Shown piece after piece: positions 1 to 64,000 of a stretch of DNA of 64,000 nucleotides (positions are counted from its first letter, which is position 1; the number at the start of each line of letters is the position of its first letter). The translations under genes and the position numbers were made by a program. The DNA is taken from NCBI GenBank assembly GCA_947177205.1, contig CAMWTO010000001.1:4090-68089 (forward strand), in the 5' to 3' direction. This DNA is from an uncultured Ruminococcus sp. (GTDB taxonomy: Bacteria; Bacillota; Clostridia; Oscillospirales; Ruminococcaceae). The notes beneath the pieces are model-generated. The model saw only the letters and a program-made list of their open reading frames with translations. It was not told the origin of the DNA and did no database searches.

Positions 1-27
1 GTTTTCATTAATTAATAAATTAAAAAA

Positions 28-55
28 CCGTCAGAAAAGATCTGACGGCTTTTTC
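28..55. terminator. bidirectional intrinsic terminator
   Basis: Stem CCGTCAGA (28-35) / TCTGACGG (41-48) with a 5-nt loop. A-run 22-27 before and CTTTTTC after. Lies just 3' of the minus-strand ORF ending at 60. Confidence 0.7.
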
Positions 56-59
56 TGTC

Positions 60-260
60 TCAGGATTTGCCTAACTTGCGCTTGTTGCCTTTCTCATCCA
101 TAATATAAGTATGTTCGAGCTGATTGGTTAAATTATTCCGGAACTCCATGCGATATTGATTTCTCAATGTCGTCTGTTCTTCTTTTTCTTCCGGTGTGAG
201 TCCTTCGGATTTTGCCTTTCTGGCAAGCTGATTGATCCTGTCAATAAGTTCTGATTTCAT
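60..260 (-). CDS. DUF896/UPF0291 (YnzC-like) small helical protein
   Basis: 66-aa ORF. INQLARKAK..GLT.EE..EQ..LR..Y pattern typical of UPF0291. AAAGGA RBS 9 nt upstream of the ATG. Confidence 0.65.
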   Translation of the reverse strand: MKSELIDRINQLARKAKSEGLTPEEKEEQTTLRNQYRMEFRNNLTNQLEHTYIMDEKGNKRKLGKS

Positions 261-283
261 AGTATATTTTCCTTTCTGATTTG

Positions 284-320
284 AAAAAAATAACGATGCC
301 GCTCACACCGTGACATCGTT
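284..320 (-). terminator. intrinsic terminator (minus strand) between deoD and the DUF896 gene
   Basis: Minus strand reads AACGATG-TCAC-GGT-GTGA-GCGG-CATCGTT followed by A-TTTTTTT. Arms at 292-298 / 314-320; A7 at 284-290 on the plus strand. Confidence 0.6.
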
Positions 321-471
321 CAAACTTAGATAAAAACAGATAATTTTAATGGGGGAATCAATTAGAAAATTCATGAAGAAATAAAGGAAATTTCCTAATC
401 TGGTTTTTATTCTACATGGTGAAGCTTAAAACATTCTTAAATTTTAATGTGAAATTTTAAATTTTTTAAAT

Positions 472-1194
472 TCAAATTTTAGTATGAGATAATTTTTTGA
501 CTGTTTCCAATGCAAGGCGCATCATATCTGTGAAGCCTGTCTGTCGTTCTTCGGCGGATGTGGATTCTTTCCGGAGCGGACAGTCAGACACAGTACAAAT
601 ACACAACGCCTCTGCGCCGGCTCTTGCGGCATTCATGTAGAGTGCAGCAGATTCCATTTCAATTCCCAGAACATGCATTTTCGACCATTTTTCAAGAGAT
701 TCTGCATCATCATAAAATGTGTCGCTGGAAAGCAGATTCCCCGTCCGGACAGATAACCCCAGTTCTTCGGCGGTGTCGGATGCTGTCTTTAACAGACGGA
801 ACGACGCAATCGGCGCATATGTTCCGGGGAGCTGATACTGCGCCGCAAAATTGGAATTGGTACAAGCCGCCTGTCCGAGAATCACATCCCGGAGCTTGAC
901 TTCCGGAGCGATTCCGCCTGCCGTGCCGATCCGGATAATGCTTTTGACGCCGAAGAAGTGATACAATTCATAGGAATAGATTCCAATCGAGGGCTGACCC
1001 ATACCACTGCCCTGGACGGATACGGGGATGCCCTGGTAAGTGCCAGTGAAGCCGAGCATGTTGCGGATGGTGTTGACACATGTCACGTTTTCCAGGTAAT
1101 GTTCTGCGATAAATTGTGCACGTAACGGATCGCCGGGCATGAGGACGATGTCGGCATAATCGCCTTTCTGTCCCTGCAAATGCGGTGTACTCAT
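472..1194 (-). CDS. deoD: purine-nucleoside phosphorylase, DeoD type
   Basis: 240 aa. MSTPHL..GDYADIVLMPGDPLRA..GFTGTY.G..VSVQGSGMG.PS..IY..EL and IRIGTAGG motifs are characteristic of hexameric PNP. AAAGGAG RBS. Confidence 0.9.
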   Translation of the reverse strand: MSTPHLQGQKGDYADIVLMPGDPLRAQFIAEHYLENVTCVNTIRNMLGFTGTYQGIPVSVQGSGMGQPSIGIYSYELYHFFGVKSIIRIGTAGGIAPEVKLRDVILGQAACTNSNFAAQYQLPGTYAPIASFRLLKTASDTAEELGLSVRTGNLLSSDTFYDDAESLEKWSKMHVLGIEMESAALYMNAARAGAEALCICTVSDCPLRKESTSAEERQTGFTDMMRLALETVKKLSHTKI

Positions 1195-1248
1195 AGAAAA
1201 AAACTCCTTTCAGATTTATAATTAATTAATTGATTGACTATCTATTTC

Positions 1249-1277
1249 ATTTTAGCATATCCGGAAGAAAAAAGCAA
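1249..1277 (-). promoter_or_regulatory. sigma-A-type promoter for deoD
   Basis: Minus strand: TTGCTT - 17 nt (TTTTCTTCCGGATATGC) - TAAAAT, with a TGC extended -10. Confidence 0.55.
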
Positions 1278-1318
1278 GTGTTCTGAAAAAATTTGCAAAA
1301 TTGGGAAGAAATTTTACC

Positions 1319-1347
1319 TTGACAAATGCTGAAAAATATGCTATACT
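1319..1347 (+). promoter_or_regulatory. sigma-A-type promoter for the acyltransferase gene
   Basis: TTGACA (1319-1324) - 17 nt (AATGCTGAAAAATATGC) - TATACT (1342-1347), with a TGC extended -10. Confidence 0.7.
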
Positions 1348-1353
1348 GTGAAA

Positions 1354-1375
1354 AGTTATCAAATAGTTATCAAAT
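1354..1375 (+). repeat. perfect 11-bp tandem duplication AGTTATCAAAT x2 in the 5' leader
   Basis: AGTTATCAAAT at 1354-1364 and again at 1365-1375, immediately downstream of the -10 element. Confidence 0.9.
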
Positions 1376-1409
1376 ATTTATGAAATAATTATAAAAAAGG
1401 AGTTTTTTT

Positions 1410-2648
1410 TTGAGTTCTGTTAAAAATATCGGTTTTGGTCGGGAAGATACCCGTGCCGTTAAGGGAATTGCAGTGATTATGATGCTGTTACATCATCTTG
1501 CTGGATTTGGGGATCGGTATCCTGTCGGATTTGAGGGATTCCAGCCGAAAGAAAGTTGGTTTATCAAAGAGGGAATTCTCTCAGGATTAGCATTTAATAT
1601 GAGATTCTGTGTTGCTATATTTTTCTTTTTAGGCGGATACGGCACATATAAAAGTATCGCAAAGGGAAGTTTCTGTCTGACGAATTCCGTTTTGGGACTG
1701 TTTAAAAAATACTGGAAAGTGTTTTTTATTTTTGTTCCGGTTGCATATCTGTTTTTCAGCCGTTCCGGAGACGGCGTATCGGGATTAGCCACACGGTATA
1801 ATTTTTCCGGTGCAAAAGAACTGATCACGACCATAATATCCAATTTCACAATGCTTTCGGATTCTATAAACCTTGAATGGTGGTTCATGAAGACCTATAT
1901 CTGCGTTCTGCTTTTGGGGACAGTCTATTGTAAATTGACAAAAAAGCTGAATTCTTTTGCAGGAGAACTGCTGCTTATCTTTGTCATAGATATGCTTCTG
2001 CGTTCTGTACTGCCGAATCTGCCGTCTGTGGAGGGATTGGGCGGACTTTCCGGCAATGTATTTTTTACACGGTTCTGTTCTCAGACAGCATCATCGAGTC
2101 CGTTTTTTGCCGGGATTGTTTTTGCAAAATATGATGTAGTTGTAAGATTGAAAAAAATATTGTATCAAATGCCTTTCCGGGCTGTATTTGGTCTTGCAGG
2201 TGCTGTTGCTATCATATGGTGCAGATGTTTTATCACAGGAACGGAACTGGATCTGATCTATACACCGCTTCTGGCGGCATCACTGTCTGTATTTTTTGAT
2301 TCAGTCAAGCCTTTGCGGCGTGTTTTTGATCTGATCGGAAAACATAGTACGAATATATGGCTTGTTCATAGTTTCTACTGCTATTATTTCCTGGAAGCAA
2401 CGAAACTTGTCTATTGTACATCAAATGTGTGGGTAGACCTTGGAATCCTGGTTGTCATGAGCTTTTTGACTTCTGTGATTCTGGAGCTGTTTTATAAATA
2501 TTTATTTCAGGGAATCGAATTTATGCGGAGTAAATTCCAGAAAAAAGATTCTGATAATTCTGGCAATTCTGATAAGCCGGAAACAGAAACCGAAAAAATT
2601 CCGGAATCCGAATCAGAAAACGAGAATGGAAAGATTCTTGTCCATTAA
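1410..2648 (+). CDS. acyltransferase family 3 (OafA-like) integral membrane protein
   Basis: 412 aa with a TTG start 7 nt after AAGGAG. N-terminal R..A.KGIAVIMMLLHH motif and about 10 hydrophobic segments. The C-terminal tail is low-complexity (DSDNSGNSDKPETETE..ESESENENG). Confidence 0.7.
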   Translation: MSSVKNIGFGREDTRAVKGIAVIMMLLHHLAGFGDRYPVGFEGFQPKESWFIKEGILSGLAFNMRFCVAIFFFLGGYGTYKSIAKGSFCLTNSVLGLFKKYWKVFFIFVPVAYLFFSRSGDGVSGLATRYNFSGAKELITTIISNFTMLSDSINLEWWFMKTYICVLLLGTVYCKLTKKLNSFAGELLLIFVIDMLLRSVLPNLPSVEGLGGLSGNVFFTRFCSQTASSSPFFAGIVFAKYDVVVRLKKILYQMPFRAVFGLAGAVAIIWCRCFITGTELDLIYTPLLAASLSVFFDSVKPLRRVFDLIGKHSTNIWLVHSFYCYYFLEATKLVYCTSNVWVDLGILVVMSFLTSVILELFYKYLFQGIEFMRSKFQKKDSDNSGNSDKPETETEKIPESESENENGKILVH

Positions 2649-2657
2649 TCTCTCCCG

Positions 2658-2686
2658 CCCCCGTCTCTACAGATGGGGGTTTTCTT
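2658..2686 (+). terminator. intrinsic terminator after the acyltransferase gene
   Basis: CCCCCGTCT-CTAC-AGATGGGGG stem with one G.T pair, followed by TTTTC. Confidence 0.7.
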
Positions 2687-2687
2687 G

Positions 2688-3062
2688 CTAATATATCTCC
2701 TTTATTTTTTTAATACAGTTGTTTACTTCTTCTATTGTTGAATCTTCTAAAGATAATTGCTTGTTTTTTAACCAAATAGCAGTAGCGATTTCAATTGATT
2801 CTACAAACATAGTATGACTGATGTTACAATGATACTCATGAAGACCGCAAACCCACCACAACTCAATGCCATCCTCAATCCAATCACAGTCATACGGAAG
2901 ATTATATCCTACTGTTTCACAAATCATTCCACTTTTTTGACTGGCAATCTTTCTTAGTGTTTTAAGAAAATTTCTTCTCATCATATTATCAAAAAACAGG
3001 ATAACAGCAGCATATTCTTCAGCATCATATGGGAAAAACTGTTTAAATTCCGATTTTATCAT
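2688..3062 (-). CDS. hypothetical cytoplasmic protein (AT-rich orphan)
   Basis: 124 aa from ATG 3062, which lies 6 nt after AAGGAG at 3069-3074. The track ORF starts 2 codons earlier. No signal peptide or TM segment. Visibly more AT-rich and CCGG-poor than its flanks. No family recognised. Confidence 0.5.
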   Translation of the reverse strand: MIKSEFKQFFPYDAEEYAAVILFFDNMMRRNFLKTLRKIASQKSGMICETVGYNLPYDCDWIEDGIELWWVCGLHEYHCNISHTMFVESIEIATAIWLKNKQLSLEDSTIEEVNNCIKKIKEIY

Positions 3063-3087
3063 TCCCATCTCCTTCGGTATATCAGAA

Positions 3088-3111
3088 ATTCAGCCCTGGA
3101 CAGGGCTGAAT
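3088..3111 (-). terminator. hairpin after the LRR lipoprotein gene
   Basis: ATTCAGCCCT / AGGGCTGAAT 10-bp perfect stem with a 4-nt loop. The T-run is weak on the minus strand and TTTTG on the plus strand. Confidence 0.5.
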
Positions 3112-3126
3112 TTTGTTGGATTTATT

Positions 3127-3897
3127 TTAATTTGTTGTTTCTGTCGGGAAATTGTTTTCTTCTGCCCAGTCCAGAACTTTGGAATCAGCAGGCGCATGAA
3201 TCACGCAAGGCGTACCGGATTCAAATTCGATCTCTGCTAATCCCCAGTTATCACAGGAGAGAGCCGGACTCAGGATTGACAAATCCTGCAAATTCAGGCA
3301 GTTTGTCAGCATTTCTTCGTCCGTTTCCGTGACGGATGCCGGGATTGTCAGTTCTGTCAGACTGATGCAGTTGGAGAATGCACCACGTCCGATAGAAGTC
3401 ACAGATTCCGGGATGTTGATTTCTGAAAGCATCTCACAATCAGCGAAGGCCTGTTCATTGATAATCTGAATTGTGTCGGGCAATGTAATGCTCGTCACAT
3501 CCCAGGCGGCTTCTAACGCATACTGTCCGATTTCTGTCACCGGATAGCCCCCGATCTGAGACGTAATCACAAGTTCCGTGTCGGATCCGGTGAAATCCAG
3601 GATGATTGCCGTTCCGTCCGCATGGATTTCATAGACAAACTGATCCAGGCTTGTGGCATCCGGGTCAATTTCCGTAGAATCCGGGATCAATGTTTCTTCC
3701 GGCGGTTCTGATGTCGGATACAGCTCCGGATCAAACGCTGTTTCTTCCGGAATTGCGGTATCTTCTTCGGAATTTTGAATGATAGCAGGATCGTCCGTTT
3801 CGCTGGAATCCGGACTGGAATCACAGCCGCACAGAAACATCCCGGAGAGACTGACCAGGCATACTAACATGAAATTTAAATTTTTAAAATTTCTCAT
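3127..3897 (-). CDS. BspA-type leucine-rich-repeat (LRR_5-like) lipoprotein
   Basis: 256 aa. Lipobox LSGMFLCGC|DSS, then an acidic/Pro-rich linker, then repeats of the type IP.SVT.IG..AF..C..L. Its start ATG overlaps the typA stop (ATGA at 3894-3897). Confidence 0.75.
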   Translation of the reverse strand: MRNFKNLNFMLVCLVSLSGMFLCGCDSSPDSSETDDPAIIQNSEEDTAIPEETAFDPELYPTSEPPEETLIPDSTEIDPDATSLDQFVYEIHADGTAIILDFTGSDTELVITSQIGGYPVTEIGQYALEAAWDVTSITLPDTIQIINEQAFADCEMLSEINIPESVTSIGRGAFSNCISLTELTIPASVTETDEEMLTNCLNLQDLSILSPALSCDNWGLAEIEFESGTPCVIHAPADSKVLDWAEENNFPTETTN

Positions 3898-5714
3898 GAT
3901 TTCTTGTTCCTCATCTTGGCACGCTGTGCATTATCCAAAATGCGTTTGCGGATTCTTAGATTCTTCGGTGTCACTTCGAGCAGTTCATCATCTGCCAGGA
4001 ATTCCAGACAATCTTCCAGACTCATAATTCTGGGCGGTACTAAACGGAGTGCATCATCACTGCCACTGGCACGGGTGTTCGTGAGATGTTTTCTCTTGCA
4101 GACATTGACAACAAGATCATCTGCTTTCGGAGAAACACCAACAACCATGCCTTCATAGACCGGAACACCTGCGCCGATAAAGAGCGTGCCACGCTCCTGT
4201 GCATTGTATAATCCGTAAGTGACAGCTTCGCCGGATTCATGACAGATCAGAGAACCGGCGCTTCTTCTGGGGATGTCGCCTTTATAGGGGATATAACTGT
4301 CAAAGACACTGCTCATGATACCCTCGCCACGGGTATTCGTAAGAAATTCGCTCTTGTAGCCGAATAATCCACGGGACGGAATTAAAAATTCCAGACGGGT
4401 TCTTGTCCCCTGCGGCTGCATGGACTGCAATTCGCCCTTGCGAGTGCCCATTTTTTCCATAACCGTGCCGACACATTCTTCCGGAACGTCTACGACAAGT
4501 CTTTCCTGCGGTTCGCAGAGTTTGCCGTTGATGGTTTTATATAAGACTCTGGGCGTGGACACAGATAATTCATAGCCCTCACGACGCATATTTTCTACCA
4601 GGATAGATAAATGCATTTCACCACGTCCGGCAACGCTGAACGAATCTGTATTGTCTGTTTCGGTGACTCTCAGAGACACATCCCGAAGCAATTCTTTGAA
4701 TAAGCGCTCCCGGAGCTGACGGGATGTGACATATTTACCGTCACGTCCTGCAAACGGACTGTCATTGACAGAGAATGTCATTTCCACAGTGGGTTCACTG
4801 ATGTGTGTGAACGGCAAAGCTTCCGGCTGTTCCGGAGCGCAGATCGTATCACCAATCGTGATATCCGGAATGCCGCTTAAAATTACAATATCGCCGACGG
4901 TTGCCGTTTCTGTATTAACCTGGGCAAGTCCCTGCATCTGTGCCAGAGAAACAATTTTTGCCTGGTTATGCTTTTCCGGCTGATTGGAATTGACGACCAA
5001 AACCGGCTGATTGACTTTTACAGTCCCTCTCTGGATTTTGCCGACAGCGATTCTGCCGACGTAGTCATTATAATCAATGGAAGATACTAACATCTGGAAG
5101 GGTTCTTCTGGTTCACCCTCCGGCGGAGCGATATAATCCAGGATGGTTTCAAATAAAGGTGTCAGATCCGTGCCGGGTGTGTCCTTGTCAAGGGATGCTG
5201 TGCCGCTTCTGCCGGAACAGTACAAAATCGGACTTTCCAACTGCTGTTCATCAGCATCCAGATCCAGTAATAATAACTGGACTTCATCAGCAATTTCATC
5301 GAGTCTTGCATCCGGTCTGTCAATCTTGTTTACAACAATAATAATTTTATGACCCATTTCCAGGGCTTTGGACAGAACAAATCTTGTCTGCGGCATCGGA
5401 CCTTCAGCGGCATCCACTAATAAAATCACGCCGTCCACCATGGATAGAACACGCTCGACTTCGCCGCCGAAATCGGCATGACCAGGCGTATCAATAATAT
5501 TAATTTTGATGTCCTTATACTGAACAGCCGTGTTTTTCGCCAGGATGGTAATGCCTCTTTCCCGTTCAATCTCATTGGAATCCATGACACGCTCAGCGAC
5601 AGCCTGGTTTTCCCGGAAGACACCGCCCTGTTTGAGCATTTCGTCTACCAGAGTTGTCTTGCCGTGATCAACATGGGCAATGATGGCGATATTTCTTAAA
5701 TTTTCTCTGATCAT
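3894..5714 (-). CDS. typA: translational GTPase TypA/BipA
   Basis: 606 aa from ATG 5714 ([24 protein letters not shown]). G motifs DTPGHADF and NKIDR. GAAAGGA RBS. The track ORF's 53-aa upstream extension covers the promoter and is not coding. Confidence 0.93.
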
Positions 5715-5777
5715 AAAAAAGCATCCTTTCTTTGCATTTTTATTTTTTTTATTTTCATAAAATTTATTCGCTTTTCC

Positions 5778-5806
5778 AGTATAGCATAATTTTCCGGAAA
5801 TTGCAA
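5778..5806 (-). promoter_or_regulatory. sigma-A-type promoter for typA
   Basis: Minus strand: TTGCAA - 17 nt (TTTCCGGAAAATTATGC) - TATACT, with a TGC extended -10. Confidence 0.7.
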
Positions 5807-5867
5807 GATATTTTTTGAAAAATCCGGAAATCTTTGTGCTGATTTGTTGTAAATTTCGTGAAATCAG

Positions 5868-5896
5868 TTGCAATTTGATCTGAAATGTGCTATAAT
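5868..5896 (+). promoter_or_regulatory. sigma-A-type promoter for glmS
   Basis: TTGCAA (5868-5873) - 17 nt - TATAAT (5891-5896), with a TGC extended -10. Divergent from the typA promoter. Confidence 0.7.
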
Positions 5897-5969
5897 AAAC
5901 TATACTTGCCTGAAAATTAAAAAAAACAAATCAAAATCAGGCTTGATTTCTGAGAGGAGAATTAATGTT

Positions 5970-7799
5970 ATGTGTGGAATTGTAGGTTACGTTGGATTCC
6001 GTGATGCGGCAGATGTCCTCATGGACGGTCTGTCCCGTTTGGAATACAGAGGCTACGACTCGGCAGGAATCGCCATATTTGAAAATGAAACAATCCGGGT
6101 TGCCAAATCCAAGGGCAGACTTGCAGATCTGGAACAGAAAATGCAGCAGGATGGCAAGCCGTCCGGTCACGCCGGCATCGGTCACACCAGATGGGCAACG
6201 CACGGCGAACCGTCCGACCGGAATTCCCATCCTCACGCCGGCGGCAATGTCACGCTTGTCCATAATGGCATTATTGAAAATTACAAAAAATTAAAAGAAT
6301 TTTTAATCTCACAGGGCAGGGATTTCAGTTCTGATACAGATACGGAAGTTGTTGCACAGTTACTGGATTATTATTATCAGGAAAATCACAACAATCCCAT
6401 TGACGCCATCATCCGGGTAAGGCAGGAACTAGAAGGTTCTTATGCATTGGGTGTCGTGTTTGCGGATTTCCCGGATCGGGTCTTTGCGCTCCGAAAAGAA
6501 AGTCCGCTGATTGTCGGCATTGGTGAGAATGAGAGTTTTATCGCCTCGGATATGACGGCGCTTCTGCAATATACCAGGAATTATTATTTATTGGAACCCG
6601 GTGAAATTGCCGTCCTGAGCAAGAAAAAAGCAAAAATTTATGATCTGCATTATCAGGAAGTCCGGAAAGAATTAAAGACAGCAGACTGGGATGTCAGTGC
6701 GGCTGAAAAATGCGGCTATGAGCATTATATGCTCAAAGAAATCCATGAACAGCCGGAAGCGATCAAGACAACGATCACGCCCCGGATTACGGACGGATTG
6801 CCGAATCTGGAAGAGTGTGGCATCACGCCGGAAACATTGCTCAATTTCCATAAAATTCATATTGTAGCATGTGGTACGGCAATGCATGCCGGAACAGTCG
6901 GCAAATATGTGATTGAGAAACTGGCAAGAGTTCCTGTGAATGTTGATATTGCGTCAGAATTCCGGTACAGAGAGCCATTAGTTTCTGAAAATGATCTGGT
7001 CATTATTATTTCTCAGTCCGGAGAAACGGCGGACAGTCTGGCAGCTTTGCGATTAGCAAAATCCCTCGGCGCAAAAACACTTGCGATTGTCAATGCAAAG
7101 GGCAGTTCGATTGCGAGAGAAGCCGACATGCTGATCTATACCCATGCAGGACCTGAAATCGCCGTGGCATCCACAAAAGCTTACATGGTGCAGATTGCTG
7201 TCATGTATCTGTTTGCATTTGAACTGGCACTGGCCAATCGTCGGATTGATGAAGCAGAATGCCGGAGATTGACTGCATTATTACAGGAAACGCCGGATCA
7301 GATCACGGAAATTCTGGAAAACAAATCTATGACACAGATGATTGCAATGGAGTTAATCACAGCCGACAGCCTGTTATACATCGGGCGTGGACTGGATTAT
7401 GCGCTGAGTATGGAGGGATCTTTGAAATTAAAAGAAATTTCTTATATTCACTCTGAGTCTTATGCGGCAGGAGAACTCAAACACGGCACAATTTCGCTGA
7501 TTACGGAGAACATGCCCGTGATTGCAATTGCGACACAGAAAGGTTTGTTTGACAAGACCATCAGCAACATCAAGGAAGTCAAAGCAAGAGGCGCAAAAGT
7601 GATTCTTGTGTGCCGGGAGGATTATATTCCGGACGCAGACATTGCAGATTTCAAATTCGGTCTGCCGGATTTTGATGATTTATTAATGCCCATGCTTGCC
7701 GTTGTGCCGTTGCAATTGCTTGCTTACTACACCGCCGTTCACAAGGGGACGGACGTGGATAAGCCGAGAAATCTGGCAAAATCCGTCACAGTAGAATAA
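5970..7799 (+). CDS. glmS: glutamine--fructose-6-phosphate aminotransferase (isomerizing)
   Basis: 609 aa from ATG 5970 (MCGIVGYVG, N-terminal Cys nucleophile). Two SIS-domain regions and a C-terminal ..PRNLAKSVTVE. GAGAGGAG RBS. Confidence 0.95.
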   Translation: MCGIVGYVGFRDAADVLMDGLSRLEYRGYDSAGIAIFENETIRVAKSKGRLADLEQKMQQDGKPSGHAGIGHTRWATHGEPSDRNSHPHAGGNVTLVHNGIIENYKKLKEFLISQGRDFSSDTDTEVVAQLLDYYYQENHNNPIDAIIRVRQELEGSYALGVVFADFPDRVFALRKESPLIVGIGENESFIASDMTALLQYTRNYYLLEPGEIAVLSKKKAKIYDLHYQEVRKELKTADWDVSAAEKCGYEHYMLKEIHEQPEAIKTTITPRITDGLPNLEECGITPETLLNFHKIHIVACGTAMHAGTVGKYVIEKLARVPVNVDIASEFRYREPLVSENDLVIIISQSGETADSLAALRLAKSLGAKTLAIVNAKGSSIAREADMLIYTHAGPEIAVASTKAYMVQIAVMYLFAFELALANRRIDEAECRRLTALLQETPDQITEILENKSMTQMIAMELITADSLLYIGRGLDYALSMEGSLKLKEISYIHSESYAAGELKHGTISLITENMPVIAIATQKGLFDKTISNIKEVKARGAKVILVCREDYIPDADIADFKFGLPDFDDLLMPMLAVVPLQLLAYYTAVHKGTDVDKPRNLAKSVTVE

Positions 7800-7853
7800 T
7801 TAAAATAAATTTTAAAATAAAATTTAAAAAAATTTTGAAAGAGATTTTTGCAA

Positions 7854-9203
7854 ATGAAAAAAAATAAAAAATTTTATCCGGCACTTGCTGTTTGTCTGGC
7901 AATGCTTTGTAATCTGAATTTAAATTTTGTTTCTGTATCCGCAGAAGGCGAAGAAATTTCTGTTTCAGATCCGACAAATCCGGACAGTTCAGAAAATCCC
8001 GGAAGTTCTGAGAATTCCGGGGAGACTTCCGCCACGGAAGCCCCCAAGCCGGAAGAATTATACCGGTTTGAGATCAACACGGCAGGACGTGCGGAAATCT
8101 ATGATTTTATCCCCTCGGAGACGTACAAGGGCGCAGTTGAAATCCCATCACAGCTTGACGGCTGTGATGTGGGTTATATCGGCAATGCGGCATTCATGAA
8201 CGCCGCCGGAATTACCGAAGTGACGATCCCGGCAACGGTGACGGACATCGGGAATTCCGTGTTTCTCGGCTGTACGAGTCTGAAAAAGATCAACGTCCAG
8301 TCCGGGAGTATTTATTTAAATTCCGTGGACGGCGTTCTGTATGCGGATGAGGGAAAGTTTCTGGTTGCCTATCCGGCGGCGAAAGACGGCGATACTTACC
8401 AGATCCCGGAAATTGTGGACGAGATCGCTCCCGGCTGTTTCGGATTTTCTCAGAACCTGAAACAGATGACCATCCCGGCGCATGTGGTCTATGTGGATTC
8501 CTGGTGCTTTGCCTATTCCAAGATTGAAAAAGTCAGCGTTGCAAGTGCAAATATTGATGAATACGCATTTGCTTACTGTGATAAATTAACCGGACTGGAA
8601 TTGCAGTCCGGTGTGGAGACCATCTCGGATGCTTCGTTCAGTAATTGTCCGGCATTGGAACATGTGACGCTCCCGGATACGCTCAGCACAGTGGGACAGT
8701 ACGCATTCTGCGCAACTGGAATGAAAGAAATCACGATTCCGGCAAATGTCAATGATATCAGCTATGGCGCATTCGGTTATGATGAAGATTCCAATGGAAA
8801 CCTGAACCCGATTTCGGATTTTGTCATTTCCGGTTATCCCGGCACGGCAGGACAGACCTACTGCACGGAAGAAGATCCGGAGAATGATTATAAAAATGAT
8901 TTTGTATTTGTGGATCTGAGCGAAGTCCCGGAAACAGAATCAGAAAATTCAAAAAATCCGGAGAATTCCGGCGATTCAGAACAGACAGACGAAGACGGTG
9001 CAGATGCGGCAGTTCCCGGAGACAATCCGGAGGAGATCCCCGAAGAAAACCTGGAGGACATCATTGGCGTGCAGGTCAAGGGAAATCAATTTTTGCGGAT
9101 TCTGCTGGCAACCGTTGGCGGAATTGCAATTATCCTGGCAATTGCGCTGGTAATTATCATTCTGAAGAAACCAAAAAATCATAAAAATCATGAGAAAGAC
9201 TAA
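7854..9203 (+). CDS. BspA-type LRR surface protein with signal peptide and C-terminal TM anchor (paralog 1)
   Basis: Signal peptide MKKNKKFYPALAVCLAML..VSA. E-N-S/P linkers. Repeats IP..V..I...AF..C..L. C-terminal hydrophobic helix LLATVGGIAIILAIALVIIIL followed by KKPKNHKNHEKD. Confidence 0.75.
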   Translation: MKKNKKFYPALAVCLAMLCNLNLNFVSVSAEGEEISVSDPTNPDSSENPGSSENSGETSATEAPKPEELYRFEINTAGRAEIYDFIPSETYKGAVEIPSQLDGCDVGYIGNAAFMNAAGITEVTIPATVTDIGNSVFLGCTSLKKINVQSGSIYLNSVDGVLYADEGKFLVAYPAAKDGDTYQIPEIVDEIAPGCFGFSQNLKQMTIPAHVVYVDSWCFAYSKIEKVSVASANIDEYAFAYCDKLTGLELQSGVETISDASFSNCPALEHVTLPDTLSTVGQYAFCATGMKEITIPANVNDISYGAFGYDEDSNGNLNPISDFVISGYPGTAGQTYCTEEDPENDYKNDFVFVDLSEVPETESENSKNPENSGDSEQTDEDGADAAVPGDNPEEIPEENLEDIIGVQVKGNQFLRILLATVGGIAIILAIALVIIILKKPKNHKNHEKD

Positions 9204-10521
9204 ATTAAAATTAAAAAATTATTTCAAAATATCCGGGATCGGTCTGGCAGTTATTTTACTCTGGAGTATGCTGTTGTCAATGGGATCAATGACCCCAGCG
9301 TATGCCGAAAATTCCGGCGATTCTGAGAATTCCCAGAATCCGGGAGAGATTATTTCTCTCCCGAATGGATATTCAGAAGACGGACTGTGGCTCTATAATG
9401 ACTACGGCGACGGAACGGTTTCTGTCACCTGTCAGGACAATACGATCACGGAAGCTGAAATCCCGGCGGAAATTGACGGACATGTCATTACAATGGTAGA
9501 AGTGGACTGTTTCAAGGATAATCCGGGACTGAAAAAAGTCACGCTCCCGGACACGATTACAGTCATTGAAGATTATTCATTCTATCAGTGCTATGGACTG
9601 GAAGAAATCAACATCCCGGAGAGCGTGACAAAAATCGGATTTCAAGCGTTCTATGGCTGTGCGCTCCGAGATGTTATCATTCCGGCAGGCGTAACGGAAA
9701 TTGAAAATTTCGCATTCGAGGGCTGTAATTCCCTGCAAGCCATTCACGTCAGCAAGGTCAATCAGAATTATCTGGATCAGGACGGCATTTTATTTGATTA
9801 TGACAAAACAGCATTGATTGTATATCCCAGTGCGAAAACAGATACCAGTTACACCGTTCCGGAGAACTGTACCAAATTAGAAAGTTACGCATTCATGGGA
9901 AATCAGTATCTGGAGCAGATTGATATTTCTTCCGTGCAGGAAATCGGCGAAGATGTATTTTATTACTGTACCAGTTTGCAGGAGATCACAATCCCGGACG
10001 GCATCACGGAGCTGAAAGGTTCAGCATTCGGCAATTGCGTGGCATTGAAGAAGATCACGCTTCCGGAGGGGATTACGAATCTGGGATCAGGATGTTTTTA
10101 TAATTGCGTCATGCTGGAAGAAATTCAATTACCGGAATCACTCACAGGAATGAATGATTATGCGTTTTTTAACTGCGGATCTCTGAAACGTCTAACAATC
10201 CCGGAGAACGTGACGACAATCGGCAATTATGCGTTAGGCTGGTACTATGGCAATGATAACAGCAATAACAACAGCAATGCCGGAGATGAGAACAGCAAAC
10301 AGGATGATTACAAGCGACTTCCGGATTTTGAAATTGATGCAGATAACGGCACAGCAGCATTCGAGTATGCCGCCAAAAATAGTATCAAATGCACCGGCGG
10401 TATTACGCAGGGAATTGTATTTATCTATATTGTGCTTGGTGTGGTTGCCCTGGTAATTTTGGCAGTCATCGGGCTTGTCATCATGCAGAAACGCTACCAG
10501 AAAGAACATGAATTAAATTAA
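9190..10521 (+). CDS. BspA-type LRR surface protein, C-terminal TM anchor (paralog 2)
   Basis: Signal peptide ..GIGLAVILLWSMLLSMGSMTPAYA, then an ENSGDSENSQNPGE linker. AEIPAEIDGHVIT motif shared with paralog 3. C-terminal TM helix plus QKRYQKEHELN. The start overlaps the paralog 1 stop by 14 nt. Confidence 0.75.
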   Translation: MRKTKLKLKNYFKISGIGLAVILLWSMLLSMGSMTPAYAENSGDSENSQNPGEIISLPNGYSEDGLWLYNDYGDGTVSVTCQDNTITEAEIPAEIDGHVITMVEVDCFKDNPGLKKVTLPDTITVIEDYSFYQCYGLEEINIPESVTKIGFQAFYGCALRDVIIPAGVTEIENFAFEGCNSLQAIHVSKVNQNYLDQDGILFDYDKTALIVYPSAKTDTSYTVPENCTKLESYAFMGNQYLEQIDISSVQEIGEDVFYYCTSLQEITIPDGITELKGSAFGNCVALKKITLPEGITNLGSGCFYNCVMLEEIQLPESLTGMNDYAFFNCGSLKRLTIPENVTTIGNYALGWYYGNDNSNNNSNAGDENSKQDDYKRLPDFEIDADNGTAAFEYAAKNSIKCTGGITQGIVFIYIVLGVVALVILAVIGLVIMQKRYQKEHELN

Positions 10522-10554
10522 TTTTTAATATATGCTGAAAGGAGCATGGTTAGA

Positions 10555-10686
10555 ATGGATAATGATTTAAAATTAGATCCATTTTACAGCGTTTCCAATA
10601 TGAATGCTCTTAACGAAAGTATTGTGCAAATGCAGCAGGGCAAAACTATGACTAAGACTATGGAAGAATTGGAAGCAAATGCATAA
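10555..10686 (+). CDS. small orphan ORF resembling the C-terminal tail of a type II antitoxin (possible gene remnant)
   Basis: 43 aa (46 aa from ATG 10546): MDNDLKLDPFYSVSNMNALNESIVQMQQGKTMTKTMEELEANA. The DPFYS..N...L..SI.Q...GK pattern recalls Phd/YefM- or RelB/DinJ-type antitoxin C-termini. GAAAGGAG RBS at 10537-10544. AT-rich. No N-terminal DNA-binding part and no toxin ORF nearby. Confidence 0.3.
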   Translation: MDNDLKLDPFYSVSNMNALNESIVQMQQGKTMTKTMEELEANA

Positions 10687-10731
10687 AAAAGGCTTTTGAG
10701 AAATATTTTTAAAATTCCAGGAGGTGTAATT

Positions 10732-11853
10732 TTGAAATTTTTAAAAAAATTATCCGGCGTTGTCCTTGCCGGGATGCTGTGTGTGCCGTTATGTGCAGTA
10801 TTTCCGGAAAATCCAGTTCATGCGGAAAATTCCGGGGATTTTGCCTATCAGGTCAGGAAAGACCAGACGGCGGAGATTATCTGTCAGAATCCGGATATTG
10901 TCCGGGCGGAAATTCCGGCGGAGATCGACGGTCATCCTGTAACGGCACTCGCTGAGAACTGCTTTGCCCAGTGCGATTCCATGACAGAAGTCATCATTCC
11001 GGATACGGTCACAAAATTGGGAGATTATGCATTTTTTGGCTGTTCGTCCCTCACAGAGATTGCAATCCCGGCAAGTGTGACTGCAATCGGCAAGTACGTT
11101 TTTGATACAACAGAGAGATTGACAAAATTTGAAGTTGATCCAGAGAATCCGTCTTATCAGTCGCCGGATGGGGTACTTTATGATAAAGCTGGGGGGACGC
11201 TCCTGAAATATCCGGAATCCAAGCCGGAGCAGAATTATACTGTGCTGGATAGTTGCCAGACCATTGCAGACTGGGCATTTGTCGGCTCTGTCAATCTGGA
11301 ATCCATTGATTTAAAACAAGTCCGGACAATCGGCGAGGACGCATTCTATTACTGTGTTGCTTTGAAAGAAATCACGATTCCGGAGGGTGTCACGGATCTC
11401 CCCGGTGCAGTATTCGGCTGTTGTGCCGAACTGGAAACGGTCAATCTGCCGTCCGGATTACTGGCAATCGGCAATAAATGTTTTTATTCGTGCGTGTCAC
11501 TGCAAAAAATCAATCTGCCGGAGGGATTGCAGAAAATGGGAGAATACGCATTCTGCCACTGCACGGAACTTAGAGTTTTGGCAATTCCAAAGAGCTTAAC
11601 AACGGTGAATACCAAATGCATGGGGTATCTCTATGACGAGGCATCCGATGATTACACACTCCAGGAAAATATTACGCTCTATGTCTATCCGGATTCTGCC
11701 GCCTGGAAATATGCAGCAACCAATCACATTGCATTTGAACTGATTCGGAATTATGACCAATTATATTTAATTTTAATTATTGTGATTCTGGTGATTATCC
11801 TAGTTCTGAGTTTTGCCATGATTAAAATTCTGAAAGGCAGGAGAGAAGCATGA
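10732..11853 (+). CDS. BspA-type LRR surface protein, C-terminal TM anchor (paralog 3)
   Basis: TTG start at 10732, 7 nt after AGGAGG (10719-10724). Signal peptide KFLKKLSGVVLAGMLCVPLCAVF..VHA. AENSGDF linker, AEIPAEIDGHPVT motif, LRR repeats. C-terminal TM helix LYLILIIVILVIILVLSFAMI. Confidence 0.75.
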   Translation: MKFLKKLSGVVLAGMLCVPLCAVFPENPVHAENSGDFAYQVRKDQTAEIICQNPDIVRAEIPAEIDGHPVTALAENCFAQCDSMTEVIIPDTVTKLGDYAFFGCSSLTEIAIPASVTAIGKYVFDTTERLTKFEVDPENPSYQSPDGVLYDKAGGTLLKYPESKPEQNYTVLDSCQTIADWAFVGSVNLESIDLKQVRTIGEDAFYYCVALKEITIPEGVTDLPGAVFGCCAELETVNLPSGLLAIGNKCFYSCVSLQKINLPEGLQKMGEYAFCHCTELRVLAIPKSLTTVNTKCMGYLYDEASDDYTLQENITLYVYPDSAAWKYAATNHIAFELIRNYDQLYLILIIVILVIILVLSFAMIKILKGRREA

Positions 11854-13361
11854 AAAATTTAAATTTAAGTTTAAATTTAAAAAATAAAATATTTCTCTGG
11901 ATGACAGTCCTGTGTATGATTCTGAATTGTCTGCGTCTCACAATCCCGGCACGTGCGGAACAAACCGGGGAAGAACTGGAAACTTATACAGAGGGAATTT
12001 TTACCTATGCGTATATTGACGGCGGTGTTATGCTTTATTCCTGCGACACGGGAACGCTTGCTGTCAATTTGCCGGATGAGACCAATGGCAGAAAAATTCT
12101 GGAAATTGCAGATGGTGCATTCTATGACTGCAAAAATCTGGAATATGTCCAGATGGGGCGCTATGTCCGGGCAATCGGAGAATCCGCATTCCAGAACTGC
12201 ACATCCCTGAAAGCCATTGAGATTTCTGACAGCGTGGAACGAATTGACCGTTACGCATTTGCCAATTGTCCGAGTCTGACAGAAGTGAAACTCCCGTCGA
12301 ATATCACGGATATTTCGGAAGGATTATTTTATAACTGCATTGGACTGCAATCGGTGGAACTTCCCAAAAATTTGAAAAATATTGGTTCTTCGGCGTTCTA
12401 CAGTTGTAATTTATTTGATTACGGACAGCTCCCGGAGGGTCTGGAGACCATCGGGGATTATGCATTTGCGTTCTGCTATGCCGTAAGCAATGCGGAATTG
12501 CCGTCTACACTGACGGGACTCGGTTCAGCGGCATATTATGGCTGTGTGAATATTCAGGAATTTACAGTCCCGGCACATCTTGAAAATCTCGGAACGCTGG
12601 CATTTCTGGGCTGTGTGAATCTCGCAGAATATTCTGTAGAAGAAGGCAATCCGACATATACCGTGCAGGATGGTGTACTTTATAAAGACAATCAAGAAAC
12701 GCTCTATGCGTATCCGTGCGGCAAACCGGATACAGCATTCACGATCCCGGACGGCGTTGTGACGGTCTATGATGCGGCATTTTTTTCTGCGCCGAATCTG
12801 GAAACAGTCACATTTCCGGCAGGTCTGAAATATATCGGTGCAGGGGCATTTGAGTATTGCACTGCACTGAAAGAAGTCACGCTCCCGGAGGGTTTGGAAA
12901 TTCTCTATGAAAATGCGTTTGCGGATTGCAGTGCACTGACAAGCGTGACGCTCCCGGAAACGCTCCGAGGTGTGGGAGATTACGTATTCTATGCGTGTGA
13001 GTCGCTGAAAGAAATCACAATCCCGAAGAATTGCCGGACAATCGGCGATTACGCATTTGGTTACACGGACGGAGAAGAAACGGACGAAAACGGTGTAGCG
13101 CTTCCGGTGAAGATCGAGGGATTCAAAAAACATACAACGATTAACATTCTCTCTGTGATTTTGGTGATTGCCGGGGTTGCTGTATTAATTTTAATCATTA
13201 TTATTTTAATTAAATTAATCAAAAAAAATCAGATGACACCGGAGGAACATGAGGCACTGGAAGAATCTGAAATCAAAGCAGAAGATCAGCAATATCAAAA
13301 AATTCTGGAAGATTTAAATTTACCTGAAAATTCTGAAAATCATGAAAGCTATGGAGGGTAA
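11850..13361 (+). CDS. BspA-type LRR surface protein, C-terminal TM anchor (paralog 4)
   Basis: ATGA overlap with paralog 3. Signal peptide ..WMTVLCMILNCLRLTIPARA. At least 10 LRR_5-like repeats. TM helix ILSVILVIAGVAVLILIIIILI. Acidic C-terminal tail ending LPENSENHESYGG. Confidence 0.75.
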   Translation: MKNLNLSLNLKNKIFLWMTVLCMILNCLRLTIPARAEQTGEELETYTEGIFTYAYIDGGVMLYSCDTGTLAVNLPDETNGRKILEIADGAFYDCKNLEYVQMGRYVRAIGESAFQNCTSLKAIEISDSVERIDRYAFANCPSLTEVKLPSNITDISEGLFYNCIGLQSVELPKNLKNIGSSAFYSCNLFDYGQLPEGLETIGDYAFAFCYAVSNAELPSTLTGLGSAAYYGCVNIQEFTVPAHLENLGTLAFLGCVNLAEYSVEEGNPTYTVQDGVLYKDNQETLYAYPCGKPDTAFTIPDGVVTVYDAAFFSAPNLETVTFPAGLKYIGAGAFEYCTALKEVTLPEGLEILYENAFADCSALTSVTLPETLRGVGDYVFYACESLKEITIPKNCRTIGDYAFGYTDGEETDENGVALPVKIEGFKKHTTINILSVILVIAGVAVLILIIIILIKLIKKNQMTPEEHEALEESEIKAEDQQYQKILEDLNLPENSENHESYGG

Positions 13362-13371
13362 TCACAACATT

Positions 13372-13812
13372 ATGGTATGGCTGGATCTGAATGATTGCGA
13401 AAAGCAAACATATATAGAATTAAGATTACATTCACCAAAAGGCGAAAAGATCTGTCTGTATTTTAATCCCCTTAGAATTTCTGATGCGCCTGATTGGAAT
13501 CCCATGCCAGAAGAATGGCATTGTTACACTTCGCCTTTAACAATTTACAGACAAGATTATGAAATTTTGCTTGGCTACTTCAAAAAAATATATCCCATCA
13601 AAGATGCATTTGACGGAACATTGGAGCTGGCTTTCGATGTATGTTTTGATAATTGGATCGGAAAAAATGATTGGTTCAGGATCATAAAAGAAATTGAGCA
13701 GGATTTGCCGCATGTTGATGATGACACCAAAATATTCCTTATGGATTTTCTCCAATGGATAAAAAAAGCACTGAAACACACATCTATTATTGTAGTAGAG
13801 GGAAATTTGTGA
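13372..13812 (+). CDS. hypothetical cytoplasmic protein (AT-rich orphan)
   Basis: 146 aa from ATG 13372 (MVWLDLND..). The track ORF starts at 13342, overlapping the LRR gene. No convincing RBS for either start. No TM or signal peptide. W/D/F-rich. No family recognised. Confidence 0.45.
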   Translation: MVWLDLNDCEKQTYIELRLHSPKGEKICLYFNPLRISDAPDWNPMPEEWHCYTSPLTIYRQDYEILLGYFKKIYPIKDAFDGTLELAFDVCFDNWIGKNDWFRIIKEIEQDLPHVDDDTKIFLMDFLQWIKKALKHTSIIVVEGNL

Positions 13813-14017
13813 ACTCTCCCTCACCTACGCTCGTTACACTCGCTAAGAGGTGGGGGGCTTCCAAAAATTTGATAAAATAACATCGGACTTATATTTTCTA
13901 TGTTCGCCGGATTATTTTTCTTATCATACGTTGATTGTTTATGTTTTAAAAAACGGGTCAATAGAAAGTGGCGGACTGGCTGGTTGATTTTTAGAACTGT
14001 GCTATATATCAGAAATT

Positions 14018-14064
14018 AAAAAAATCTCCCCTGAAAATGCTGGATTTTCAGAGGAGATTTTTAA
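14018..14064. terminator. bidirectional intrinsic terminator at the distal end of the phage-like block
   Basis: A7 - TCTCCCCTGAAAAT (14025-14038) / ATTTTCAGAGGAGA (14044-14057) with one mismatch - TTTTT. Confidence 0.75.
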
Positions 14065-14097
14065 TTTATGATAAGCTATTCCGGAATAGAGAATTTT

Positions 14098-15054
14098 TTA
14101 AATTTTATTATAGAATCCGTCCTGGTAGCATGTCAGTTCCGTCCGGAATCCCTGCGGACTGTATACCGCATGGACTTTGCAAAGAATCTGTGCCGGGATA
14201 ATATCCCCGAACTGAATCTGATTTCCTAATTGCAGATTATAAAAGCCATTATATACCAGATAATCCGCACGAAAGCCACGGTTAGAATACGAATTCCGGT
14301 AAGCAAGTGCCAGATCCGGCGCATGACGGAAAGAATTATCAAAATCAATATGCTTATGCCGGACAATTTTTAATCCGGATGCCAGAGAATTTTCTTGCAT
14401 AAATGCGTCCGGCGTGTCGTTCAGCATATCCGACATGTGATAATGGCTGATCATTCGGGAACAGTCCTGCAAAGTGCCGTATTCAAGAACTTCTCCCGGA
14501 GAAAATTCCGTGATGGGATTATTTTCAGGATTCTTTGACGGCTTTAACAGATGAATATGATTTTCCGTCACATACGGATAATGTCCCGTGAGTTTATAGC
14601 AGAAACTAACAACGCCGTCCCACATCGTATTGCCGGATTTGACAAACAGATACCCGGAATCGGGGAAATCCTCGCATGTGATATACGGAAACTGGTAAAA
14701 ATTTTTGATCAGGTCTTGAATTGTTAGATTGCTGTGCAGCCCGGATGGGAGTTCATTCTGTGTGAGAAGCGAAGTGAAACTTTTGGAACGGATTTTGAGA
14801 AATTGTTTCTGATTCCGGAAACTGAACCGGATGGAATCCACCAGACCCAGGAAAATTTCCGTTTCGTCAAGTAATACGGAAATACGGCTGATTTCCCGGA
14901 ATGAAATTTCTTCCGCCGGGAGTGTCGCCGTGACCGTATCAAACGGTGTGTAGATCTCCCGTTCCAGTGTAAATGCAATACAGTCCTGGAATTCCTGATA
15001 ATCCGTATCCGGATCTAAAGCATATAACCGGATTTTCAGATGATTATTCGTCAT
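14098..15054 (-). CDS. phage-like structural protein of unknown role (possibly hub/baseplate- or tail-related)
   Basis: 318 aa from ATG 15054, 9 nt after GGAGG. Overlaps the upstream ORF by 11 nt. Its size and the segment LGLVDSI.F..RN....L.I...S.TSLL are faintly reminiscent of XkdQ/gpD-like hub proteins. This is not a secure call. Confidence 0.45.
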   Translation of the reverse strand: MTNNHLKIRLYALDPDTDYQEFQDCIAFTLEREIYTPFDTVTATLPAEEISFREISRISVLLDETEIFLGLVDSIRFSFRNQKQFLKIRSKSFTSLLTQNELPSGLHSNLTIQDLIKNFYQFPYITCEDFPDSGYLFVKSGNTMWDGVVSFCYKLTGHYPYVTENHIHLLKPSKNPENNPITEFSPGEVLEYGTLQDCSRMISHYHMSDMLNDTPDAFMQENSLASGLKIVRHKHIDFDNSFRHAPDLALAYRNSYSNRGFRADYLVYNGFYNLQLGNQIQFGDIIPAQILCKVHAVYSPQGFRTELTCYQDGFYNKI

Positions 15055-15439
15055 GTTCAGATTCCTCCGCCGGCAGGACTGGTTTTTGATTGCAGTAGAA
15101 AACAAGCGAAATATCCGGCATTTCAGAATTTTCCCCGACTGTGAAACTGCAAAGCATCGCACCGGGGAACGTCAGATTCCGGATTTGCAGATTTTCCGGA
15201 TGTAGCATTCTGCCGGATAATGTCGCAATCACCTGATCCGGAGAGAGCATCGGCGCAAGTTTTCCTTTTAATTTGAGACGGCTTCCCAGACTCACACAGG
15301 AAGTCAGAATGACATTGCCGTCTACTGAACCGGATTCTTTCAGAGAACTGCTTTGTGTGATTTGATATTCTGACAGATAAATGACAAAATCGCCGATCTG
15401 TACCGGAAAAAAGACCGGATCACAGAGCTGAAAACTCAT
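15044..15439 (-). CDS. phage-like hypothetical protein
   Basis: 131 aa. ATGA overlap with the upstream ORF at 15436-15439. No family recognised. Confidence 0.5.
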   Translation of the reverse strand: MSFQLCDPVFFPVQIGDFVIYLSEYQITQSSSLKESGSVDGNVILTSCVSLGSRLKLKGKLAPMLSPDQVIATLSGRMLHPENLQIRNLTFPGAMLCSFTVGENSEMPDISLVFYCNQKPVLPAEESEHDE

Positions 15440-15861
15440 GTTTCCACCTCCTGGGAAACAGGATTTTCCGGCAGATACAGCCCACGCAGACGAAATAATC
15501 CGCTATAAACAAGTTTCTGGAGTCGGGTGTCGGCTTTGGGAGCATCCGTCTGCATGGATTCAAGATGACATCCGGCACGGTGCATCCGGGGGACAATCTT
15601 GCTATAGAAAAATTCCAGGACATGTTCACTTGGCGTTGTCATGGGCACAAGCACAGACACCCGGAAATCCGCTGTAAAACTGGAAATTGTCCTGGTAATT
15701 TCACGGGCACAGCAGTTTAATTTGATCGTTTCCGGAGCAAGTACCACGAACAACTGCCGGGATTTTTCCCGGACAGGGACGGCATCAAAAGACGGATAGA
15801 CCTGAAAATTTGTATCATCCGCTTTCAGGATTGTCATTAATTCCTGAATAAGACTTTCCAT
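15436..15861 (-). CDS. putative head-tail joining / head-completion protein
   Basis: 141 aa. N-terminal pattern L...L...L..D.....VYP......P......FVVL resembles DUF3168/gpZ-like completion proteins. Positioned after the head genes. Confidence 0.45.
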   Translation of the reverse strand: MESLIQELMTILKADDTNFQVYPSFDAVPVREKSRQLFVVLAPETIKLNCCAREITRTISSFTADFRVSVLVPMTTPSEHVLEFFYSKIVPRMHRAGCHLESMQTDAPKADTRLQKLVYSGLFRLRGLYLPENPVSQEVET

Positions 15862-15871
15862 GATGTTACAA

Positions 15872-16240
15872 TTACCCCCTTGTAGAGATTAAGAATGCGT
15901 CAGCATTCTGGATCAGATCCCGGCAAAGCGTCTGGTAGGATCTGACAAGTTGCTGTGCGAAACGCATTCTCTGTGCGCTGTCGGATTCTCGTGAAATTGT
16001 CCCGGCATAAGTGGCAAGGCAATTTTCCCTTGCGCCGTGAATTTCCGTGTAACGTAGATTGGCAACAGAAGCAACGAGATAGCAGAGCCGGGTATCAGAT
16101 TCATCCGCATTTTCAAGAAGAACCGAACGGACTTCCTGGATAGATGCCGTCAGGAGAGGAAGAAACTGATCCGGATCGGCTTCCCCGGTGAAAAATGAAA
16201 AGAGCGACGTAATAATATGCAAATTATAATGCATGTCCAT
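15872..16240 (-). CDS. putative head-tail connector (gp6-like adaptor size class)
   Basis: About 122 aa from ATG 16240, 10 nt after AAGGAG at 16251-16256. The track ORF starts at 16261, on top of the RBS. Position and size fit an adaptor; sequence support is weak. Confidence 0.45.
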   Translation of the reverse strand: MDMHYNLHIITSLFSFFTGEADPDQFLPLLTASIQEVRSVLLENADESDTRLCYLVASVANLRYTEIHGARENCLATYAGTISRESDSAQRMRFAQQLVRSYQTLCRDLIQNADAFLISTRG

Positions 16241-16290
16241 GCTGATTTTTCTCCTTTCCATTTATTTCAATTTATTTAATTTAATTTATT

Positions 16291-17124
16291 TTAAGATCGC
16301 TGACGGAAACCGGCAAGTTGAATTTCAACGCCGGAAAGATCCGGTTTCTGTTCTTCCAGCAGGGATTTTTTAAATTGCAGAAGTTCTCTCAGATCCATTC
16401 TTTCGGCTGCGGTCTGGAGCGCCTTGGAAACAGCGCCCTGTCTGCCACAGAGCTGTAGGACTTCTGAACGCATCTGTGTTTCAATTTCAGACAATAATTG
16501 AGAGAATTCCGGAGAATCTTGATTTAATTCCTGATTAAAATTTTGGTCAGGATTTTCCTGAGAACGGAAGTATTTTGTCACACCAGCGCCCACCTGTGCC
16601 GGAACGGCGACAAAGCTCCATTCATAAGCATCCTGGATATCATCCAGAATCACACAGCAATATTTTTCACCGTAATAATTACCCGGAATGTGACTGCATA
16701 CGCTTTCACGCCGGTCTGCACCGCATACAGAACAGATCTGTTTTCCGGCACAGCAGGAAACGCTGACTTCTTTTTTGATTCCGGCATCAATTTCCCGGAT
16801 AAAATCAGAATTAGAATCCGTCCGGATCGTGTAGGCATTCGCTTTCAGAGAAATTAACGGTCTGCCGTCTTTGGTTTTCTGATCCGGTGATCTGACAAGT
16901 TCTGTGTCAAAAATTCTGGCAGTCTGGTTGTTGGATCTGGGATTGTGGTCAAAAATTCCGGTTTTGCCGATAAATAATTTCTGCATCTGTTGCAATGCCT
17001 GGTCAGAAAAGCGTTCCAGATCTCTGTCAATCTCATTATTGCAGAGAATCACATCAAATTGATAGACTTCTTCTTCTTGCAGTTCCCGTCTTGTAAACTG
17101 ATTGATTTTTTCGAGATTGGTCAT
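16291..17124 (-). CDS. prohead protease-like protein with C-terminal coiled-coil (scaffold-like) region
   Basis: 277 aa. The F.V....NE.DRD.ERF....L......F.GK.G.FDHN ... EVSVS ... WSFVAVPAQ.GAGV pattern resembles HK97-family (S78) prohead proteases. It has a Cys/His cluster CC-x5-C-x2-C-x8-C-x-H. The C-terminal 80 aa are helical and charged. AGGAG RBS. Confidence 0.55.
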   Translation of the reverse strand: MTNLEKINQFTRRELQEEEVYQFDVILCNNEIDRDLERFSDQALQQMQKLFIGKTGIFDHNPRSNNQTARIFDTELVRSPDQKTKDGRPLISLKANAYTIRTDSNSDFIREIDAGIKKEVSVSCCAGKQICSVCGADRRESVCSHIPGNYYGEKYCCVILDDIQDAYEWSFVAVPAQVGAGVTKYFRSQENPDQNFNQELNQDSPEFSQLLSEIETQMRSEVLQLCGRQGAVSKALQTAAERMDLRELLQFKKSLLEEQKPDLSGVEIQLAGFRQRS

Positions 17125-17156
17125 AAACAGATAACTCCTTTCAGAATTTTACAGAG

Positions 17157-17178
17157 AGCAGGGGAAAAATCCCCTGCT
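17157..17178 (-). other. stem-loop between the capsid and protease-like genes
   Basis: AGCAGGGG (17157-17164) / CCCCTGCT (17171-17178) 8-bp GC-rich stem with a 6-nt loop and no T-run. A candidate mRNA stabiliser or partial terminator after the capsid gene. Confidence 0.5.
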
Positions 17179-17199
17179 ATGATTTTATGCTTCAAGATA

Positions 17200-18192
17200 T
17201 TAAGAAGAAAACTGGATCATTTTGACAGCATCCGTCATCAGCACCCGGAATCCGACATTGACAGAAATGCCAATGCAATCAAGCTGTCTGTCAATTAATT
17301 TGTCTGTTTCCAGGATCACATCACTGCTCTGGATCTGTTCCAGTGCAAAGTCTGTATCCACGCCAAGCAGAATCGTATCATCCATCTGTGAGCAGTTGAT
17401 TAATTTTGTGCCGAAGGGCAGACGGATTTCCGTCACGTCTTCAGAAGAAGCTTCTAACATCTGATCCATGACCAGAATTTTTGCCATCACACCCGGAGAA
17501 ACTAACAGCGCTTTCATGTTGAAACTTTTGAAATTGCCATACAGTTCTGCCAGATCAGAATATGCAAAATCTTTTGCTGCGACAGTTGTCTTTGTTGCAT
17601 TTGCAGTATTTTTCATGATCACAAGTGCTTTGGCAGTAATGCTTTCAGCAAGCTGTTTGCCGATCCGGCGCAGCATCAGTGCAAAGACATCCAGTCTTTG
17701 CTGACGGACTGCCTCATAGGATGCCTGAACGATTCTTCCGTATTTTTCAATTGTTGAAATATTTGCACTTTCCAGAATGCTGGAAACAGGCATCGCCGTC
17801 CCGGCGGTCGTTGTGCTGTATGCAGTGGTATCTGTCAGCGCACAACCCTGGTAACGATTGGATTCACTCCAGGTGACAGCAGCTGTGATCTCTGGAAGTA
17901 CAGATTCTTCCATGCCCTGCATCACTGCACGGCGGATGAATTCCGGAAAGAGAACAGCGCTTTCCGTTGTCGTGAAGAATTTTTCGACTTTGTCGCAGTT
18001 GACACCGCTGACACGGATATCAAAACGCTTGAGCTGACGCTCGTAAGCGTCCAGTCCGGCAAGGGGCGTATTTTCGTAAGCAGAAGAAGCGTCCGCCTCT
18101 TCCAGAGCCTGCAAAAAGCTCTTGTTTGCCAGATGATACATGCCTTTTTCGAGCTTGACATGATTGAAATTTTCCTGATATTCCTGATACAT
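17200..18192 (-). CDS. major capsid protein, HK97-fold family
   Basis: 330 aa. The central segment EKYGRIVQASYEAVRQQRLDVFALMLRRIGKQLAESITAKAL matches the K.a..i.iS.E...d......i...l...la...d..l signature of HK97-type capsids. GGAGG RBS. Located just after the portal gene. Confidence 0.7.
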   Translation of the reverse strand: MYQEYQENFNHVKLEKGMYHLANKSFLQALEEADASSAYENTPLAGLDAYERQLKRFDIRVSGVNCDKVEKFFTTTESAVLFPEFIRRAVMQGMEESVLPEITAAVTWSESNRYQGCALTDTTAYSTTTAGTAMPVSSILESANISTIEKYGRIVQASYEAVRQQRLDVFALMLRRIGKQLAESITAKALVIMKNTANATKTTVAAKDFAYSDLAELYGNFKSFNMKALLVSPGVMAKILVMDQMLEASSEDVTEIRLPFGTKLINCSQMDDTILLGVDTDFALEQIQSSDVILETDKLIDRQLDCIGISVNVGFRVLMTDAVKMIQFSS

Positions 18193-18252
18193 AGAAAGAC
18201 CTCCATGAAAATTAAAATAAAAATTAAAAATAATTTTAAACTTAAAATTATT

Positions 18253-19413
18253 TTAATTCTCCTGAATCGGCAGATTGTTTTCTTTTTCCAGAACGTCTGC
18301 CTGTGCGTTCCAGAGTCTTGCCTGTGCAAGCTGTACTTCATCCTGGAGACTGATATGATCCCAGACGACCTGAACTTCACAGCATTTTCCGGCTAATTGC
18401 AGATACATCCTGACAATTTTTAAAATCACAGGGTCTAATAATCTGCGATAATATTCCAGTTCAGACGTCAGAATATCTGCCTGTTGTGCGGACATGCGTT
18501 CGGTAGATGACCAGTTGAGCCCTAACAGAAATGGCGGAATAGATAATTTAGAAATAATCTGTTCCAGGAGCTGCCGGACGGGGATTTCTGTTGATGGCAT
18601 TTCGCTTTCAGCACCGATCACACGAATATCAATATCCCCAACAGAAACAAAATCCCGGACTTCGCCGTATCTTGCCGCCTGCATCCCGGCAGACCATTCC
18701 GCAGCGATTGCCTCGGCACGTTCCCTGGCATACGCCATGTCTCCGGGATCAGATGACGGCTTGTAAGTGACAGCGTAACGGACATTGCCGGCACGGTCGA
18801 AATTCTGACCGATGCACTCATAAATTCTCAGAAGAATTTCAGAGAATGCCGGGAGACCCTGGAGCAGAGAAACGCCGTAGATACCGCCGGGAGGAGGCTT
18901 GAGTGCGGAGAATAGAATCCGTTCCGGGTGTTTAAGAAGCATTTCGCCGTTTGCATTCCGGACGAAGAATTTTTTTTCAAATGGTGCATTTCCGGGACGA
19001 ATGATCAGATCCGGCGCACAGGCATTCCAGAGACCAACAATGCAGGAATGTTGCCGGTCCATGACGATTTCCCCGGCGGCATTGCCATAGACAAGCAAAC
19101 TATCCAGATAGCAGTCCAGGAAATTATAAATAGATTGTCCAGTGAAACCAACAGGGACATCTCTGAGAAAGCGATCCAGATTTTTTTGTTGTCCGGGATC
19201 ACTGCACACCACTTGAAAAGAGCCCGTCAAGCGGATTAATTTTGCAATTGCGGCATCAATAATGGGAACAGTCCTGCGGATTTTGTCAAACAGATCATAC
19301 GCATAGAGCTGGACGAGGAAATCTTCCGGCTTGTGGATGCCGACAGTCTGGACGGCAGGGACAGTGCACTGATCTGATTCAAAATTTAATTTTTTTGAAT
19401 TTCCTGAGTTCAA
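18253..19413 (-). CDS. phage portal protein
   Basis: 386 aa with a TTG start after GGTGA. Its position between large terminase and capsid, its size, and the ..LDSLLVYGNAAGEIV.. segment are typical of HK97-type portals. Confidence 0.7.
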   Translation of the reverse strand: MNSGNSKKLNFESDQCTVPAVQTVGIHKPEDFLVQLYAYDLFDKIRRTVPIIDAAIAKLIRLTGSFQVVCSDPGQQKNLDRFLRDVPVGFTGQSIYNFLDCYLDSLLVYGNAAGEIVMDRQHSCIVGLWNACAPDLIIRPGNAPFEKKFFVRNANGEMLLKHPERILFSALKPPPGGIYGVSLLQGLPAFSEILLRIYECIGQNFDRAGNVRYAVTYKPSSDPGDMAYARERAEAIAAEWSAGMQAARYGEVRDFVSVGDIDIRVIGAESEMPSTEIPVRQLLEQIISKLSIPPFLLGLNWSSTERMSAQQADILTSELEYYRRLLDPVILKIVRMYLQLAGKCCEVQVVWDHISLQDEVQLAQARLWNAQADVLEKENNLPIQEN

Positions 19414-19463
19414 AAGCTTACTTCACCTCGGTATTTTATTTTTTAAATTTTTAATTAAATTAT

Positions 19464-20708
19464 TTAGCGCTTTACGCTCAGTGCGACAAACGGGTCCTGT
19501 GTTTTGTACAGAACGGTGCTGACAAAATAGCGCATATCGTCCATTGCATGATCGAATTCTTTCCGTGGTGCATCTCCGATGCTGTCCGTATTCCAGCAGT
19601 ATTGGGTGAATTCCCGGAGTGTGTCAGCGCAGGAACTGTGAAATTTGATTTGTTCCAATCGGAGCGCATTGCTCACAAACCGGATACCGGACAGGACATC
19701 ATTTCTGGCTTTGATGACTCGGAATTTCTGATGGGAGTGAATGCAGGCGATGAAACTTGCCGCTGACGGATCGACAATCACAGCGTCGATTTTCAAAGAG
19801 CCGGCGAGTAATTCCAGTGCCGTATAATGTTCTTCGTCGGTTCTCTGGATGCCCTCACGGCGGGAATCGAAATAATATTCCCGGATTCTGTACCAGATCC
19901 CGTCAGATTCTCCCCAGAGTCCCATGGAAGTCGGATTGACTGTCCCGTAGTCGCAAGAGATGAAATAGCGCTGACATTCCGGAATTTTGTCCACGACATG
20001 AATTGCCTTGCTGAACATCGGATAGACAACACCCTCCGAAACAGTCCACTTTCCGAGAATAAATCTATCATAGAACACACCGCCGTAAGTTCTGGCATAG
20101 CGTTCCCGGACAGATTCTGACAGAGACGGATTGTCCTTCATGGTAAAATGCAGATATAATGCATGTTTCTGTTCGGCTTTTTTAATCCATTCCAGATAGA
20201 ACCAGTGATAAGGATGTTCGGGATTGCAATTAAACCAGAGTTTCGCATGATCCACGGAACATCTTGCAAGTGCCTGTTCTACGAAAGATCTTGGCATAAG
20301 AGCAACTTCATCCAGAAGGACGCCGGAAAGTGTCATGCCTTGGATCATGGAAGCAGAACTTTCATCCTTACCGCCGAACAGGTAAAAGCGATTGGTATGA
20401 TGATAAACCGTAACGTCAATATAATGCTTGCTGAGAGATTGACGAACGGAAAAGCCAGCGGATTCCAGAACCGAAACAAGCGGTCTGATCAGGTTTCTTT
20501 CTACGGAAGTGATTGTTTTGCCGCACATGGCAAGCGATGCATGATTCCAGGTGACCATTGCCCAACATACGAATCCCAGGGACATGGACAGCGTTTTGCC
20601 GCTCCGGACAGCGCCATCACAGATCAATGCATCATACTGAGCGTATGCCGGGAGCGCCCACCATCGAAGCGCAAGTTTTTGTTTGGGAGAAAATTTTTGA
20701 AATTTCAT
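19464..20708 (-). CDS. terminase large subunit (PBSX/XtmB-like family)
   Basis: 414 aa. Walker A in DGAVRSGKTLS, Walker B-like LLDEV, and a C-terminal nuclease region with D..DPS and HAMDD.RY. ATGA overlap with the small terminase stop. Confidence 0.9.
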   Translation of the reverse strand: MKFQKFSPKQKLALRWWALPAYAQYDALICDGAVRSGKTLSMSLGFVCWAMVTWNHASLAMCGKTITSVERNLIRPLVSVLESAGFSVRQSLSKHYIDVTVYHHTNRFYLFGGKDESSASMIQGMTLSGVLLDEVALMPRSFVEQALARCSVDHAKLWFNCNPEHPYHWFYLEWIKKAEQKHALYLHFTMKDNPSLSESVRERYARTYGGVFYDRFILGKWTVSEGVVYPMFSKAIHVVDKIPECQRYFISCDYGTVNPTSMGLWGESDGIWYRIREYYFDSRREGIQRTDEEHYTALELLAGSLKIDAVIVDPSAASFIACIHSHQKFRVIKARNDVLSGIRFVSNALRLEQIKFHSSCADTLREFTQYCWNTDSIGDAPRKEFDHAMDDMRYFVSTVLYKTQDPFVALSVKR

Positions 20709-21103
20709 GCCATCAGATCCGGCGTTTCAGATTTTTTAAAATTTCCGGAATCATCCGGGATTTGTTCCGGATCTGTAAGCGCCTGAAGCAGATTGTCAGA
20801 AAGATTTTCATCCTGGAGCGCATACTCATAGAGTTTTTCCAATGCTTTCTGTCTGTCGAAGAACTGCACTTCCACGCCGCCGCCCTTGACACGTTTGACA
20901 GAAGAAATGTTAAACAACTGGAGTTTGGCAAGCTGTTCCGGCGGCGGAATATCTTCGGCAAAAACCAGAGAGACAGCGTCATTGATTTTGCCGGATGCTA
21001 ATTTTTTCAGACCATCAATGACAAGATCTTTATCTGACTTTTTTTTATTTTTTCTGGGATTTTTTAAATTCTGCATAGCAGATCGCAGCCCCCTTTCACT
21101 CAT
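20705..21103 (-). CDS. terminase small subunit-like protein (short form)
   Basis: About 132 aa from ATG 21103; ATG 21076 is an alternative. The ..INDAVSLVF...(N20)..ISSVKRVKGGGVEVQFFDRQKALEKLYEY motif matches the C-terminal oligomerisation region of Firmicutes small terminases. The start is uncertain, because the track ORF start (TTG 21133) lies in the loop of the spoVS terminator. Confidence 0.55.
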   Translation of the reverse strand: MSERGLRSAMQNLKNPRKNKKKSDKDLVIDGLKKLASGKINDAVSLVFAEDIPPPEQLAKLQLFNISSVKRVKGGGVEVQFFDRQKALEKLYEYALQDENLSDNLLQALTDPEQIPDDSGNFKKSETPDLMA

Positions 21104-21117
21104 AGGCTGAAAAAAGC

Positions 21118-21142
21118 AAAAAACTGTACGCAAACGTACAGT
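21118..21142 (-). terminator. intrinsic terminator of spoVS
   Basis: Minus strand: ACTGTACG-TTTG-CGTACAGT followed by TTTTTGCTTTTTT. Arms at 21123-21130 / 21135-21142. Confidence 0.8.
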
Positions 21143-21199
21143 TTTTAAAAATTTTTTTTAAATTTTAAAATTTTTTAATTTTTAAAAAAATTAAAAATT

Positions 21200-21460
21200 T
21201 TATCTTGGCTCGCAGATCAGTTTAATTGCTGTGCGGTCTTCGCCGTCAATCTGAATATTGGTAAATGCCGGAATGCACACCAGGTCAATGCCAATGGGTG
21301 CAAGATATCCCCTTGCCACAGCGATGGATTTGATTGCCTGATTGGCAGCACCTGCGCCCACTGCCTGAATTTCCACGTTTCTGTTTTCACGGATGACACC
21401 TGCGATAGCACCTGCGACAGAGTTGGGAACGGAACGTGATGAAACTTTCAATACTTCCAT
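21200..21460 (-). CDS. spoVS: stage V sporulation protein S
   Basis: 86 aa from ATG 21460: MEVLKVSSRSVPNSVAGAIAGVIRE..EIQAVGAGA.NQA.K.IA.ARG...P.G.DL.CIPAFT.IQIDGE.RTAIKL..EPR. Near-identical in pattern to Bacillus SpoVS. GGAGGA RBS. Confidence 0.92.
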   Translation of the reverse strand: MEVLKVSSRSVPNSVAGAIAGVIRENRNVEIQAVGAGAANQAIKSIAVARGYLAPIGIDLVCIPAFTNIQIDGEDRTAIKLICEPR

Positions 21461-21617
21461 AAGATCCTCCATGTATGATGTAAAAATAAGAAAAGATAAT
21501 AGATGATGTCTGAGATCTGAGAACAGAAATTTAATTTCAAATTTTTCTGTTTTCCACTCTGCGTTTATTATACTACATTCTGAAAGAAAATGCAATAGCT
21601 TTTTGAAAATTTGTGAA

Positions 21618-22394
21618 TTATCGCACAATCAGAGGTGTGATTTTCGTGCATTTACCACAGGTTTTGTCAAATTCCACAAGAACGGCGTTGAGATAGCAAG
21701 CCCCTTTTGCGTCCTGATAGGGGACAGGTGCATGAAACCGGAGCTTGTCCGTGGCGGTTTTCACATCCACACCCAGGACAGAACGTTCTACGCCGGTCAT
21801 TCCCACATCCGTGATATAGCCGGTGTGAGAATCGAGAATGCAGGCATCTGCGGTCTGGACGTGTGTGTGCGTTCCAAGAACAGCCGTGACACGTCCGGCA
21901 AGGTAAAATCCCATGGCACGTTTTTCAGACGTTGCCTCAGCGTGGAAATCCACGAAAATATTCGGTGTAGGGGATTCGTTCCGGATCTGTTCCAGAACAC
22001 AATCCATACTGGAAAACGGATTTTCCAGATTTTCGAGAAACAGCACGCCGGAGAGATTCACAACGGCGATCTGACAGCAGCCCATGTCATGAATTACAAA
22101 CCCTCTGCCCGGACAGGCAGAACCATAATTGACAGGGCGGATCACATCCGGATGTTCAAAGATCTGTAATTCTTTCCGACGTTGAAATGCATGATTCCCG
22201 GTCGTGATGATATCCGCTCCAGCCCGGAAGATCTGCATGGCGGAATGGTTGGTAATGCCGTTGCCGAGAGCGGAATTTTCGCCGTTGACGACTACGATAT
22301 CAATTCCGGATTCCCGTTTCAGTAGGGGGAGTTTTTTAGACAGAAACGCACAGCCGGTTTCGCTGACGACATCACCGACAAATAATAATTTCAT
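21618..22394 (-). CDS. ymdB: TIGR00282-family metallophosphoesterase (YmdB-like 2',3'-cyclic-nucleotide phosphodiesterase)
   Basis: 258 aa. MKLLFVGDVV...G........LP.LK.....D.VVVNGEN.A.G.GIT and GNH motifs. Conserved ymdB-spoVS synteny. Confidence 0.88.
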   Translation of the reverse strand: MKLLFVGDVVSETGCAFLSKKLPLLKRESGIDIVVVNGENSALGNGITNHSAMQIFRAGADIITTGNHAFQRRKELQIFEHPDVIRPVNYGSACPGRGFVIHDMGCCQIAVVNLSGVLFLENLENPFSSMDCVLEQIRNESPTPNIFVDFHAEATSEKRAMGFYLAGRVTAVLGTHTHVQTADACILDSHTGYITDVGMTGVERSVLGVDVKTATDKLRFHAPVPYQDAKGACYLNAVLVEFDKTCGKCTKITPLIVR

Positions 22395-22432
22395 TGAAAA
22401 ATTCTCCAGTTAATTTATTTTAATTTTTATTT

Positions 22433-23938
22433 TTATTCGTTTCCGGTAATCCTGGCAATCAGTTCATCAATGGAATTCGGATCAGCCGCAGAAGTTTCAT
22501 AGGGAATGCCCTGTTCCCGGAGGATTTCCTGCAAACTGGCAGGATTTTTCCGGATTGGGCGGCTTTTCTGATTCTGAATTCTACGCAGTTCCTCCCGTTT
22601 TTCTTCTTCCTGTTCCCGGATTCTCTGTGCTTTCTGATAATCCCGGATCGTCTGAATTTTTTGTGTTCTCTGCGCAATTTCAAGTACAGGATCGGGATTT
22701 TCCGGATTTTTGAGAATTTCCGGGATTACCGGACTATCCTGATTTTCCGGAATTGGTTCCAGAACACGGAGCGATTTATGCTGTGGGATAGGCATATCAA
22801 AATTATGAGAATTAGAATTATCAGGAATATTAATTTTTTCCTGATTTTTATTATCTTCATTATATTTATATTCTTCATCATCTTCATATTCTGATTCTCC
22901 CGTGAACGCTCTCACCAGGAAAACAGGCAGCTGCAAGAACAACCCCACCGTGCAGCTCAGGATGAACACCACCAGAACAGCAAAAAATCCTACAATCAGC
23001 AGCATTTCCAATTCCGGGAAATTTTCCTGGATTGACGGCATCAGGAAATCAATGACTACATCGCCGAGCATTAACGTGATGAGTGCGCCGCCGGATGCAC
23101 CGGCAAAAAAACTATGCCGACCGGATTCTCCACGTGCCGGACTGTGGAACAGACCCAGTGTGAACAATGCCGTCAGCAGGGACAATAAACTTGCCATGCT
23201 GTCGAATTGCGGATAATAGAGAAATCCCCGGTCTGTACAGACATATGTGACACAGGCCGTCTGTCCGCCCCAGACAAGCAAAAGCAGAAACAGCCAGAGA
23301 ATTCTGCTGTGTTTTGCGGCATATTCCCGGATGTATGCCCCACCGGCGAAACCGGCAATCGGTGCAAGCATCTTGCACCATTCCGGGAGAAGATAGTCTC
23401 CGGATGACAGGAGCAACATCGGTTGGAGTGTGCTGACAGCAGCGGTAACAACTACAAAAGCAAGCCGGGCATTCCGGGACTGTAATTTCTGAAAAGCGGC
23501 GCCCAGGAACGGAGCGGCAAGCAGGAGCGCAAAATACATGCCAAGGAATTTCGCCGTATCCGTAGCGGAGAACTGTCGGAGCGCCTGAAAGATAATATCC
23601 GGCGTCATTTCCTGTTCAAAAAAGACTTTTCTCAGCAGGAGCGTGCAGAGTGTTGCAATCACATAAATATAACTAAGCCGGAACAGTGGCTTGAACGAGT
23701 GCAGAGAGAATTGCTCGGAAGATTTCACATAGCCTACACAGCTCGCAAGGAGCATCGCACCGGAGAGACAGAACCAGCGCATCGCAATGAAAGGCGCACT
23801 GTCGTATGTAATTGTAGATTCGATAAAACCGGTTTCCCGGATATACTGCAAACCAAGCAGGAGCATCACGCCCAGACAGCTAAGCGCATCCGCACAAAGG
23901 AATCTGCCATGAGAGGATTCTGATTTTGTATCTGTCAA
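22433..23938 (-). CDS. polytopic membrane protein with long charged, low-complexity C-terminal tail
   Basis: 501 aa. The TTG start overlaps the CYTH gene stop (TTGA). About 10 TM segments (acyltransferase-3-like appearance), followed by about 160 aa of acidic/E-N-P-rich and K/R/E-rich tail. Confidence 0.6.
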   Translation of the reverse strand: MTDTKSESSHGRFLCADALSCLGVMLLLGLQYIRETGFIESTITYDSAPFIAMRWFCLSGAMLLASCVGYVKSSEQFSLHSFKPLFRLSYIYVIATLCTLLLRKVFFEQEMTPDIIFQALRQFSATDTAKFLGMYFALLLAAPFLGAAFQKLQSRNARLAFVVVTAAVSTLQPMLLLSSGDYLLPEWCKMLAPIAGFAGGAYIREYAAKHSRILWLFLLLLVWGGQTACVTYVCTDRGFLYYPQFDSMASLLSLLTALFTLGLFHSPARGESGRHSFFAGASGGALITLMLGDVVIDFLMPSIQENFPELEMLLIVGFFAVLVVFILSCTVGLFLQLPVFLVRAFTGESEYEDDEEYKYNEDNKNQEKINIPDNSNSHNFDMPIPQHKSLRVLEPIPENQDSPVIPEILKNPENPDPVLEIAQRTQKIQTIRDYQKAQRIREQEEEKREELRRIQNQKSRPIRKNPASLQEILREQGIPYETSAADPNSIDELIARITGNE

Positions 23939-24474
23939 ATATTACCATTCCTTTCTTCGGGAAAAGTCAGTGTCATGGAAAGTGAAAAATTACTGTAGCC
24001 GGGTTGGTCCGTGACATCCGCAAGAATATGAATCCAGTCCGGAATCTGAACAGGCGAGTTAATATCCGAAAGTTCAATTTCCAGTGTTGCAAGTTTCCGG
24101 CTGAACTCGTACAGATCCAGTTCCAGAATCTGATTCCGGTAGGGAATGGCGTATCGGATTTTAGAAATCATCTGGTGTGTCGTATCGGCTTCTTTGCATA
24201 ATTGCTGATATTGCGTTTCTGAGATCTGGTCTTCCAGTTCCATCCGTTCACCGAACGCAATTTTTTTCTTTCTCGTGTAGGTGTATTCCGTATGATCCGG
24301 GAAAATGCGCTCCCGGATGCGTCTGCCAAAACCGGAATCATCAGATTTCAGATAGATTTGTGTGATACGGGTCGCCATATCCTCCGGAATCTGATTGAGA
24401 ACCACAGAATCCGGGTAGGCGATCAGGTATTTTCTTTCGATTTCTAAATTGTTTTTTAAATTATTATTCTTCAT
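23935..24474 (-). CDS. CYTH-domain (triphosphate tunnel metalloenzyme) protein
   Basis: 179 aa. N-terminal EIERKYLI signature (the ExExK of the CYTH fold). 4-nt overlaps with both neighbouring genes. Confidence 0.75.
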   Translation of the reverse strand: MKNNNLKNNLEIERKYLIAYPDSVVLNQIPEDMATRITQIYLKSDDSGFGRRIRERIFPDHTEYTYTRKKKIAFGERMELEDQISETQYQQLCKEADTTHQMISKIRYAIPYRNQILELDLYEFSRKLATLEIELSDINSPVQIPDWIHILADVTDQPGYSNFSLSMTLTFPEERNGNI

Positions 24475-24860
24475 TTTTTTAAATTTGCCTTTGTCTGGAA
24501 TTTTTCAGCATCTACGATATAACGTCTGTGTGTTCCGTGTCCGATTTCGCCGACCGTGTCGAACGCCATCACATGCAACAGGATTTCCCGTCCGTTGGAT
24601 TCTGTAATTTCGGCTTCTGCCGTAATCGTGACACCCTGAGGACTGGGAGACGTGTGTTCAATGCTGAGTGCAGTCCCGACAGTTGTTTCACCAGGATCGA
24701 GAAACGGCGCAATCGCAGCACAGGCGGCTTCTTCCATTAATGCACACATGGACGGTGTGGCGAAGACTTTCAGCGAACCGCTGCCGACAGCAACCGCTAA
24801 TTTATCCGAAGTGACCTTTGTGAAAACTTCGGCTTTCTGTCCGATTTTGATTTCTTTCAA
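24471..24860 (-). CDS. hotdog-fold thioesterase family protein
   Basis: 129 aa with a TTG start. Pattern ..VT...LAVAVGSG.L.VFATP.M.ALME.A....I...L..G.T.VG..L.I.H...SP.G is typical of small thioesterase-superfamily proteins. Confidence 0.65.
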   Translation of the reverse strand: MKEIKIGQKAEVFTKVTSDKLAVAVGSGSLKVFATPSMCALMEEAACAAIAPFLDPGETTVGTALSIEHTSPSPQGVTITAEAEITESNGREILLHVMAFDTVGEIGHGTHRRYIVDAEKFQTKANLKK

Positions 24861-24921
24861 AAAAATACCCCCTTGAATGAAAAAATAATTTTTGAATTAA
24901 TTTTATATTTTGATCAATTTT

Positions 24922-25533
24922 TTATAAGATACCCTGTTCCACAGCAGTCCGAATAATACTTTCAGCGAGTACCTCTATTTCAGAACTCCCGTCGTGGATC
25001 TTCGTTAGATTCTGCCGCACCTGGTCTTCCCGGATGCCGTGTGACTTCCAGGAAAGACCGCCTTTCATATAATTCAGCAACATCGGCTGAATTCGGTCAA
25101 GGGCATTGGCAAATCTGGATTCCGGAGAATTTCGGGATTCAAATTCGTCCCATAATGCTCGGAATTCGCAAGCCTGATCTTCCGGAAGCATGGAGAAAAT
25201 CCGGTCAGCGGCTTTCTGTTCACGTTCGGCTTTATCCTGATTGCCGGCAGTATCATAAAAATATGTATCTCCGGCGTCAATCTCGACGACATCATGAATC
25301 AGAACCATTTTCATGACATGGAGAACATCTATTTTTTCTTTGGCATATTCCGCAAGAATACAAGCCATGACTGCCAGATGATAACTGTGTTCGGCGTCGT
25401 TTTCTCTCCGGTCTTCATGGAGCACAAGGGATCTGCGGTAAATATTCTTTAATTTATCTAATTCCAACAGAAAAGCGATCTGCTTTGCAAATCTCTGATT
25501 CTGGATATTAAGATCCTGAAAATTCTGCATCAT
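24922..25533 (-). CDS. HD-domain phosphohydrolase (YfbR-like)
   Basis: 203 aa. E.DAEHSYHLA and LIHDVVEIDAGD metal-binding motifs. Confidence 0.75.
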   Translation of the reverse strand: MMQNFQDLNIQNQRFAKQIAFLLELDKLKNIYRRSLVLHEDRRENDAEHSYHLAVMACILAEYAKEKIDVLHVMKMVLIHDVVEIDAGDTYFYDTAGNQDKAEREQKAADRIFSMLPEDQACEFRALWDEFESRNSPESRFANALDRIQPMLLNYMKGGLSWKSHGIREDQVRQNLTKIHDGSSEIEVLAESIIRTAVEQGIL

Positions 25534-25539
25534 TTTTTA

Positions 25540-27231
25540 TCACCCCAGAAGATTTAATTTTTCTTTTTCCAGTAAAATTCTTTCTACGCTCTGATCAATC
25601 CGGGATTCTGAAATTCTGCCGGAATTGACGGCATCTTCCAGCGCATCGACAGAAGCCTGTAGATCGGACGGCATGAGAATGATATCCACGCCGGCATCAA
25701 TTGCCAGAACGGCGGAATCCGCCGGAGCATAACTCCCGGAAATGGTGTTCATCTGGAATGAATCCGTGATGATGATTCCATTGAAGCCGAGTTCATCCCG
25801 GAGCAGATCTGTGCAGACGGTGTAGGACAGGCAGGAAGGCATGCCGTCGCCGACGCCCGAAACGATCTGATGACTGACCATCACAAAATCCGACCCGGCA
25901 GCAATTCCAGAGCGGAACGGAATGAATTCCTGTTCCCGGAGCTGATCCAGGGATCTGTCAATGTGAACAGCGTCATCATAATGGGCGTTGCCATTTTCTG
26001 CACCAAGACCGGGGAAATGTTTCAAAGTTGCGGCAACGCCGGTACTCTGGAGCCCCTGCACAACGCCGGAAACCATGTTGGCAGTGACAGCCGGATCATC
26101 GCTGAAAATCCGGTTGCCTAATTCGTTGCCGCTGTTTAAATTGACATCGGCAACGGGTGCAAAATCAAGATTAAACCCGAATTGGGAAATATCATTTCCG
26201 AGTGTTTGTCCTACGGAGAATGCTTCGTTGAAATCGTTCCGTGTGCCGTAAGTTGCCATGGGGGATAATTTTGTCGTGCCTAATTTTTTGGCACAGCGGG
26301 CAACAAGTCCGCCTTCTTCGTCCACGGCTAAGAATAAACCAATGCCGGATTCTCTAGCGTACTGCTGAGAATTCGAGAGCATCGAGGAAACTTGAGAAGA
26401 ATTCACCAGATTATCGGCAAAATAGATGATACCGCCGACAGGACGGGAATGAATAGCATTTCTGGTTTTTTCGCCGGCGGCGGTGGCAAGACTGGAATCG
26501 GTGAGTTGTTCCGGTGTCACAACGAATAATTGATAAATTTTTTCCCGGATGGTCATCTGATCCATAATTTCCCAGACAGAACCGGATTTATAAACAACTT
26601 CCGGCTCGGTGACTTCAGTGGATTCCGGAACTTCCGGAGGTTCGGTCATTTCGGGTTGCGTGACATCCGGCACAGTAGGAGGGATTTCCGTAACAGTCTC
26701 TGTGACAGTTGTGGGATTGGATGTGACCTGCGTCGCCGTTGTTTTGGTCGTATTTTTCGTTGTAGTTTTAGAAGTATTAGAATTATTGGAATTATTTTTA
26801 GAATTGCCAGAATTATTAGAATTATTAGAATTTCCGGAATTTTTGGAAATTGTCTTAGTTACCGTCTCCGTTGTCCGAGATGATTCGCCGTTCTGTTTGG
26901 AACTTGTAGAATTCTCAGAATTTCCGGGACTTTCTGAATTTTTCGCAGATTCTGTTGATTCTGAATTTCTTGTTTCTTTCTGAGAATGTTCAAACGCAAC
27001 CAATTTAAGAGACGTTTCTGTGCCGGATTCTGTACTGTCGGAATCCGGCATCTGTTTTGTTTCTGGATTTTCTGGATTTTCTGAATTCTCTGGATTTTCC
27101 GAAATTTCCGGAATGACCGGAATTTCTCCGGTTTCCGGTTTTTTGGACTGTGTTCCGCACGCAGTCAGAAGCACAGCACAGGAAACAGCAGAAAGCAATA
27201 ATTTTAAATTATTTTTTAAATGATCCGGCAT
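25540..27231 (-). CDS. glycoside hydrolase family 3 N-terminal domain lipoprotein (NagZ-like beta-N-acetylhexosaminidase)
   Basis: 563 aa. Lipobox LLTAC|GTQ, then about 190 aa of low-complexity linker (ENPENSENPENPE, NSNNSNNSGNSKNN, T-rich, PE-rich). The GH3 core follows, with GG.I.F..N, VDEEGG, KHFPG.G and D..VM..H motifs. Confidence 0.8.
   Translation of the reverse strand: MPDHLKNNLKLLLSAVSCAVLLTACGTQSKKPETGEIPVIPEISENPENSENPENPETKQMPDSDSTESGTETSLKLVAFEHSQKETRNSESTESAKNSESPGNSENSTSSKQNGESSRTTETVTKTISKNSGNSNNSNNSGNSKNNSNNSNTSKTTTKNTTKTTATQVTSNPTTVTETVTEIPPTVPDVTQPEMTEPPEVPESTEVTEPEVVYKSGSVWEIMDQMTIREKIYQLFVVTPEQLTDSSLATAAGEKTRNAIHSRPVGGIIYFADNLVNSSQVSSMLSNSQQYARESGIGLFLAVDEEGGLVARCAKKLGTTKLSPMATYGTRNDFNEAFSVGQTLGNDISQFGFNLDFAPVADVNLNSGNELGNRIFSDDPAVTANMVSGVVQGLQSTGVAATLKHFPGLGAENGNAHYDDAVHIDRSLDQLREQEFIPFRSGIAAGSDFVMVSHQIVSGVGDGMPSCLSYTVCTDLLRDELGFNGIIITDSFQMNTISGSYAPADSAVLAIDAGVDIILMPSDLQASVDALEDAVNSGRISESRIDQSVERILLEKEKLNLLG
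26779..26853 (-). repeat. imperfect 9-bp tandem repeat (RGAATTNNN on the plus strand; AAT AAT TCT on the coding strand) encoding (N/G/K)-N-S units
   Basis: Eight consecutive 9-mers with one 3-nt insertion: AGAATTATT GGAATTATT (TTT) AGAATTGCC AGAATTATT AGAATTATT AGAATTTCC GGAATTTTT GGAAATTGT. Confidence 0.85.
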
Positions 27232-27234
27232 AAA

Positions 27235-28686
27235 TTAATACGCCTTTCCCCAGAGAACCATGTGTTTTGCGGGTTTTCCACAGCAGACACAAGTATCTGA
27301 AATCTGTTTCTGTTCAAACGGAATGCATCTTGAACCTGCACCGGTCTGCGCCTTGACTTCATCCTCGCAGGATTCCTCACCGCACCACATTGCTTCGATG
27401 AATCCGTCGCCTTTTTCAGCAAGCGCCTGATTGATTTCATCAATGGTACGGCACTGGTATGTTTTGTTCTTTCTGTTCTCCAGTGCAGCCGTATATAATC
27501 CGTCATGGACTTCCTGCAATTTGGATTTTACGCTTGTCACAAGATCATCCAAAGAAATGGTTGTCTTTTCAGAATTGTGACGTGTTGCAATGACGCACTG
27601 ATTTGCGGCAATATCACGAGGACCAATCTCGACACGAACAGGGACGCCCTTCATTTCGTATTCGGCGAATTTCCAACCGGGAGAATTCTCGGAATCATCC
27701 AGTTTGACACGGATTCCGGCATTTTTTAATTCCTGATAGAGTGCATTTGCTTTTTCCAGGACACCTTCTTTGTGCATTGCAGCCGGCACAATCACGACTT
27801 GAATCGGCGCAATTGCCGGAGGAAGAACTAAGCCATTATTGTCACCGTGTGTCATAATGATTGCGCCGATCAGTCTTGTTGTCACGCCCCAGCTTGTCTG
27901 ATGAGGAAATTCCAGCGTGTTATTTTTGCCGGCGAACTGGATGTTAAATGCTTTGGCGAATCCATCCCCGAAGTAATGGGAAGTACCAGCCTGGAGCGCC
28001 TTGCCGTCATGCATGAGTGCTTCAATTGCATAAGTAGACACCGCACCGGCGAATTTATCGCTTTCGGTTTTTTTGCCCTGAACGACAGGCATTGCAAGGG
28101 AATTTTTGCAGAATTCTGTGTAGATATTCAGCATTCTTTCTGTTTCTTCAATTGCTTCCTCGGCAGTCGCATGGATCGTGTGCCCCTCCTGCCAGAGAAA
28201 TTCACGGGAACGCAGGAACGGTCTTGTGGTTTTTTCCCAACGAACGACATTCACCCATTGATTGTATAATTTGGGGAGATCCCTGTAGGAATGGACGGTC
28301 TGTGCATAGTGTTCGCAGAACAGCGTCTCAGAAGTCGGACGGACGCAGAGCCTTTCTTCAAGTTTTTCCGTACCGCCGTGCGTGACCCAGGCAACTTCGG
28401 GAGCGAATCCTTCGACGTGATCCTTTTCTTTCTGGAGCAGAGATTCGGGAATGAACATCGGCATGCACACGTTTTCATGTCCGGCTTCCTTGAACATGGA
28501 ATCCAGAATTTTCTGGATATTTTCCCAGATCGCATAACCGTAAGGACGGATCACCATACAGCCCTTGACGCTGGTGTAAGCAATCAGTTCTGCTTTTTTG
28601 ACAATGTCTGTATACCACTGCGCAAAGTCTTCTTCCATGGATGTAATCGCCTCAACGGCTTTTTTCTGATTCTGATTTTTAGCCAT
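27235..28686 (-). CDS. proS: proline--tRNA ligase (archaeal/eukaryote-like class II form)
   Basis: 483 aa. F..WY......AEL......VKGC.V.RP.G..IWE.I, class II motifs, and a C-terminal zinc-type C..C...C.CCGK..K..V.WGKAY. Confidence 0.93.
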
Positions 28687-28715
28687 GATAAAAAATCCTT
28701 TCTGATTTTAAAATA

Positions 28716-29039
28716 TTAATTATTTTTATTTTTTTTCTTGACAGCAACAACGGCTTTTTTTGATTTTTTCTTCTGAAAGTCTGGAGAATTTTCAGAGTCC
28801 GGAATTTCTGATTTTCCGGATTCTTCCGGAGGCAGTTCATAAATTGACCGGACGGTATATAATCTCGGATCTTCGGGAGATTTTTTTCCGCCGTGGGATT
28901 TTTTGTAGTTTGCAATCCAGGAATCGACATGCTTCGCCATCCAGGGCGTGAGGACGGCAATCAGAAAAATCACAGCAAACACGCCAAGGGATTTGAGCAG
29001 GAATTCCAGAATCATACCAACATCGACAGTCTCCTTCAT
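28716..29039 (-). CDS. small single-pass membrane protein
   Basis: 107 aa. One TM helix (LGVFAVIFLIAVLTPW), then a charged tail with E-N-S-P and K-rich segments. GGAGGTG RBS. First gene of the proS transcription unit. Confidence 0.5.
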   Translation of the reverse strand: MKETVDVGMILEFLLKSLGVFAVIFLIAVLTPWMAKHVDSWIANYKKSHGGKKSPEDPRLYTVRSIYELPPEESGKSEIPDSENSPDFQKKKSKKAVVAVKKKNKNN

Positions 29040-29085
29040 GGGATTTGATACACCTCCGGTTTTTAAATTTATTTGATCTGATATT

Positions 29086-29114
29086 ATTATAGCATAGTTT
29101 TCCGGATTTGTAAA
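29086..29114 (-). promoter_or_regulatory. sigma-A-type promoter for the small membrane protein-proS unit
   Basis: Minus strand: TTTACA - 17 nt (AATCCGGAAAACTATGC) - TATAAT. The spacer is 14/17 identical to the typA promoter spacer. Confidence 0.7.
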
Positions 29115-29129
29115 TAGTTTTATGCAGGA

Positions 29130-30407
29130 TTATGCCTCATTTGTCCTGGCGTTGGCAAGCATTAATTTAATCCGGTTTTCCTGGTTGACACGGGTTGCGC
29201 CGGGGTCGTAGTCAATGGCAATGATGTTCGCATCCGGATAATGTTCTTTCACAGCCCGGCTCATGCCTTTGGCAATGATGTGATTGGGCAGACAGCCGAA
29301 CGGCTGGGCACAGATAATATTTTTCGTTCCGCTTTCGGCAAGCGCCCCCATTTCTGCCGGGATCAACCATCCCTCGCCCATATTCACGCCCAGATTGATA
29401 TAACGCTTGACGGATTCGACTAAATGCTCGAAATCATGCGGAGGTGTAAATACGCCATGTTCCTTGATGATTCTGGCAACTTCTTTCTGTTTTTCCAGGA
29501 ACATTCTGTAAATCATGTGATAAATCGGCGTGGAAATGTTCGTTTTGCCGTAAAGTTTGGCATCATGAAGCTTGTTGACGCAATAATACAGCACAAATTC
29601 CAGCATGGACGGAACGACCGGTTCACATCCCTCAGAAATCAGGAAGTCTTCCAGGTGATTATTTGCCAGGGGGGAATATTTGACATAAATTTCCCCGACA
29701 ATTCCGACTTTGATCCGGGGAATCCGGGAGCGTTCAATTCTGGCAAAATCCGCAAGCATTAATTTATAATATTTTTTTGTATTCGTGTAATCTTTGGTGT
29801 TCAGGACTTTGCGCATGGTATGAATCCATTTGTCAAGGCATTTTTTGGAACTGCCCTTGATTAATTCGTAAGAACGGCACTGATTATAGAGACTCTGAAG
29901 AATATCGCCGTAGATCAGACTATAGATAGACCGGATAATCATGGGCATGGACATGTGCCAGCCATTCCGGGGATCTTTTTCAAGTCCGACGAAATTCAGG
30001 GAGATTACGGGGACTTGCGGAAACGTATCTTTCAGGGCTTTGCGGAGCAGATAAATATAATTGGATGCCCGGCAGCCGCCGCCGGTCTGAGGGAGCATGA
30101 GTGCTGTTCTGTCCGGATCATATTTGCCGCTTTTGAGTGCTTCCATGAATAAACCAATGCACAGCAATGCCGGATAGCACGTGTCATTGTGGACGTTTTT
30201 CAGTCCTTCTTCCACAACATTCCGGGATTCGCTGTGCAGGACTTCACAACGATAACCGTAATGTCCGAACACACTGATCAGCAATTCAAAATGGATTTCG
30301 AGCATGGTCGGAATCAGAATGACATGCGTTTCTTTCATTTCGGGGGTAAAGATCGGGTAGCCGTCCCCGGACAATTCAACATGGCAGTTGCAGGAATTTT
30401 CAGGCAT
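29130..30407 (-). CDS. 2-hydroxyacyl-CoA dehydratase / double-cubane-cluster-protein-like subunit (partner of the activase)
   Basis: 425 aa. Conserved Cys positions (..NDTCYPAL.., ..GGGCRASNY.., ..QPFGCLPNH..) are typical of the HgdB/BcrBC/DUF2229-related family. Lies immediately downstream of the activase gene. Confidence 0.6.
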   Translation of the reverse strand: MPENSCNCHVELSGDGYPIFTPEMKETHVILIPTMLEIHFELLISVFGHYGYRCEVLHSESRNVVEEGLKNVHNDTCYPALLCIGLFMEALKSGKYDPDRTALMLPQTGGGCRASNYIYLLRKALKDTFPQVPVISLNFVGLEKDPRNGWHMSMPMIIRSIYSLIYGDILQSLYNQCRSYELIKGSSKKCLDKWIHTMRKVLNTKDYTNTKKYYKLMLADFARIERSRIPRIKVGIVGEIYVKYSPLANNHLEDFLISEGCEPVVPSMLEFVLYYCVNKLHDAKLYGKTNISTPIYHMIYRMFLEKQKEVARIIKEHGVFTPPHDFEHLVESVKRYINLGVNMGEGWLIPAEMGALAESGTKNIICAQPFGCLPNHIIAKGMSRAVKEHYPDANIIAIDYDPGATRVNQENRIKLMLANARTNEA

Positions 30408-30475
30408 ATAGCAGGGATTCTCCTTTCTGGTTTCTCTGATTTTTCTGGTTTCTGAAATTTGATCTATTTTAAAAT

Positions 30476-33412
30476 TTATGCATTCATTGCCGCCAGAAGA
30501 CTTCTCAGGCGGATTTTTGCCGCACCAAGATTGGTGATTTCGTCAATTTTAAGCTGTGTGTAGAGTTTTCCGGAAGATTCCAGAATACGCCGGACTTCGT
30601 CAGTGGTAATGGCATCAATACCGCATCCGAACGAAACAAGCTGCACGAGCTGCATATCCGGCTGTGTCGTGACGTACTGTGCCGCACGGTAAAGCCGGCT
30701 ATGATACGTCCATTGGTTGTGCACATGGAGCTTCGGCATCTCGCCGAGCTGTGCAACGCTGTCCTCCGTCACAACGGCAAGCCCCAGACTGGTAATTAAT
30801 TTGTGAATGCCGTGATTGATTTCCTTGTCCAGGTGATAGGGACGACCGGCAAGAACGATAATCTTGCGTTGTTCTGATCTTGCCTGCGCAATGACTTTTT
30901 TGGCCTGTTCTGTAAGATCTTTCCGGAATGCTGCCTGTGCCTGGTAAGCCGCTTTCACGGCATCCGGGATGAATTTCTGAATTTTATAATTGGCAAGTAA
31001 TTTTTTCATGACAGAAATGACATGTTTGGGATTGTTCAGATCCAGATACGGATAGAGAAAATTTTCAGAATTCAGACTGCTGTGATTGGCTTTCATCAGT
31101 TCCGGATAGTATGCCACAACAGGACAGTTAAAATGATGACTGGTATCGGATTCCTGAATATTATACGTCATGCACGGCCAGAAAATGAAATCTACTTGTT
31201 TTTCCAGGAGCGTTTCCATATGTCCGTGCGCAATCTTTGCCGGATAGCAGACAGTATCGGACGGAATGGTGTGCTGTCCCTTGAAGTAAGTTTTACGAGT
31301 GCTTTCGCCGGAGATGACGACTTCAAAGCCCAGACTGGTAAAGAATTTATGCCAGAACGGGAGCAGTTCATAATAATTCAGGACGAAGGGGATGCCGACC
31401 GTGCCACGTTTCCGGGCTGGTTTTTTCTTAACAAGATCGAGAATTTTCTGATATTTGTAACTATACAGATCCGGAATTTCTGTTTCTCGTTTGATGCCGG
31501 CCCCTTTTTCACAGCGATTTCCGGAAATGAATTTTCCACCGTCGGAGAATCGAATCACATTTAACAAGCAATTTGCTGTACAGCCGCCGCAGCGGATATT
31601 TTTGGAAGTATAACTGAAATGTTCCAGTGCTTCCGGAGAGATTAATTGATTGTTATTTAAGTTTTTTAAATCCTGGGCATGTTCTTTGGCATAGAGCGCC
31701 GCACCGAATGCTCCCATTAATCCGGAGATTGCCGGACGGATGACATTCCTGCCGATTTCACGCTCAAAACAGCGCAGAACAGCGTCGTTCAGGAACGTAC
31801 CGCCCTGCACGACAATATTTTTGCCCAGTTCATCAACGCTCTTGGCACGAATGACTTTATAAATTGCATTTTTGATAATAGACGCAGACAATCCGGCGGA
31901 GATGTCCTCGACCGTTGCGCCGTCTTTCTGGGCTTGTTTGACACTGCTGTTCATGAAGACCGTGCATCTTGATCCTAATTCGACGGGATTTTCAGCGAAT
32001 AAGCCCATCTGGGAGAATTCTGTAATGTCGTAGCCGAGCGCCATGGCAAATGTCTGGATGAATGAACCGCATCCGGAAGAACACGCCTCATTGAGCATAA
32101 TGCTGTCAATTGTGCCGTTTTTTATCTTGAAACATTTCATATCCTGACCGCCGATGTCGATAATAAAATCCACGTCGGGGCAGAAAAAAGATGCCGCCTT
32201 GAAATGCGCAACCGTCTCCACAATTCCGAAATTCACGGACAATCCGGCTTTGATCAGATCTTCGCCGTAACCTGTCACGGCGCTTGCACGGATGTTCAAT
32301 CCGGGATTTTTATTTTGATAAATCTGTTTTAATTTTGATGCAATCTTATCCAGCGGCTGACCCTCGTTTGAACCGTAATAGTGATATAATAATCTGCCGT
32401 CTTCCGTAATTAAGACTAATTTTGTCGTAGTTGATCCGGAATCAATGCCAAGATAGGCATCACCGGTGTAAGTCTTCAGATCGGCATAACGCAGATCACA
32501 TTGTTTGTGCCGTTCGATGAATCTGGCATATTCTTCATGGGATGCAAATAATGTTTCACCGGTCATGACATCAGAAACCGTTCTGGCATTCCGGACTTTT
32601 TCTAATAATGTTTCAGCAGACTTGGGAAAGTCCTTGCTTTGCTTTGCGTAGAGGGCGCTTCCCAGGGCGACAAAAACAGGGGCTTGTTCCGGGAAAATAG
32701 CCTGATTTTCGGATAATCCTAACGTTTCGACAAATGCTTTGCGCAAACCTTTCTGGAACGAGAGGGGACCGCCCAGAAAGAGAATATTGCCTTTGATTTC
32801 TCTGCCCTGGGCAAGTCCGGCAACGGTTTGATCGACAACTGCTCTGAAAATGCTTGCGGCAATGTCCTCCCTGGCTGCGCCCTGGTTCAGCAGCGGCTGA
32901 ATGTCGGATTTTGCAAACACGCCGCACCGGGATGCAATCGGATAAGTCCGGCTTGCTTTGAGGGATGCTTCATCCAGTTCCTGGACGGTAATCCCCAGGA
33001 GCGTTGCCATCTGGTCAATAAAAGCGCCCGTTCCGCCGGCGCAGGAACCGTTCATGCGCTGTTCAACGCCGCCGGTGAGGAAAATAATTTTGGCATCTTC
33101 GCCGCCAAGTTCGATTACGGTATCCGCCTGCGGATAGCATGTCCGGACAGCAAGAAAAGCGGCGTGGACTTCCTGGACGAACGCAATGCCGGCGGCGTTG
33201 GCAAGACCCAGACCGGCAGAACCGGTCATAGCGGTGCAGAACTGTGCATCCGGAAATTTTTTGGCAATATTTTGCAGCTGAGCGGCGACCGTTTCCCGGA
33301 CTTTTGAGAAATGCCGTTCATACGCAGAATGCAAAATCTGGTTATGTTCGTCGCATACAACTGTCTTGACCGTTGTCGAGCCGACGTCGATTCCCAAAGA
33401 ATAAGATTTCAT
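30476..33412 (-). CDS. acyl-CoA dehydratase activase-type protein with two BcrAD/BadFG ATPase domains plus a C-terminal Cys-rich domain
   Basis: 978 aa. Two actin-fold ATPase modules (LGIDVGSTTVK.. and LGIDSGSTTTK..), each with a cluster-bridging Cys context (..NGSCAGGTGAF.. / ..NEACSSGCGSF..). The C-terminal half has CGGCTANC and further conserved Cys residues. Confidence 0.8.
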   Translation of the reverse strand: MKSYSLGIDVGSTTVKTVVCDEHNQILHSAYERHFSKVRETVAAQLQNIAKKFPDAQFCTAMTGSAGLGLANAAGIAFVQEVHAAFLAVRTCYPQADTVIELGGEDAKIIFLTGGVEQRMNGSCAGGTGAFIDQMATLLGITVQELDEASLKASRTYPIASRCGVFAKSDIQPLLNQGAAREDIAASIFRAVVDQTVAGLAQGREIKGNILFLGGPLSFQKGLRKAFVETLGLSENQAIFPEQAPVFVALGSALYAKQSKDFPKSAETLLEKVRNARTVSDVMTGETLFASHEEYARFIERHKQCDLRYADLKTYTGDAYLGIDSGSTTTKLVLITEDGRLLYHYYGSNEGQPLDKIASKLKQIYQNKNPGLNIRASAVTGYGEDLIKAGLSVNFGIVETVAHFKAASFFCPDVDFIIDIGGQDMKCFKIKNGTIDSIMLNEACSSGCGSFIQTFAMALGYDITEFSQMGLFAENPVELGSRCTVFMNSSVKQAQKDGATVEDISAGLSASIIKNAIYKVIRAKSVDELGKNIVVQGGTFLNDAVLRCFEREIGRNVIRPAISGLMGAFGAALYAKEHAQDLKNLNNNQLISPEALEHFSYTSKNIRCGGCTANCLLNVIRFSDGGKFISGNRCEKGAGIKRETEIPDLYSYKYQKILDLVKKKPARKRGTVGIPFVLNYYELLPFWHKFFTSLGFEVVISGESTRKTYFKGQHTIPSDTVCYPAKIAHGHMETLLEKQVDFIFWPCMTYNIQESDTSHHFNCPVVAYYPELMKANHSSLNSENFLYPYLDLNNPKHVISVMKKLLANYKIQKFIPDAVKAAYQAQAAFRKDLTEQAKKVIAQARSEQRKIIVLAGRPYHLDKEINHGIHKLITSLGLAVVTEDSVAQLGEMPKLHVHNQWTYHSRLYRAAQYVTTQPDMQLVQLVSFGCGIDAITTDEVRRILESSGKLYTQLKIDEITNLGAAKIRLRSLLAAMNA

Positions 33413-33463
33413 GAATAAAGTTCCTCCAAAATTAACAGTGAGTTATTTAATTTAATTTTAATT

Positions 33464-33850
33464 TTATTCATCATCTGTCAGTAATGGTTCTGACAGGGTC
33501 TGTAAACAGAACAGCTGATAGCTGTCTTCTGGGGAGATTTCCCGGATGATCTGCGCCAAAGGATGACGGTCGAGATTTTCTGATCTGATGTAGATTTTCA
33601 GAAACCTGATGAGTGTCGAGCCGTTTAAATTTGCTGTAAAGTCGGATTCAGATTCGGATTTTAAATTGCTTTTGATGTTTTCCGCACCGGCTTTGCGCAA
33701 ATGATTCAGGACTTCTTCGATCCAAAGTATACGAAAATAAAAATTATATTCCAGTTCCACTAGTTCTCGGCGAGCGTCTTCACCTTGTTTTTGCAGGAAA
33801 ATGCTCTTCACAGGCTGTGGATTATAAAGAATGTCCAATGGTTCACTCAT
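33464..33850 (-). CDS. hypothetical protein (first gene upstream of the activase)
   Basis: 128 aa, no TM segment, no family recognised. Co-directional with the activase gene, separated by a 51-nt A/T-rich gap. Confidence 0.5.
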   Translation of the reverse strand: MSEPLDILYNPQPVKSIFLQKQGEDARRELVELEYNFYFRILWIEEVLNHLRKAGAENIKSNLKSESESDFTANLNGSTLIRFLKIYIRSENLDRHPLAQIIREISPEDSYQLFCLQTLSEPLLTDDE

Positions 33851-33933
33851 GATAATTTTAGCACGTTCCTTTCTGAATATATTATATAATATATAATTTA
33901 GTAGCAGTCCGGCTTGATTTTGTTACAGAAATT

Positions 33934-35148
33934 TTATATTAAATGATCTTCGTGAATGATCCGGGAATTTTCTATGAAAATCCGGGGAATCCGTTTTGAG
34001 ATGCCGCAGACGATTTCATAGCCAATTGTGCCGCAAAGTCCGGCGATGTCGTCCGCCGTGATGGATGCCTTGCCATCCTGCCCGCTCAATGTGACGATTT
34101 CGCCCGGCTGGATTTCCAATTCTTCCGGAATTCTAGAAATATCAATCATGGTCTGATCCATGCAGACACGTCCCACAATGGGACAACGGATTCCCCGGAC
34201 AAGCATTTCTCCCTGATTGGATAAGGCTCTTGGATAGCCGTCAGCATAGCCGATTGTCACAGTAGCGATTCTTCGGGTGATTTCTGCCTTGTAGGTTCTG
34301 CCGTAGCTGATGCAGTCTCCCGGACGGATGGTCTTGATATGGCTGATTCTGGAATAGAATGATAAAACTGGTTTGACCGGAATCGGCACGGCAAGCGCAG
34401 AGTTGGGCATCAGCCCGTACATAATGATGCCGGCTCTTGCCAGTGTGCTGTCTGATCCGGTTTCCGAGTCATTGTGATAACAGATTCCGGCACTGTTCAG
34501 AAAATGCACATGCCGGAGTGGAATATTCTTTTCCTGGAGCATCTGTGCTGCCCGAATAATGGATCTTTTCTGTCGTGCAGTATAGGCAATATTCTTGGAA
34601 TCTGGTTCATCTGCAACGGAGAAATGTGTAAAAATGCCGTCAATTTTCAGATGCTTTAGTGCATGGATTTTCTGCATGATTTCTATTACATTCTGACGCT
34701 CCTGTGCAGATTTCGCAGATAGTCCGATCCGTCCCATGCCGGTATCTAATTTGATATGGCATTTTAATTTTAAATTATTTTCCGGATCATTTTCTAAATA
34801 ATTTTCTAATTCCCGTGCATATTCTTCCGATAAAATCGCTTGTATGATATGTTCCTGTGCAAGAACCGGCGCACATTCCGGTGCAGTATATCCCAGAATC
34901 AGAATTTCGCCATCCGGACACCAACGGCGAACTCTGACGGCTTCTTCAAAGCTAGACACCGCATAGAACCGGATTCCCAGATTGTATAATTTTTTGCAGA
35001 TGAATTCTTCCCCGTGCCCATAGGCATCCGCTTTGACCACGGCGCAGAATTCTGTACCGGGATGGAGCTGTTCCTGGATCAGACGGACATTTTCAGCCAG
35101 GGCATCCAGGGAAATTTCCGCCCAGGCTCTTTTACGGTAGTTTTGCAT
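33934..35148 (-). CDS. alr: alanine racemase
   Basis: About 404 aa from ATG 35148. PLP-lysine motif AVVKADAYGHG and a C-terminal Y..GY..R motif region. Confidence 0.9.
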   Translation of the reverse strand: MQNYRKRAWAEISLDALAENVRLIQEQLHPGTEFCAVVKADAYGHGEEFICKKLYNLGIRFYAVSSFEEAVRVRRWCPDGEILILGYTAPECAPVLAQEHIIQAILSEEYARELENYLENDPENNLKLKCHIKLDTGMGRIGLSAKSAQERQNVIEIMQKIHALKHLKIDGIFTHFSVADEPDSKNIAYTARQKRSIIRAAQMLQEKNIPLRHVHFLNSAGICYHNDSETGSDSTLARAGIIMYGLMPNSALAVPIPVKPVLSFYSRISHIKTIRPGDCISYGRTYKAEITRRIATVTIGYADGYPRALSNQGEMLVRGIRCPIVGRVCMDQTMIDISRIPEELEIQPGEIVTLSGQDGKASITADDIAGLCGTIGYEIVCGISKRIPRIFIENSRIIHEDHLI

Positions 35149-35234
35149 AACATACACCCTCTTGTATTCTCATAATTCATAATTTAATTTTTAAATTTAT
35201 TTTTATATTTTCTAAAATATCAGGAAAAATCAAC

Positions 35235-35290
35235 AAAAAACAGTCTGTTCAGAAAATATTTTTAGGCAATTCGCAACAGAACTGTTTTTT
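35235..35290. terminator. A6 - imperfect hairpin - T10 bidirectional terminator-like element
   Basis: CAGTCTGTT (35241-35249) pairs with AACAGAACTG (35275-35284), with one bulged A. A6 (35235-35240) can pair with the T-run (35285-35290). The loop is 25 nt. T-runs follow on both strands. Confidence 0.45.
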
Positions 35291-35315
35291 TTTTCGGAAA
35301 ATTCTCTTTTTCTAC

Positions 35316-35344
35316 TTGTGATTTTCACACAGATATGTTATAAT
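35316..35344 (+). promoter_or_regulatory. sigma-A-type promoter for the DUF1273 gene
   Basis: TTGTGA - 17 nt - TATAAT, with a TGT extended -10. Confidence 0.6.
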
Positions 35345-35401
35345 AATATAATAAAATTTAAAATTTATAAAATTTTGTTTTCAGAAAGGATTTATCCGTT
35401 C

Positions 35402-36055
35402 ATGATTATACTGGACAGGGAAGAAACAGTGACAGCCGTTTCTCCGAAACTCCCCTCCGTAATGTTCCAGGCTGTGCCGTCGCTTGGCATCACCGGACAC
35501 AGACCTAACAAGCTCCCGAAAGAGAAGGACAGGTTTCACGCTCTGGAAAAAGCCGTTCACTATCAGCTTGACTGTCGTCTTCATGAGGGATTCCGCTGTT
35601 TCTACACCGGACTTGCCGACGGTGCGGACTACATGGCGTCGATCTATCTGGCGAAAAAACGCAATGACTTCCCGGATTTGATGCTGTTCGGGATTCAGCC
35701 GTTCCCGGATTATGAAACATTCTATGAAAAACGCTACGGCAGCATACGGACATTTTATTATATGAAATGTATGCTGGATGAATTGATCATCCTGTCAGGT
35801 AATTACGGCGAAAAGGAAAGCTTTCACCGGAGAAACAAATTCATTGTCCGACATTCTGATGCTGTTCTGGGGATCTGTGGAATCAGCAACCATTCCGGAT
35901 CTTCCAACACAATCCGGTACGCCAGGGAAATTCATGTGCCGTACTGGAGAATTGAACCTAAGCCGAATACGACCTATCTTCCGCCGCCGGAGGACTGGTA
36001 TGTGGAATACCGGCAGGACACCGGGAACATCTACCGCAAGCACCGGGACGCATGA
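35402..36055 (+). CDS. DUF1273 / SLOG-family protein (YpsA-like)
   Basis: 217 aa from ATG 35402. ITGHRPNKLP, ..EGF..F.TG.A.GAD...., FPDL....IQPF and ..RN.F.V.HSD.. align by eye with Bacillus YpsA (ITGYKP.ELG ... YPDL ... PF ... KN.F..D.SD). Confidence 0.65.
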   Translation: MIILDREETVTAVSPKLPSVMFQAVPSLGITGHRPNKLPKEKDRFHALEKAVHYQLDCRLHEGFRCFYTGLADGADYMASIYLAKKRNDFPDLMLFGIQPFPDYETFYEKRYGSIRTFYYMKCMLDELIILSGNYGEKESFHRRNKFIVRHSDAVLGICGISNHSGSSNTIRYAREIHVPYWRIEPKPNTTYLPPPEDWYVEYRQDTGNIYRKHRDA

Positions 36056-36089
36056 ACATCGTATGCAAAGTGCAAACAGATTCATGTTT

Positions 36090-36118
36090 ATTATAACACT
36101 AAATTCTTAAAAAAGCAA
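36090..36118 (-). promoter_or_regulatory. near-consensus minus-strand promoter pointing antisense into the DUF1273 gene
   Basis: Minus strand: TTGCTT - 17 nt (TTTTAAGAATTTAGTGT) - TATAAT, with a TGT extended -10. There is no annotated minus-strand gene downstream until alr. Confidence 0.55.
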
Positions 36119-36159
36119 GTGCCGGAAAGAACTTTCCAATGCTGAAAAAATGATAGAAA

Positions 36160-36187
36160 TTTTTCCGGAAAAAACCAGAATTCTGGT
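36160..36187 (+). promoter_or_regulatory. two abutting perfect 14-bp palindromes in the leader of the LCP-like gene
   Basis: TTTTTCCGGAAAAA (36160-36173) is directly followed by ACCAGAATTCTGGT (36174-36187). Confidence 0.8.
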
Positions 36188-36257
36188 AGATAGTACCAGA
36201 TGATATTGAAAAATTAAAATTTAAAATTCAAAGCCCGGAAAGGAGAATTGGAATATT

Positions 36258-37217
36258 ATGGCAAAATCTAAGAAAGGACATGTCGCCATCCCGTTCCTGC
36301 TTGCATTTCTGCTCGGAATTGTCTGCATCGGCGGTATTGCCATGTACCTGTTCAACAGAATCAGTTCGAAAGAGGGTATCCAGAAAATGCACAGCAGTGT
36401 CGTTCAGCCGACTGCCGAAGACAGCTGTACGCTGTTGTTTGTCCTGGATGAACCGGAGGACGCCAGTCCGCTGACGTTTGTCATTGCAAGAGTCATTCCG
36501 GAAGACAAGCGAATTATGTTATTGTCCCTGCCGTCGAACATGCTTTCTATTGTGAATGACAAGCAGGACACACTTGCGGGATTCTACCGGAAAGGCGGCA
36601 TCCAGTCCGTCATGGATGCTATTGAGAGCGAAGCGGAGATCCGGACGGACAGATATATTATTCTGGATTCTGAATCATTCCAGAAAATCTGTAATATTTT
36701 TGCAGGTGTCTATTATCAGATCCCGGTAGGGACGCAAGGCTTTGCGGACAGCTCCGAACCGCAGTATTTAGGACCTTCTCAGATTGAGAAATTAATCACC
36801 AATCCATTTTTTGAAAAGGGAGAAAGCCAAAGAAGTTCTGTTGTTGCGGATGTCCTGTGTGAGATGATTAACCAGACAGACTACGACCGGATTGAAGCGT
36901 CTATGGATTCGAGTTTCCGGACATTAATTAATATGATGAATACAAATATTTCTTCGATTGATTACAGCGATCATAGAGCAGCCCTGAAATTCATGTATAC
37001 TTATGGAAGCAGGATCTGTACATTCCGGCTAGCCACAGGGACGACCAGCGAAGACAATATTTTTGTCCTGAACACGGATTTTTATGATAGTATCAAAGAA
37101 TTTTTCCCGGAGAATTCAGAAAATTCAGGTAATCAGGATAATTCTGTCACGCCGGCACAGGCGGCAGATAATCCGGAAAATTCAGATCATCCCGAAGAAA
37201 GTGGCTTAGAATCATGA
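36258..37217 (+). CDS. LytR-CpsA-Psr (LCP)-like membrane-anchored protein (divergent)
   Basis: 319 aa with an N-terminal TM anchor. The ..LLFVLD.......F.IARV.P...RI.LLSLPSN........DTLA.FY..GG......AIE.......DRYI.LDS..F..I...F.GV.Y.IP pattern follows the LCP domain. The C-terminal tail is E-N-S/P low-complexity. Confidence 0.55.
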   Translation: MAKSKKGHVAIPFLLAFLLGIVCIGGIAMYLFNRISSKEGIQKMHSSVVQPTAEDSCTLLFVLDEPEDASPLTFVIARVIPEDKRIMLLSLPSNMLSIVNDKQDTLAGFYRKGGIQSVMDAIESEAEIRTDRYIILDSESFQKICNIFAGVYYQIPVGTQGFADSSEPQYLGPSQIEKLITNPFFEKGESQRSSVVADVLCEMINQTDYDRIEASMDSSFRTLINMMNTNISSIDYSDHRAALKFMYTYGSRICTFRLATGTTSEDNIFVLNTDFYDSIKEFFPENSENSGNQDNSVTPAQAADNPENSDHPEESGLES

Positions 37218-37987
37218 AGCACAGGATATTTGATTCTCATGCGCATTACGCAGATCATCAATTTGACGCCGACCGGGAAGAACTATTAGGGAATATTCTC
37301 CCTTCGCAGGGGGTCAGATCTATTATGCTTGCCGGGATTCAGATCCCGGACTGTTATGAGAGCCAGAAACTTGCAGAAAGCTATGATTATCTGTATTGCA
37401 GCGCCGGGATTCACCCCGAATATGTCGGGGATATCCCACAGGACTGGGAACAGCAGATCCGGACGCTTGCGCAACATGAAAAATGCCGTGCCATTGGTGA
37501 AATCGGATTAGATTATTACTGGCATCCGGAAGAAAAAGAGATACAGAAAGAAATATTGAAAAAACAGTTGAATCTTGCGCAGGAACTGGATCTCCCTGTC
37601 ATTCTGCACATCCGGGATGCTATGGGCGATGCGGTGGAAATTCTGAAAGAATACAGGCCCCGTGGCGTCATGCACTGTTACAACGGCGCCCCGGAAATCA
37701 CCAGGGAATTATTAAAAATTCCGGAGCTGTATTTTAGTTTTTCCGGCGTGATTACTTATCGGAATGCCAGAAAACCGGTGGAATCCCTGAAAATTCTCCC
37801 GCCGGACAGAATTATGATCGAAACGGATTGTCCCTATTTAGCGCCCGAACCATTCCGGCACAAACGCTGTGACAGCAGGATGATTGAACACACCGCACAG
37901 CGTATGGCGGAAATCCGGAATATTTCCGTGCAGGAACTGGAAGAACTGACCTGTGCGAATGCAAAAAAATTATTTAAAATCATTTAA
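37214..37987 (+). CDS. tatD: TatD-family metal-dependent hydrolase (DNase)
   Basis: 257 aa. FDSHAH at the N-terminus, GEIGLDY, HIRDA, and E.TD.PYL motifs. ATGA overlap with the upstream gene. Confidence 0.88.
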   Translation: MKHRIFDSHAHYADHQFDADREELLGNILPSQGVRSIMLAGIQIPDCYESQKLAESYDYLYCSAGIHPEYVGDIPQDWEQQIRTLAQHEKCRAIGEIGLDYYWHPEEKEIQKEILKKQLNLAQELDLPVILHIRDAMGDAVEILKEYRPRGVMHCYNGAPEITRELLKIPELYFSFSGVITYRNARKPVESLKILPPDRIMIETDCPYLAPEPFRHKRCDSRMIEHTAQRMAEIRNISVQELEELTCANAKKLFKII

Positions 37988-37991
37988 AATC

Positions 37992-38020
37992 TTGACTTTC
38001 CGGAAATTTTAGTTTATAAT
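37992..38020 (+). promoter_or_regulatory. sigma-A-type promoter for secDF
   Basis: TTGACT - 17 nt (TTCCGGAAATTTTAGTT) - TATAAT. Confidence 0.7.
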
Positions 38021-38121
38021 TATTTCATAATAATGCAGATTTGCAGATGATGGGAAAATTAAAATTCTGGGAATTCTGCAAAAAATGAAAAATTCAAAAA
38101 ATAATAAGGAGGATTTCAATT

Positions 38122-40443
38122 TTGAAACGCAAAACAAAAAAGCCTGTCTTTTTTGTCGTCTTTTTTCTGGTGTTAGCGTTTGCACTGTCCACAGTATTCG
38201 GCATTGCAAGCTACAAAGGCGACATTAAGACCACCTACGTCCACGGACTCGAAGACATCCGTCTGGGGATTGACATTCAGGGCGGTGTGGATGTCACATT
38301 TGAACCGGAGGACGATCTGGACGCCACAGAAGAGCAGATGGATGCTGCTCTGCAGGTCATCAAACTCCGTCTGACAACGCTCGGCATTAATGACAGTGAA
38401 ACCTATGTGGATTACAATAACAGCCGGATCATTGTCAGATTCCCATGGCAGTCCGGTGAGGAAAATTTTGATCCTGCCGCCGCTGTCAATGAACTTGGTC
38501 AGATGTCAGAATTAACATTCCGTTATGGGACGGATATCACAGGAGAAGCGATTCTGACCGGCGCAGACGTTGCCGAGGCCGCACCTGGTTACAATCAGCA
38601 GGAAGATTTATGGGTTGTACAATTGAAACTGAACGAATCCGGCAAGGAGGCGTTTGCCACAGCAACTTCCGCACAGGCAGCCAATAATGGTTATATTTCC
38701 ATCTGGATGGATGAAACCCGTATTTCCAGTGCGACAGTCAACGAGGCAATTACAAGCGGCGATGCCGTTATTTCGGGTAATTTCACGGCGGGATCCGCAA
38801 AGGAATTAGCAGATCAGATTACATCCGGTGCGTTACCGTTCTCTTTGCGGGCAACCAGTACAAAGACATTGTCTCCGACGCTTGGCGCAGGGGCATTGTA
38901 TGCGATGATTTTAAGCGGCTTGATTTCCCTGGTATTTATCTGCATTTACATGCTCATCCTGTACAGAGTTCCCGGCTTCATTGCCGTGATTGGATTGATT
39001 GGACAGGTAGCCGGCATGCTTGCCGGTGTTTCCGGCTGGTTTGGATTCCTGCCGAGTTCTACACTTACAATTCCCGGTATTGCAGGTATTATTTTATCTG
39101 TTGGCATGGGCGTAGACTGTAATATCATTACAGCCGAGAGAATCCGGGAAGAATTATCTCAGGGCAAGAGCCTGGAATCTTCTTTGAAAGCCGGTTATCA
39201 GAACGCATTTTCTGCGATTTTGGACGGTAACCTGACGCTTGCCATTGTTGCCGTGATCCTGATGGGTGCATTTGGTACAAATACGAATTTTGTGACAAAA
39301 ATTCTGGATGCTACGATTTTCTATTTCTTCGGCGCAACAACGGAAGGATTTATTTATTCTTTCGGATTTACCCTGATTATGGGTGTCATTCTCAATTTCA
39401 TCATGGGTGTGGCAGCGGCAAGAATTCTGACATTCTCGCTTTCCAAATTCAAGGCATTTCAGAAACCGTCTCTTTATGGCTACAAGAAAGATACTTACAA
39501 AGAAGCAAAATTACTGCATTTCAGTGAAAACAAGAAAAAATTCTTTGTGATTTCCGCAGTTCTGGTTGTGCTCTCTCTGTGTACCAGTTTTCTGGGCGTG
39601 GAAGTTTCCATTGACTTCAAGGGCGGTACCATCGTGTCTTATTCCTATCATGGGGAACTGGATGAGAATGCCTGCCAGTCTGAACTTGAAAGCATTCTGA
39701 ATACGCCTGTCACAATCCAGAAAGGCGAAAGCTTTGATGCAGATACGAATATTTTAACAGTTTCGTTCAGTTATGATCAGAGTCTGACACTGGAGCAACA
39801 GGAAGAAATGCTCGAAGTTATGACAAATACTTACGCAGAGAATGCAATTGAGGAACTGGAAAGCAATGATGTCAGTGCATCTTCCGGACGTGAATTTTTC
39901 GCAAAATGTATCGTAGCTGTGATTTTTGCGGCAATTATTTTAATTATTTATATTGCACTGCGATTCAAGAAGATCAGCGGCTGGTCTGCCGGTGTATTCA
40001 CAGTTATGACACTTCTGCATGATATTATCATTACTTACGGTAGTTTTGTCCTGTGCGGTTTTGAGATTGACTCGAACTTCATGGCAGTTGTCCTGACAAT
40101 CTTCGGTTATTCTATCAATAATACGATTATTGTCTATGACAGAATCCGTGAAAATGAGCAGAAACTTCCAAAAGCAACCGTTATTTCTGAGCTTGTCAAT
40201 TTAAGCGCAAGCCAGACCATGCGCCGTTCTCTGAGAACTTCCATTACAACTGTAGCAACCATGATTATCATCAGCGTTGTGGCAGGCATCTTCAATGTGA
40301 CAAGCATTCTGAGTTTCTCTGTGCCGATGACATTCGGACTGATCGCCGGGACATATTCCTCCCAATGTATTGCGCCGACATTGTGGGTATGGTGGAATGA
40401 ACGTCATGGCAACAAGCAGATCAGTGATGTTACAGGAAAATAA
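38122..40443 (+). CDS. secDF: protein translocase subunit SecDF (fused)
   Basis: 773 aa with a TTG start 8 nt after AAGGAGG. SecD periplasmic domain plus 6 TM segments, then a SecF-type domain (..IDFKGGT..) plus 6 TM segments. Confidence 0.9.
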   Translation: MKRKTKKPVFFVVFFLVLAFALSTVFGIASYKGDIKTTYVHGLEDIRLGIDIQGGVDVTFEPEDDLDATEEQMDAALQVIKLRLTTLGINDSETYVDYNNSRIIVRFPWQSGEENFDPAAAVNELGQMSELTFRYGTDITGEAILTGADVAEAAPGYNQQEDLWVVQLKLNESGKEAFATATSAQAANNGYISIWMDETRISSATVNEAITSGDAVISGNFTAGSAKELADQITSGALPFSLRATSTKTLSPTLGAGALYAMILSGLISLVFICIYMLILYRVPGFIAVIGLIGQVAGMLAGVSGWFGFLPSSTLTIPGIAGIILSVGMGVDCNIITAERIREELSQGKSLESSLKAGYQNAFSAILDGNLTLAIVAVILMGAFGTNTNFVTKILDATIFYFFGATTEGFIYSFGFTLIMGVILNFIMGVAAARILTFSLSKFKAFQKPSLYGYKKDTYKEAKLLHFSENKKKFFVISAVLVVLSLCTSFLGVEVSIDFKGGTIVSYSYHGELDENACQSELESILNTPVTIQKGESFDADTNILTVSFSYDQSLTLEQQEEMLEVMTNTYAENAIEELESNDVSASSGREFFAKCIVAVIFAAIILIIYIALRFKKISGWSAGVFTVMTLLHDIIITYGSFVLCGFEIDSNFMAVVLTIFGYSINNTIIVYDRIRENEQKLPKATVISELVNLSASQTMRRSLRTSITTVATMIIISVVAGIFNVTSILSFSVPMTFGLIAGTYSSQCIAPTLWVWWNERHGNKQISDVTGK

Positions 40444-40470
40444 TTTTTAAAATTATTTTTAAATTCCATT

Positions 40471-40509
40471 ATCAGCCGTCCACTTTCAGACAGGACGGCT
40501 GATTTTTTC
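40471..40509 (+). terminator. intrinsic terminator after secDF
   Basis: ATCAGCCGTCC (40471-40481) / GGACGGCTGAT (40493-40503), an 11-bp perfect stem, followed by TTTTTT. Confidence 0.85.
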
Positions 40510-40609
40510 GTGAAAAATGATGATTCTTGAGCAAAATAATTGATGATTTTGACAAAAATTGCAGAAATACTTGTATCTGGTTTTAAAATATGCTATAATA
40601 GCATTGGAC

Positions 40610-41002
40610 TTATACTGCAAGCGCATTCAGTTTCGGTTCAAGAAGATCATACAGCGCTTTTGCCGGGATACTTGTGAAATACCAGAATGTCGAGTGCAGT
40701 AAACAGATCTGTCCGTGAAAATTCAGCGGCAGATGACTATAATCCCAGACATCCCATCCCAGATATAAATTGACAATGACACCCACAGCAAGTTCAAAAG
40801 ACGTGATAATCACTGCGCCGAACAGATACAAAAATTGCCGGGGCATGGGTGGTGCATTCCGGAATGCAACAGACATCATCAGGAAGACAACGCCGCCGGT
40901 GAGCGTCATTGTCCAGTGTGTATAGCCTCTTGCGAGAATTTCAATTAAGGCATAGAGAAAATACCCCATCAGAAACGGGATTGTCAGTTTTGCAATTTTC
41001 AA
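40610..41002 (-). CDS. DUF1113-type small polytopic membrane protein
   Basis: 130 aa with a TTG start and 4 TM segments. The ..Y.L.E...RG.THW.M...GG.. and ..WDYS..P.N..G.I.L motifs resemble PF06541-like proteins. Confidence 0.55.
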   Translation of the reverse strand: MKIAKLTIPFLMGYFLYALIEILARGYTHWTMTLTGGVVFLMMSVAFRNAPPMPRQFLYLFGAVIITSFELAVGVIVNLYLGWDVWDYSHLPLNFHGQICLLHSTFWYFTSIPAKALYDLLEPKLNALAV

Positions 41003-41066
41003 GTGCGTGACCTCCTGATTGATAGATTAAAATACAGGAATATTTTACCCGGAAAGGAGCTTGTTT

Positions 41067-42305
41067 ATGCAGTGGATTCTTCTGATTCTGTGCGCTCTGC
41101 TCGTCGCTGTCGCTGTTGTTCAAGGCAGAATGTTATTGCAGCTTTGGGATCAGATGAAAAATTCAGAAAATTCAGAGAATCCGGAAAATCAGCAGTTCGC
41201 TTTGCAGGAAGAAAAACTGGAACAGATTCAAGATCAGCTCACAGAACAGCTTAACAGAATGAATTTCTTTCTAAAAAGTTCATCCCAGGAAAATGATGAT
41301 AAGCTTTTGCATGTTCAGGTCATCATGCAGAGAAATTTTCAGATGATGGAAGAAGAAATGCGCAGCCTGATGGATGAGAAAATGCAGGATGTCCTTGATA
41401 CCCGTTTTCAGCAGGCATTCTCCGCAGTAAATCTCCGGTTGGAACAGGTGCACCGGGGACTTGGAGAGATGCAGGCACTTGCCGGGAGTGTGGGAGATCT
41501 CAAAAAAATTTTTTCCAATGTCAAGCTCCGGGGGGAAGTCGGCGAAATTCAGTTAGAAGCAATTTTGTCTGATTTTTTAAGCGAAAAGCAATATCTTAAA
41601 AATGCCAGGATCGGCAAAGGACAGGTAGAATTTGCCGTCCGGATGCCGGATCGCAACGGACGGGAATTGCTGCTGCCGGTGGATTCCAAATTTCCGGCGG
41701 ATACCTACAGAAATTTACTGGACGCCTGTGAATCCGGAGACAAAAATCGGATTACAAATGCAAGAAAGCAGTTTGCGGACAGAATCCGGAGTGAGGCAAA
41801 AGACATTTCCGGGAAATATCTGCAACCGCCCTTGACAACAGATTTCGGGATTTTGTTTTTCCCGACGGAGAATTTATATGCAGAAGTTCTGCAATCCGGG
41901 TTGCAGGAAGAATTGTTCCGGAAATACCGGATTTTTGTCACAAGTCCGTCCACGCTCACAGCATTGCTGGTGAGTTTGCAAGCAGGATTTCAGAGCATTG
42001 CGATTCAGAATCAAAGTATAGAAATCCAGGCATTATTTGAAGAAATCCGGGAAGAATTTGATAAATTCACAGACGCTCTGGCAAGAACACAGGACAGAAT
42101 TTCCAGTGCAAGCGATGAATTGGAACGATTAGTGGGTGTGCGCACACGGCAGATGCACCGGAAGCTGCATCATGTACAGAATTATCTGACGGAAGAATCT
42201 CCTATTGCTTGTGAAAATTATAATAAAAATCATGAAAATAAAAAAGAGTCCCGGAAAATAAAAATTTCTAAGAAAATCAGAAAAATCAGAAAATCTAAAG
42301 AGTGA
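41067..42305 (+). CDS. rmuC: DNA recombination protein RmuC
   Basis: About 412 aa from ATG 41067, 7 nt after GGAG. N-terminal TM segment, long coiled-coil, then a conserved RmuC nuclease-like core (..RGE.GE..LE..L........Y........VEFA...P......LP.DSKFP...Y..). Confidence 0.85.
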   Translation: MQWILLILCALLVAVAVVQGRMLLQLWDQMKNSENSENPENQQFALQEEKLEQIQDQLTEQLNRMNFFLKSSSQENDDKLLHVQVIMQRNFQMMEEEMRSLMDEKMQDVLDTRFQQAFSAVNLRLEQVHRGLGEMQALAGSVGDLKKIFSNVKLRGEVGEIQLEAILSDFLSEKQYLKNARIGKGQVEFAVRMPDRNGRELLLPVDSKFPADTYRNLLDACESGDKNRITNARKQFADRIRSEAKDISGKYLQPPLTTDFGILFFPTENLYAEVLQSGLQEELFRKYRIFVTSPSTLTALLVSLQAGFQSIAIQNQSIEIQALFEEIREEFDKFTDALARTQDRISSASDELERLVGVRTRQMHRKLHHVQNYLTEESPIACENYNKNHENKKESRKIKISKKIRKIRKSKE

Positions 42306-42363
42306 AATCTGAATTTTTAAATTTATTTTTAAAAATTTTAAAAAAGGAGCAAATTATTCAATT

Positions 42364-43992
42364 ATGAGAAAAAGTGGTATTCTGCTGCATATTTCCAGCC
42401 TGCCGTCACGATATGGCATCGGCAGAATGGGAAAATCAGCCTATGATTTTGTGGATTTTCTCCAGGCAAGCGAAACGGCTTACTGGCAGATTCTTCCGTT
42501 GTCGCCGACAAGCTATGGAGATTCGCCCTATCAGTCATTCTCGGTCTATGCCGGAAATCCGTATTTTATTGATTTCGAGAAACTTGAAGAACTCGGTCTG
42601 CTCGAACGTGAAGACTATGCGGCAATGCTTTGGCAGAGAAACACGGACAGCATTGATTATGAATTATTATACCGGAGCAATATCACCGTTCTGAAACGGG
42701 CATTTGCCAGATTCCGCAAACAAAAATTAAGAGGCTACACAGCGTTCAAGAATGCCAACAAGCACTGGCTTCCGGATTATGCGCTGTTTATGGCGCTGAA
42801 AGATTCTCATGACGGTGCGCCCTGGTATGAATGGGAACAGGGACTTGCCATGCGTGACCCTGGCGCTTTGGAATCTTCTCGGAAATCCCTGGCTGATGAA
42901 ATAGAATTATACTGTTTTATTCAATTCATGTTCTCTCAGCAGTGGAGTGCCCTGAAAAAATATGCCAATCAGCACCAGGTGGAAATCATCGGGGACATGC
43001 CGATCTATGTGGCTTATGACAGTGCGGATGTGTGGGCATCTCCGGAATTGTTTGACCTCGATGACCAGAAAAAACCGGTAGAAGTCGCAGGATGTCCGCC
43101 GGATCCGTTTTCGCCGACTGGACAGCTTTGGGGGAATCCGTTGTATCATTGGGAGTATCACACAAAAAATAATTTCAGTTGGTGGACATCCCGCCTGAAA
43201 TTTGCGGCGGATCTGTATGACGTGATCCGGATTGATCATTTCCGGGGATTTGAAAGTTATTATACAATTCCTTACGGAAGCAAGGATGCTGTCAAAGGCA
43301 AATGGCGCAAAGGACCAAATAAAAAATTATTCCAGGCTGTGGGCAGGGAATTGGGCGGTCTGAATATCATTGCGGAAGACCTGGGATTTATTACGCCTGC
43401 TGTCCGGAATATGCTCAAAGTATTGCATTATCCTGGTATGAAAGTTCTGCAGTTCGGCTTTGACAGTGATCCGGACAATGAACATCTGCCGCATAATTTT
43501 GTATCACCGCATTGTGTTGTTTATACAGGGACGCATGACAATCAGACATTAAAAGGCTGGTTGGAAGATTCTGACAAGAATACCATCAAATATGCAAAAA
43601 AATATTTAAGAGTCCGGAAAAAATCCGAAATCCCGGATGCAATGATTGCCTGTGCATGGCAGAGCATTGCAGAATTATCCGTAGCGCAGATGCAGGATTT
43701 TTTGAATGCCGGGAAATCCGGTCGGATGAACACGCCGTCCGTTTTGGGTGGCAACTGGCAGTACCGGACATGCGAAGAAGATTTCTCAGAAGATCTTGCA
43801 AAGCAGATCCGGAAACTGAACCGGACGTATGGCAGAGCTGTGAAGAAACCGGAAAAATCCGGGAATTCAAAAAAATCCACTCCGGCAAACAGAAAGCCGG
43901 TCAGAAGATATCATCATCCAAAAAATAATGTTAATACTATTAACAATATTAATAAAAATACGAATCATAAGCCGGAGGAAACTGAATCATGA
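42364..43992 (+). CDS. malQ: 4-alpha-glucanotransferase (amylomaltase, GH77) with a basic C-terminal extension
   Basis: 542 aa. SGILLHISSLPS.YGIG, YWQILPL.PT..GDSPYQS, IGDMPIYV, IRIDHFRGF, and TGTHDN motifs. The last ~50 aa are a K/N/P-rich tail not expected in MalQ. Confidence 0.9.
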   Translation: MRKSGILLHISSLPSRYGIGRMGKSAYDFVDFLQASETAYWQILPLSPTSYGDSPYQSFSVYAGNPYFIDFEKLEELGLLEREDYAAMLWQRNTDSIDYELLYRSNITVLKRAFARFRKQKLRGYTAFKNANKHWLPDYALFMALKDSHDGAPWYEWEQGLAMRDPGALESSRKSLADEIELYCFIQFMFSQQWSALKKYANQHQVEIIGDMPIYVAYDSADVWASPELFDLDDQKKPVEVAGCPPDPFSPTGQLWGNPLYHWEYHTKNNFSWWTSRLKFAADLYDVIRIDHFRGFESYYTIPYGSKDAVKGKWRKGPNKKLFQAVGRELGGLNIIAEDLGFITPAVRNMLKVLHYPGMKVLQFGFDSDPDNEHLPHNFVSPHCVVYTGTHDNQTLKGWLEDSDKNTIKYAKKYLRVRKKSEIPDAMIACAWQSIAELSVAQMQDFLNAGKSGRMNTPSVLGGNWQYRTCEEDFSEDLAKQIRKLNRTYGRAVKKPEKSGNSKKSTPANRKPVRRYHHPKNNVNTINNINKNTNHKPEETES

Positions 43993-46391
43993 TGCAGTAT
44001 ACAAAAGAAACTTTCAAGAAATATTTAACAGGCATTCTCAGCAAGCCTGCCGCTGAATCCACACCGCAGGAACTTCATCAGGCAATCGGTGAAATGGTCA
44101 TGCAGTTGATGGAAACAGACTGGGAGGACAGTCGGAACGCACACAGAAACGCACGGCATGCGTGTTATTTCTCCATGGAATTCCTCATGGGACGGAGCAT
44201 TTATAATAATTTGCTTTGCCTGGGGATCTATGATGAGATGGAACAGGCATTGCAGGAAATGGGGACATCTCTGTCTGTCCTGGAAGAAATTGAAGATGCC
44301 GCTCTGGGCAACGGCGGATTAGGAAGATTAGCTGCTTGTTTCCTGGACAGTGCCGCTACACTGGATCTGCCGCTGGATGGTTATGGCATCCGGTATAAAT
44401 ATGGCTTATTCAAGCAGAAAATCACAAACGGATTCCAGGATGAAACGGCGGACGACTGGACGAGATACGGCGATGCGTGGTCAATCCGCCGGGAGGAAGA
44501 TACAGTTCTGGTAAAATACCAGAATCAGACTGTGAAAGCCGTTCCGTATGATATGCCAGTGATTGGCTATGATACCAAAAATATCGGGACACTCCGGTTA
44601 TGGCAGGCAGAGCCGTTGCAGGAATTTGATTTTAAAATTTTCAATTCACAGAATTATTTGGGTGCTTGCGCCGAGAAAATTTATGCAGAAGACATTTCCC
44701 GGTGCTTATATCCGAATGACGATACCAACGAGGGTAAGAAATTAAGATTAAAACAGCAGTATTTCTTCTGTTCGGCATCCTTGCAGGATTTATTGCGCAA
44801 GCATAAAGAAGATTACGGAAATTTTGACAATCTGGCGGACGTGCTGACAATTCAGTTAAATGACACGCATCCGGTTATCTCGATCCCGGAGCTGATCCGG
44901 TTATTGATGCTCGAAAACATCCCGTTTGAAGATGCCGCAGACATGGCAAGAAAGATTTTCCGGTATACCAATCATACGATTATGGCGGAGGCGCTCGAAA
45001 AATGGTATGCGCCGTTAATTCAGGAATTATTGCCGGAAATTTATCAGATTATCGTGAGACTTAACGAAATGCTGATTGCGGAACTATACCAGAAAGGCGC
45101 AGACAAAAGCAAAATCCGTAAAATGAGAATCATTCAGGACAATATGATTCACATGGCGCATATGGCAATTTTCATGGGCAGTTTTGTCAATGGCGTGGCA
45201 GAGATTCACACACAGATCCTGAAAGATACCGCTCTGGCGGACTGGTACGCATTCTATCCGGAACGTTTCCAGAACAAAACAAACGGCATCACCCAAAGAA
45301 GATGGCTTGCGCTGTGCAATCAGGAATTATCCGGTTTGCTGACAGAACTGGCAGGATCGGAAGACTGGAAAAAGAATCTGGATTTACTGAAAGAATTAGA
45401 TCACTTCGCAGAAGACGAGAATGTCATAAATCGGTTCATGAACATCAAGCTGACGAAAAAGCAGCAGCTTGTGGAGAATATCTATACCAGAGAGCCGGAG
45501 CGCTTTGCAGATCAGGCATCTTGCGAGAAATTCTTTGATCCGGAGAATACTGTGTTTGATATTCAGATCAAGCGTCTGCATGAATACAAGCGGCAGCTCC
45601 TGAATGCGTTTTCGATTCTGTATTTATATTACGGCATCAAGGACGGCAGTATTGAGAATATTCCGCCGGTGGCATTTATCTTTGGTGCAAAGGCTGCGCC
45701 GGGTTACCGGAGAGCGAAAGCGATTATCAAATTTATCAATGAAATTGCCGCTATGATTGATGCAGATCCGGAAGTCAGCGACAAAATCAAAGTTTTCTTT
45801 GTTGCAGATTACAACGTTTCCTATGCGGAGAAATTAGTCGCAGCGGCGGACATCTCTGAACAGATCTCTACAGCCGGCACAGAGGCATCCGGTACGGGCA
45901 ACATGAAGTTAATGCTCAACGGTGCTGTGACGCTGGGGACGTATGACGGCGCAAACGTGGAAATCGTCCAGGAAGCCGGCGAGGAAAATAATTATATTTT
46001 CGGCGCAAGAGTGGAAGAACTGGAGAAAATTTTCCCGATTTACGACAGCCGGAAAATCCTTGCAGAGAATGCAAAGCTCCGGAAAGTTGTGCAAACTTTG
46101 ATGGATGGCACGTTCTCAGATGGCGGCAGCGGCGATTTCAAAGAATTGTATGATGCACTGACCGAGGGTGCAAGCTGGCATGAACCGGATCATTATTATG
46201 TTCTGGGAGATCTCCAGGATTACTGCGACACGAAAATCAAGGCTTTGCAGGATTATCAGGCAGACCGGCTGGAATTTGCAAAGAAACAGTGGCATAATAT
46301 CTGCAATGCCGGGAAATTCAGTTCTGACCGGACAATCTGGGAATATGCAGAAAAAATCTGGCAAATTCAGCCTGTTGTGTTTGCAAATTAA
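43989..46391 (+). CDS. glgP: glycogen/maltodextrin phosphorylase (GT35)
   Basis: 800 aa. ..YFSMEFL.GR...NNL..LG, LGNGGLGRLAACFLDS, and the PLP-site EASGTGNMK motif. ATGA overlap with the malQ stop. Confidence 0.92.
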   Translation: MMQYTKETFKKYLTGILSKPAAESTPQELHQAIGEMVMQLMETDWEDSRNAHRNARHACYFSMEFLMGRSIYNNLLCLGIYDEMEQALQEMGTSLSVLEEIEDAALGNGGLGRLAACFLDSAATLDLPLDGYGIRYKYGLFKQKITNGFQDETADDWTRYGDAWSIRREEDTVLVKYQNQTVKAVPYDMPVIGYDTKNIGTLRLWQAEPLQEFDFKIFNSQNYLGACAEKIYAEDISRCLYPNDDTNEGKKLRLKQQYFFCSASLQDLLRKHKEDYGNFDNLADVLTIQLNDTHPVISIPELIRLLMLENIPFEDAADMARKIFRYTNHTIMAEALEKWYAPLIQELLPEIYQIIVRLNEMLIAELYQKGADKSKIRKMRIIQDNMIHMAHMAIFMGSFVNGVAEIHTQILKDTALADWYAFYPERFQNKTNGITQRRWLALCNQELSGLLTELAGSEDWKKNLDLLKELDHFAEDENVINRFMNIKLTKKQQLVENIYTREPERFADQASCEKFFDPENTVFDIQIKRLHEYKRQLLNAFSILYLYYGIKDGSIENIPPVAFIFGAKAAPGYRRAKAIIKFINEIAAMIDADPEVSDKIKVFFVADYNVSYAEKLVAAADISEQISTAGTEASGTGNMKLMLNGAVTLGTYDGANVEIVQEAGEENNYIFGARVEELEKIFPIYDSRKILAENAKLRKVVQTLMDGTFSDGGSGDFKELYDALTEGASWHEPDHYYVLGDLQDYCDTKIKALQDYQADRLEFAKKQWHNICNAGKFSSDRTIWEYAEKIWQIQPVVFAN

Positions 46392-46405
46392 GGAGATGCT
46401 TTAAA

Positions 46406-47902
46406 ATGCAGGATCATGATACAAATTGCTATGATGTCATTATCGCCGGCGCAGGTGCTGCGGGATTGTATGCCGCTATCAATCTGCCGGAAACAGTAAG
46501 AATATTATTATTATCCAAAAGAGAACTTGCACTCTGCAATACTGCCCTGGCGCAGGGCGGTATTGCCGGAGTTTACAATTCGCCGGAGGATAAGACTTCT
46601 TTGCATGAGAATGACACGTATATTGCAGGGGGATTTCAGAATAATCATAAAACAGTGCATATGCTAGTGGAAGAAGCGGCGCAGGATATTGCAAGGATTA
46701 TTTCGCTCGGTGTGAATTTTGATAAGCTCGGAAATGGGGATTATCACAGGACACTGGAAGGCGGTCACAGCCGCCGGAGAATTTTTCATCACAAGGATGC
46801 AACCGGGCGGGAGATCGCTGAAAAATTACTGGCACATGTGCAGACACTTCCGAATGTAGAAATCCGGGAAAATACGCTGTTATGTGATGTGAAGAAAACA
46901 AAGACCGGCTTTTCTGCGCTCACGCTTCATGATGCACAATACAGAACAGTACACAGTCAATTTTTGATTCTGGCAACGGGCGGCATCGGCAGAGTTTACG
47001 AATTCACGACAAATTCCGCAATTGCCACAGGTGACGGGATTATGTTTGCCTGCAATATGGGCGCAATGATCCGGGGATTGAGTTTGATTCAGTTTCATCC
47101 GACGGCTTTTAATAATCGCCATACGAGAGAATGCTTTTTAATCTCAGAAGCCGTCCGGGGTGAGGGTGCATATCTGTTAAATTGTCATGGGGAAAGATTC
47201 ATGCAGCGTTATGATGACAGACTGGAACTTGCGCCACGTGATGTGGTGTCCAATGCGATTGTCCTGGAAAGCCGGAGAACTGGTTCTGATGAATTTTATC
47301 TGGATATTACGCACAAGAATCCGGAGGAAGTCCGCAACAGATTTCCGATGATCTACCGGAATTTACTGGATCAGGGCTATGATATGACAAAAGACAGAAT
47401 TCCGATTTATCCGTGTCAGCATTATTTAATGGGCGGTATTCAGGTTGATTCTGATTCCAGAACTAGAGTGAAGAATTTATATGCTTGTGGGGAGTGTTCC
47501 AATACTGGTGTACACGGCAATAATCGGCTTGCCAGCAATTCTCTGTTGGAAGCATTGGTCTTCTCCCGGCATGCGGCGCAGGATATTGCCAGAAAACTGG
47601 AAAAATCAGGAAAATTCCAAAATTCTGAAAATTTTGAGAAATATGCTTTTGATTATGAGAACCGTACGGAATGCGTCCCCCACGGTATCCGGACACAGCT
47701 ACGGCATATTTTGCAGGAAAGTTATTTTGTCATTCCCAATGCCGGAAAGACACAGGAAAATTTCAGCAAGGTCTGTGAGATTCTGCATCAGCTCGAAGAC
47801 GGCAGATATATCATCAATGCGGATTATGTAGAGGCAAGAGCTACAGCGACAATTGCGTTTTTAATTCTCAATGAAGCGCTTGTCGAGGAGAAAGGAGTCT
47901 GA
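46406..47902 (+). CDS. nadB: L-aspartate oxidase
   Basis: 498 aa. FAD-binding DV.I.G.G.AGL.AA, ..AQGGIA.., H.GG.., and GEC..TG.HG.NRLASNSLLE motifs. Starts 14 nt after the glgP stop. Confidence 0.9.
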   Translation: MQDHDTNCYDVIIAGAGAAGLYAAINLPETVRILLLSKRELALCNTALAQGGIAGVYNSPEDKTSLHENDTYIAGGFQNNHKTVHMLVEEAAQDIARIISLGVNFDKLGNGDYHRTLEGGHSRRRIFHHKDATGREIAEKLLAHVQTLPNVEIRENTLLCDVKKTKTGFSALTLHDAQYRTVHSQFLILATGGIGRVYEFTTNSAIATGDGIMFACNMGAMIRGLSLIQFHPTAFNNRHTRECFLISEAVRGEGAYLLNCHGERFMQRYDDRLELAPRDVVSNAIVLESRRTGSDEFYLDITHKNPEEVRNRFPMIYRNLLDQGYDMTKDRIPIYPCQHYLMGGIQVDSDSRTRVKNLYACGECSNTGVHGNNRLASNSLLEALVFSRHAAQDIARKLEKSGKFQNSENFEKYAFDYENRTECVPHGIRTQLRHILQESYFVIPNAGKTQENFSKVCEILHQLEDGRYIINADYVEARATATIAFLILNEALVEEKGV

Positions 47903-47905
47903 TTT

Positions 47906-48751
47906 TTGATCATGAAATTATTGCAAAGTTATGTGGATTCTGTGATTCTCAATGCTCTGGAAGAAGATATTCACTATGTCGATGTGACGACAGATTATCT
48001 GCTCCCGGAGGATCACACAAGCAGTGCCTATTATATCGCCAAGGCGGATGGCGTTCTCTGTGGTCTGGAGATTGCAAAGAGAGTGTTTGAATTAGTTGGC
48101 GGTGATGTAGAATTTAAGGCTTATTACAAGGACGGCGATAAGATTCAGAAAGGCGATAAAATCGCCGTTATGACAGGAAATTCCGGGACACTCCTGAAAG
48201 GAGAACGCACGGCGCTGAATCTCTTACAGCATTTATCCGGGATTGCCACAGCAACGAATCATTGTGTAGCATTAGTTGCCGGGACGAAAGCGCAGATCAC
48301 GGACACCAGAAAGACACTGCCGGGATTAAGAAGATTACAGAAATATGCAGTTACGATTGGCGGCGGCAAGAATCACAGATATAATTTGTCGGAAGGCGCA
48401 ATGCTGAAAGACAATCACATTGACGTTTACGGCGGGATTACGCCGGCTGTGACGGCACTCCGGGAAAAGATCGGTCACATGACCAAAATTGAAGTTGAAG
48501 TCCGGAATCTGGAAGAATTGCAGGAGGCGCTTGCCTGCCGTTGTGAGATTATCATGTTAGACAACATGTCCTGTGAGGATATGGCAGAAGCTGTCAGGAT
48601 CACAGACGGCAGGGCATTATTGGAGGCATCCGGAAACGTCACAGAACAGAACATCGCCGAAATTGCAAAAACCGGTGTGGATATTATCTCTCTGGGTGCA
48701 TTGACACATTCGGTACAATGTTTTGATATTTCTATGAGATTTGAGAAATAA
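47906..48751 (+). CDS. nadC: nicotinate-nucleotide diphosphorylase (carboxylating)
   Basis: 281 aa with a TTG start 8 nt after AAAGGAG; ATG 47912 is an alternative. ..ERTALN.LQ..SGIAT.., TRKT.PG.R...KYAV..GGG.NHR..L and ..MLDNM.. motifs. Confidence 0.88.
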   Translation: MIMKLLQSYVDSVILNALEEDIHYVDVTTDYLLPEDHTSSAYYIAKADGVLCGLEIAKRVFELVGGDVEFKAYYKDGDKIQKGDKIAVMTGNSGTLLKGERTALNLLQHLSGIATATNHCVALVAGTKAQITDTRKTLPGLRRLQKYAVTIGGGKNHRYNLSEGAMLKDNHIDVYGGITPAVTALREKIGHMTKIEVEVRNLEELQEALACRCEIIMLDNMSCEDMAEAVRITDGRALLEASGNVTEQNIAEIAKTGVDIISLGALTHSVQCFDISMRFEK

Positions 48752-48805
48752 GAATCAATATTAAATATATTAAATATTATATTAAATTAAAAGGAGTCAG
48801 CAGTT

Positions 48806-49549
48806 ATGAAATTTCGTAAATTGTTGTGTGTTCTCATGTGTTGTGTTACGACTGCCGCACTGGCGGGATGCAGTAAAACGCAGGATTCCGAGACGGATTC
48901 TGCTGGAGAAAATCCCGACAGTACTGTAGGTACAGTTTCCGGGGATGATGGTCAGGTCGAGGAGGTCACCACGCCTGTCCTGACGGAGAATGCAAAGGAG
49001 AAAATGCCGGAGAATCAGCCAAAAGCGGACGGTACCAGCGATATTCATGTGACAATTGAAAGTGTGGAAGTCACGCTTGATGAACTCAAAGCGCAGGATT
49101 ATGTTGTCCCCGTGATGATTACACTGGATGAGAATTCCGGTATTGCCTACTCAGAATGGGGCGCTTTGGTGGATGAGCGGTGCAAATTCACGGCAGACAA
49201 TAAGAAGACAAGTTATTCTGTCTATTATTCGATTAATGAAGAAAAACATTTCATGTGGACGGCGTGGAGTTCCGGTCCACAGATCGAGGACAGTCCCGGC
49301 AGTCTCCTGCAATTGAACGTGACCATTCCGGAAGATGCCGCAGTCGGGGATCATTACGGAATCGAATATCAGTCTATGTCTATGGCGAATAAGCCGCATG
49401 TTTGGAGCAGTGACACAGATAGTTGGGTAGATGACGGCTATGTCACATGGACAGACGGCGGTATCACCATTGTAGATCAGAAAACTGCTACAGAACCAGA
49501 ACCGGAAGCAGAAGAAAATCCGGAACAAGATTCTGATACAGAAGAATAA
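48806..49549 (+). CDS. lipoprotein of unknown function (beta-rich, possibly cohesin/Ig-like fold)
   Basis: 247 aa. Lipobox TAALAGC|SKT, an acidic linker, then a beta-strand-rich domain. AAAGGAG RBS. The fold guess is weak. Confidence 0.55.
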   Translation: MKFRKLLCVLMCCVTTAALAGCSKTQDSETDSAGENPDSTVGTVSGDDGQVEEVTTPVLTENAKEKMPENQPKADGTSDIHVTIESVEVTLDELKAQDYVVPVMITLDENSGIAYSEWGALVDERCKFTADNKKTSYSVYYSINEEKHFMWTAWSSGPQIEDSPGSLLQLNVTIPEDAAVGDHYGIEYQSMSMANKPHVWSSDTDSWVDDGYVTWTDGGITIVDQKTATEPEPEAEENPEQDSDTEE

Positions 49550-49601
49550 AATAAATAATTAATTTTTAAATTAATGTAAGTTCAGACAGGAGGGCTTCGG
49601 A

Positions 49602-51530
49602 TTGTCAAAGTTTTATATTACTACCCCGATTTATTATCCGTCCGGGAATCCCCACATCGGGCACTGTTATACAACAGTTGCTTGTGATTCGATTGCAAGA
49701 TACAGAAGAATGCAGGGACATGATGTGATGTTCCTGACGGGAACGGATGAACACGGTCTCAAAATCGAACAGAAAGCCAGAGAAAAAGGCGTTACGCCGA
49801 AAGCGTACGTGGATGAAACTGTCGCTGTGTTCCAGAAACTCTGGTCTTATATGAATATCAGTTATGACAGATATATCCGGACTACGGATGATTATCATGT
49901 GGAATCTGTCCAGAAGATTTTTAAAAAATTATATGATAAAGGCTATATTTACAAAGGCAAGTATACCGGGAAATACTGCACACCGTGTGAGAGTTTCTGG
50001 ACGGCATCCCAGTTGAAAGACGGCAAATGTCCGGACTGCGGTCGGGATGTGATTGATGCCGAAGAAGAGGCGTATTTTTTCAAAATGTCGCCGTTTGCTG
50101 ACAGAATCGAAGATCTGTTATTAAATACAGATTATTTACAGCCCCGGACACGTGCCACGGAACTTGTCAATAATTTTATCCGGTGCGGACTGGAAGATCT
50201 GTGCGTGTCCCGGACGTCTTTCACATGGGGAATCCCTGTGACATTCGATGAAAAGCATGTGGTTTATGTCTGGATTGATGCGCTGTCAAATTATATTACG
50301 GCGCTTGGCTACGAAAATCAGGCTTATCAGGATTTTGAAACATTCTGGCCTGCGGATGTCCACATGGTCGCAAAAGATATTATGCGGTTTCATGCGATTA
50401 TCTGGCCGGCGATGCTGATGGCACTGGAGCTGCCCTTGCCGAAGCATTTAGCTGTTCACGGCTGGATTACGTTCAACGGTCAGAAAATGAGCAAATCCCT
50501 GGGGAATGTCGTTGATCCGTTTATTTTAGGGGAACGCTACAGCCCGGATGCGATCCGGTATCACATTCTGCGGGAAATGGCATTGGGTTCGGACAGTTCT
50601 TTTTCCAATGAAATCATGATCCAGAGAATTAATACAGATCTTGCAAATGGTCTGGGCAATCTGGTATCCAGAACTGTTGCCATGGTGCAGAAATATTTCG
50701 GCGGAACGCTCCCGGAAGAACGTCAGCCGGAAGAAATTGACCAGGAATTAATGACACTTGCCTGCGGAATCCGTCAGGAAGTGGATCAGTATCTTGACAA
50801 TACACAGATTAATCTTGCACTGACCGAAATTTTCAAGTTAGTTGACCGTGCAAACAAATATATTGACGAGACTGCGCCATGGGTACTCGGCAAGGACGAA
50901 TCCCAGAAAGCAAGGCTTGCCAGTGTATTATACAATTTACTCGAAAGCATCCGGATTATCTCGACGTTACTGAGTCCGTTCATGCCGACGACCATGCCGG
51001 AAGTCTGGAGGCAGATCGGCGCAGAACCGAAACATGTGACTTATGAGAATGCAGCAAAATTTAACGTTCTCCCGGTAACTGTCACAGTCCATAAGGGTAA
51101 TATGTTATTCCCCCGGATTGATGTGGAAAAAGAAATCGAAGAACTGAATCAGATTATTGCACAGAATCAGCCTGCACCGGCATACCAGCCGGAACCGCTA
51201 GCGGATCAGATCCAGATTGAGGATTTTGCAAAAATTGATCTGCGTGTTGCAAAAGTTCTCCAGGCGGAGAAAGTGAAAAAATCCAAGAAATTATTAAAAT
51301 TGCAGTTAGATGACGGCATGGGTGGCAGACAGGTTGTGTCCGGTATTGCGGAATATTACAAGCCGGAGGATTTGATCGGCAAAAAAATTATCCTGATTGC
51401 GAATCTGAAACCGGTGAAGCTCTGCGGCGTGGAGAGCTGTGGCATGATCTGTGCGAGTGATCTTCCGGACGGGAGCATTGCGGTGCAATTTGTAGATGAT
51501 AAATTCCCGTGTGGTGCAAAATTAAGATAA
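49602..51530 (+). CDS. metG: methionine--tRNA ligase with C-terminal tRNA-binding (EMAP/Trbp111-like) domain
   Basis: 642 aa with a TTG start 8 nt after AGGAGG. HIGH motif (P.GNPHIGH), Zn knuckles C.PC....C..C, KMSKS, and C-terminal ..DLRV..V......KKSKKLLKLQ.D.G...RQVVSGIA. Confidence 0.93.
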   Translation: MSKFYITTPIYYPSGNPHIGHCYTTVACDSIARYRRMQGHDVMFLTGTDEHGLKIEQKAREKGVTPKAYVDETVAVFQKLWSYMNISYDRYIRTTDDYHVESVQKIFKKLYDKGYIYKGKYTGKYCTPCESFWTASQLKDGKCPDCGRDVIDAEEEAYFFKMSPFADRIEDLLLNTDYLQPRTRATELVNNFIRCGLEDLCVSRTSFTWGIPVTFDEKHVVYVWIDALSNYITALGYENQAYQDFETFWPADVHMVAKDIMRFHAIIWPAMLMALELPLPKHLAVHGWITFNGQKMSKSLGNVVDPFILGERYSPDAIRYHILREMALGSDSSFSNEIMIQRINTDLANGLGNLVSRTVAMVQKYFGGTLPEERQPEEIDQELMTLACGIRQEVDQYLDNTQINLALTEIFKLVDRANKYIDETAPWVLGKDESQKARLASVLYNLLESIRIISTLLSPFMPTTMPEVWRQIGAEPKHVTYENAAKFNVLPVTVTVHKGNMLFPRIDVEKEIEELNQIIAQNQPAPAYQPEPLADQIQIEDFAKIDLRVAKVLQAEKVKKSKKLLKLQLDDGMGGRQVVSGIAEYYKPEDLIGKKIILIANLKPVKLCGVESCGMICASDLPDGSIAVQFVDDKFPCGAKLR

Positions 51531-51555
51531 TCAAGATAATTATAATTAATTAAGA

Positions 51556-51650
51556 TAATGCAGGGGAGCTTGTGAGACAGGCTGAGAGGGAATTTTAAAA
51601 AAATTCCGACCCTTTTACCTGATACGGATAATGCTGTCACAGGGAGTCAG
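51556..51650 (+). promoter_or_regulatory. TPP (THI-box) riboswitch aptamer
   Basis: GGGGAGC...GGCTGAGAGGGA...GACCCTTTTACCTGATACGGATAATGCTGTCACAGGGA matches the conserved CUGAGA and ACCUGAU..GGAUAAUGC...AGGGA cores. It precedes a thiamine transporter gene. Confidence 0.88.
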
Positions 51651-51675
51651 AAATTAAAATTCAGATTCAATCATG

Positions 51676-51713
51676 ACAGAGACATTCTGGAAACAGGATG
51701 TTTCTGTTTTTTT
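51676..51713 (+). terminator. riboswitch expression-platform terminator
   Basis: ACAGAGACATTCTG (51676-51689) / CAGGATGTTTCTGT (51694-51707). 14-bp stem with two G.U pairs and a GAAA loop, followed by TTTTTT. Confidence 0.8.
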
Positions 51714-51738
51714 AAATTTAAAGCGAGGTAGTTTGATT

Positions 51739-52407
51739 ATGAGTACATCAAATACATCCGGTACAGCTGTGGCATCGAGTCATGCCAGAACGCTCCGAAT
51801 GGTGGAAACAGGGCTTTTGCTGGCAATTGCAACTGTGTTGTCCGTCATTCAGCCGTATCAATTGCCATTCGGCGGCGGCATTACGGTTGCCAGTATGCTG
51901 CCGGTTGTCCTGATCTCTTATCGGCATGGCGTGAAATGGGGTTTGTTTTCAGGATTTATTTACAGTCTGCTACAGATGGCAATGGGATTCGGGACGGTCA
52001 AGAGCTTCTTTGTGCCGGAGGACTATGCAATCTGGGCAGGGATCGGGATTGTCCTGATGGATTATGTCATTGCTTACACTGTCCTGGGATTCGGCGGATT
52101 ATTCCGGAATCAGTTAAAAACAGCTCCGGCTTTGTGTCTGGGGACGGTCATCGCACTGTTATTCCGGTATATCGTGCATATTATTTCAGGCGCTGTCTTT
52201 TTCGGCGCATGGGCAGAGTGGTTCTTTACGCAGGATGGATTTTATACAATCGGTGCGAAAATTGTAGAGAATTTTTCCGGTGCAAGCCTGGCTGTGATTT
52301 ATTCTGTTTTTTACAATGGCTTGTATATGATCCCAGAAATCATTGTAACTGTGATTGTTGCTTATGTCGTGAGTAAAGTACCGGCAATTGCGAAGAAAAT
52401 AAATTAA
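51739..52407 (+). CDS. thiT: ECF-type thiamine transporter S component ThiT
   Basis: 222 aa from ATG 51739, 9 nt after GAGGT. About 6 TM segments. ..E.GLLLA.ATVLS........P.GG.IT...MLP....S.R.G...G...G......L motif pattern, and control by the TPP riboswitch. The upstream part of the track ORF lies inside the terminator. Confidence 0.8.
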   Translation: MSTSNTSGTAVASSHARTLRMVETGLLLAIATVLSVIQPYQLPFGGGITVASMLPVVLISYRHGVKWGLFSGFIYSLLQMAMGFGTVKSFFVPEDYAIWAGIGIVLMDYVIAYTVLGFGGLFRNQLKTAPALCLGTVIALLFRYIVHIISGAVFFGAWAEWFFTQDGFYTIGAKIVENFSGASLAVIYSVFYNGLYMIPEIIVTVIVAYVVSKVPAIAKKIN

Positions 52408-52526
52408 AATATAATTTTGATAAATTTTTCACAAAGTTACTGGTGTATTTCTACAAAATACAGTTGTCCGTTTACAGCATATTTTACAAAATACACTGCA
52501 TTCTGAAAAGAATCGTGCAGAATCAC

Positions 52527-52555
52527 TTGACTTGTGCGGAAAAAAATAGTATAAT
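52527..52555 (+). promoter_or_regulatory. sigma-A-type promoter for serC-serA
   Basis: TTGACT - 17 nt (TGTGCGGAAAAAAATAG) - TATAAT. Confidence 0.7.
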
Positions 52556-52632
52556 AAATACTGTCAGATTGCAATCTGTAGATTGCAGTTTCCTACAAAT
52601 TTATTTTAAAATCATTCCGGAGGTTGATACCA

Positions 52633-53718
52633 ATGAGCAGAGTTTATAATTTCAGCGCAGGTCCTGCTGTCCTGCCCGAAGAAGTTCTGAAAGAAGCAGC
52701 AGAAGAAATGCTGGATTACCAGGGCACTGGCATGTCCGTTATGGAAATGTCCCACCGTTCCAAGGCGTTTGATCAGATTATCAAGGACGCAGAACAGGAT
52801 CTCAGAGATTTAATGGGCATTCCGGATAATTACAAAGTCATGTTCCTCCAGGGCGGTGCATCCCAGCAGTTTGCAGCCATTCCGATGAACCTGATGAAGA
52901 AGGGCAAAGCTGGCTACATCATCACTGGTCAGTGGGCTAAGAAGGCTTATCAGGAAGCCAAGAAATACGGCGAAGCTGTAGAACTGGCATCTTCTGCGGA
53001 TAAGACTTTCTCCTATATTCCAGACTGCACAGATCTGCCGATTACAGAAGACATGGATTATGTATATATCTGCCAGAATAATACCATCTATGGTACAGTT
53101 TATAAAGAACTGCCGAACACCAAGGGCGTGGAACTCGTTGCAGACGTTTCCTCCTGCTTCCTGTCTGAACCGGTGGACGTTTCCAAGTATGGCGTGATCT
53201 ATGGCGGCGTGCAGAAAAATGTTGGTCCTGCCGGCGTTGTTATCGTCATCGCAAGAGAAGATCTGATTCCGGAAACGCCGGCTGTAGAGAATACACCTAC
53301 CATGCTGAACTGGAAGACACAGGCTGACGCAGATTCTCTGTATAATACACCGCCGTGCTACGGCATTTACATCTGCGGTAAAGTGTTCAAGTGGCTCAAA
53401 AAGATGGGCGGTCTGGAAGCAATGAAAGCGCTCAACGAGAAGAAAGCGGCTATCCTGTATGATTATCTGGATCAGAGCGAATTATTCAAGGGAACTGTTG
53501 AGAAGAAAGACCGTTCTCTGATGAATGTTCCGTTTGTCACAGGCGATAAAGATCTGGATGCAAAATTCGTAGCAGAAGCAAAAGCTGCCGGCTTTGAGAA
53601 TCTCAAAGGACACAGAACCGTTGGCGGTATGAGAGCATCTATTTACAATGCAATGCCGATCGAGGGCGTACAGGCGCTTGTAGAATTCATGAAGAAATTT
53701 GAGGCTGAGAATAAATAA
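52633..53718 (+). CDS. serC: 3-phosphoserine/phosphohydroxythreonine aminotransferase
   Basis: 361 aa from ATG 52633 (MSRVYNFSAGPA.LP..VL). ..SHRS..F.., ..QGG.S.QF.., and ..GG.QKN.GP.G... GGAGG RBS. Confidence 0.92.
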   Translation: MSRVYNFSAGPAVLPEEVLKEAAEEMLDYQGTGMSVMEMSHRSKAFDQIIKDAEQDLRDLMGIPDNYKVMFLQGGASQQFAAIPMNLMKKGKAGYIITGQWAKKAYQEAKKYGEAVELASSADKTFSYIPDCTDLPITEDMDYVYICQNNTIYGTVYKELPNTKGVELVADVSSCFLSEPVDVSKYGVIYGGVQKNVGPAGVVIVIAREDLIPETPAVENTPTMLNWKTQADADSLYNTPPCYGIYICGKVFKWLKKMGGLEAMKALNEKKAAILYDYLDQSELFKGTVEKKDRSLMNVPFVTGDKDLDAKFVAEAKAAGFENLKGHRTVGGMRASIYNAMPIEGVQALVEFMKKFEAENK

Positions 53719-53750
53719 TTAAAATTTCTCAGTTTTAGGAGGTTTTTCCC

Positions 53751-54872
53751 ATGTACAATATTTTAACTTTAAATAAAATTGCTGCCTGCGGTACGGATCT
53801 GTTTGACAAGGCAAATTATACAGTCGGCAGTGATGTAGCGAATCCGGCAGGCATCCTGGTTCGTTCTGCAAAAATGCATGATATGGCATTCGGCGAAGAA
53901 TTGCTTGCCATTGGTCGTGCAGGCGCAGGCACAAATAATATTCCGGTTGACAAATGTGCTGAACAGGGCATTGTTGTGTTCAATTCTCCCGGTGCGAATG
54001 CAAACGCTGTGAAAGAATTAGTTGTTGCAGGACTGCTTCTTGCATCTCGTAAGGTGACAAAAGCGGTGCAGTGGGCGGCTGATCTGAAAGACACTGAAGA
54101 AGCCAACGTTGGCGCACAGGTGGAAAAAGGCAAGAGCCAGTTCGGCGGCTGTGAGATCACCGGCAAGACACTCGGCATTATCGGTCTGGGTGCAATCGGT
54201 CGGAAAGTCGCAAAAGCGGCATCCGCTCTGGGTATGACCGTTGTCGGCACAGATCCGTTCCTGAGTGAAGCAGCTGCACAGGAAATTGCGGATTGCTGTA
54301 AAGTGGTTGCTACCAAAGAAGAAGTTTACACAGAAGCAGATTATCTGACGATTCATGTGCCGTTCAATGCAGACACAAAGGGTTTTGTGAATGCAGAGAC
54401 CATTGCACAGATGAAGGACGGCGTTAAAATCCTGAACTTCGCAAGAGGTGAACTTGTCAATGATGCAGATCTCAAAACAGCTTTGGCATCCGGCAAAGTG
54501 GCTTGCTATGTGACGGACTTCCCGAATGCTGATACAGTTAATGTGGATGGGATCGTTGCCATTCCGCATCTGGGTGCATCCACGGCAGAATCTGAAGATA
54601 ACTGCGCAATTATGGCGGCAAATGAATTGATTGATTATATCGAGAACGGTAATATTAAAAATTCCGTGAATTTCCCCAATGTATCTCTGGATGCCGCAGG
54701 CAAGAAGACAACAGTTCTGCACAAGGCAGATGCAGATCTGTCCGGCATTGCTGCTGATGCAAAGGCAACCGGCACAAAGGGCGGATTCGGTTACACGATC
54801 CTTGCAGGAGACGTGGACGCAGAAGCAGTCAAGGCAATTGACGGCGTGATCCGTGTGAGAGTGCTTGCTTAA
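53751..54872 (+). CDS. serA: D-3-phosphoglycerate dehydrogenase (short form with small C-terminal regulatory-like domain)
   Basis: 373 aa. NAD-binding G.IGLG.IG..VA, R.G.G.NNI, H.P....T....N, and ..ARG..V motifs. Adjacent to serC. Confidence 0.85.
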   Translation: MYNILTLNKIAACGTDLFDKANYTVGSDVANPAGILVRSAKMHDMAFGEELLAIGRAGAGTNNIPVDKCAEQGIVVFNSPGANANAVKELVVAGLLLASRKVTKAVQWAADLKDTEEANVGAQVEKGKSQFGGCEITGKTLGIIGLGAIGRKVAKAASALGMTVVGTDPFLSEAAAQEIADCCKVVATKEEVYTEADYLTIHVPFNADTKGFVNAETIAQMKDGVKILNFARGELVNDADLKTALASGKVACYVTDFPNADTVNVDGIVAIPHLGASTAESEDNCAIMAANELIDYIENGNIKNSVNFPNVSLDAAGKKTTVLHKADADLSGIAADAKATGTKGGFGYTILAGDVDAEAVKAIDGVIRVRVLA

Positions 54873-54896
54873 TGAAATTATTTGAAAACAAAAAAA

Positions 54897-54932
54897 GCGC
54901 CTGTCTGGCTCTGAAACAGACGGGCGTTTTTT
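54897..54932 (+). terminator. intrinsic terminator after serA
   Basis: GCGCCTGTCTG / CAGACGGGCG stem with one G.T pair, followed by TTTTTT. Preceded by an A-run. Confidence 0.8.
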
Positions 54933-54963
54933 GAACTATGAGGGCATAATAAGAGTATAATTT

Positions 54964-56346
54964 ATGAAAAAAAGTTTAATTGCAGTGACAGCATTACTGC
55001 TGACGCTCACAGCCTGTGGTTCTATCAAAGAAGATGAACAGGCAACAGAAACAGAGGGACTGTCTGTCGCCGAGCCGAAATTAGAAACAATAGAAGAAAC
55101 AAAAGAAGAAACACAAGAAGAGTTTACTGAATCCGATACGGAGGAAGAAACAGAAACTCAATCGGAATATATTCAGGCATATGCAGCTGTTTATGAAAAG
55201 ACAATTACCTTTGCATGGGGACTGGAGTCTATCTCAGAAAGAGAGATAGAGCTACAAAACTCTGAAGATAATATTAATTTTGAGACCGTTGCAGTATTGC
55301 AGCCTGAAGATGAAACATATGACTATGAGATCACAGATAATTTTGAGATCCGTTATTTCAAGATCATACAGAAGCAGCCGGATGATACCTACAAAGAATC
55401 CCCTACCATGATCTTCAAGCAGGACGAAGCGGGAGAATACTATGCTGACTTTCCGGATACAGATGGTGATGGGATAAACGATGTACTGGAAATCCTGTAT
55501 GGAACAGCTATTGATAATCCAGATACAGACGGAGATGGTCTGACAGATTATGAAGAAGCATATCTTTGCTTAACAGACCCAACGGTTTATGATTCTGTCA
55601 CAAAGGGTGTTCCGGACAGTGATGCGGATACAGATGGGGACGGACTGACCAACGTAGAGGAAATCGCAGCGGGTACATATCCACACAAAGAGGACAGCGA
55701 TGATGACGGTCTGACGGATTATGAGGAAGTATATACTTATAAGACCGATCCGCTCGAATATGATACGGATGAGGACGGACTTCCGGACGGCATAGAAATC
55801 AGAGTAGAGCTTGACCCTCTGAACTCTGCCACGCACGGAACACCGGACGCAGAATATACAGTGACAATGACATATACTGCGGATGATGATATATTCAAGT
55901 ATATTAACAATAAAGAAAGTTCCTATCAGATGTCGATTGAAGTAGAAGGTACGGCTATGGCAGTAACAACACTATATGCAAGTGAAAGTGGTTATTCTAA
56001 TGTGATGGAGAATGAAGCGATTCTGGGCATGATTCCGGAGATTACTTCTAGCGATGAAGACGGTATCACCAGAATCAAGATCATGTTTGAAATTGCAGAG
56101 GAATACTGGGATAATACTCTCAACCGCTATCCGGATGAACCGGAGATGCAGGGTCTGAAACGTCTGAATTTTTTCCACTTCTTTGAGGACACCAATATGT
56201 CCCTCCCGATCGAAACAAAGCATGATCTGGAAAAGCATATTGTCTATGCAGAGGTGGATGAACCGGGAACATATTGCATTGTAGATATGGAAATGTGGCT
56301 TGCACAGATGGAAGATATTGCCAATGACTCACGTCTGCAAAATTAA
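54964..56346 (+). CDS. lipoprotein with thrombospondin type-3-like Ca-binding repeats
   Basis: 460 aa. Lipobox LLTLTAC|GS. At least five D.D.DG..D..E units (DTDGDGINDVLE, DTDGDGLTDYEE, DTDGDGLTNVEE, DSDDDGLTDYEE, DTDEDGLPDGIE). Confidence 0.7.
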   Translation: MKKSLIAVTALLLTLTACGSIKEDEQATETEGLSVAEPKLETIEETKEETQEEFTESDTEEETETQSEYIQAYAAVYEKTITFAWGLESISEREIELQNSEDNINFETVAVLQPEDETYDYEITDNFEIRYFKIIQKQPDDTYKESPTMIFKQDEAGEYYADFPDTDGDGINDVLEILYGTAIDNPDTDGDGLTDYEEAYLCLTDPTVYDSVTKGVPDSDADTDGDGLTNVEEIAAGTYPHKEDSDDDGLTDYEEVYTYKTDPLEYDTDEDGLPDGIEIRVELDPLNSATHGTPDAEYTVTMTYTADDDIFKYINNKESSYQMSIEVEGTAMAVTTLYASESGYSNVMENEAILGMIPEITSSDEDGITRIKIMFEIAEEYWDNTLNRYPDEPEMQGLKRLNFFHFFEDTNMSLPIETKHDLEKHIVYAEVDEPGTYCIVDMEMWLAQMEDIANDSRLQN

Positions 56347-56432
56347 ATTGCAGGGAGTCTCCGCTGGCGATAAGCTTCTCCAAAGATCGGCATATTCTGT
56401 TTTGATTCCAGATAAGCAAGGAGGAACTTATA

Positions 56433-56552
56433 ATGAAAAAACAGTTCAGGAAAAATAAGAAAACATCCAGAGTCTGGAATATTCTAGATTTTATGATAGA
56501 TATTTTAGAATTATTTGTGGATATTACAAAGATCTTTCTGGATGATATTTGA
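56433..56552 (+). CDS. small ORF: 39-aa peptide with a basic N-terminus and an acidic amphipathic C-terminus
   Basis: MKKQFRKNKKTSRVWNILDFMIDILELFVDITKIFLDDI. Strong RBS AAGGAGG (56418-56424) 8 nt upstream of the ATG. Confidence 0.45.
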   Translation: MKKQFRKNKKTSRVWNILDFMIDILELFVDITKIFLDDI

Positions 56553-56568
56553 TTGTGAGGTGACAGAT

Positions 56569-56742
56569 TTGCGAAAGAAGAAAAACAAGAAAAATTTTAA
56601 AAAATCCAAAATCAGGAAATTTATTTTTAAAATTAAGCTAGTGATTGCCATTCTGGAATTGCTTCAGGCAACGGCAACAGTCGTCTGGTTTTATCAGAAA
56701 TTTTTCAAAAAAAATAATAAAAAAAGCAAGAAAAATAAATAA
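56569..56742 (+). CDS. small ORF: 57-aa very basic peptide with a central hydrophobic helix
   Basis: TTG start 5 nt after GGTGA (56559-56563). (M)RKKKNKKNFKKSKIRKFIFKIKLVIAILELLQATATVVWFYQKFFKKNNKKSKKNK. The track ORF starts earlier (56515) and overlaps the previous peptide. Confidence 0.4.
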   Translation: MRKKKNKKNFKKSKIRKFIFKIKLVIAILELLQATATVVWFYQKFFKKNNKKSKKNK

Positions 56743-56782
56743 TTTTTTAAAATAAATTTTTCATCTTAAAAGGAGAGTTCCC

Positions 56783-57616
56783 ATGCAGGCAGGTGTTTCT
56801 ACGGCATGTCTCTATCCGGATCTGACCGAGGAGGCTTTGTATAATCTGGTGATCAATGGCATTTCCCATGTCGAAATTTTTATCAATTCGGACAGCGAAC
56901 TGCGCAAGCCGTTCATCCGGAATTTAGCGGACATCATGAAGCGTTACGGCACGACATGCCGGAGTCTGCACCCCTTTGCGTGTCCGATTGAACCGATGAT
57001 GCTGTTTTCAAGATATGAACGCCGTATGACGGACATGTTAGAATATTATAAAAAGCATTTTGAAATGATGAATCTTCTGGGCGCAGATATTTTTGTGTTA
57101 CATGGAAATTTTAGGGTCTGCGCCGTCTCTGTGGAATGTTACTGTGAACGTTTTGAAAAATTAGTCCGGCTTGGCAGAGAATCCGGGATTATTGTAGCAC
57201 AAGAAAACGTCGAGCGCTGTCAGAGCGGTTCGCTTCGGTTTCTCCGGGAAATGGTCAAAATTCTGGGGGATGATGCCCGTTTCGTCCTGGACATCAAACA
57301 GGCAGTCCGGGCGGGGGAGAATCCCATCCAGATGCTTCACACACTGGGAAATCGTGTGTGTCACATTCACATGAGCGACCACAGAATCCAGGCAGAACCG
57401 AAAGCGGATTGTCTGGTACTGGGGGCAGGAGAATTTAAAATCCGGAATTTTCTGGAACATCTTGCGCAGTACAGACCGGATGCGTCCGTGATGCTGGAAT
57501 TATACCGGGAGAACTTCCGGGGGATTTCGGATCTGGTGAGCAGTTACCGGATGTTAGCCAGAATGATTTCCGGGATTGAGAAAAACAGACAGGATGCAGG
57601 AAATTTAAAAATATAA
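56783..57616 (+). CDS. sugar phosphate isomerase/epimerase (xylose isomerase-like TIM barrel)
   Basis: 277 aa. Pattern of ..HVE.F...., VLHG, ..QEN.E, and HIHMSD is typical of the AP_endonuc_2/TIM-barrel family. AAAGGAG RBS. Confidence 0.7.
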   Translation: MQAGVSTACLYPDLTEEALYNLVINGISHVEIFINSDSELRKPFIRNLADIMKRYGTTCRSLHPFACPIEPMMLFSRYERRMTDMLEYYKKHFEMMNLLGADIFVLHGNFRVCAVSVECYCERFEKLVRLGRESGIIVAQENVERCQSGSLRFLREMVKILGDDARFVLDIKQAVRAGENPIQMLHTLGNRVCHIHMSDHRIQAEPKADCLVLGAGEFKIRNFLEHLAQYRPDASVMLELYRENFRGISDLVSSYRMLARMISGIEKNRQDAGNLKI

Positions 57617-57668
57617 AAAATATGCAAAAATCAGGCAGAAAATCCGGGATTATTGTGAACTTTCTGCA

Positions 57669-57697
57669 TTGACAAAATTTTCCCTTTCTGGTATAAT
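57669..57697 (+). promoter_or_regulatory. sigma-A-type promoter for nrdR
   Basis: TTGACA - 17 nt - TATAAT, with a TGG extended -10. Confidence 0.75.
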
Positions 57698-57780
57698 AGT
57701 AATATTCCGGGTTGATTTTAAATATGTTTCAATCCGGGATATAGAGATTATTATTTATAATTAATGGGGTGGATTTTTCA

Positions 57781-58230
57781 ATGAAATGTCCGTATTGCAG
57801 TTATCAGGAGTCGAAAGTCATCGATTCCAGACCATCTGACGACCGCAAGCGCCGCCGGCGGGAATGTCTCAAATGTGGCAAGCGTTTCACGACGTATGAA
57901 GCCGTGGAACAGCCCATGCGGATTGTCATCAAGCGTGACGGATCGTTTGAGCCTTACGACCGAAGCAAGCTCATGAGCGGCATTTATCATGCGACGAAGA
58001 AACGTCCTGTTTCGATTGCGCAGGTCAATGCGATTGCCGATGAAGTCGAAGAAAGTTATATTGACAGTTGGAATAGTCAGATGAGTTCAGACAGAATCGG
58101 GGCACTTGTCCTGGAACATCTGAAACACCTGGATGAAATTGCCTACATCCGGTTTGCGTCCGTCTATCGGGATTTCAAGGATGCGGCAAGTTTCATGGCG
58201 GCGATTGTGGCATTGCAGAACGAGAAGTAA
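57781..58230 (+). CDS. nrdR: transcriptional repressor NrdR
   Basis: 149 aa from ATG 57781. MKCPYC......V.DSR......RRRREC..CG.RFTTYE zinc ribbon plus an ATP-cone domain. Confidence 0.92.
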   Translation: MKCPYCSYQESKVIDSRPSDDRKRRRRECLKCGKRFTTYEAVEQPMRIVIKRDGSFEPYDRSKLMSGIYHATKKRPVSIAQVNAIADEVEESYIDSWNSQMSSDRIGALVLEHLKHLDEIAYIRFASVYRDFKDAASFMAAIVALQNEK

Positions 58231-58260
58231 GTTTTTCTGAATTTTCGGAGGGATATTTTT

Positions 58261-58668
58261 ATGAACAGTGATGATATCATTCAACAGATTTTTCATCCGG
58301 AAGATGAGACAGATTATTTTGATCCGGTGGAAATACAGGAAAATAAGGCGATTGCGGTCCTTGCAAGCATTCCTATTCTGTTCTGGCTGCCACTGGTAGC
58401 GTGTCAGGGATGGTCATCTTATGGGAGATTCTGTGCGAATCAGGGGCTGATCCTGCTTGTTGTCAATATTGCGTTGAGCGTTGTGCAAAGCATTCTGGGG
58501 ACAGTGCTGAGATTCATTCCGGGGATCGGCGGTGTGGTTGCCGGATTACTGGGACTGCTTGTCGGTGTAGCAGGATTTGCAGCATTCCTGCTTTTATTAA
58601 TCAGTGCTTTTCAGGGAAAAGCAAGGAGAATTCCATTAATCGGCAGATTATTTGAGGCATTCCAGTAA
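58261..58668 (+). CDS. small membrane protein (3 predicted TM segments)
   Basis: 135 aa. GGAGGG RBS. Hydrophobic segments AIAVLASIPILFWLPLV, GLILLVVNIALSVV, and GGVVAGLLGLLVGVAGFAAFLLLLISAF. No secure family call. Confidence 0.55.
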   Translation: MNSDDIIQQIFHPEDETDYFDPVEIQENKAIAVLASIPILFWLPLVACQGWSSYGRFCANQGLILLVVNIALSVVQSILGTVLRFIPGIGGVVAGLLGLLVGVAGFAAFLLLLISAFQGKARRIPLIGRLFEAFQ

Positions 58669-58674
58669 TTAAAA

Positions 58675-59172
58675 TTAATTTAAAATTACCGGCTTGCCCT
58701 GCATGTCAAGCGTTTCGCTGTCCTGTCCTGGGTGATAGCACTGTGCGCCGACAAGAATGCCGTCCGCTGTGAGCAATTCTGCGTATAGCACGGGATTCTC
58801 AGAACTCTGATCATAATCAGAAGCATTTAATTCATAGATATAAACGATTCCGTGTGCGCCGGTGTATTGCGCAAATGGCAAGTTTTGCATTTCCTGGAGT
58901 GCGATATATTTATTAAAATTATTAAAATTATCAGAATTTCCAGGATTCCCGGAATCCGGAATATCTGAAATATCCGGAATGACCACAGGACGGGAGTTGT
59001 GCAGTGTTCCATCCCATCCCTGGGACAAGAGCCAGGTGCTCCGGTCGTCTTCTGTTACGGCAGGAATCTGCTGTACGGGGATTTTCTGTTTCTGGTTCAG
59101 GATCAGCACAACGGCGCAGAACAGCGCCGGAATCAGGATAAATAAATATCTGGAATATTTTTTGATACTCAT
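58675..59172 (-). CDS. DUF4830-like membrane-anchored protein
   Basis: 165 aa with an N-terminal TM anchor. ..WLLSQGW........V.IP.....Y..LQ....P....YTG......Y.L pattern resembles DUF4830. Contains an inserted DIPDSGNPGNSDNFNNF linker. Confidence 0.55.
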   Translation of the reverse strand: MSIKKYSRYLFILIPALFCAVVLILNQKQKIPVQQIPAVTEDDRSTWLLSQGWDGTLHNSRPVVIPDISDIPDSGNPGNSDNFNNFNKYIALQEMQNLPFAQYTGAHGIVYIYELNASDYDQSSENPVLYAELLTADGILVGAQCYHPGQDSETLDMQGKPVILN

Positions 59173-59260
59173 AAACGGCTCGTCACGCTCCTGTAATGAT
59201 TATAAATTATTATTATTTATGCATTGCAGGACGAGTTTAGAATATTGGAGTGTTGTGACA

Positions 59261-60040
59261 ATGGCAGAAATCAGACTGGATAAGTTTCTGGCGAACAGAA
59301 GTAATTATTCCCGGAGTGAAGTGAAGTCTTTGCTTCGGAATGGTGCTGTCCGTGTGGATTCTGTTGTAGAATCCGACGGCAGCCGGAAGATTGATCCGGA
59401 TGCACAAAGCGTTACCTGTCAGGGCAGACGGATTCAGGGCGGTTCTCATCTCTATTTGATGTTAAACAAGCCGCAGGGATATATCTGTGCTACAGAAGAC
59501 CGGATGCACAAAACAGTCCTGGACTTGCTCCCGGAATCACTCCGGATCAAGGGTGTATTCCCGGCAGGACGGCTGGACATTGACAGCACAGGATTTGTTC
59601 TGCTCACGGATGACGGACAGTTTGCACATGATATGCTTGCGCCAGGGAAACACATCCCGAAATATTATCTTGTATGCCTGCGTGATCCGATCGGAGATCA
59701 GGATATACAGGCAATCTCTAAGGGGATTGTTCTTTCGGATCAGACACATTGTCTGCCGGCACAGGCACGGGCGTTTCCCGGTTTTTGTGCGTTGATCTGT
59801 CTGCATGAAGGAAAATATCACCAGGTCAAACGCATGTTTGCAAGTCTTGGCAACCATGTGGAATCTCTGCACCGGGTTGCCATCGGCAGACTGGTTTTGC
59901 CGGAAAATTTGCGCTCCGGGGGATATTTAGAACTTCTGCACAAAGATCTTTCAAGAATGTTGAAAGCACCGGACTTTGATTCGATCTATGAACAGATTTT
60001 GAAAAATTTTTCGTCATATTCTATAAATGCAAGCCCCTAA
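59261..60040 (+). CDS. rsuA: pseudouridine synthase, RsuA/RluB family (S4 domain + catalytic GRLD motif)
   Basis: 259 aa from ATG 59261 (MAEIRLDKFLA...S.SRSE.K.L...G.V.V). Catalytic GRLDIDSTG and ..EGKYHQVKRMF... The track ORF's 133-aa N-terminal extension is antisense to the DUF4830 gene and is not coding. Confidence 0.85.
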   Translation: MAEIRLDKFLANRSNYSRSEVKSLLRNGAVRVDSVVESDGSRKIDPDAQSVTCQGRRIQGGSHLYLMLNKPQGYICATEDRMHKTVLDLLPESLRIKGVFPAGRLDIDSTGFVLLTDDGQFAHDMLAPGKHIPKYYLVCLRDPIGDQDIQAISKGIVLSDQTHCLPAQARAFPGFCALICLHEGKYHQVKRMFASLGNHVESLHRVAIGRLVLPENLRSGGYLELLHKDLSRMLKAPDFDSIYEQILKNFSSYSINASP

Positions 60041-60125
60041 GTTTAGGTAATCGGCGAATTGAAAAATGTTTCAGAATTTGTTATGATAATAATAGGCAGA
60101 TATTGACCGGCGGTTTTTATGTGAG

Positions 60126-60166
60126 AATTTAATTTTAATTTTAATTTTAATTTTAATTTTAATTTA
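60126..60166 (+). repeat. hexanucleotide microsatellite (AATTTT)5 flanked by two imperfect units
   Basis: AATTT + AATTTT x5 (60131-60160) + AATTTA. Lies about 55 nt upstream of the ABC ATPase start codon. Confidence 0.95.
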
Positions 60167-60218
60167 CATAAGCGGTCTTGTCTGAAAAAATTTTTTTGTA
60201 AATGGAGGATTTAAATAA

Positions 60219-61367
60219 ATGGCTGGTTTATCACTCAAAGGCATCTATAAGAAATATCCGGGCGGATATGTTGCTGTAACAGATGTCAATCTGGAAATCC
60301 GGGACAAAGAATTTATTATCCTGGTAGGACCTTCCGGCTGCGGCAAATCTACCACACTGCGTATGGTTGCCGGTCTGGAAGAAATCTCTGAGGGCGAGCT
60401 TTACATCGGCGACAGACTTGTCAATGACGTTGCGCCGAAAGACAGAGACATCGCAATGGTGTTCCAGAACTATGCACTTTATCCGCATATGACTGTATTT
60501 GATAATATGGCATTCGGTCTGAAACTGCGGAAAGTTCCGAAAGATGAAATTGAAAAGAAAGTAATGGAAGCTGCGAAAATCCTGGATCTGACCCATCTGC
60601 TTGACAGAAAGCCGAAGGCAATGTCCGGTGGTCAGTGCCAGCGTGTGGCGCTCGGTCGTGCGATCGTGCGTTCCCCGAAAGTGTTCCTGCTTGACGAGCC
60701 GCTGTCTAACCTGGATGCGAAGCTCCGTGCGCAGATGAGAACAGAAATTTCCAAACTGCACAAAAAGCTTGGTACAACGTTTATTTACGTAACGCATGAC
60801 CAGACAGAGGCTATGACCATGGGCGACAGAATCGTGGTTATGAAAGATGGTTTCATTCAGCAGGTAAATACGCCGCAGGAGCTGTATGAGCATCCCGTTA
60901 ACAAATTCGTTGCAGGATTCCTGGGATCTCCGCAGATGAACTTCATTGATGCAAGGCTGGACAGAAATGCATCCGGGCAGTACGTAGTTCATTTTGGTTC
61001 TGCAGACAGCAGATCCGGCAGAGGTACACAGTATGAGATCATCGTTCCGGAAGCAAAAGTCAGTGCGGATCTTCCGAAATATGTCGGACGTGAAGTGACA
61101 CTCGGTATCCGTCCGGAGAGTGTTCATGATGAACCAATGTATCTGAGCACAGCAACAACCGGTATTGTGGACTGTGAAGTAGAAATTACAGAAATGATGG
61201 GTGCAGAAACGTATCTGTATCTGACCTGCGCAGGTAATTCTATCACAGCCAGAGTTTCTCCGAGTTCTACATCCAGACCCGGCGACACGATCAAAGTAGC
61301 ACTTGATGCAAACAGAATTCATCTGTTTGACAAAGAGACAGAGCGTGCCATTATTAATCAGGGCTGA
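60219..61367 (+). CDS. carbohydrate ABC transporter ATP-binding protein (MsmX/MalK/UgpC type)
   Basis: 382 aa. Walker A GPSGCGKST, Q-loop, signature LSGGQ-like MSGGQCQRVALGRA, Walker B FLLDEPLSNLD, H-loop. C-terminal TOBE-like regulatory domain. No permease or binding-protein gene is adjacent. Confidence 0.88.
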   Translation: MAGLSLKGIYKKYPGGYVAVTDVNLEIRDKEFIILVGPSGCGKSTTLRMVAGLEEISEGELYIGDRLVNDVAPKDRDIAMVFQNYALYPHMTVFDNMAFGLKLRKVPKDEIEKKVMEAAKILDLTHLLDRKPKAMSGGQCQRVALGRAIVRSPKVFLLDEPLSNLDAKLRAQMRTEISKLHKKLGTTFIYVTHDQTEAMTMGDRIVVMKDGFIQQVNTPQELYEHPVNKFVAGFLGSPQMNFIDARLDRNASGQYVVHFGSADSRSGRGTQYEIIVPEAKVSADLPKYVGREVTLGIRPESVHDEPMYLSTATTGIVDCEVEITEMMGAETYLYLTCAGNSITARVSPSSTSRPGDTIKVALDANRIHLFDKETERAIINQG

Positions 61368-61400
61368 TTGGATGAAATTAAATTAATGAAATAAAATGAA

Positions 61401-61433
61401 ATTCCCCTGTTTTTTTGACAGGGGAATATTTTT
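61401..61433 (+). terminator. intrinsic terminator after the ABC ATPase gene
   Basis: ATTCCCCTGT (61401-61410) / ACAGGGGAAT (61418-61427), a 10-bp perfect stem, followed by ATTTTT. Confidence 0.8.
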
Positions 61434-61495
61434 AGATAAAAATACAGAAAATACAGGGGAAAATTTATCAAAACTGCTGAAAATTGCACAGACGC

Positions 61496-61524
61496 TTGAC
61501 TTTTTACAAAAATCGTGGTACACT
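61496..61524 (+). promoter_or_regulatory. sigma-A-type promoter of the hrcA-grpE-dnaK operon
   Basis: TTGACT - 17 nt - TACACT, with a TGG extended -10. Directly followed by CIRCE. Confidence 0.7.
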
Positions 61525-61528
61525 AAAC

Positions 61529-61555
61529 TTAGCACTCGGAGAATGAGAGTGCTAA
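61529..61555 (+). promoter_or_regulatory. CIRCE operator (HrcA binding site)
   Basis: Perfect TTAGCACTC-N9-GAGTGCTAA inverted repeat. Confidence 0.95.
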
Positions 61556-61596
61556 CACTTGCAGAGAAGAAATTTCAGGGGCGTGAATCTTAAATT

Positions 61597-62682
61597 ATGA
61601 TGCGTATCAATGAACGGAAACTAAAGATCCTTGCCGCTGTTGTAGAATTCTACGTCAGGACGGGCGAGCCGGTCGGTTCTAAAATGATTGCTTCTCTGCC
61701 GGAAATTCATGTTTCTGCTGCCACTGTGCGCAATGATATGGCGGTTCTCGAACAGCTTGGCTATCTAGAACAGCCGCACACGTCTGCCGGCAGAGTTCCC
61801 ACCATCCAGGGCTATCGGCTTTACATTGAAAAGCTGATGTCTCCGGCGGATCTTCCAGAAGAAGAACGGGAAAGACTCGATCACATGCTTGGTGTCAACG
61901 AAAACGGGAATCAGATGAGTGAAGAACTCCTGATTCAGAATGCAACAACGGCGTTAGCAGAACTGACGAAGTGTGCCGCAGTTGTTTCGGATTTTTCTCC
62001 GCAGTTTTCCGTGATTTCCAAAGTAGAAGTCATCCCGACAGGAAAGCGTGTGTATGTGATTTTGTTAATCACATCCGGCGGCAGTATCAAAAACAAGGCG
62101 TGTCGTCTGGAATTTGATCTGACAAGAGAACAGCTCAGTTGGTTTTCCGGCTATTTGTCCGAACATCTGGAGGGGATTTCTGTTTCAGAACTGTCTGACG
62201 AACTGATGGAGAATCTGACAGCGGCAATGACTGCCTACATGATGAGTCTTTCACCGCTTGTACAAGGCGTGTTTGAATTATACCGGGATCTGCGGCAGCA
62301 TGCCTTATTATGCAAAGGCGAGAAACATCTGTTTTCTTACGAGGATCTGGACAAAATGGAAATCGTCCGGTTCATCGAACACAAAGATGAATTAATTCAG
62401 CTCATGGATGATTCTTTCAGCGGTATCCGTGTCGTGTTCGGCAAGGACAGAGAAAATTTTGTCATCGGCAATTCCAGTATGATTGTGTCAAAATATCGTA
62501 AGGGCGGAAAGAATGTTGGTTCTCTTGGTGTCATTGGTCCTATGCGTCTGGATTATGCGAAAGTGATTCCCTATATTGCATATTTTTCACAAAAAATCAC
62601 AGATCTGATTTCAGAACAGTCTGAGCAATCAAAGCAGACCAGAGAGCCGTGTCCGGATGAAGAAGATCAGAAAAAGTTTTAA
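61597..62682 (+). CDS. hrcA: heat-inducible transcription repressor HrcA
   Basis: 361 aa. N-terminal winged-helix ..R..ILAAVVE.Y..TGEPVGSK.......V.VS.ATVRNDMA.LE..G.L..PHTSAGR.PT..GYR.Y. Operon context with CIRCE, grpE and dnaK. Confidence 0.92.
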   Translation: MMRINERKLKILAAVVEFYVRTGEPVGSKMIASLPEIHVSAATVRNDMAVLEQLGYLEQPHTSAGRVPTIQGYRLYIEKLMSPADLPEEERERLDHMLGVNENGNQMSEELLIQNATTALAELTKCAAVVSDFSPQFSVISKVEVIPTGKRVYVILLITSGGSIKNKACRLEFDLTREQLSWFSGYLSEHLEGISVSELSDELMENLTAAMTAYMMSLSPLVQGVFELYRDLRQHALLCKGEKHLFSYEDLDKMEIVRFIEHKDELIQLMDDSFSGIRVVFGKDRENFVIGNSSMIVSKYRKGGKNVGSLGVIGPMRLDYAKVIPYIAYFSQKITDLISEQSEQSKQTREPCPDEEDQKKF

Positions 62683-63310
62683 AAAAGTTTTAAAAAAATT
62701 CTTAAATAAAATTTTCAGAAAGGAGTGGATTCCCACGAATAAAGAGAATACAAATTATCAGGAGAATCCCGAAAATCCGGAAATCTCAGAAATTTCAGAA
62801 GAACAGGCAGTTCAGGAAAATCCGGAAAATTCAGAAAATCCGGAGAATCCAGAAGAAGCTGTCAGCGATCTGGATGAAATTGAGACATCTGACGAGCTGG
62901 AAGCTGAAAAAGACAGATATTTCAGACTGCTGGCAGATTATGAGAATTTCCGCCGGCGGACAGAGAAAGAAAAGCTTGCCATTTACGGCGATGCTACGGC
63001 GAAATGCGTCGAACAGCTCCTTCCGGTTGTGGATAATTTTGAACGTGCCATGGATGTGCCGTGTCAGGATGCCGAATATCACAAGGGAATGGAAATGATC
63101 TTCGGGCAGTTCCGGGGATTTCTGGAAAAACTCGGCGTGACGGAAATTCCGGCGCTTGGCGCAGAATTCAATCCGAATATTCACCAGGCAATCAAACGGG
63201 AAGAAGCAAGCGAAGAATTTCCGGAGAACACTGTCTGTGAAGTCTTCCAGAAAGGCTACATGCTCCAGGATCGTCTGATTCGTCCGGCAATGGTCGCTGT
63301 GGCAGGTTGA
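62657..63310 (+). CDS. grpE: nucleotide exchange factor GrpE with an unusual N-terminal extension
   Basis: The conserved core (..DRYFRLLADYENFRRRTEKE........A........LLPV.DNFERA...; C-terminal ..GY.L.DR..RPAMV.V) is clear. ATG 62657 is the only in-frame ATG before the core, and it overlaps hrcA by 26 nt. An AGGAG at 62721-62725 suggests a possible non-ATG internal start. Confidence 0.8.
   Translation: MKKIRKSFKKVLKKFLNKIFRKEWIPTNKENTNYQENPENPEISEISEEQAVQENPENSENPENPEEAVSDLDEIETSDELEAEKDRYFRLLADYENFRRRTEKEKLAIYGDATAKCVEQLLPVVDNFERAMDVPCQDAEYHKGMEMIFGQFRGFLEKLGVTEIPALGAEFNPNIHQAIKREEASEEFPENTVCEVFQKGYMLQDRLIRPAMVAVAG
62759..62857 (+). repeat. imperfect 45-bp (15-codon) duplication built of 9-bp GAAAAYYCN units inside grpE
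   Basis: CAGGAGAATCCCGAAAATCCGGAAATCTCAGAAATTTCAGAAGAA (62759-62803) and CAGGAAAATCCGGAAAATTCAGAAAATCCGGAGAATCCAGAAGAA (62813-62857). They encode QENPENPEISEISEE and QENPENSENPENPEE. Confidence 0.9.
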
Positions 63311-63342
63311 TTTAAATTAATTTTAAAAAATAATAAGCATGA

Positions 63343-64000
<658 letters not shown>

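Follow-up and report, generated by a model that had tools for sequence, protein, structure and literature searches.

A minimal head, DNA-packaging and stub-tail operon of Ruminococcus chromosomes as a probable new GTA-like element

We describe a 7-kb block of nine phage-type genes, comprising head, DNA-packaging and stub-tail functions, in a window (the whole stretch of Ruminococcus DNA analysed) of 64 kb. The block is an old, vertically inherited and selected part of Ruminococcus chromosomes, as the comparison of orthologous sequences strongly supports. Known here from its genes alone, it is probably a minimal and new GTA-like element, that is, a cut-down and domesticated remnant of the morphogenesis operon of a long-tailed phage passed on vertically with the host. 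The features of the locus are as follows.

21119 to 21146, minus strand: leader hairpin, AAAAACTGTACG-TTTG-CGTACAGTTTTT plus a T-run, with the shape of an intrinsic terminator; doubles as the end of spoVS
20705 to 21103, minus strand: g1, small terminase (TerS), PF03592, lacking the N-terminal helix-turn-helix region
19464 to 20708, minus strand: g2, large terminase (TerL) of the PBSX family, TIGR01547 and phrog_2, Walker A GAVRSGKT
18253 to 19413, minus strand: g3, portal protein, phrog_30703 (8.4e-138) and PF04860
17200 to 18192, minus strand: g4, major capsid protein, PF25209 (1.1e-14) and phrog_3922 (2.1e-61)
17157 to 17178: G+C-rich hairpin in the capsid-g5 spacer, lacking a T-run on the coding strand
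16291 to 17124, minus strand: g5, 277 aa, probable prohead protease, phrog_16951 (function unknown; 1.4e-90)
15872 to 16240, minus strand: g6, about 120 aa, putative head-tail adaptor by position and size only
15436 to 15861, minus strand: g7, 141 aa, putative neck or tail-proximal protein, fused to g8 in distant relatives
15044 to 15439, minus strand: g8, 131 aa, predicted tail-tube/Hcp/Dit-type fold (AF2 and Foldseek)
14098 to 15054, minus strand: g9, 318 aa, predicted baseplate hub with the gp27 / Mu gp44 / protein D / XkdQ / VgrG-N fold
14020 to 14062, minus strand: strong bidirectional intrinsic terminator, a 19-bp stem between an A-run and a T-run, 36 nt past the g9 stop codon

The ORF list and its coordinates bear out the layout given in an earlier note on this DNA: nine co-directional, tightly spaced ORFs on the minus strand between 14098 and 21133, all intact, with overlaps of 4 nt at 20705-20708 and 15436-15439 and of 11 nt at 15044-15054. 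The strong terminator described there was also found, and it closes the operon. The G+C-rich hairpin between the capsid gene and g5 is possibly an mRNA stabiliser or an attenuator. As that note had it, the surroundings are of the housekeeping kind: the block is bordered by spoVS and ymdB at one end and by BspA-type LRR genes at the other, and housekeeping genes fill the remainder of the window. Neither the block nor the whole 64 kb contains integrase, replication, repressor, lysis, tape-measure or fibre genes, again in line with the note, which for the tape measure had pointed to the lack of any ORF over 420 aa (the longest in the block has at most 414 aa).

Profile searches support the terminase calls of the earlier note. 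The g2 protein matches TIGR01547 at 7.8e-52 (177 bits, cutoff 105) and phrog_2 at 1e-44, and shares about 50-57% identity with its counterparts in Firmicutes phages; in 53 orthologues, conservation of its Walker A, Walker B and nuclease motifs reaches 95% or more. The match of g1 to PF03592 begins only at position 45 of the 141 in the profile. In the alignment, the N-terminal helix-turn-helix region of TerS is missing in the window's clade and kept in distant clades, R. callidus among them, so that a loss of DNA-binding specificity would not apply to all carriers. For g1, dN/dS is 0.00-0.13.

The portal and capsid calls hold as well. The portal belongs to a family of more than 5,893 clusters, and the capsid protein would be HK97-type by its family assignment. 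Across TerL, portal and capsid, the 53-61 orthologues compared showed no internal stops. For g5, described earlier as resembling a prohead protease or scaffold, profile searches against Pfam and PDB returned no match, and that part of the call therefore lacks profile support. What speaks for it is the position of the gene, which lies between the portal and capsid genes in distant clades, a set of invariant residues (H60, S121 and the cluster C131/C134/C143/H145) and a homologue at the same position, the 'major head and protease protein' of the Flavonifractor phage Cormatin (36% identity, E = 3e-35). Judged by these features, the N-terminal 185 aa of g5 are a probable prohead protease, fused to a scaffold-like helical C-terminal region. 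The low-complexity inserts reported in g5 and g9 are real and, by orthologue comparison, lineage-specific: the linker insertion in g5 is restricted to the window and one relative (L008), and a 4-aa insertion in g9, 'SKNP', is confined to the four closest relatives.

The main correction concerns the tail. The block had been called tail-less, with its last two proteins listed as unknowns; structure prediction and Foldseek, which the earlier note had proposed for them, return tail-type folds for both. The AF2 model of g9 (pLDDT 91.5, pTM 0.89) matches 3d37 in the PDB at 4e-19 (TM 0.69) as well as 1wru, 6v8i, 9g8s and others, with Mu gp44, VgrG and the 80alpha and phiCD508 hubs among the structural matches, and yields 452 BFVD matches at E <= 1e-3. 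We are confident in this model-based assignment of g9 as a baseplate hub. Its family is narrow (433 representatives; full-length members of about 295-350 aa, mostly 300-320), and the protein carries no needle or fibre extension.

The model of g8 is less certain (pLDDT 73, pTM 0.69). Almost all of its top 50 Foldseek PDB matches have the tube fold, at E-values of 5e-3 and weaker and TM of 0.45-0.52; they include Hcp1, baseplate tube-like proteins, phage tubes, SPP1 Dit and RcGTA 6tba/6toa. A tail-tube/Hcp/Dit-type fold can thus be predicted with moderate confidence. In the clade L057-L061 a protein of about 250 aa combines two of the genes: g7 aligns with its N-terminal half (hhalign probability 96.5%, E = 7e-10) and g8 with its C-terminal half (94%, E = 1e-7). 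Additionally, g7 gives a weak hint of the lambda gpU tail terminator (E = 0.17). Profile searches match neither g6 nor g7, the two proteins previously termed connector-size, to any known family, and for g6 no PDB match was found either; g6 has a dN/dS of 0.06-0.32.

A tube-fold protein and a baseplate hub at the end of the block mean that it encodes a head plus the stub of a long-tail-type tail, which places it among GTA-like elements. The earlier view that this layout matches GTAs no more cleanly than PICIs is not supported. A reading as a PICI fails: integrase, replication genes, att sites and mobility were all looked for and not found.

Two further revisions concern the start of the operon. 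The hairpin taken for the spoVS terminator recurs in 30 species, 25-35 nt ahead of the Shine-Dalgarno of TerS, irrespective of the upstream gene. In its alignment 86.9% of cells are paired, versus 32-55% in slid controls; double changes occur at 8 of the 12 pairs, the observed value was reached in none of 500 shuffles, and RNAalifold recovers an identical helix. On this comparative evidence, the hairpin belongs to the module and is its conserved, covarying cis-regulatory leader. The TTG at 21133, where the block had been thought to begin, sits within the hairpin. A conserved Shine-Dalgarno, GAAAGGGGG, at 21088-21096 precedes an ATG at 21076; TerS would probably start at the ATG at 21103 or, more likely, at this one. 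Transcription would have to get past the terminator-like leader ahead of the operon, and control by read-through, antitermination or a host-supplied non-sigma-70 promoter is therefore probable.

The same nine-gene module was found in about 55 species representatives of Ruminococcus/Oscillospiraceae, including the cultured R. callidus, with one locus per assembly and a span of about 6.7 kb (6.5-7.8 kb). Content and size remain constant down to 24% g9 identity. In R. callidus ATCC 27760 all nine genes are intact across 8.3 kb, and one species (L025) lacks TerL, portal and capsid. Across 12 species pairs, dN/dS is 0.01-0.36 for all nine genes, apart from a single value of 0.53 at very small dS. 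The dS of the module equals that of flanking host genes, its GC follows host GC from 33 to 63% (r = 0.97), and gene neighbourhoods are kept within clades, the window's arrangement being reachable by one inversion.

Such purifying selection and vertical inheritance indicate that a host-level function exists, without indicating which one. They also strongly support the earlier preference for long residence or domestication over a fresh or decaying prophage. That note had recommended comparing presence, synteny and dN/dS across genomes, and the outcome favours selection, with dN/dS not near 1. It had also held that its reading would fall if the genes formed the left arm of a full-length prophage. 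Among 50,697 phage records and in IMG/VR, no full-length phage or prophage carrying them turned up: g9 is absent from the former and is found in the latter only on six short fragments of 4.5-9.7 kb. Phage matches to capsid and portal amount to five contigs recorded as 'Bacteriophage sp.' without verification, and one of these proved on inspection to be bacterial chromosome; there is also one weak portal match in a Microcystis phage.

With the genes retained, the block could build a small head that is filled with DNA and bears a stub tail. Portal and capsid protein, whose families are assigned, together with the g5 protease/scaffold may form a small prohead. In this clade, a TerS without helix-turn-helix and a headful TerL of the PBSX type would load host DNA with no specific pac site; the domain loss is seen in the alignment, and we infer its consequence for packaging. 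Next, g6 would seal the portal, and a very short tail devoid of tube polymer, tape measure and sheath may be assembled from g7, g8 and a trimer of the g9 hub, given the firmly predicted fold of g9 and the moderately supported one of g8. Lysis and receptor-binding functions, if any, would be encoded at other loci, as in RcGTA and FpGTA.

Besides the stub tail, two GTA-like hallmarks are the loss of the TerS helix-turn-helix in the window's clade and the conserved, covarying leader before TerS. The TerS of FpGTA likewise lacks this region, as reported with reference to RcGTA work (PMC12946183). The same study describes a 'very short GTA' pattern, random packaging of about 4.6 kb, in Ruminococcus_C callidus, and names no locus (PMC12946183). 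The module could explain this signal and is the best candidate yet for the genes behind it; the link is circumstantial. A packaged length of 4.6 kb is below the 6.5-8.3 kb of the cluster, so the element could not transfer itself. Against the GTA-like reading stand the TerS helix-turn-helix retained in R. callidus and other distant clades, the lack of lysis and receptor-binding genes in the 64 kb and the deletion of TerL, portal and capsid in L025. In addition, the roles of g5, g6 and g7 come from position and weak hints, the g8 model is moderate with weak Foldseek E-values, and a hub without tube, tape measure and fibres would have no demonstrated route of DNA delivery.

This last point is shared by the rival that survives best, a domesticated particle serving a function other than gene transfer, which we regard as unlikely. 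It could act against phages as a head-based system, competing for the components of an invader or wasting them; it could also be a bacteriocin-like or DNA-release device, or a non-injecting packager like PBSX, which has the same TerL family and does not inject its DNA (PMC12946183). Selection at host level is compatible with any of these, a bare hub without needle, fibres or tape measure leaves delivery mechanistically unclear, and no gene for a receptor-binding protein lies near the block in the 64-kb window. However, intact TerS, TerL and portal with conserved ATPase/nuclease motifs argue for selection on DNA packaging itself, a carrier species, R. callidus, has been observed to package short pieces of host DNA in a GTA-like manner, and Pfam scans of the flanks found no toxin, immunity or defence-type gene in or adjoining the block.

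Still less probable is a capsid-forming satellite (cf-PICI-like), or another kind of mobile element, with self-made heads but with tails and lysis supplied by a helper phage. The module's head and packaging genes without a full tail or lysis genes do recall cf-PICIs, the helix-turn-helix TerS of distant clades could recognise a specific pac site, and GTA candidates and satellites are readily confused, according to a 2026 preprint. Yet integrase, regulator and replication genes are absent from the block and the 64 kb, no att-like repeats were found around the module, and it is present in single copy per assembly, in conserved chromosomal neighbourhoods, with host-like dS and with GC that tracks the host across a 30-point range; its own hub and tube-fold protein also argue against simple plugging into a helper tail. 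A functionless deletion remnant of a prophage, intact by chance, would fit the absence of most of a phage genome and the further internal deletion in L025, but is effectively refuted by the low dN/dS in all nine genes over 12 independent pairs, identical content and size in about 55 species, the stop-free orthologues and the conserved cis-regulatory leader.

Among known systems, the GTA-like module resembles RcGTA and CcGTA as a chromosomal, vertically inherited head-packaging-tail cluster without replication or integration genes. RcGTA-type elements also share a TerS without DNA-binding domain (in the module, that of the window's clade), accessory functions presumably elsewhere and a cluster longer than the DNA pieces expected in particles. 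The terminator-like leader recalls CcGTA of Caulobacter, which is said to be under antitermination control. However, no sequence relationship with RcGTA is detectable. RcGTA has about 17 genes over about 15 kb, including tail tube, tape measure, distal tail protein, hub and 'megatron', whereas the module has 9 genes over 7 kb, with only adaptor-size proteins, the tube-fold pair and a bare hub. Its host is a Gram-positive anaerobe, in contrast to the Alphaproteobacteria of the RcGTA type, and its function is a prediction.

FpGTA of Faecalibacterium prausnitzii comes from the same order of gut Clostridia and is likewise a stand-alone packaging/head operon among host genes, with a TerS reported to lack the DNA-binding domain (PMC12946183). 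Its particles look tail-less or very short-tailed, and fibre and lysis genes lie at a separate locus (PMC12946183). FpGTA I has 10 ORFs over 10.5 kb, packages 8.4-8.9 kb and encodes an N4-gp56-family capsid protein, a Prp-type protease and a podovirus tail nozzle (PMC12946183). The module differs in its PF25209-type capsid, in its protease-like protein and in having a hub of the gp27 type, which is characteristic of long-tailed phages. Judged by these annotations, the two appear to use different gene families.

PBSX of Bacillus subtilis, a defective prophage with GTA-like and tailocin-like traits, shares with the module a TIGR01547 TerL, an XkdQ-like hub fold and a Firmicutes host, and packages random host DNA (13.4 kb). 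It is larger, spanning about 28 kb, and has a complete contractile tail with tape measure and baseplate as well as regulators and lysis genes of its own; none of these is encoded in the module. As a precedent, PBSX illustrates that a phage-like particle may package DNA and yet act otherwise. The cf-PICIs (Alqurainy et al. 2023) likewise encode TerS, TerL, portal, capsid, protease and connectors of their own but only an incomplete tail. They are mobile, att-flanked and equipped with integrase, regulation and replication modules, whereas the module has its own hub and tests for integrase, regulation, replication, att sites and mobility were negative.

Finally, among isolated phages, only the complete siphophage Cormatin (ON453905), whose host belongs to the Oscillospiraceae, was found to carry a clear g5 homologue, which occupies the portal-protease-capsid position. 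Unlike the module, Cormatin has a genome of 35 kb that encodes replication, regulation and lysis functions and an entire tail. No similarity to g6-g9 could be detected in its connector and tail proteins, and it is not among the tblastn matches for portal, capsid or g9. Its late operon, with adaptor, head closure, terminator, tube, tape measure and two minor tail proteins, shows, by analogy, the full arrangement that a module of this kind could have been derived from.

Nine co-directional ORFs on the minus strand occupy positions 14098-21133. Profile searches assigned g1-g5 to families and returned no family match for g6-g9. The ORF overlaps described in the earlier note were borne out by the coordinates, and its capsid and portal calls proved right. 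The genes and the hairpin that precedes them are as follows:

g1, minus strand, small terminase (TerS), PF03592
g2, minus strand, PBSX-family large terminase (TerL), TIGR01547 (7.8e-52; 177 bits against a cutoff of 105)
g3, minus strand, portal, phrog_30703 (8e-138)
g4, minus strand, major capsid protein, PF25209 and phrog_3922
g5, 16291-17124, minus strand, 277 aa, phrog_16951, a family of unknown function
g6, 15872-16240, minus strand, about 120 aa
g7, 15436-15861, minus strand, 141 aa
g8, 15044-15439, minus strand, 131 aa, predicted tube-fold protein
g9, 14098-15054, minus strand, 318 aa, predicted baseplate hub
Leader hairpin, 21119-21146, upstream of TerS

One flank of the block consists of spoVS and ymdB and the other of convergent genes for BspA-type LRR surface proteins. 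The remainder of the 64 kb is housekeeping (ProRS, alanine racemase, SecDF, glycogen phosphorylase, MetRS, NrdR and hrcA-grpE among others), and no further phage-like genes were found there. Sheath, tape-measure and lysis families had no match in the block, whose longest ORF is 414 aa, and neither the block nor the 64-kb window carries an integrase or a regulatory and replication module. The block is a phage-derived structural and packaging cluster within a chromosome, without genes for replication, integration or lysogeny control. We identified no receptor-binding or needle protein in the window, nor any regulator or lysis gene that would serve the expression or release of the module.

BspA-type LRR gene arrays adjoin the module both in the window (3127-3897 and 7848-13361) and in some relatives (loci L002 and L008). 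Low-complexity linkers rich in E, N, S and P occur in several host proteins (e.g., ORFs 25540-27231 and 22433-23938) and are similar to the lineage-specific insert of the g5 linker. Directly after the capsid gene lies a G+C-rich hairpin (17157-17178) that lacks a T-run on the coding strand and may act as an mRNA stabiliser or as a partial attenuator that sets the ratio of capsid to downstream proteins. A link to sporulation through the adjacency of spoVS was ruled out, as this adjacency is conserved neither in orientation nor across clades.

The earlier note had described the block as tail-less, a claim that predicted structures and Foldseek searches overturned. The AlphaFold2 model of g9, built from an alignment of 31 homologues, is confident (pLDDT 91.5, pTM 0.89) and matches baseplate hubs over its whole length. 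The match to 3d37, a Neisseria Mu-like tail protein, reached E = 4e-19 and TM 0.69, and the set 3d37, 1wru, 3cdd, 9ki1, 6v8i and 9g8s spanned E-values from 4e-19 to 1e-13 with TM 0.6-0.7. Other hub matches included Mu gp44, the MuSo2 43-kDa tail protein, T4 gp27, the N-terminal parts of VgrG and the hubs of 80alpha, phiCD508, diffocin and pyocin, and there were 452 viral structural matches, named protein D, gpP, 43-kDa tail protein or XkdQ. Sequence profiles gave no match for g9; its predicted fold places it in the gp27/protein D/Mu gp44 family of baseplate hubs.

For g8, an alignment of 8 sequences yielded a moderate model (pLDDT 73). Its top 50 PDB matches were nearly all tube-fold proteins, with weak E-values and TM 0.45-0.52, including Hcp1, baseplate tube-like proteins, phage tail tubes, SPP1 Dit and the neck and tail chains of RcGTA. 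The most divergent relatives have one protein of about 250 aa ahead of the hub. Its N-terminal half aligns with g7 (hhalign 96.5%, E = 7e-10) and its C-terminal half with g8 (94%, E = 1e-7), and thus g7 and g8 belong together.

The N-terminal 185 residues of g5 are highly conserved, with an invariant His60, Ser121 and a Cys/His cluster, and the C-terminal part is variable and helical. In distant clades the gene lies between portal and capsid. At exactly this position the siphophage Flavonifractor phage Cormatin encodes its "major head and protease protein", with which the g5 product shares 36% identity (E = 3e-35). Because no protease profile matches g5, a protease or scaffold role is something we only infer.

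Further searches with g5-g9 were negative. Profile searches with the g5, g6, g7 and g8 alignments against all PDB chains returned nothing significant, the only hint being g7 against lambda gpU (E = 0.17). Pfam and PHROG scans of 92 individual members of g6, g7 and g8 and 24 members of g5 found no family in more than one member. Hhalign comparisons of the g6-g9 profiles with the adaptor, head-closure, terminator and two minor tail proteins of Cormatin found nothing. Set against the complete late operon of this phage, the module looks like a long-tailed phage morphogenesis operon that has lost its tube polymer, chaperones and tape measure together with all that follows the hub.

We found no full-length phage carrying the module. 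Among 50,697 phage records there was no homologue of g9, and IMG/VR held only six short fragments with it (4.5-9.7 kb). The capsid occurred in only five unverified gut contigs among "phage" records; the same contigs gave portal matches, and one further, weak portal match came from a Microcystis phage. The portal belongs to a very large family (more than 5,893 clusters at E <= 1e-10), and its members often carry the name "serine/threonine protein phosphatase" in NCBI annotation (e.g., P0052, P0056 and P0138). Three records from human faeces deposited as "UNVERIFIED: Bacteriophage sp." (L062, MT835508.1; L070, MT835769.1; L071, MT835952.1) contain sister modules with TerS, TerL, portal, a g5-like protein, capsid and small proteins. 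MT835508 is bacterial chromosome in which ABC transporter, MCRA and MgtC genes surround the sister module, and it has no g9 homologue; the other two encode a distant hub related to g9 at 23-24% identity. The GC content of the three records (43-62%) suggests that they come from several host lineages.

With one genome scanned per species, the g9 family was present at 55 loci, all from Ruminococcus/Oscillospiraceae except for two MAGs labelled Alistipes. Carriers include the cultured R. callidus ATCC 27760 and Ruminococcus sp. XPD3002. The two exceptional MAGs (L043 and L054) bear a Bacteroidota label, yet their flanking gene clusters are common to Ruminococcus-labelled loci; mis-binning or mislabelling is likely. 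Almost all loci have the same nine genes in the same order over 6.5-7.8 kb, and identity to the proteins of the window is 60-96% for TerL and as low as 24% for g9.

All nine genes show dN/dS of 0.01-0.36 across 12 independent species pairs, and in the same pairs the flanking host genes have dS equal to that of the module genes. TerL, portal and capsid are free of internal stops in 53-61 orthologues, and the Walker A, Walker B and nuclease motifs of TerL are at least 95% conserved. Neighbourhoods are kept within clades; in a large clade the order is aroA-MBL-rlmH-radical SAM, module, convergent spoVS-ymdB, from which the arrangement in the window is derivable by a single inversion of the module together with the LRR block. 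The GC content of the module follows that of the host from 33 to 63% (r = 0.97), and a search for att sites at the flanks gave no direct repeats beyond imperfect ones at chance level. The only clear degenerate copy, in one species, is L025 (7600-10900), which has lost TerL, portal and capsid and has TerS directly next to a g5 fragment.

These data strongly support the domestication proposed in the earlier note, with the module as an old resident kept under selection and passed on vertically over the long term in about 55 species. That note had also named two outcomes that would speak against it, namely a recent deletion derivative of a prophage with dN/dS near 1 and wrong structural calls. Given the selection, the co-divergence with the host, the missing phage relative and the profile calls, neither of them applies.

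The hairpin at 21119-21146, earlier taken for the spoVS terminator, turned out to be part of the module. It recurs in front of TerS in 30 species, irrespective of which gene lies upstream, and is followed at a distance of 25-35 nt by a conserved CTATKAGTGAAAGGAGG and the TerS start. Its core, tTGYAC-loop-GTRCAa, is preceded by an A-run and followed by a T-run. In the alignment of these 30 loci (A9), 86.9% of cells were paired versus 32-55% in slid controls; double changes occurred in 8 of 12 pairs, none of 500 shuffles reached the observed value, and RNAalifold recovered the same helix. Two pairs (G:C and A:U, columns 21:34 and 23:32 of the alignment) are invariant, which means that the hairpin may also serve as a palindromic protein-binding site. 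A search of Rfam returned no family for the leader or for either terminator. An R. flavefaciens-like clade (L041, L043 and L053) has a different conserved leader, ACAACGGTTTT ... CCCCTTATGAACGG.

At many loci the upstream gene's own terminator lies just before the hairpin, so that in the loci read a sigma-70 promoter would have little or no space. Such a promoter between the hairpin and TerS was ruled out too, for lack of space in the loci read. Taking the 3' arm as a -35 element with TATTAG as the -10 was likewise rejected, since this would imply a 19-nt spacer and put the transcription start within the Shine-Dalgarno sequence. A conserved terminator-like leader with little room for a promoter suggests that expression is gated, and it would probably need read-through or antitermination.

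The conserved Shine-Dalgarno sequence places the TerS start at ATG 21076, a likely assignment. TerS of the window's clade (98-132 aa) starts just after the position of the helix-turn-helix region; in the TerS alignment (A7) it matches Terminase_2 only from profile position 45-61, and this N-terminal region is missing. Distant clades (L043-L062), including R. callidus, keep the region and have a TerS of 160-220 aa. The window and its clade thereby appear to share an RcGTA-type feature, a TerS without its DNA-binding region. Loss of this domain has been described for the Faecalibacterium GTA, FpGTA, with reference to RcGTA work (PMC12946183).

Sequencing of intact DNA molecules from gut virus-like particles placed GTA-like packaging mainly in Ruminococcaceae and Oscillospiraceae and found such packaging of short host DNA to be the commonest route of bacterial DNA into human gut virus-like particles (PMC12946183, Nat Commun 2026). 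The same study assigned a "very short GTA" signal of about 4.6 kb, with random packaging, to Ruminococcus_C callidus with no locus named, and identified the underlying gene cluster for Faecalibacterium only. In the cultured type strain R. callidus ATCC 27760 (L047), we found all nine genes intact at about 27,155-35,432 of NZ_CP186925.1, in a rearranged order that puts capsid and g5 behind g9 (TerS, TerL, portal, g6, 700-bp spacer, g7, g8, g9, capsid, g5). The spacer between g6 and g7 (L047 8410-9112) is non-coding and holds two copies of a direct repeat of about 95 nt and a terminator-like hairpin. The cluster spans 8.3 kb and is thus longer than the packaged pieces; its connection with the 4.6-kb signal is circumstantial. 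The IMG/VR contig L065 has the same arrangement as R. callidus.

The most likely mechanism, which we favour with moderate confidence, is a host-controlled GTA-like particle. A small head would be filled by a headful terminase of reduced specificity and closed by the adaptor, the tube-fold pair and a bare hub; genes for lysis and adsorption would lie elsewhere. More tentatively, and at slightly less than an even chance, the module would be an independently domesticated minimal GTA of Ruminococcus and its relatives (nine genes, about 7 kb), with a small head, a tube-fold ring and bare hub in place of a tail, and gating by the leader terminator, and would be the source of the approximately 4-5-kb "very short GTA" DNA in human gut virus-like-particle fractions. 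Alongside it stand the sister modules with the same head genes in other gut Clostridia.

A different domesticated function is in our view a less likely alternative. A phage satellite of the capsid-forming PICI type, which would share a capsid-based cluster with the module, is unlikely. Such islands carry an integrase with regulatory and replication modules, of which the block and the 64 kb have none; they are att-flanked, mobile and variable in location, whereas the module has no flanking direct repeats and its conserved neighbourhoods co-diverge with it; and they use helper tails, having no tail genes of their own, whereas the module encodes the hub g9 and the tube-fold g8. That the block is junk, a decaying prophage remnant such as the L025 deletion might bring to mind, is also unlikely given the low dN/dS, the intact orthologues and the restriction of internal deletion to that one locus.

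The GTA-like reading makes the module a concrete candidate for the Ruminococcus packaging locus. On that reading, we know of no smaller GTA-type structural cluster. It shows how far the tail of a long-tailed phage can be reduced, to a hub without tube polymer or tape measure, with all genes under selection. The clades provide a natural series in which TerS can be seen before and after it lost its DNA-binding domain, and the conserved leader hairpin points to how the host may silence the module. With blocks deposited as "Bacteriophage sp." and portals misnamed as phosphatases, such loci are currently invisible to annotation.

The module was not described in the literature that we searched. According to its annotation, the FpGTA I operon encodes an N4-gp56-family capsid protein, a Prp protease and a podovirus nozzle (PMC12946183, Supplementary Data 2). 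The proteins of the window match none of these families, having PF25209/phrog_3922 instead and a gp27-type hub at the end; homology to FpGTA I was ruled out on these different families, which are set apart by the FpGTA annotations only. With PBSX the module shares a PBSX-family TerL (TIGR01547), but it differs from PBSX-like defective prophages in lacking their contiguous contractile tail, tape measure, baseplate and lysis genes. Its terminator-like leader recalls CcGTA, which, by the title of PMC11150451, is reportedly under antitermination control.
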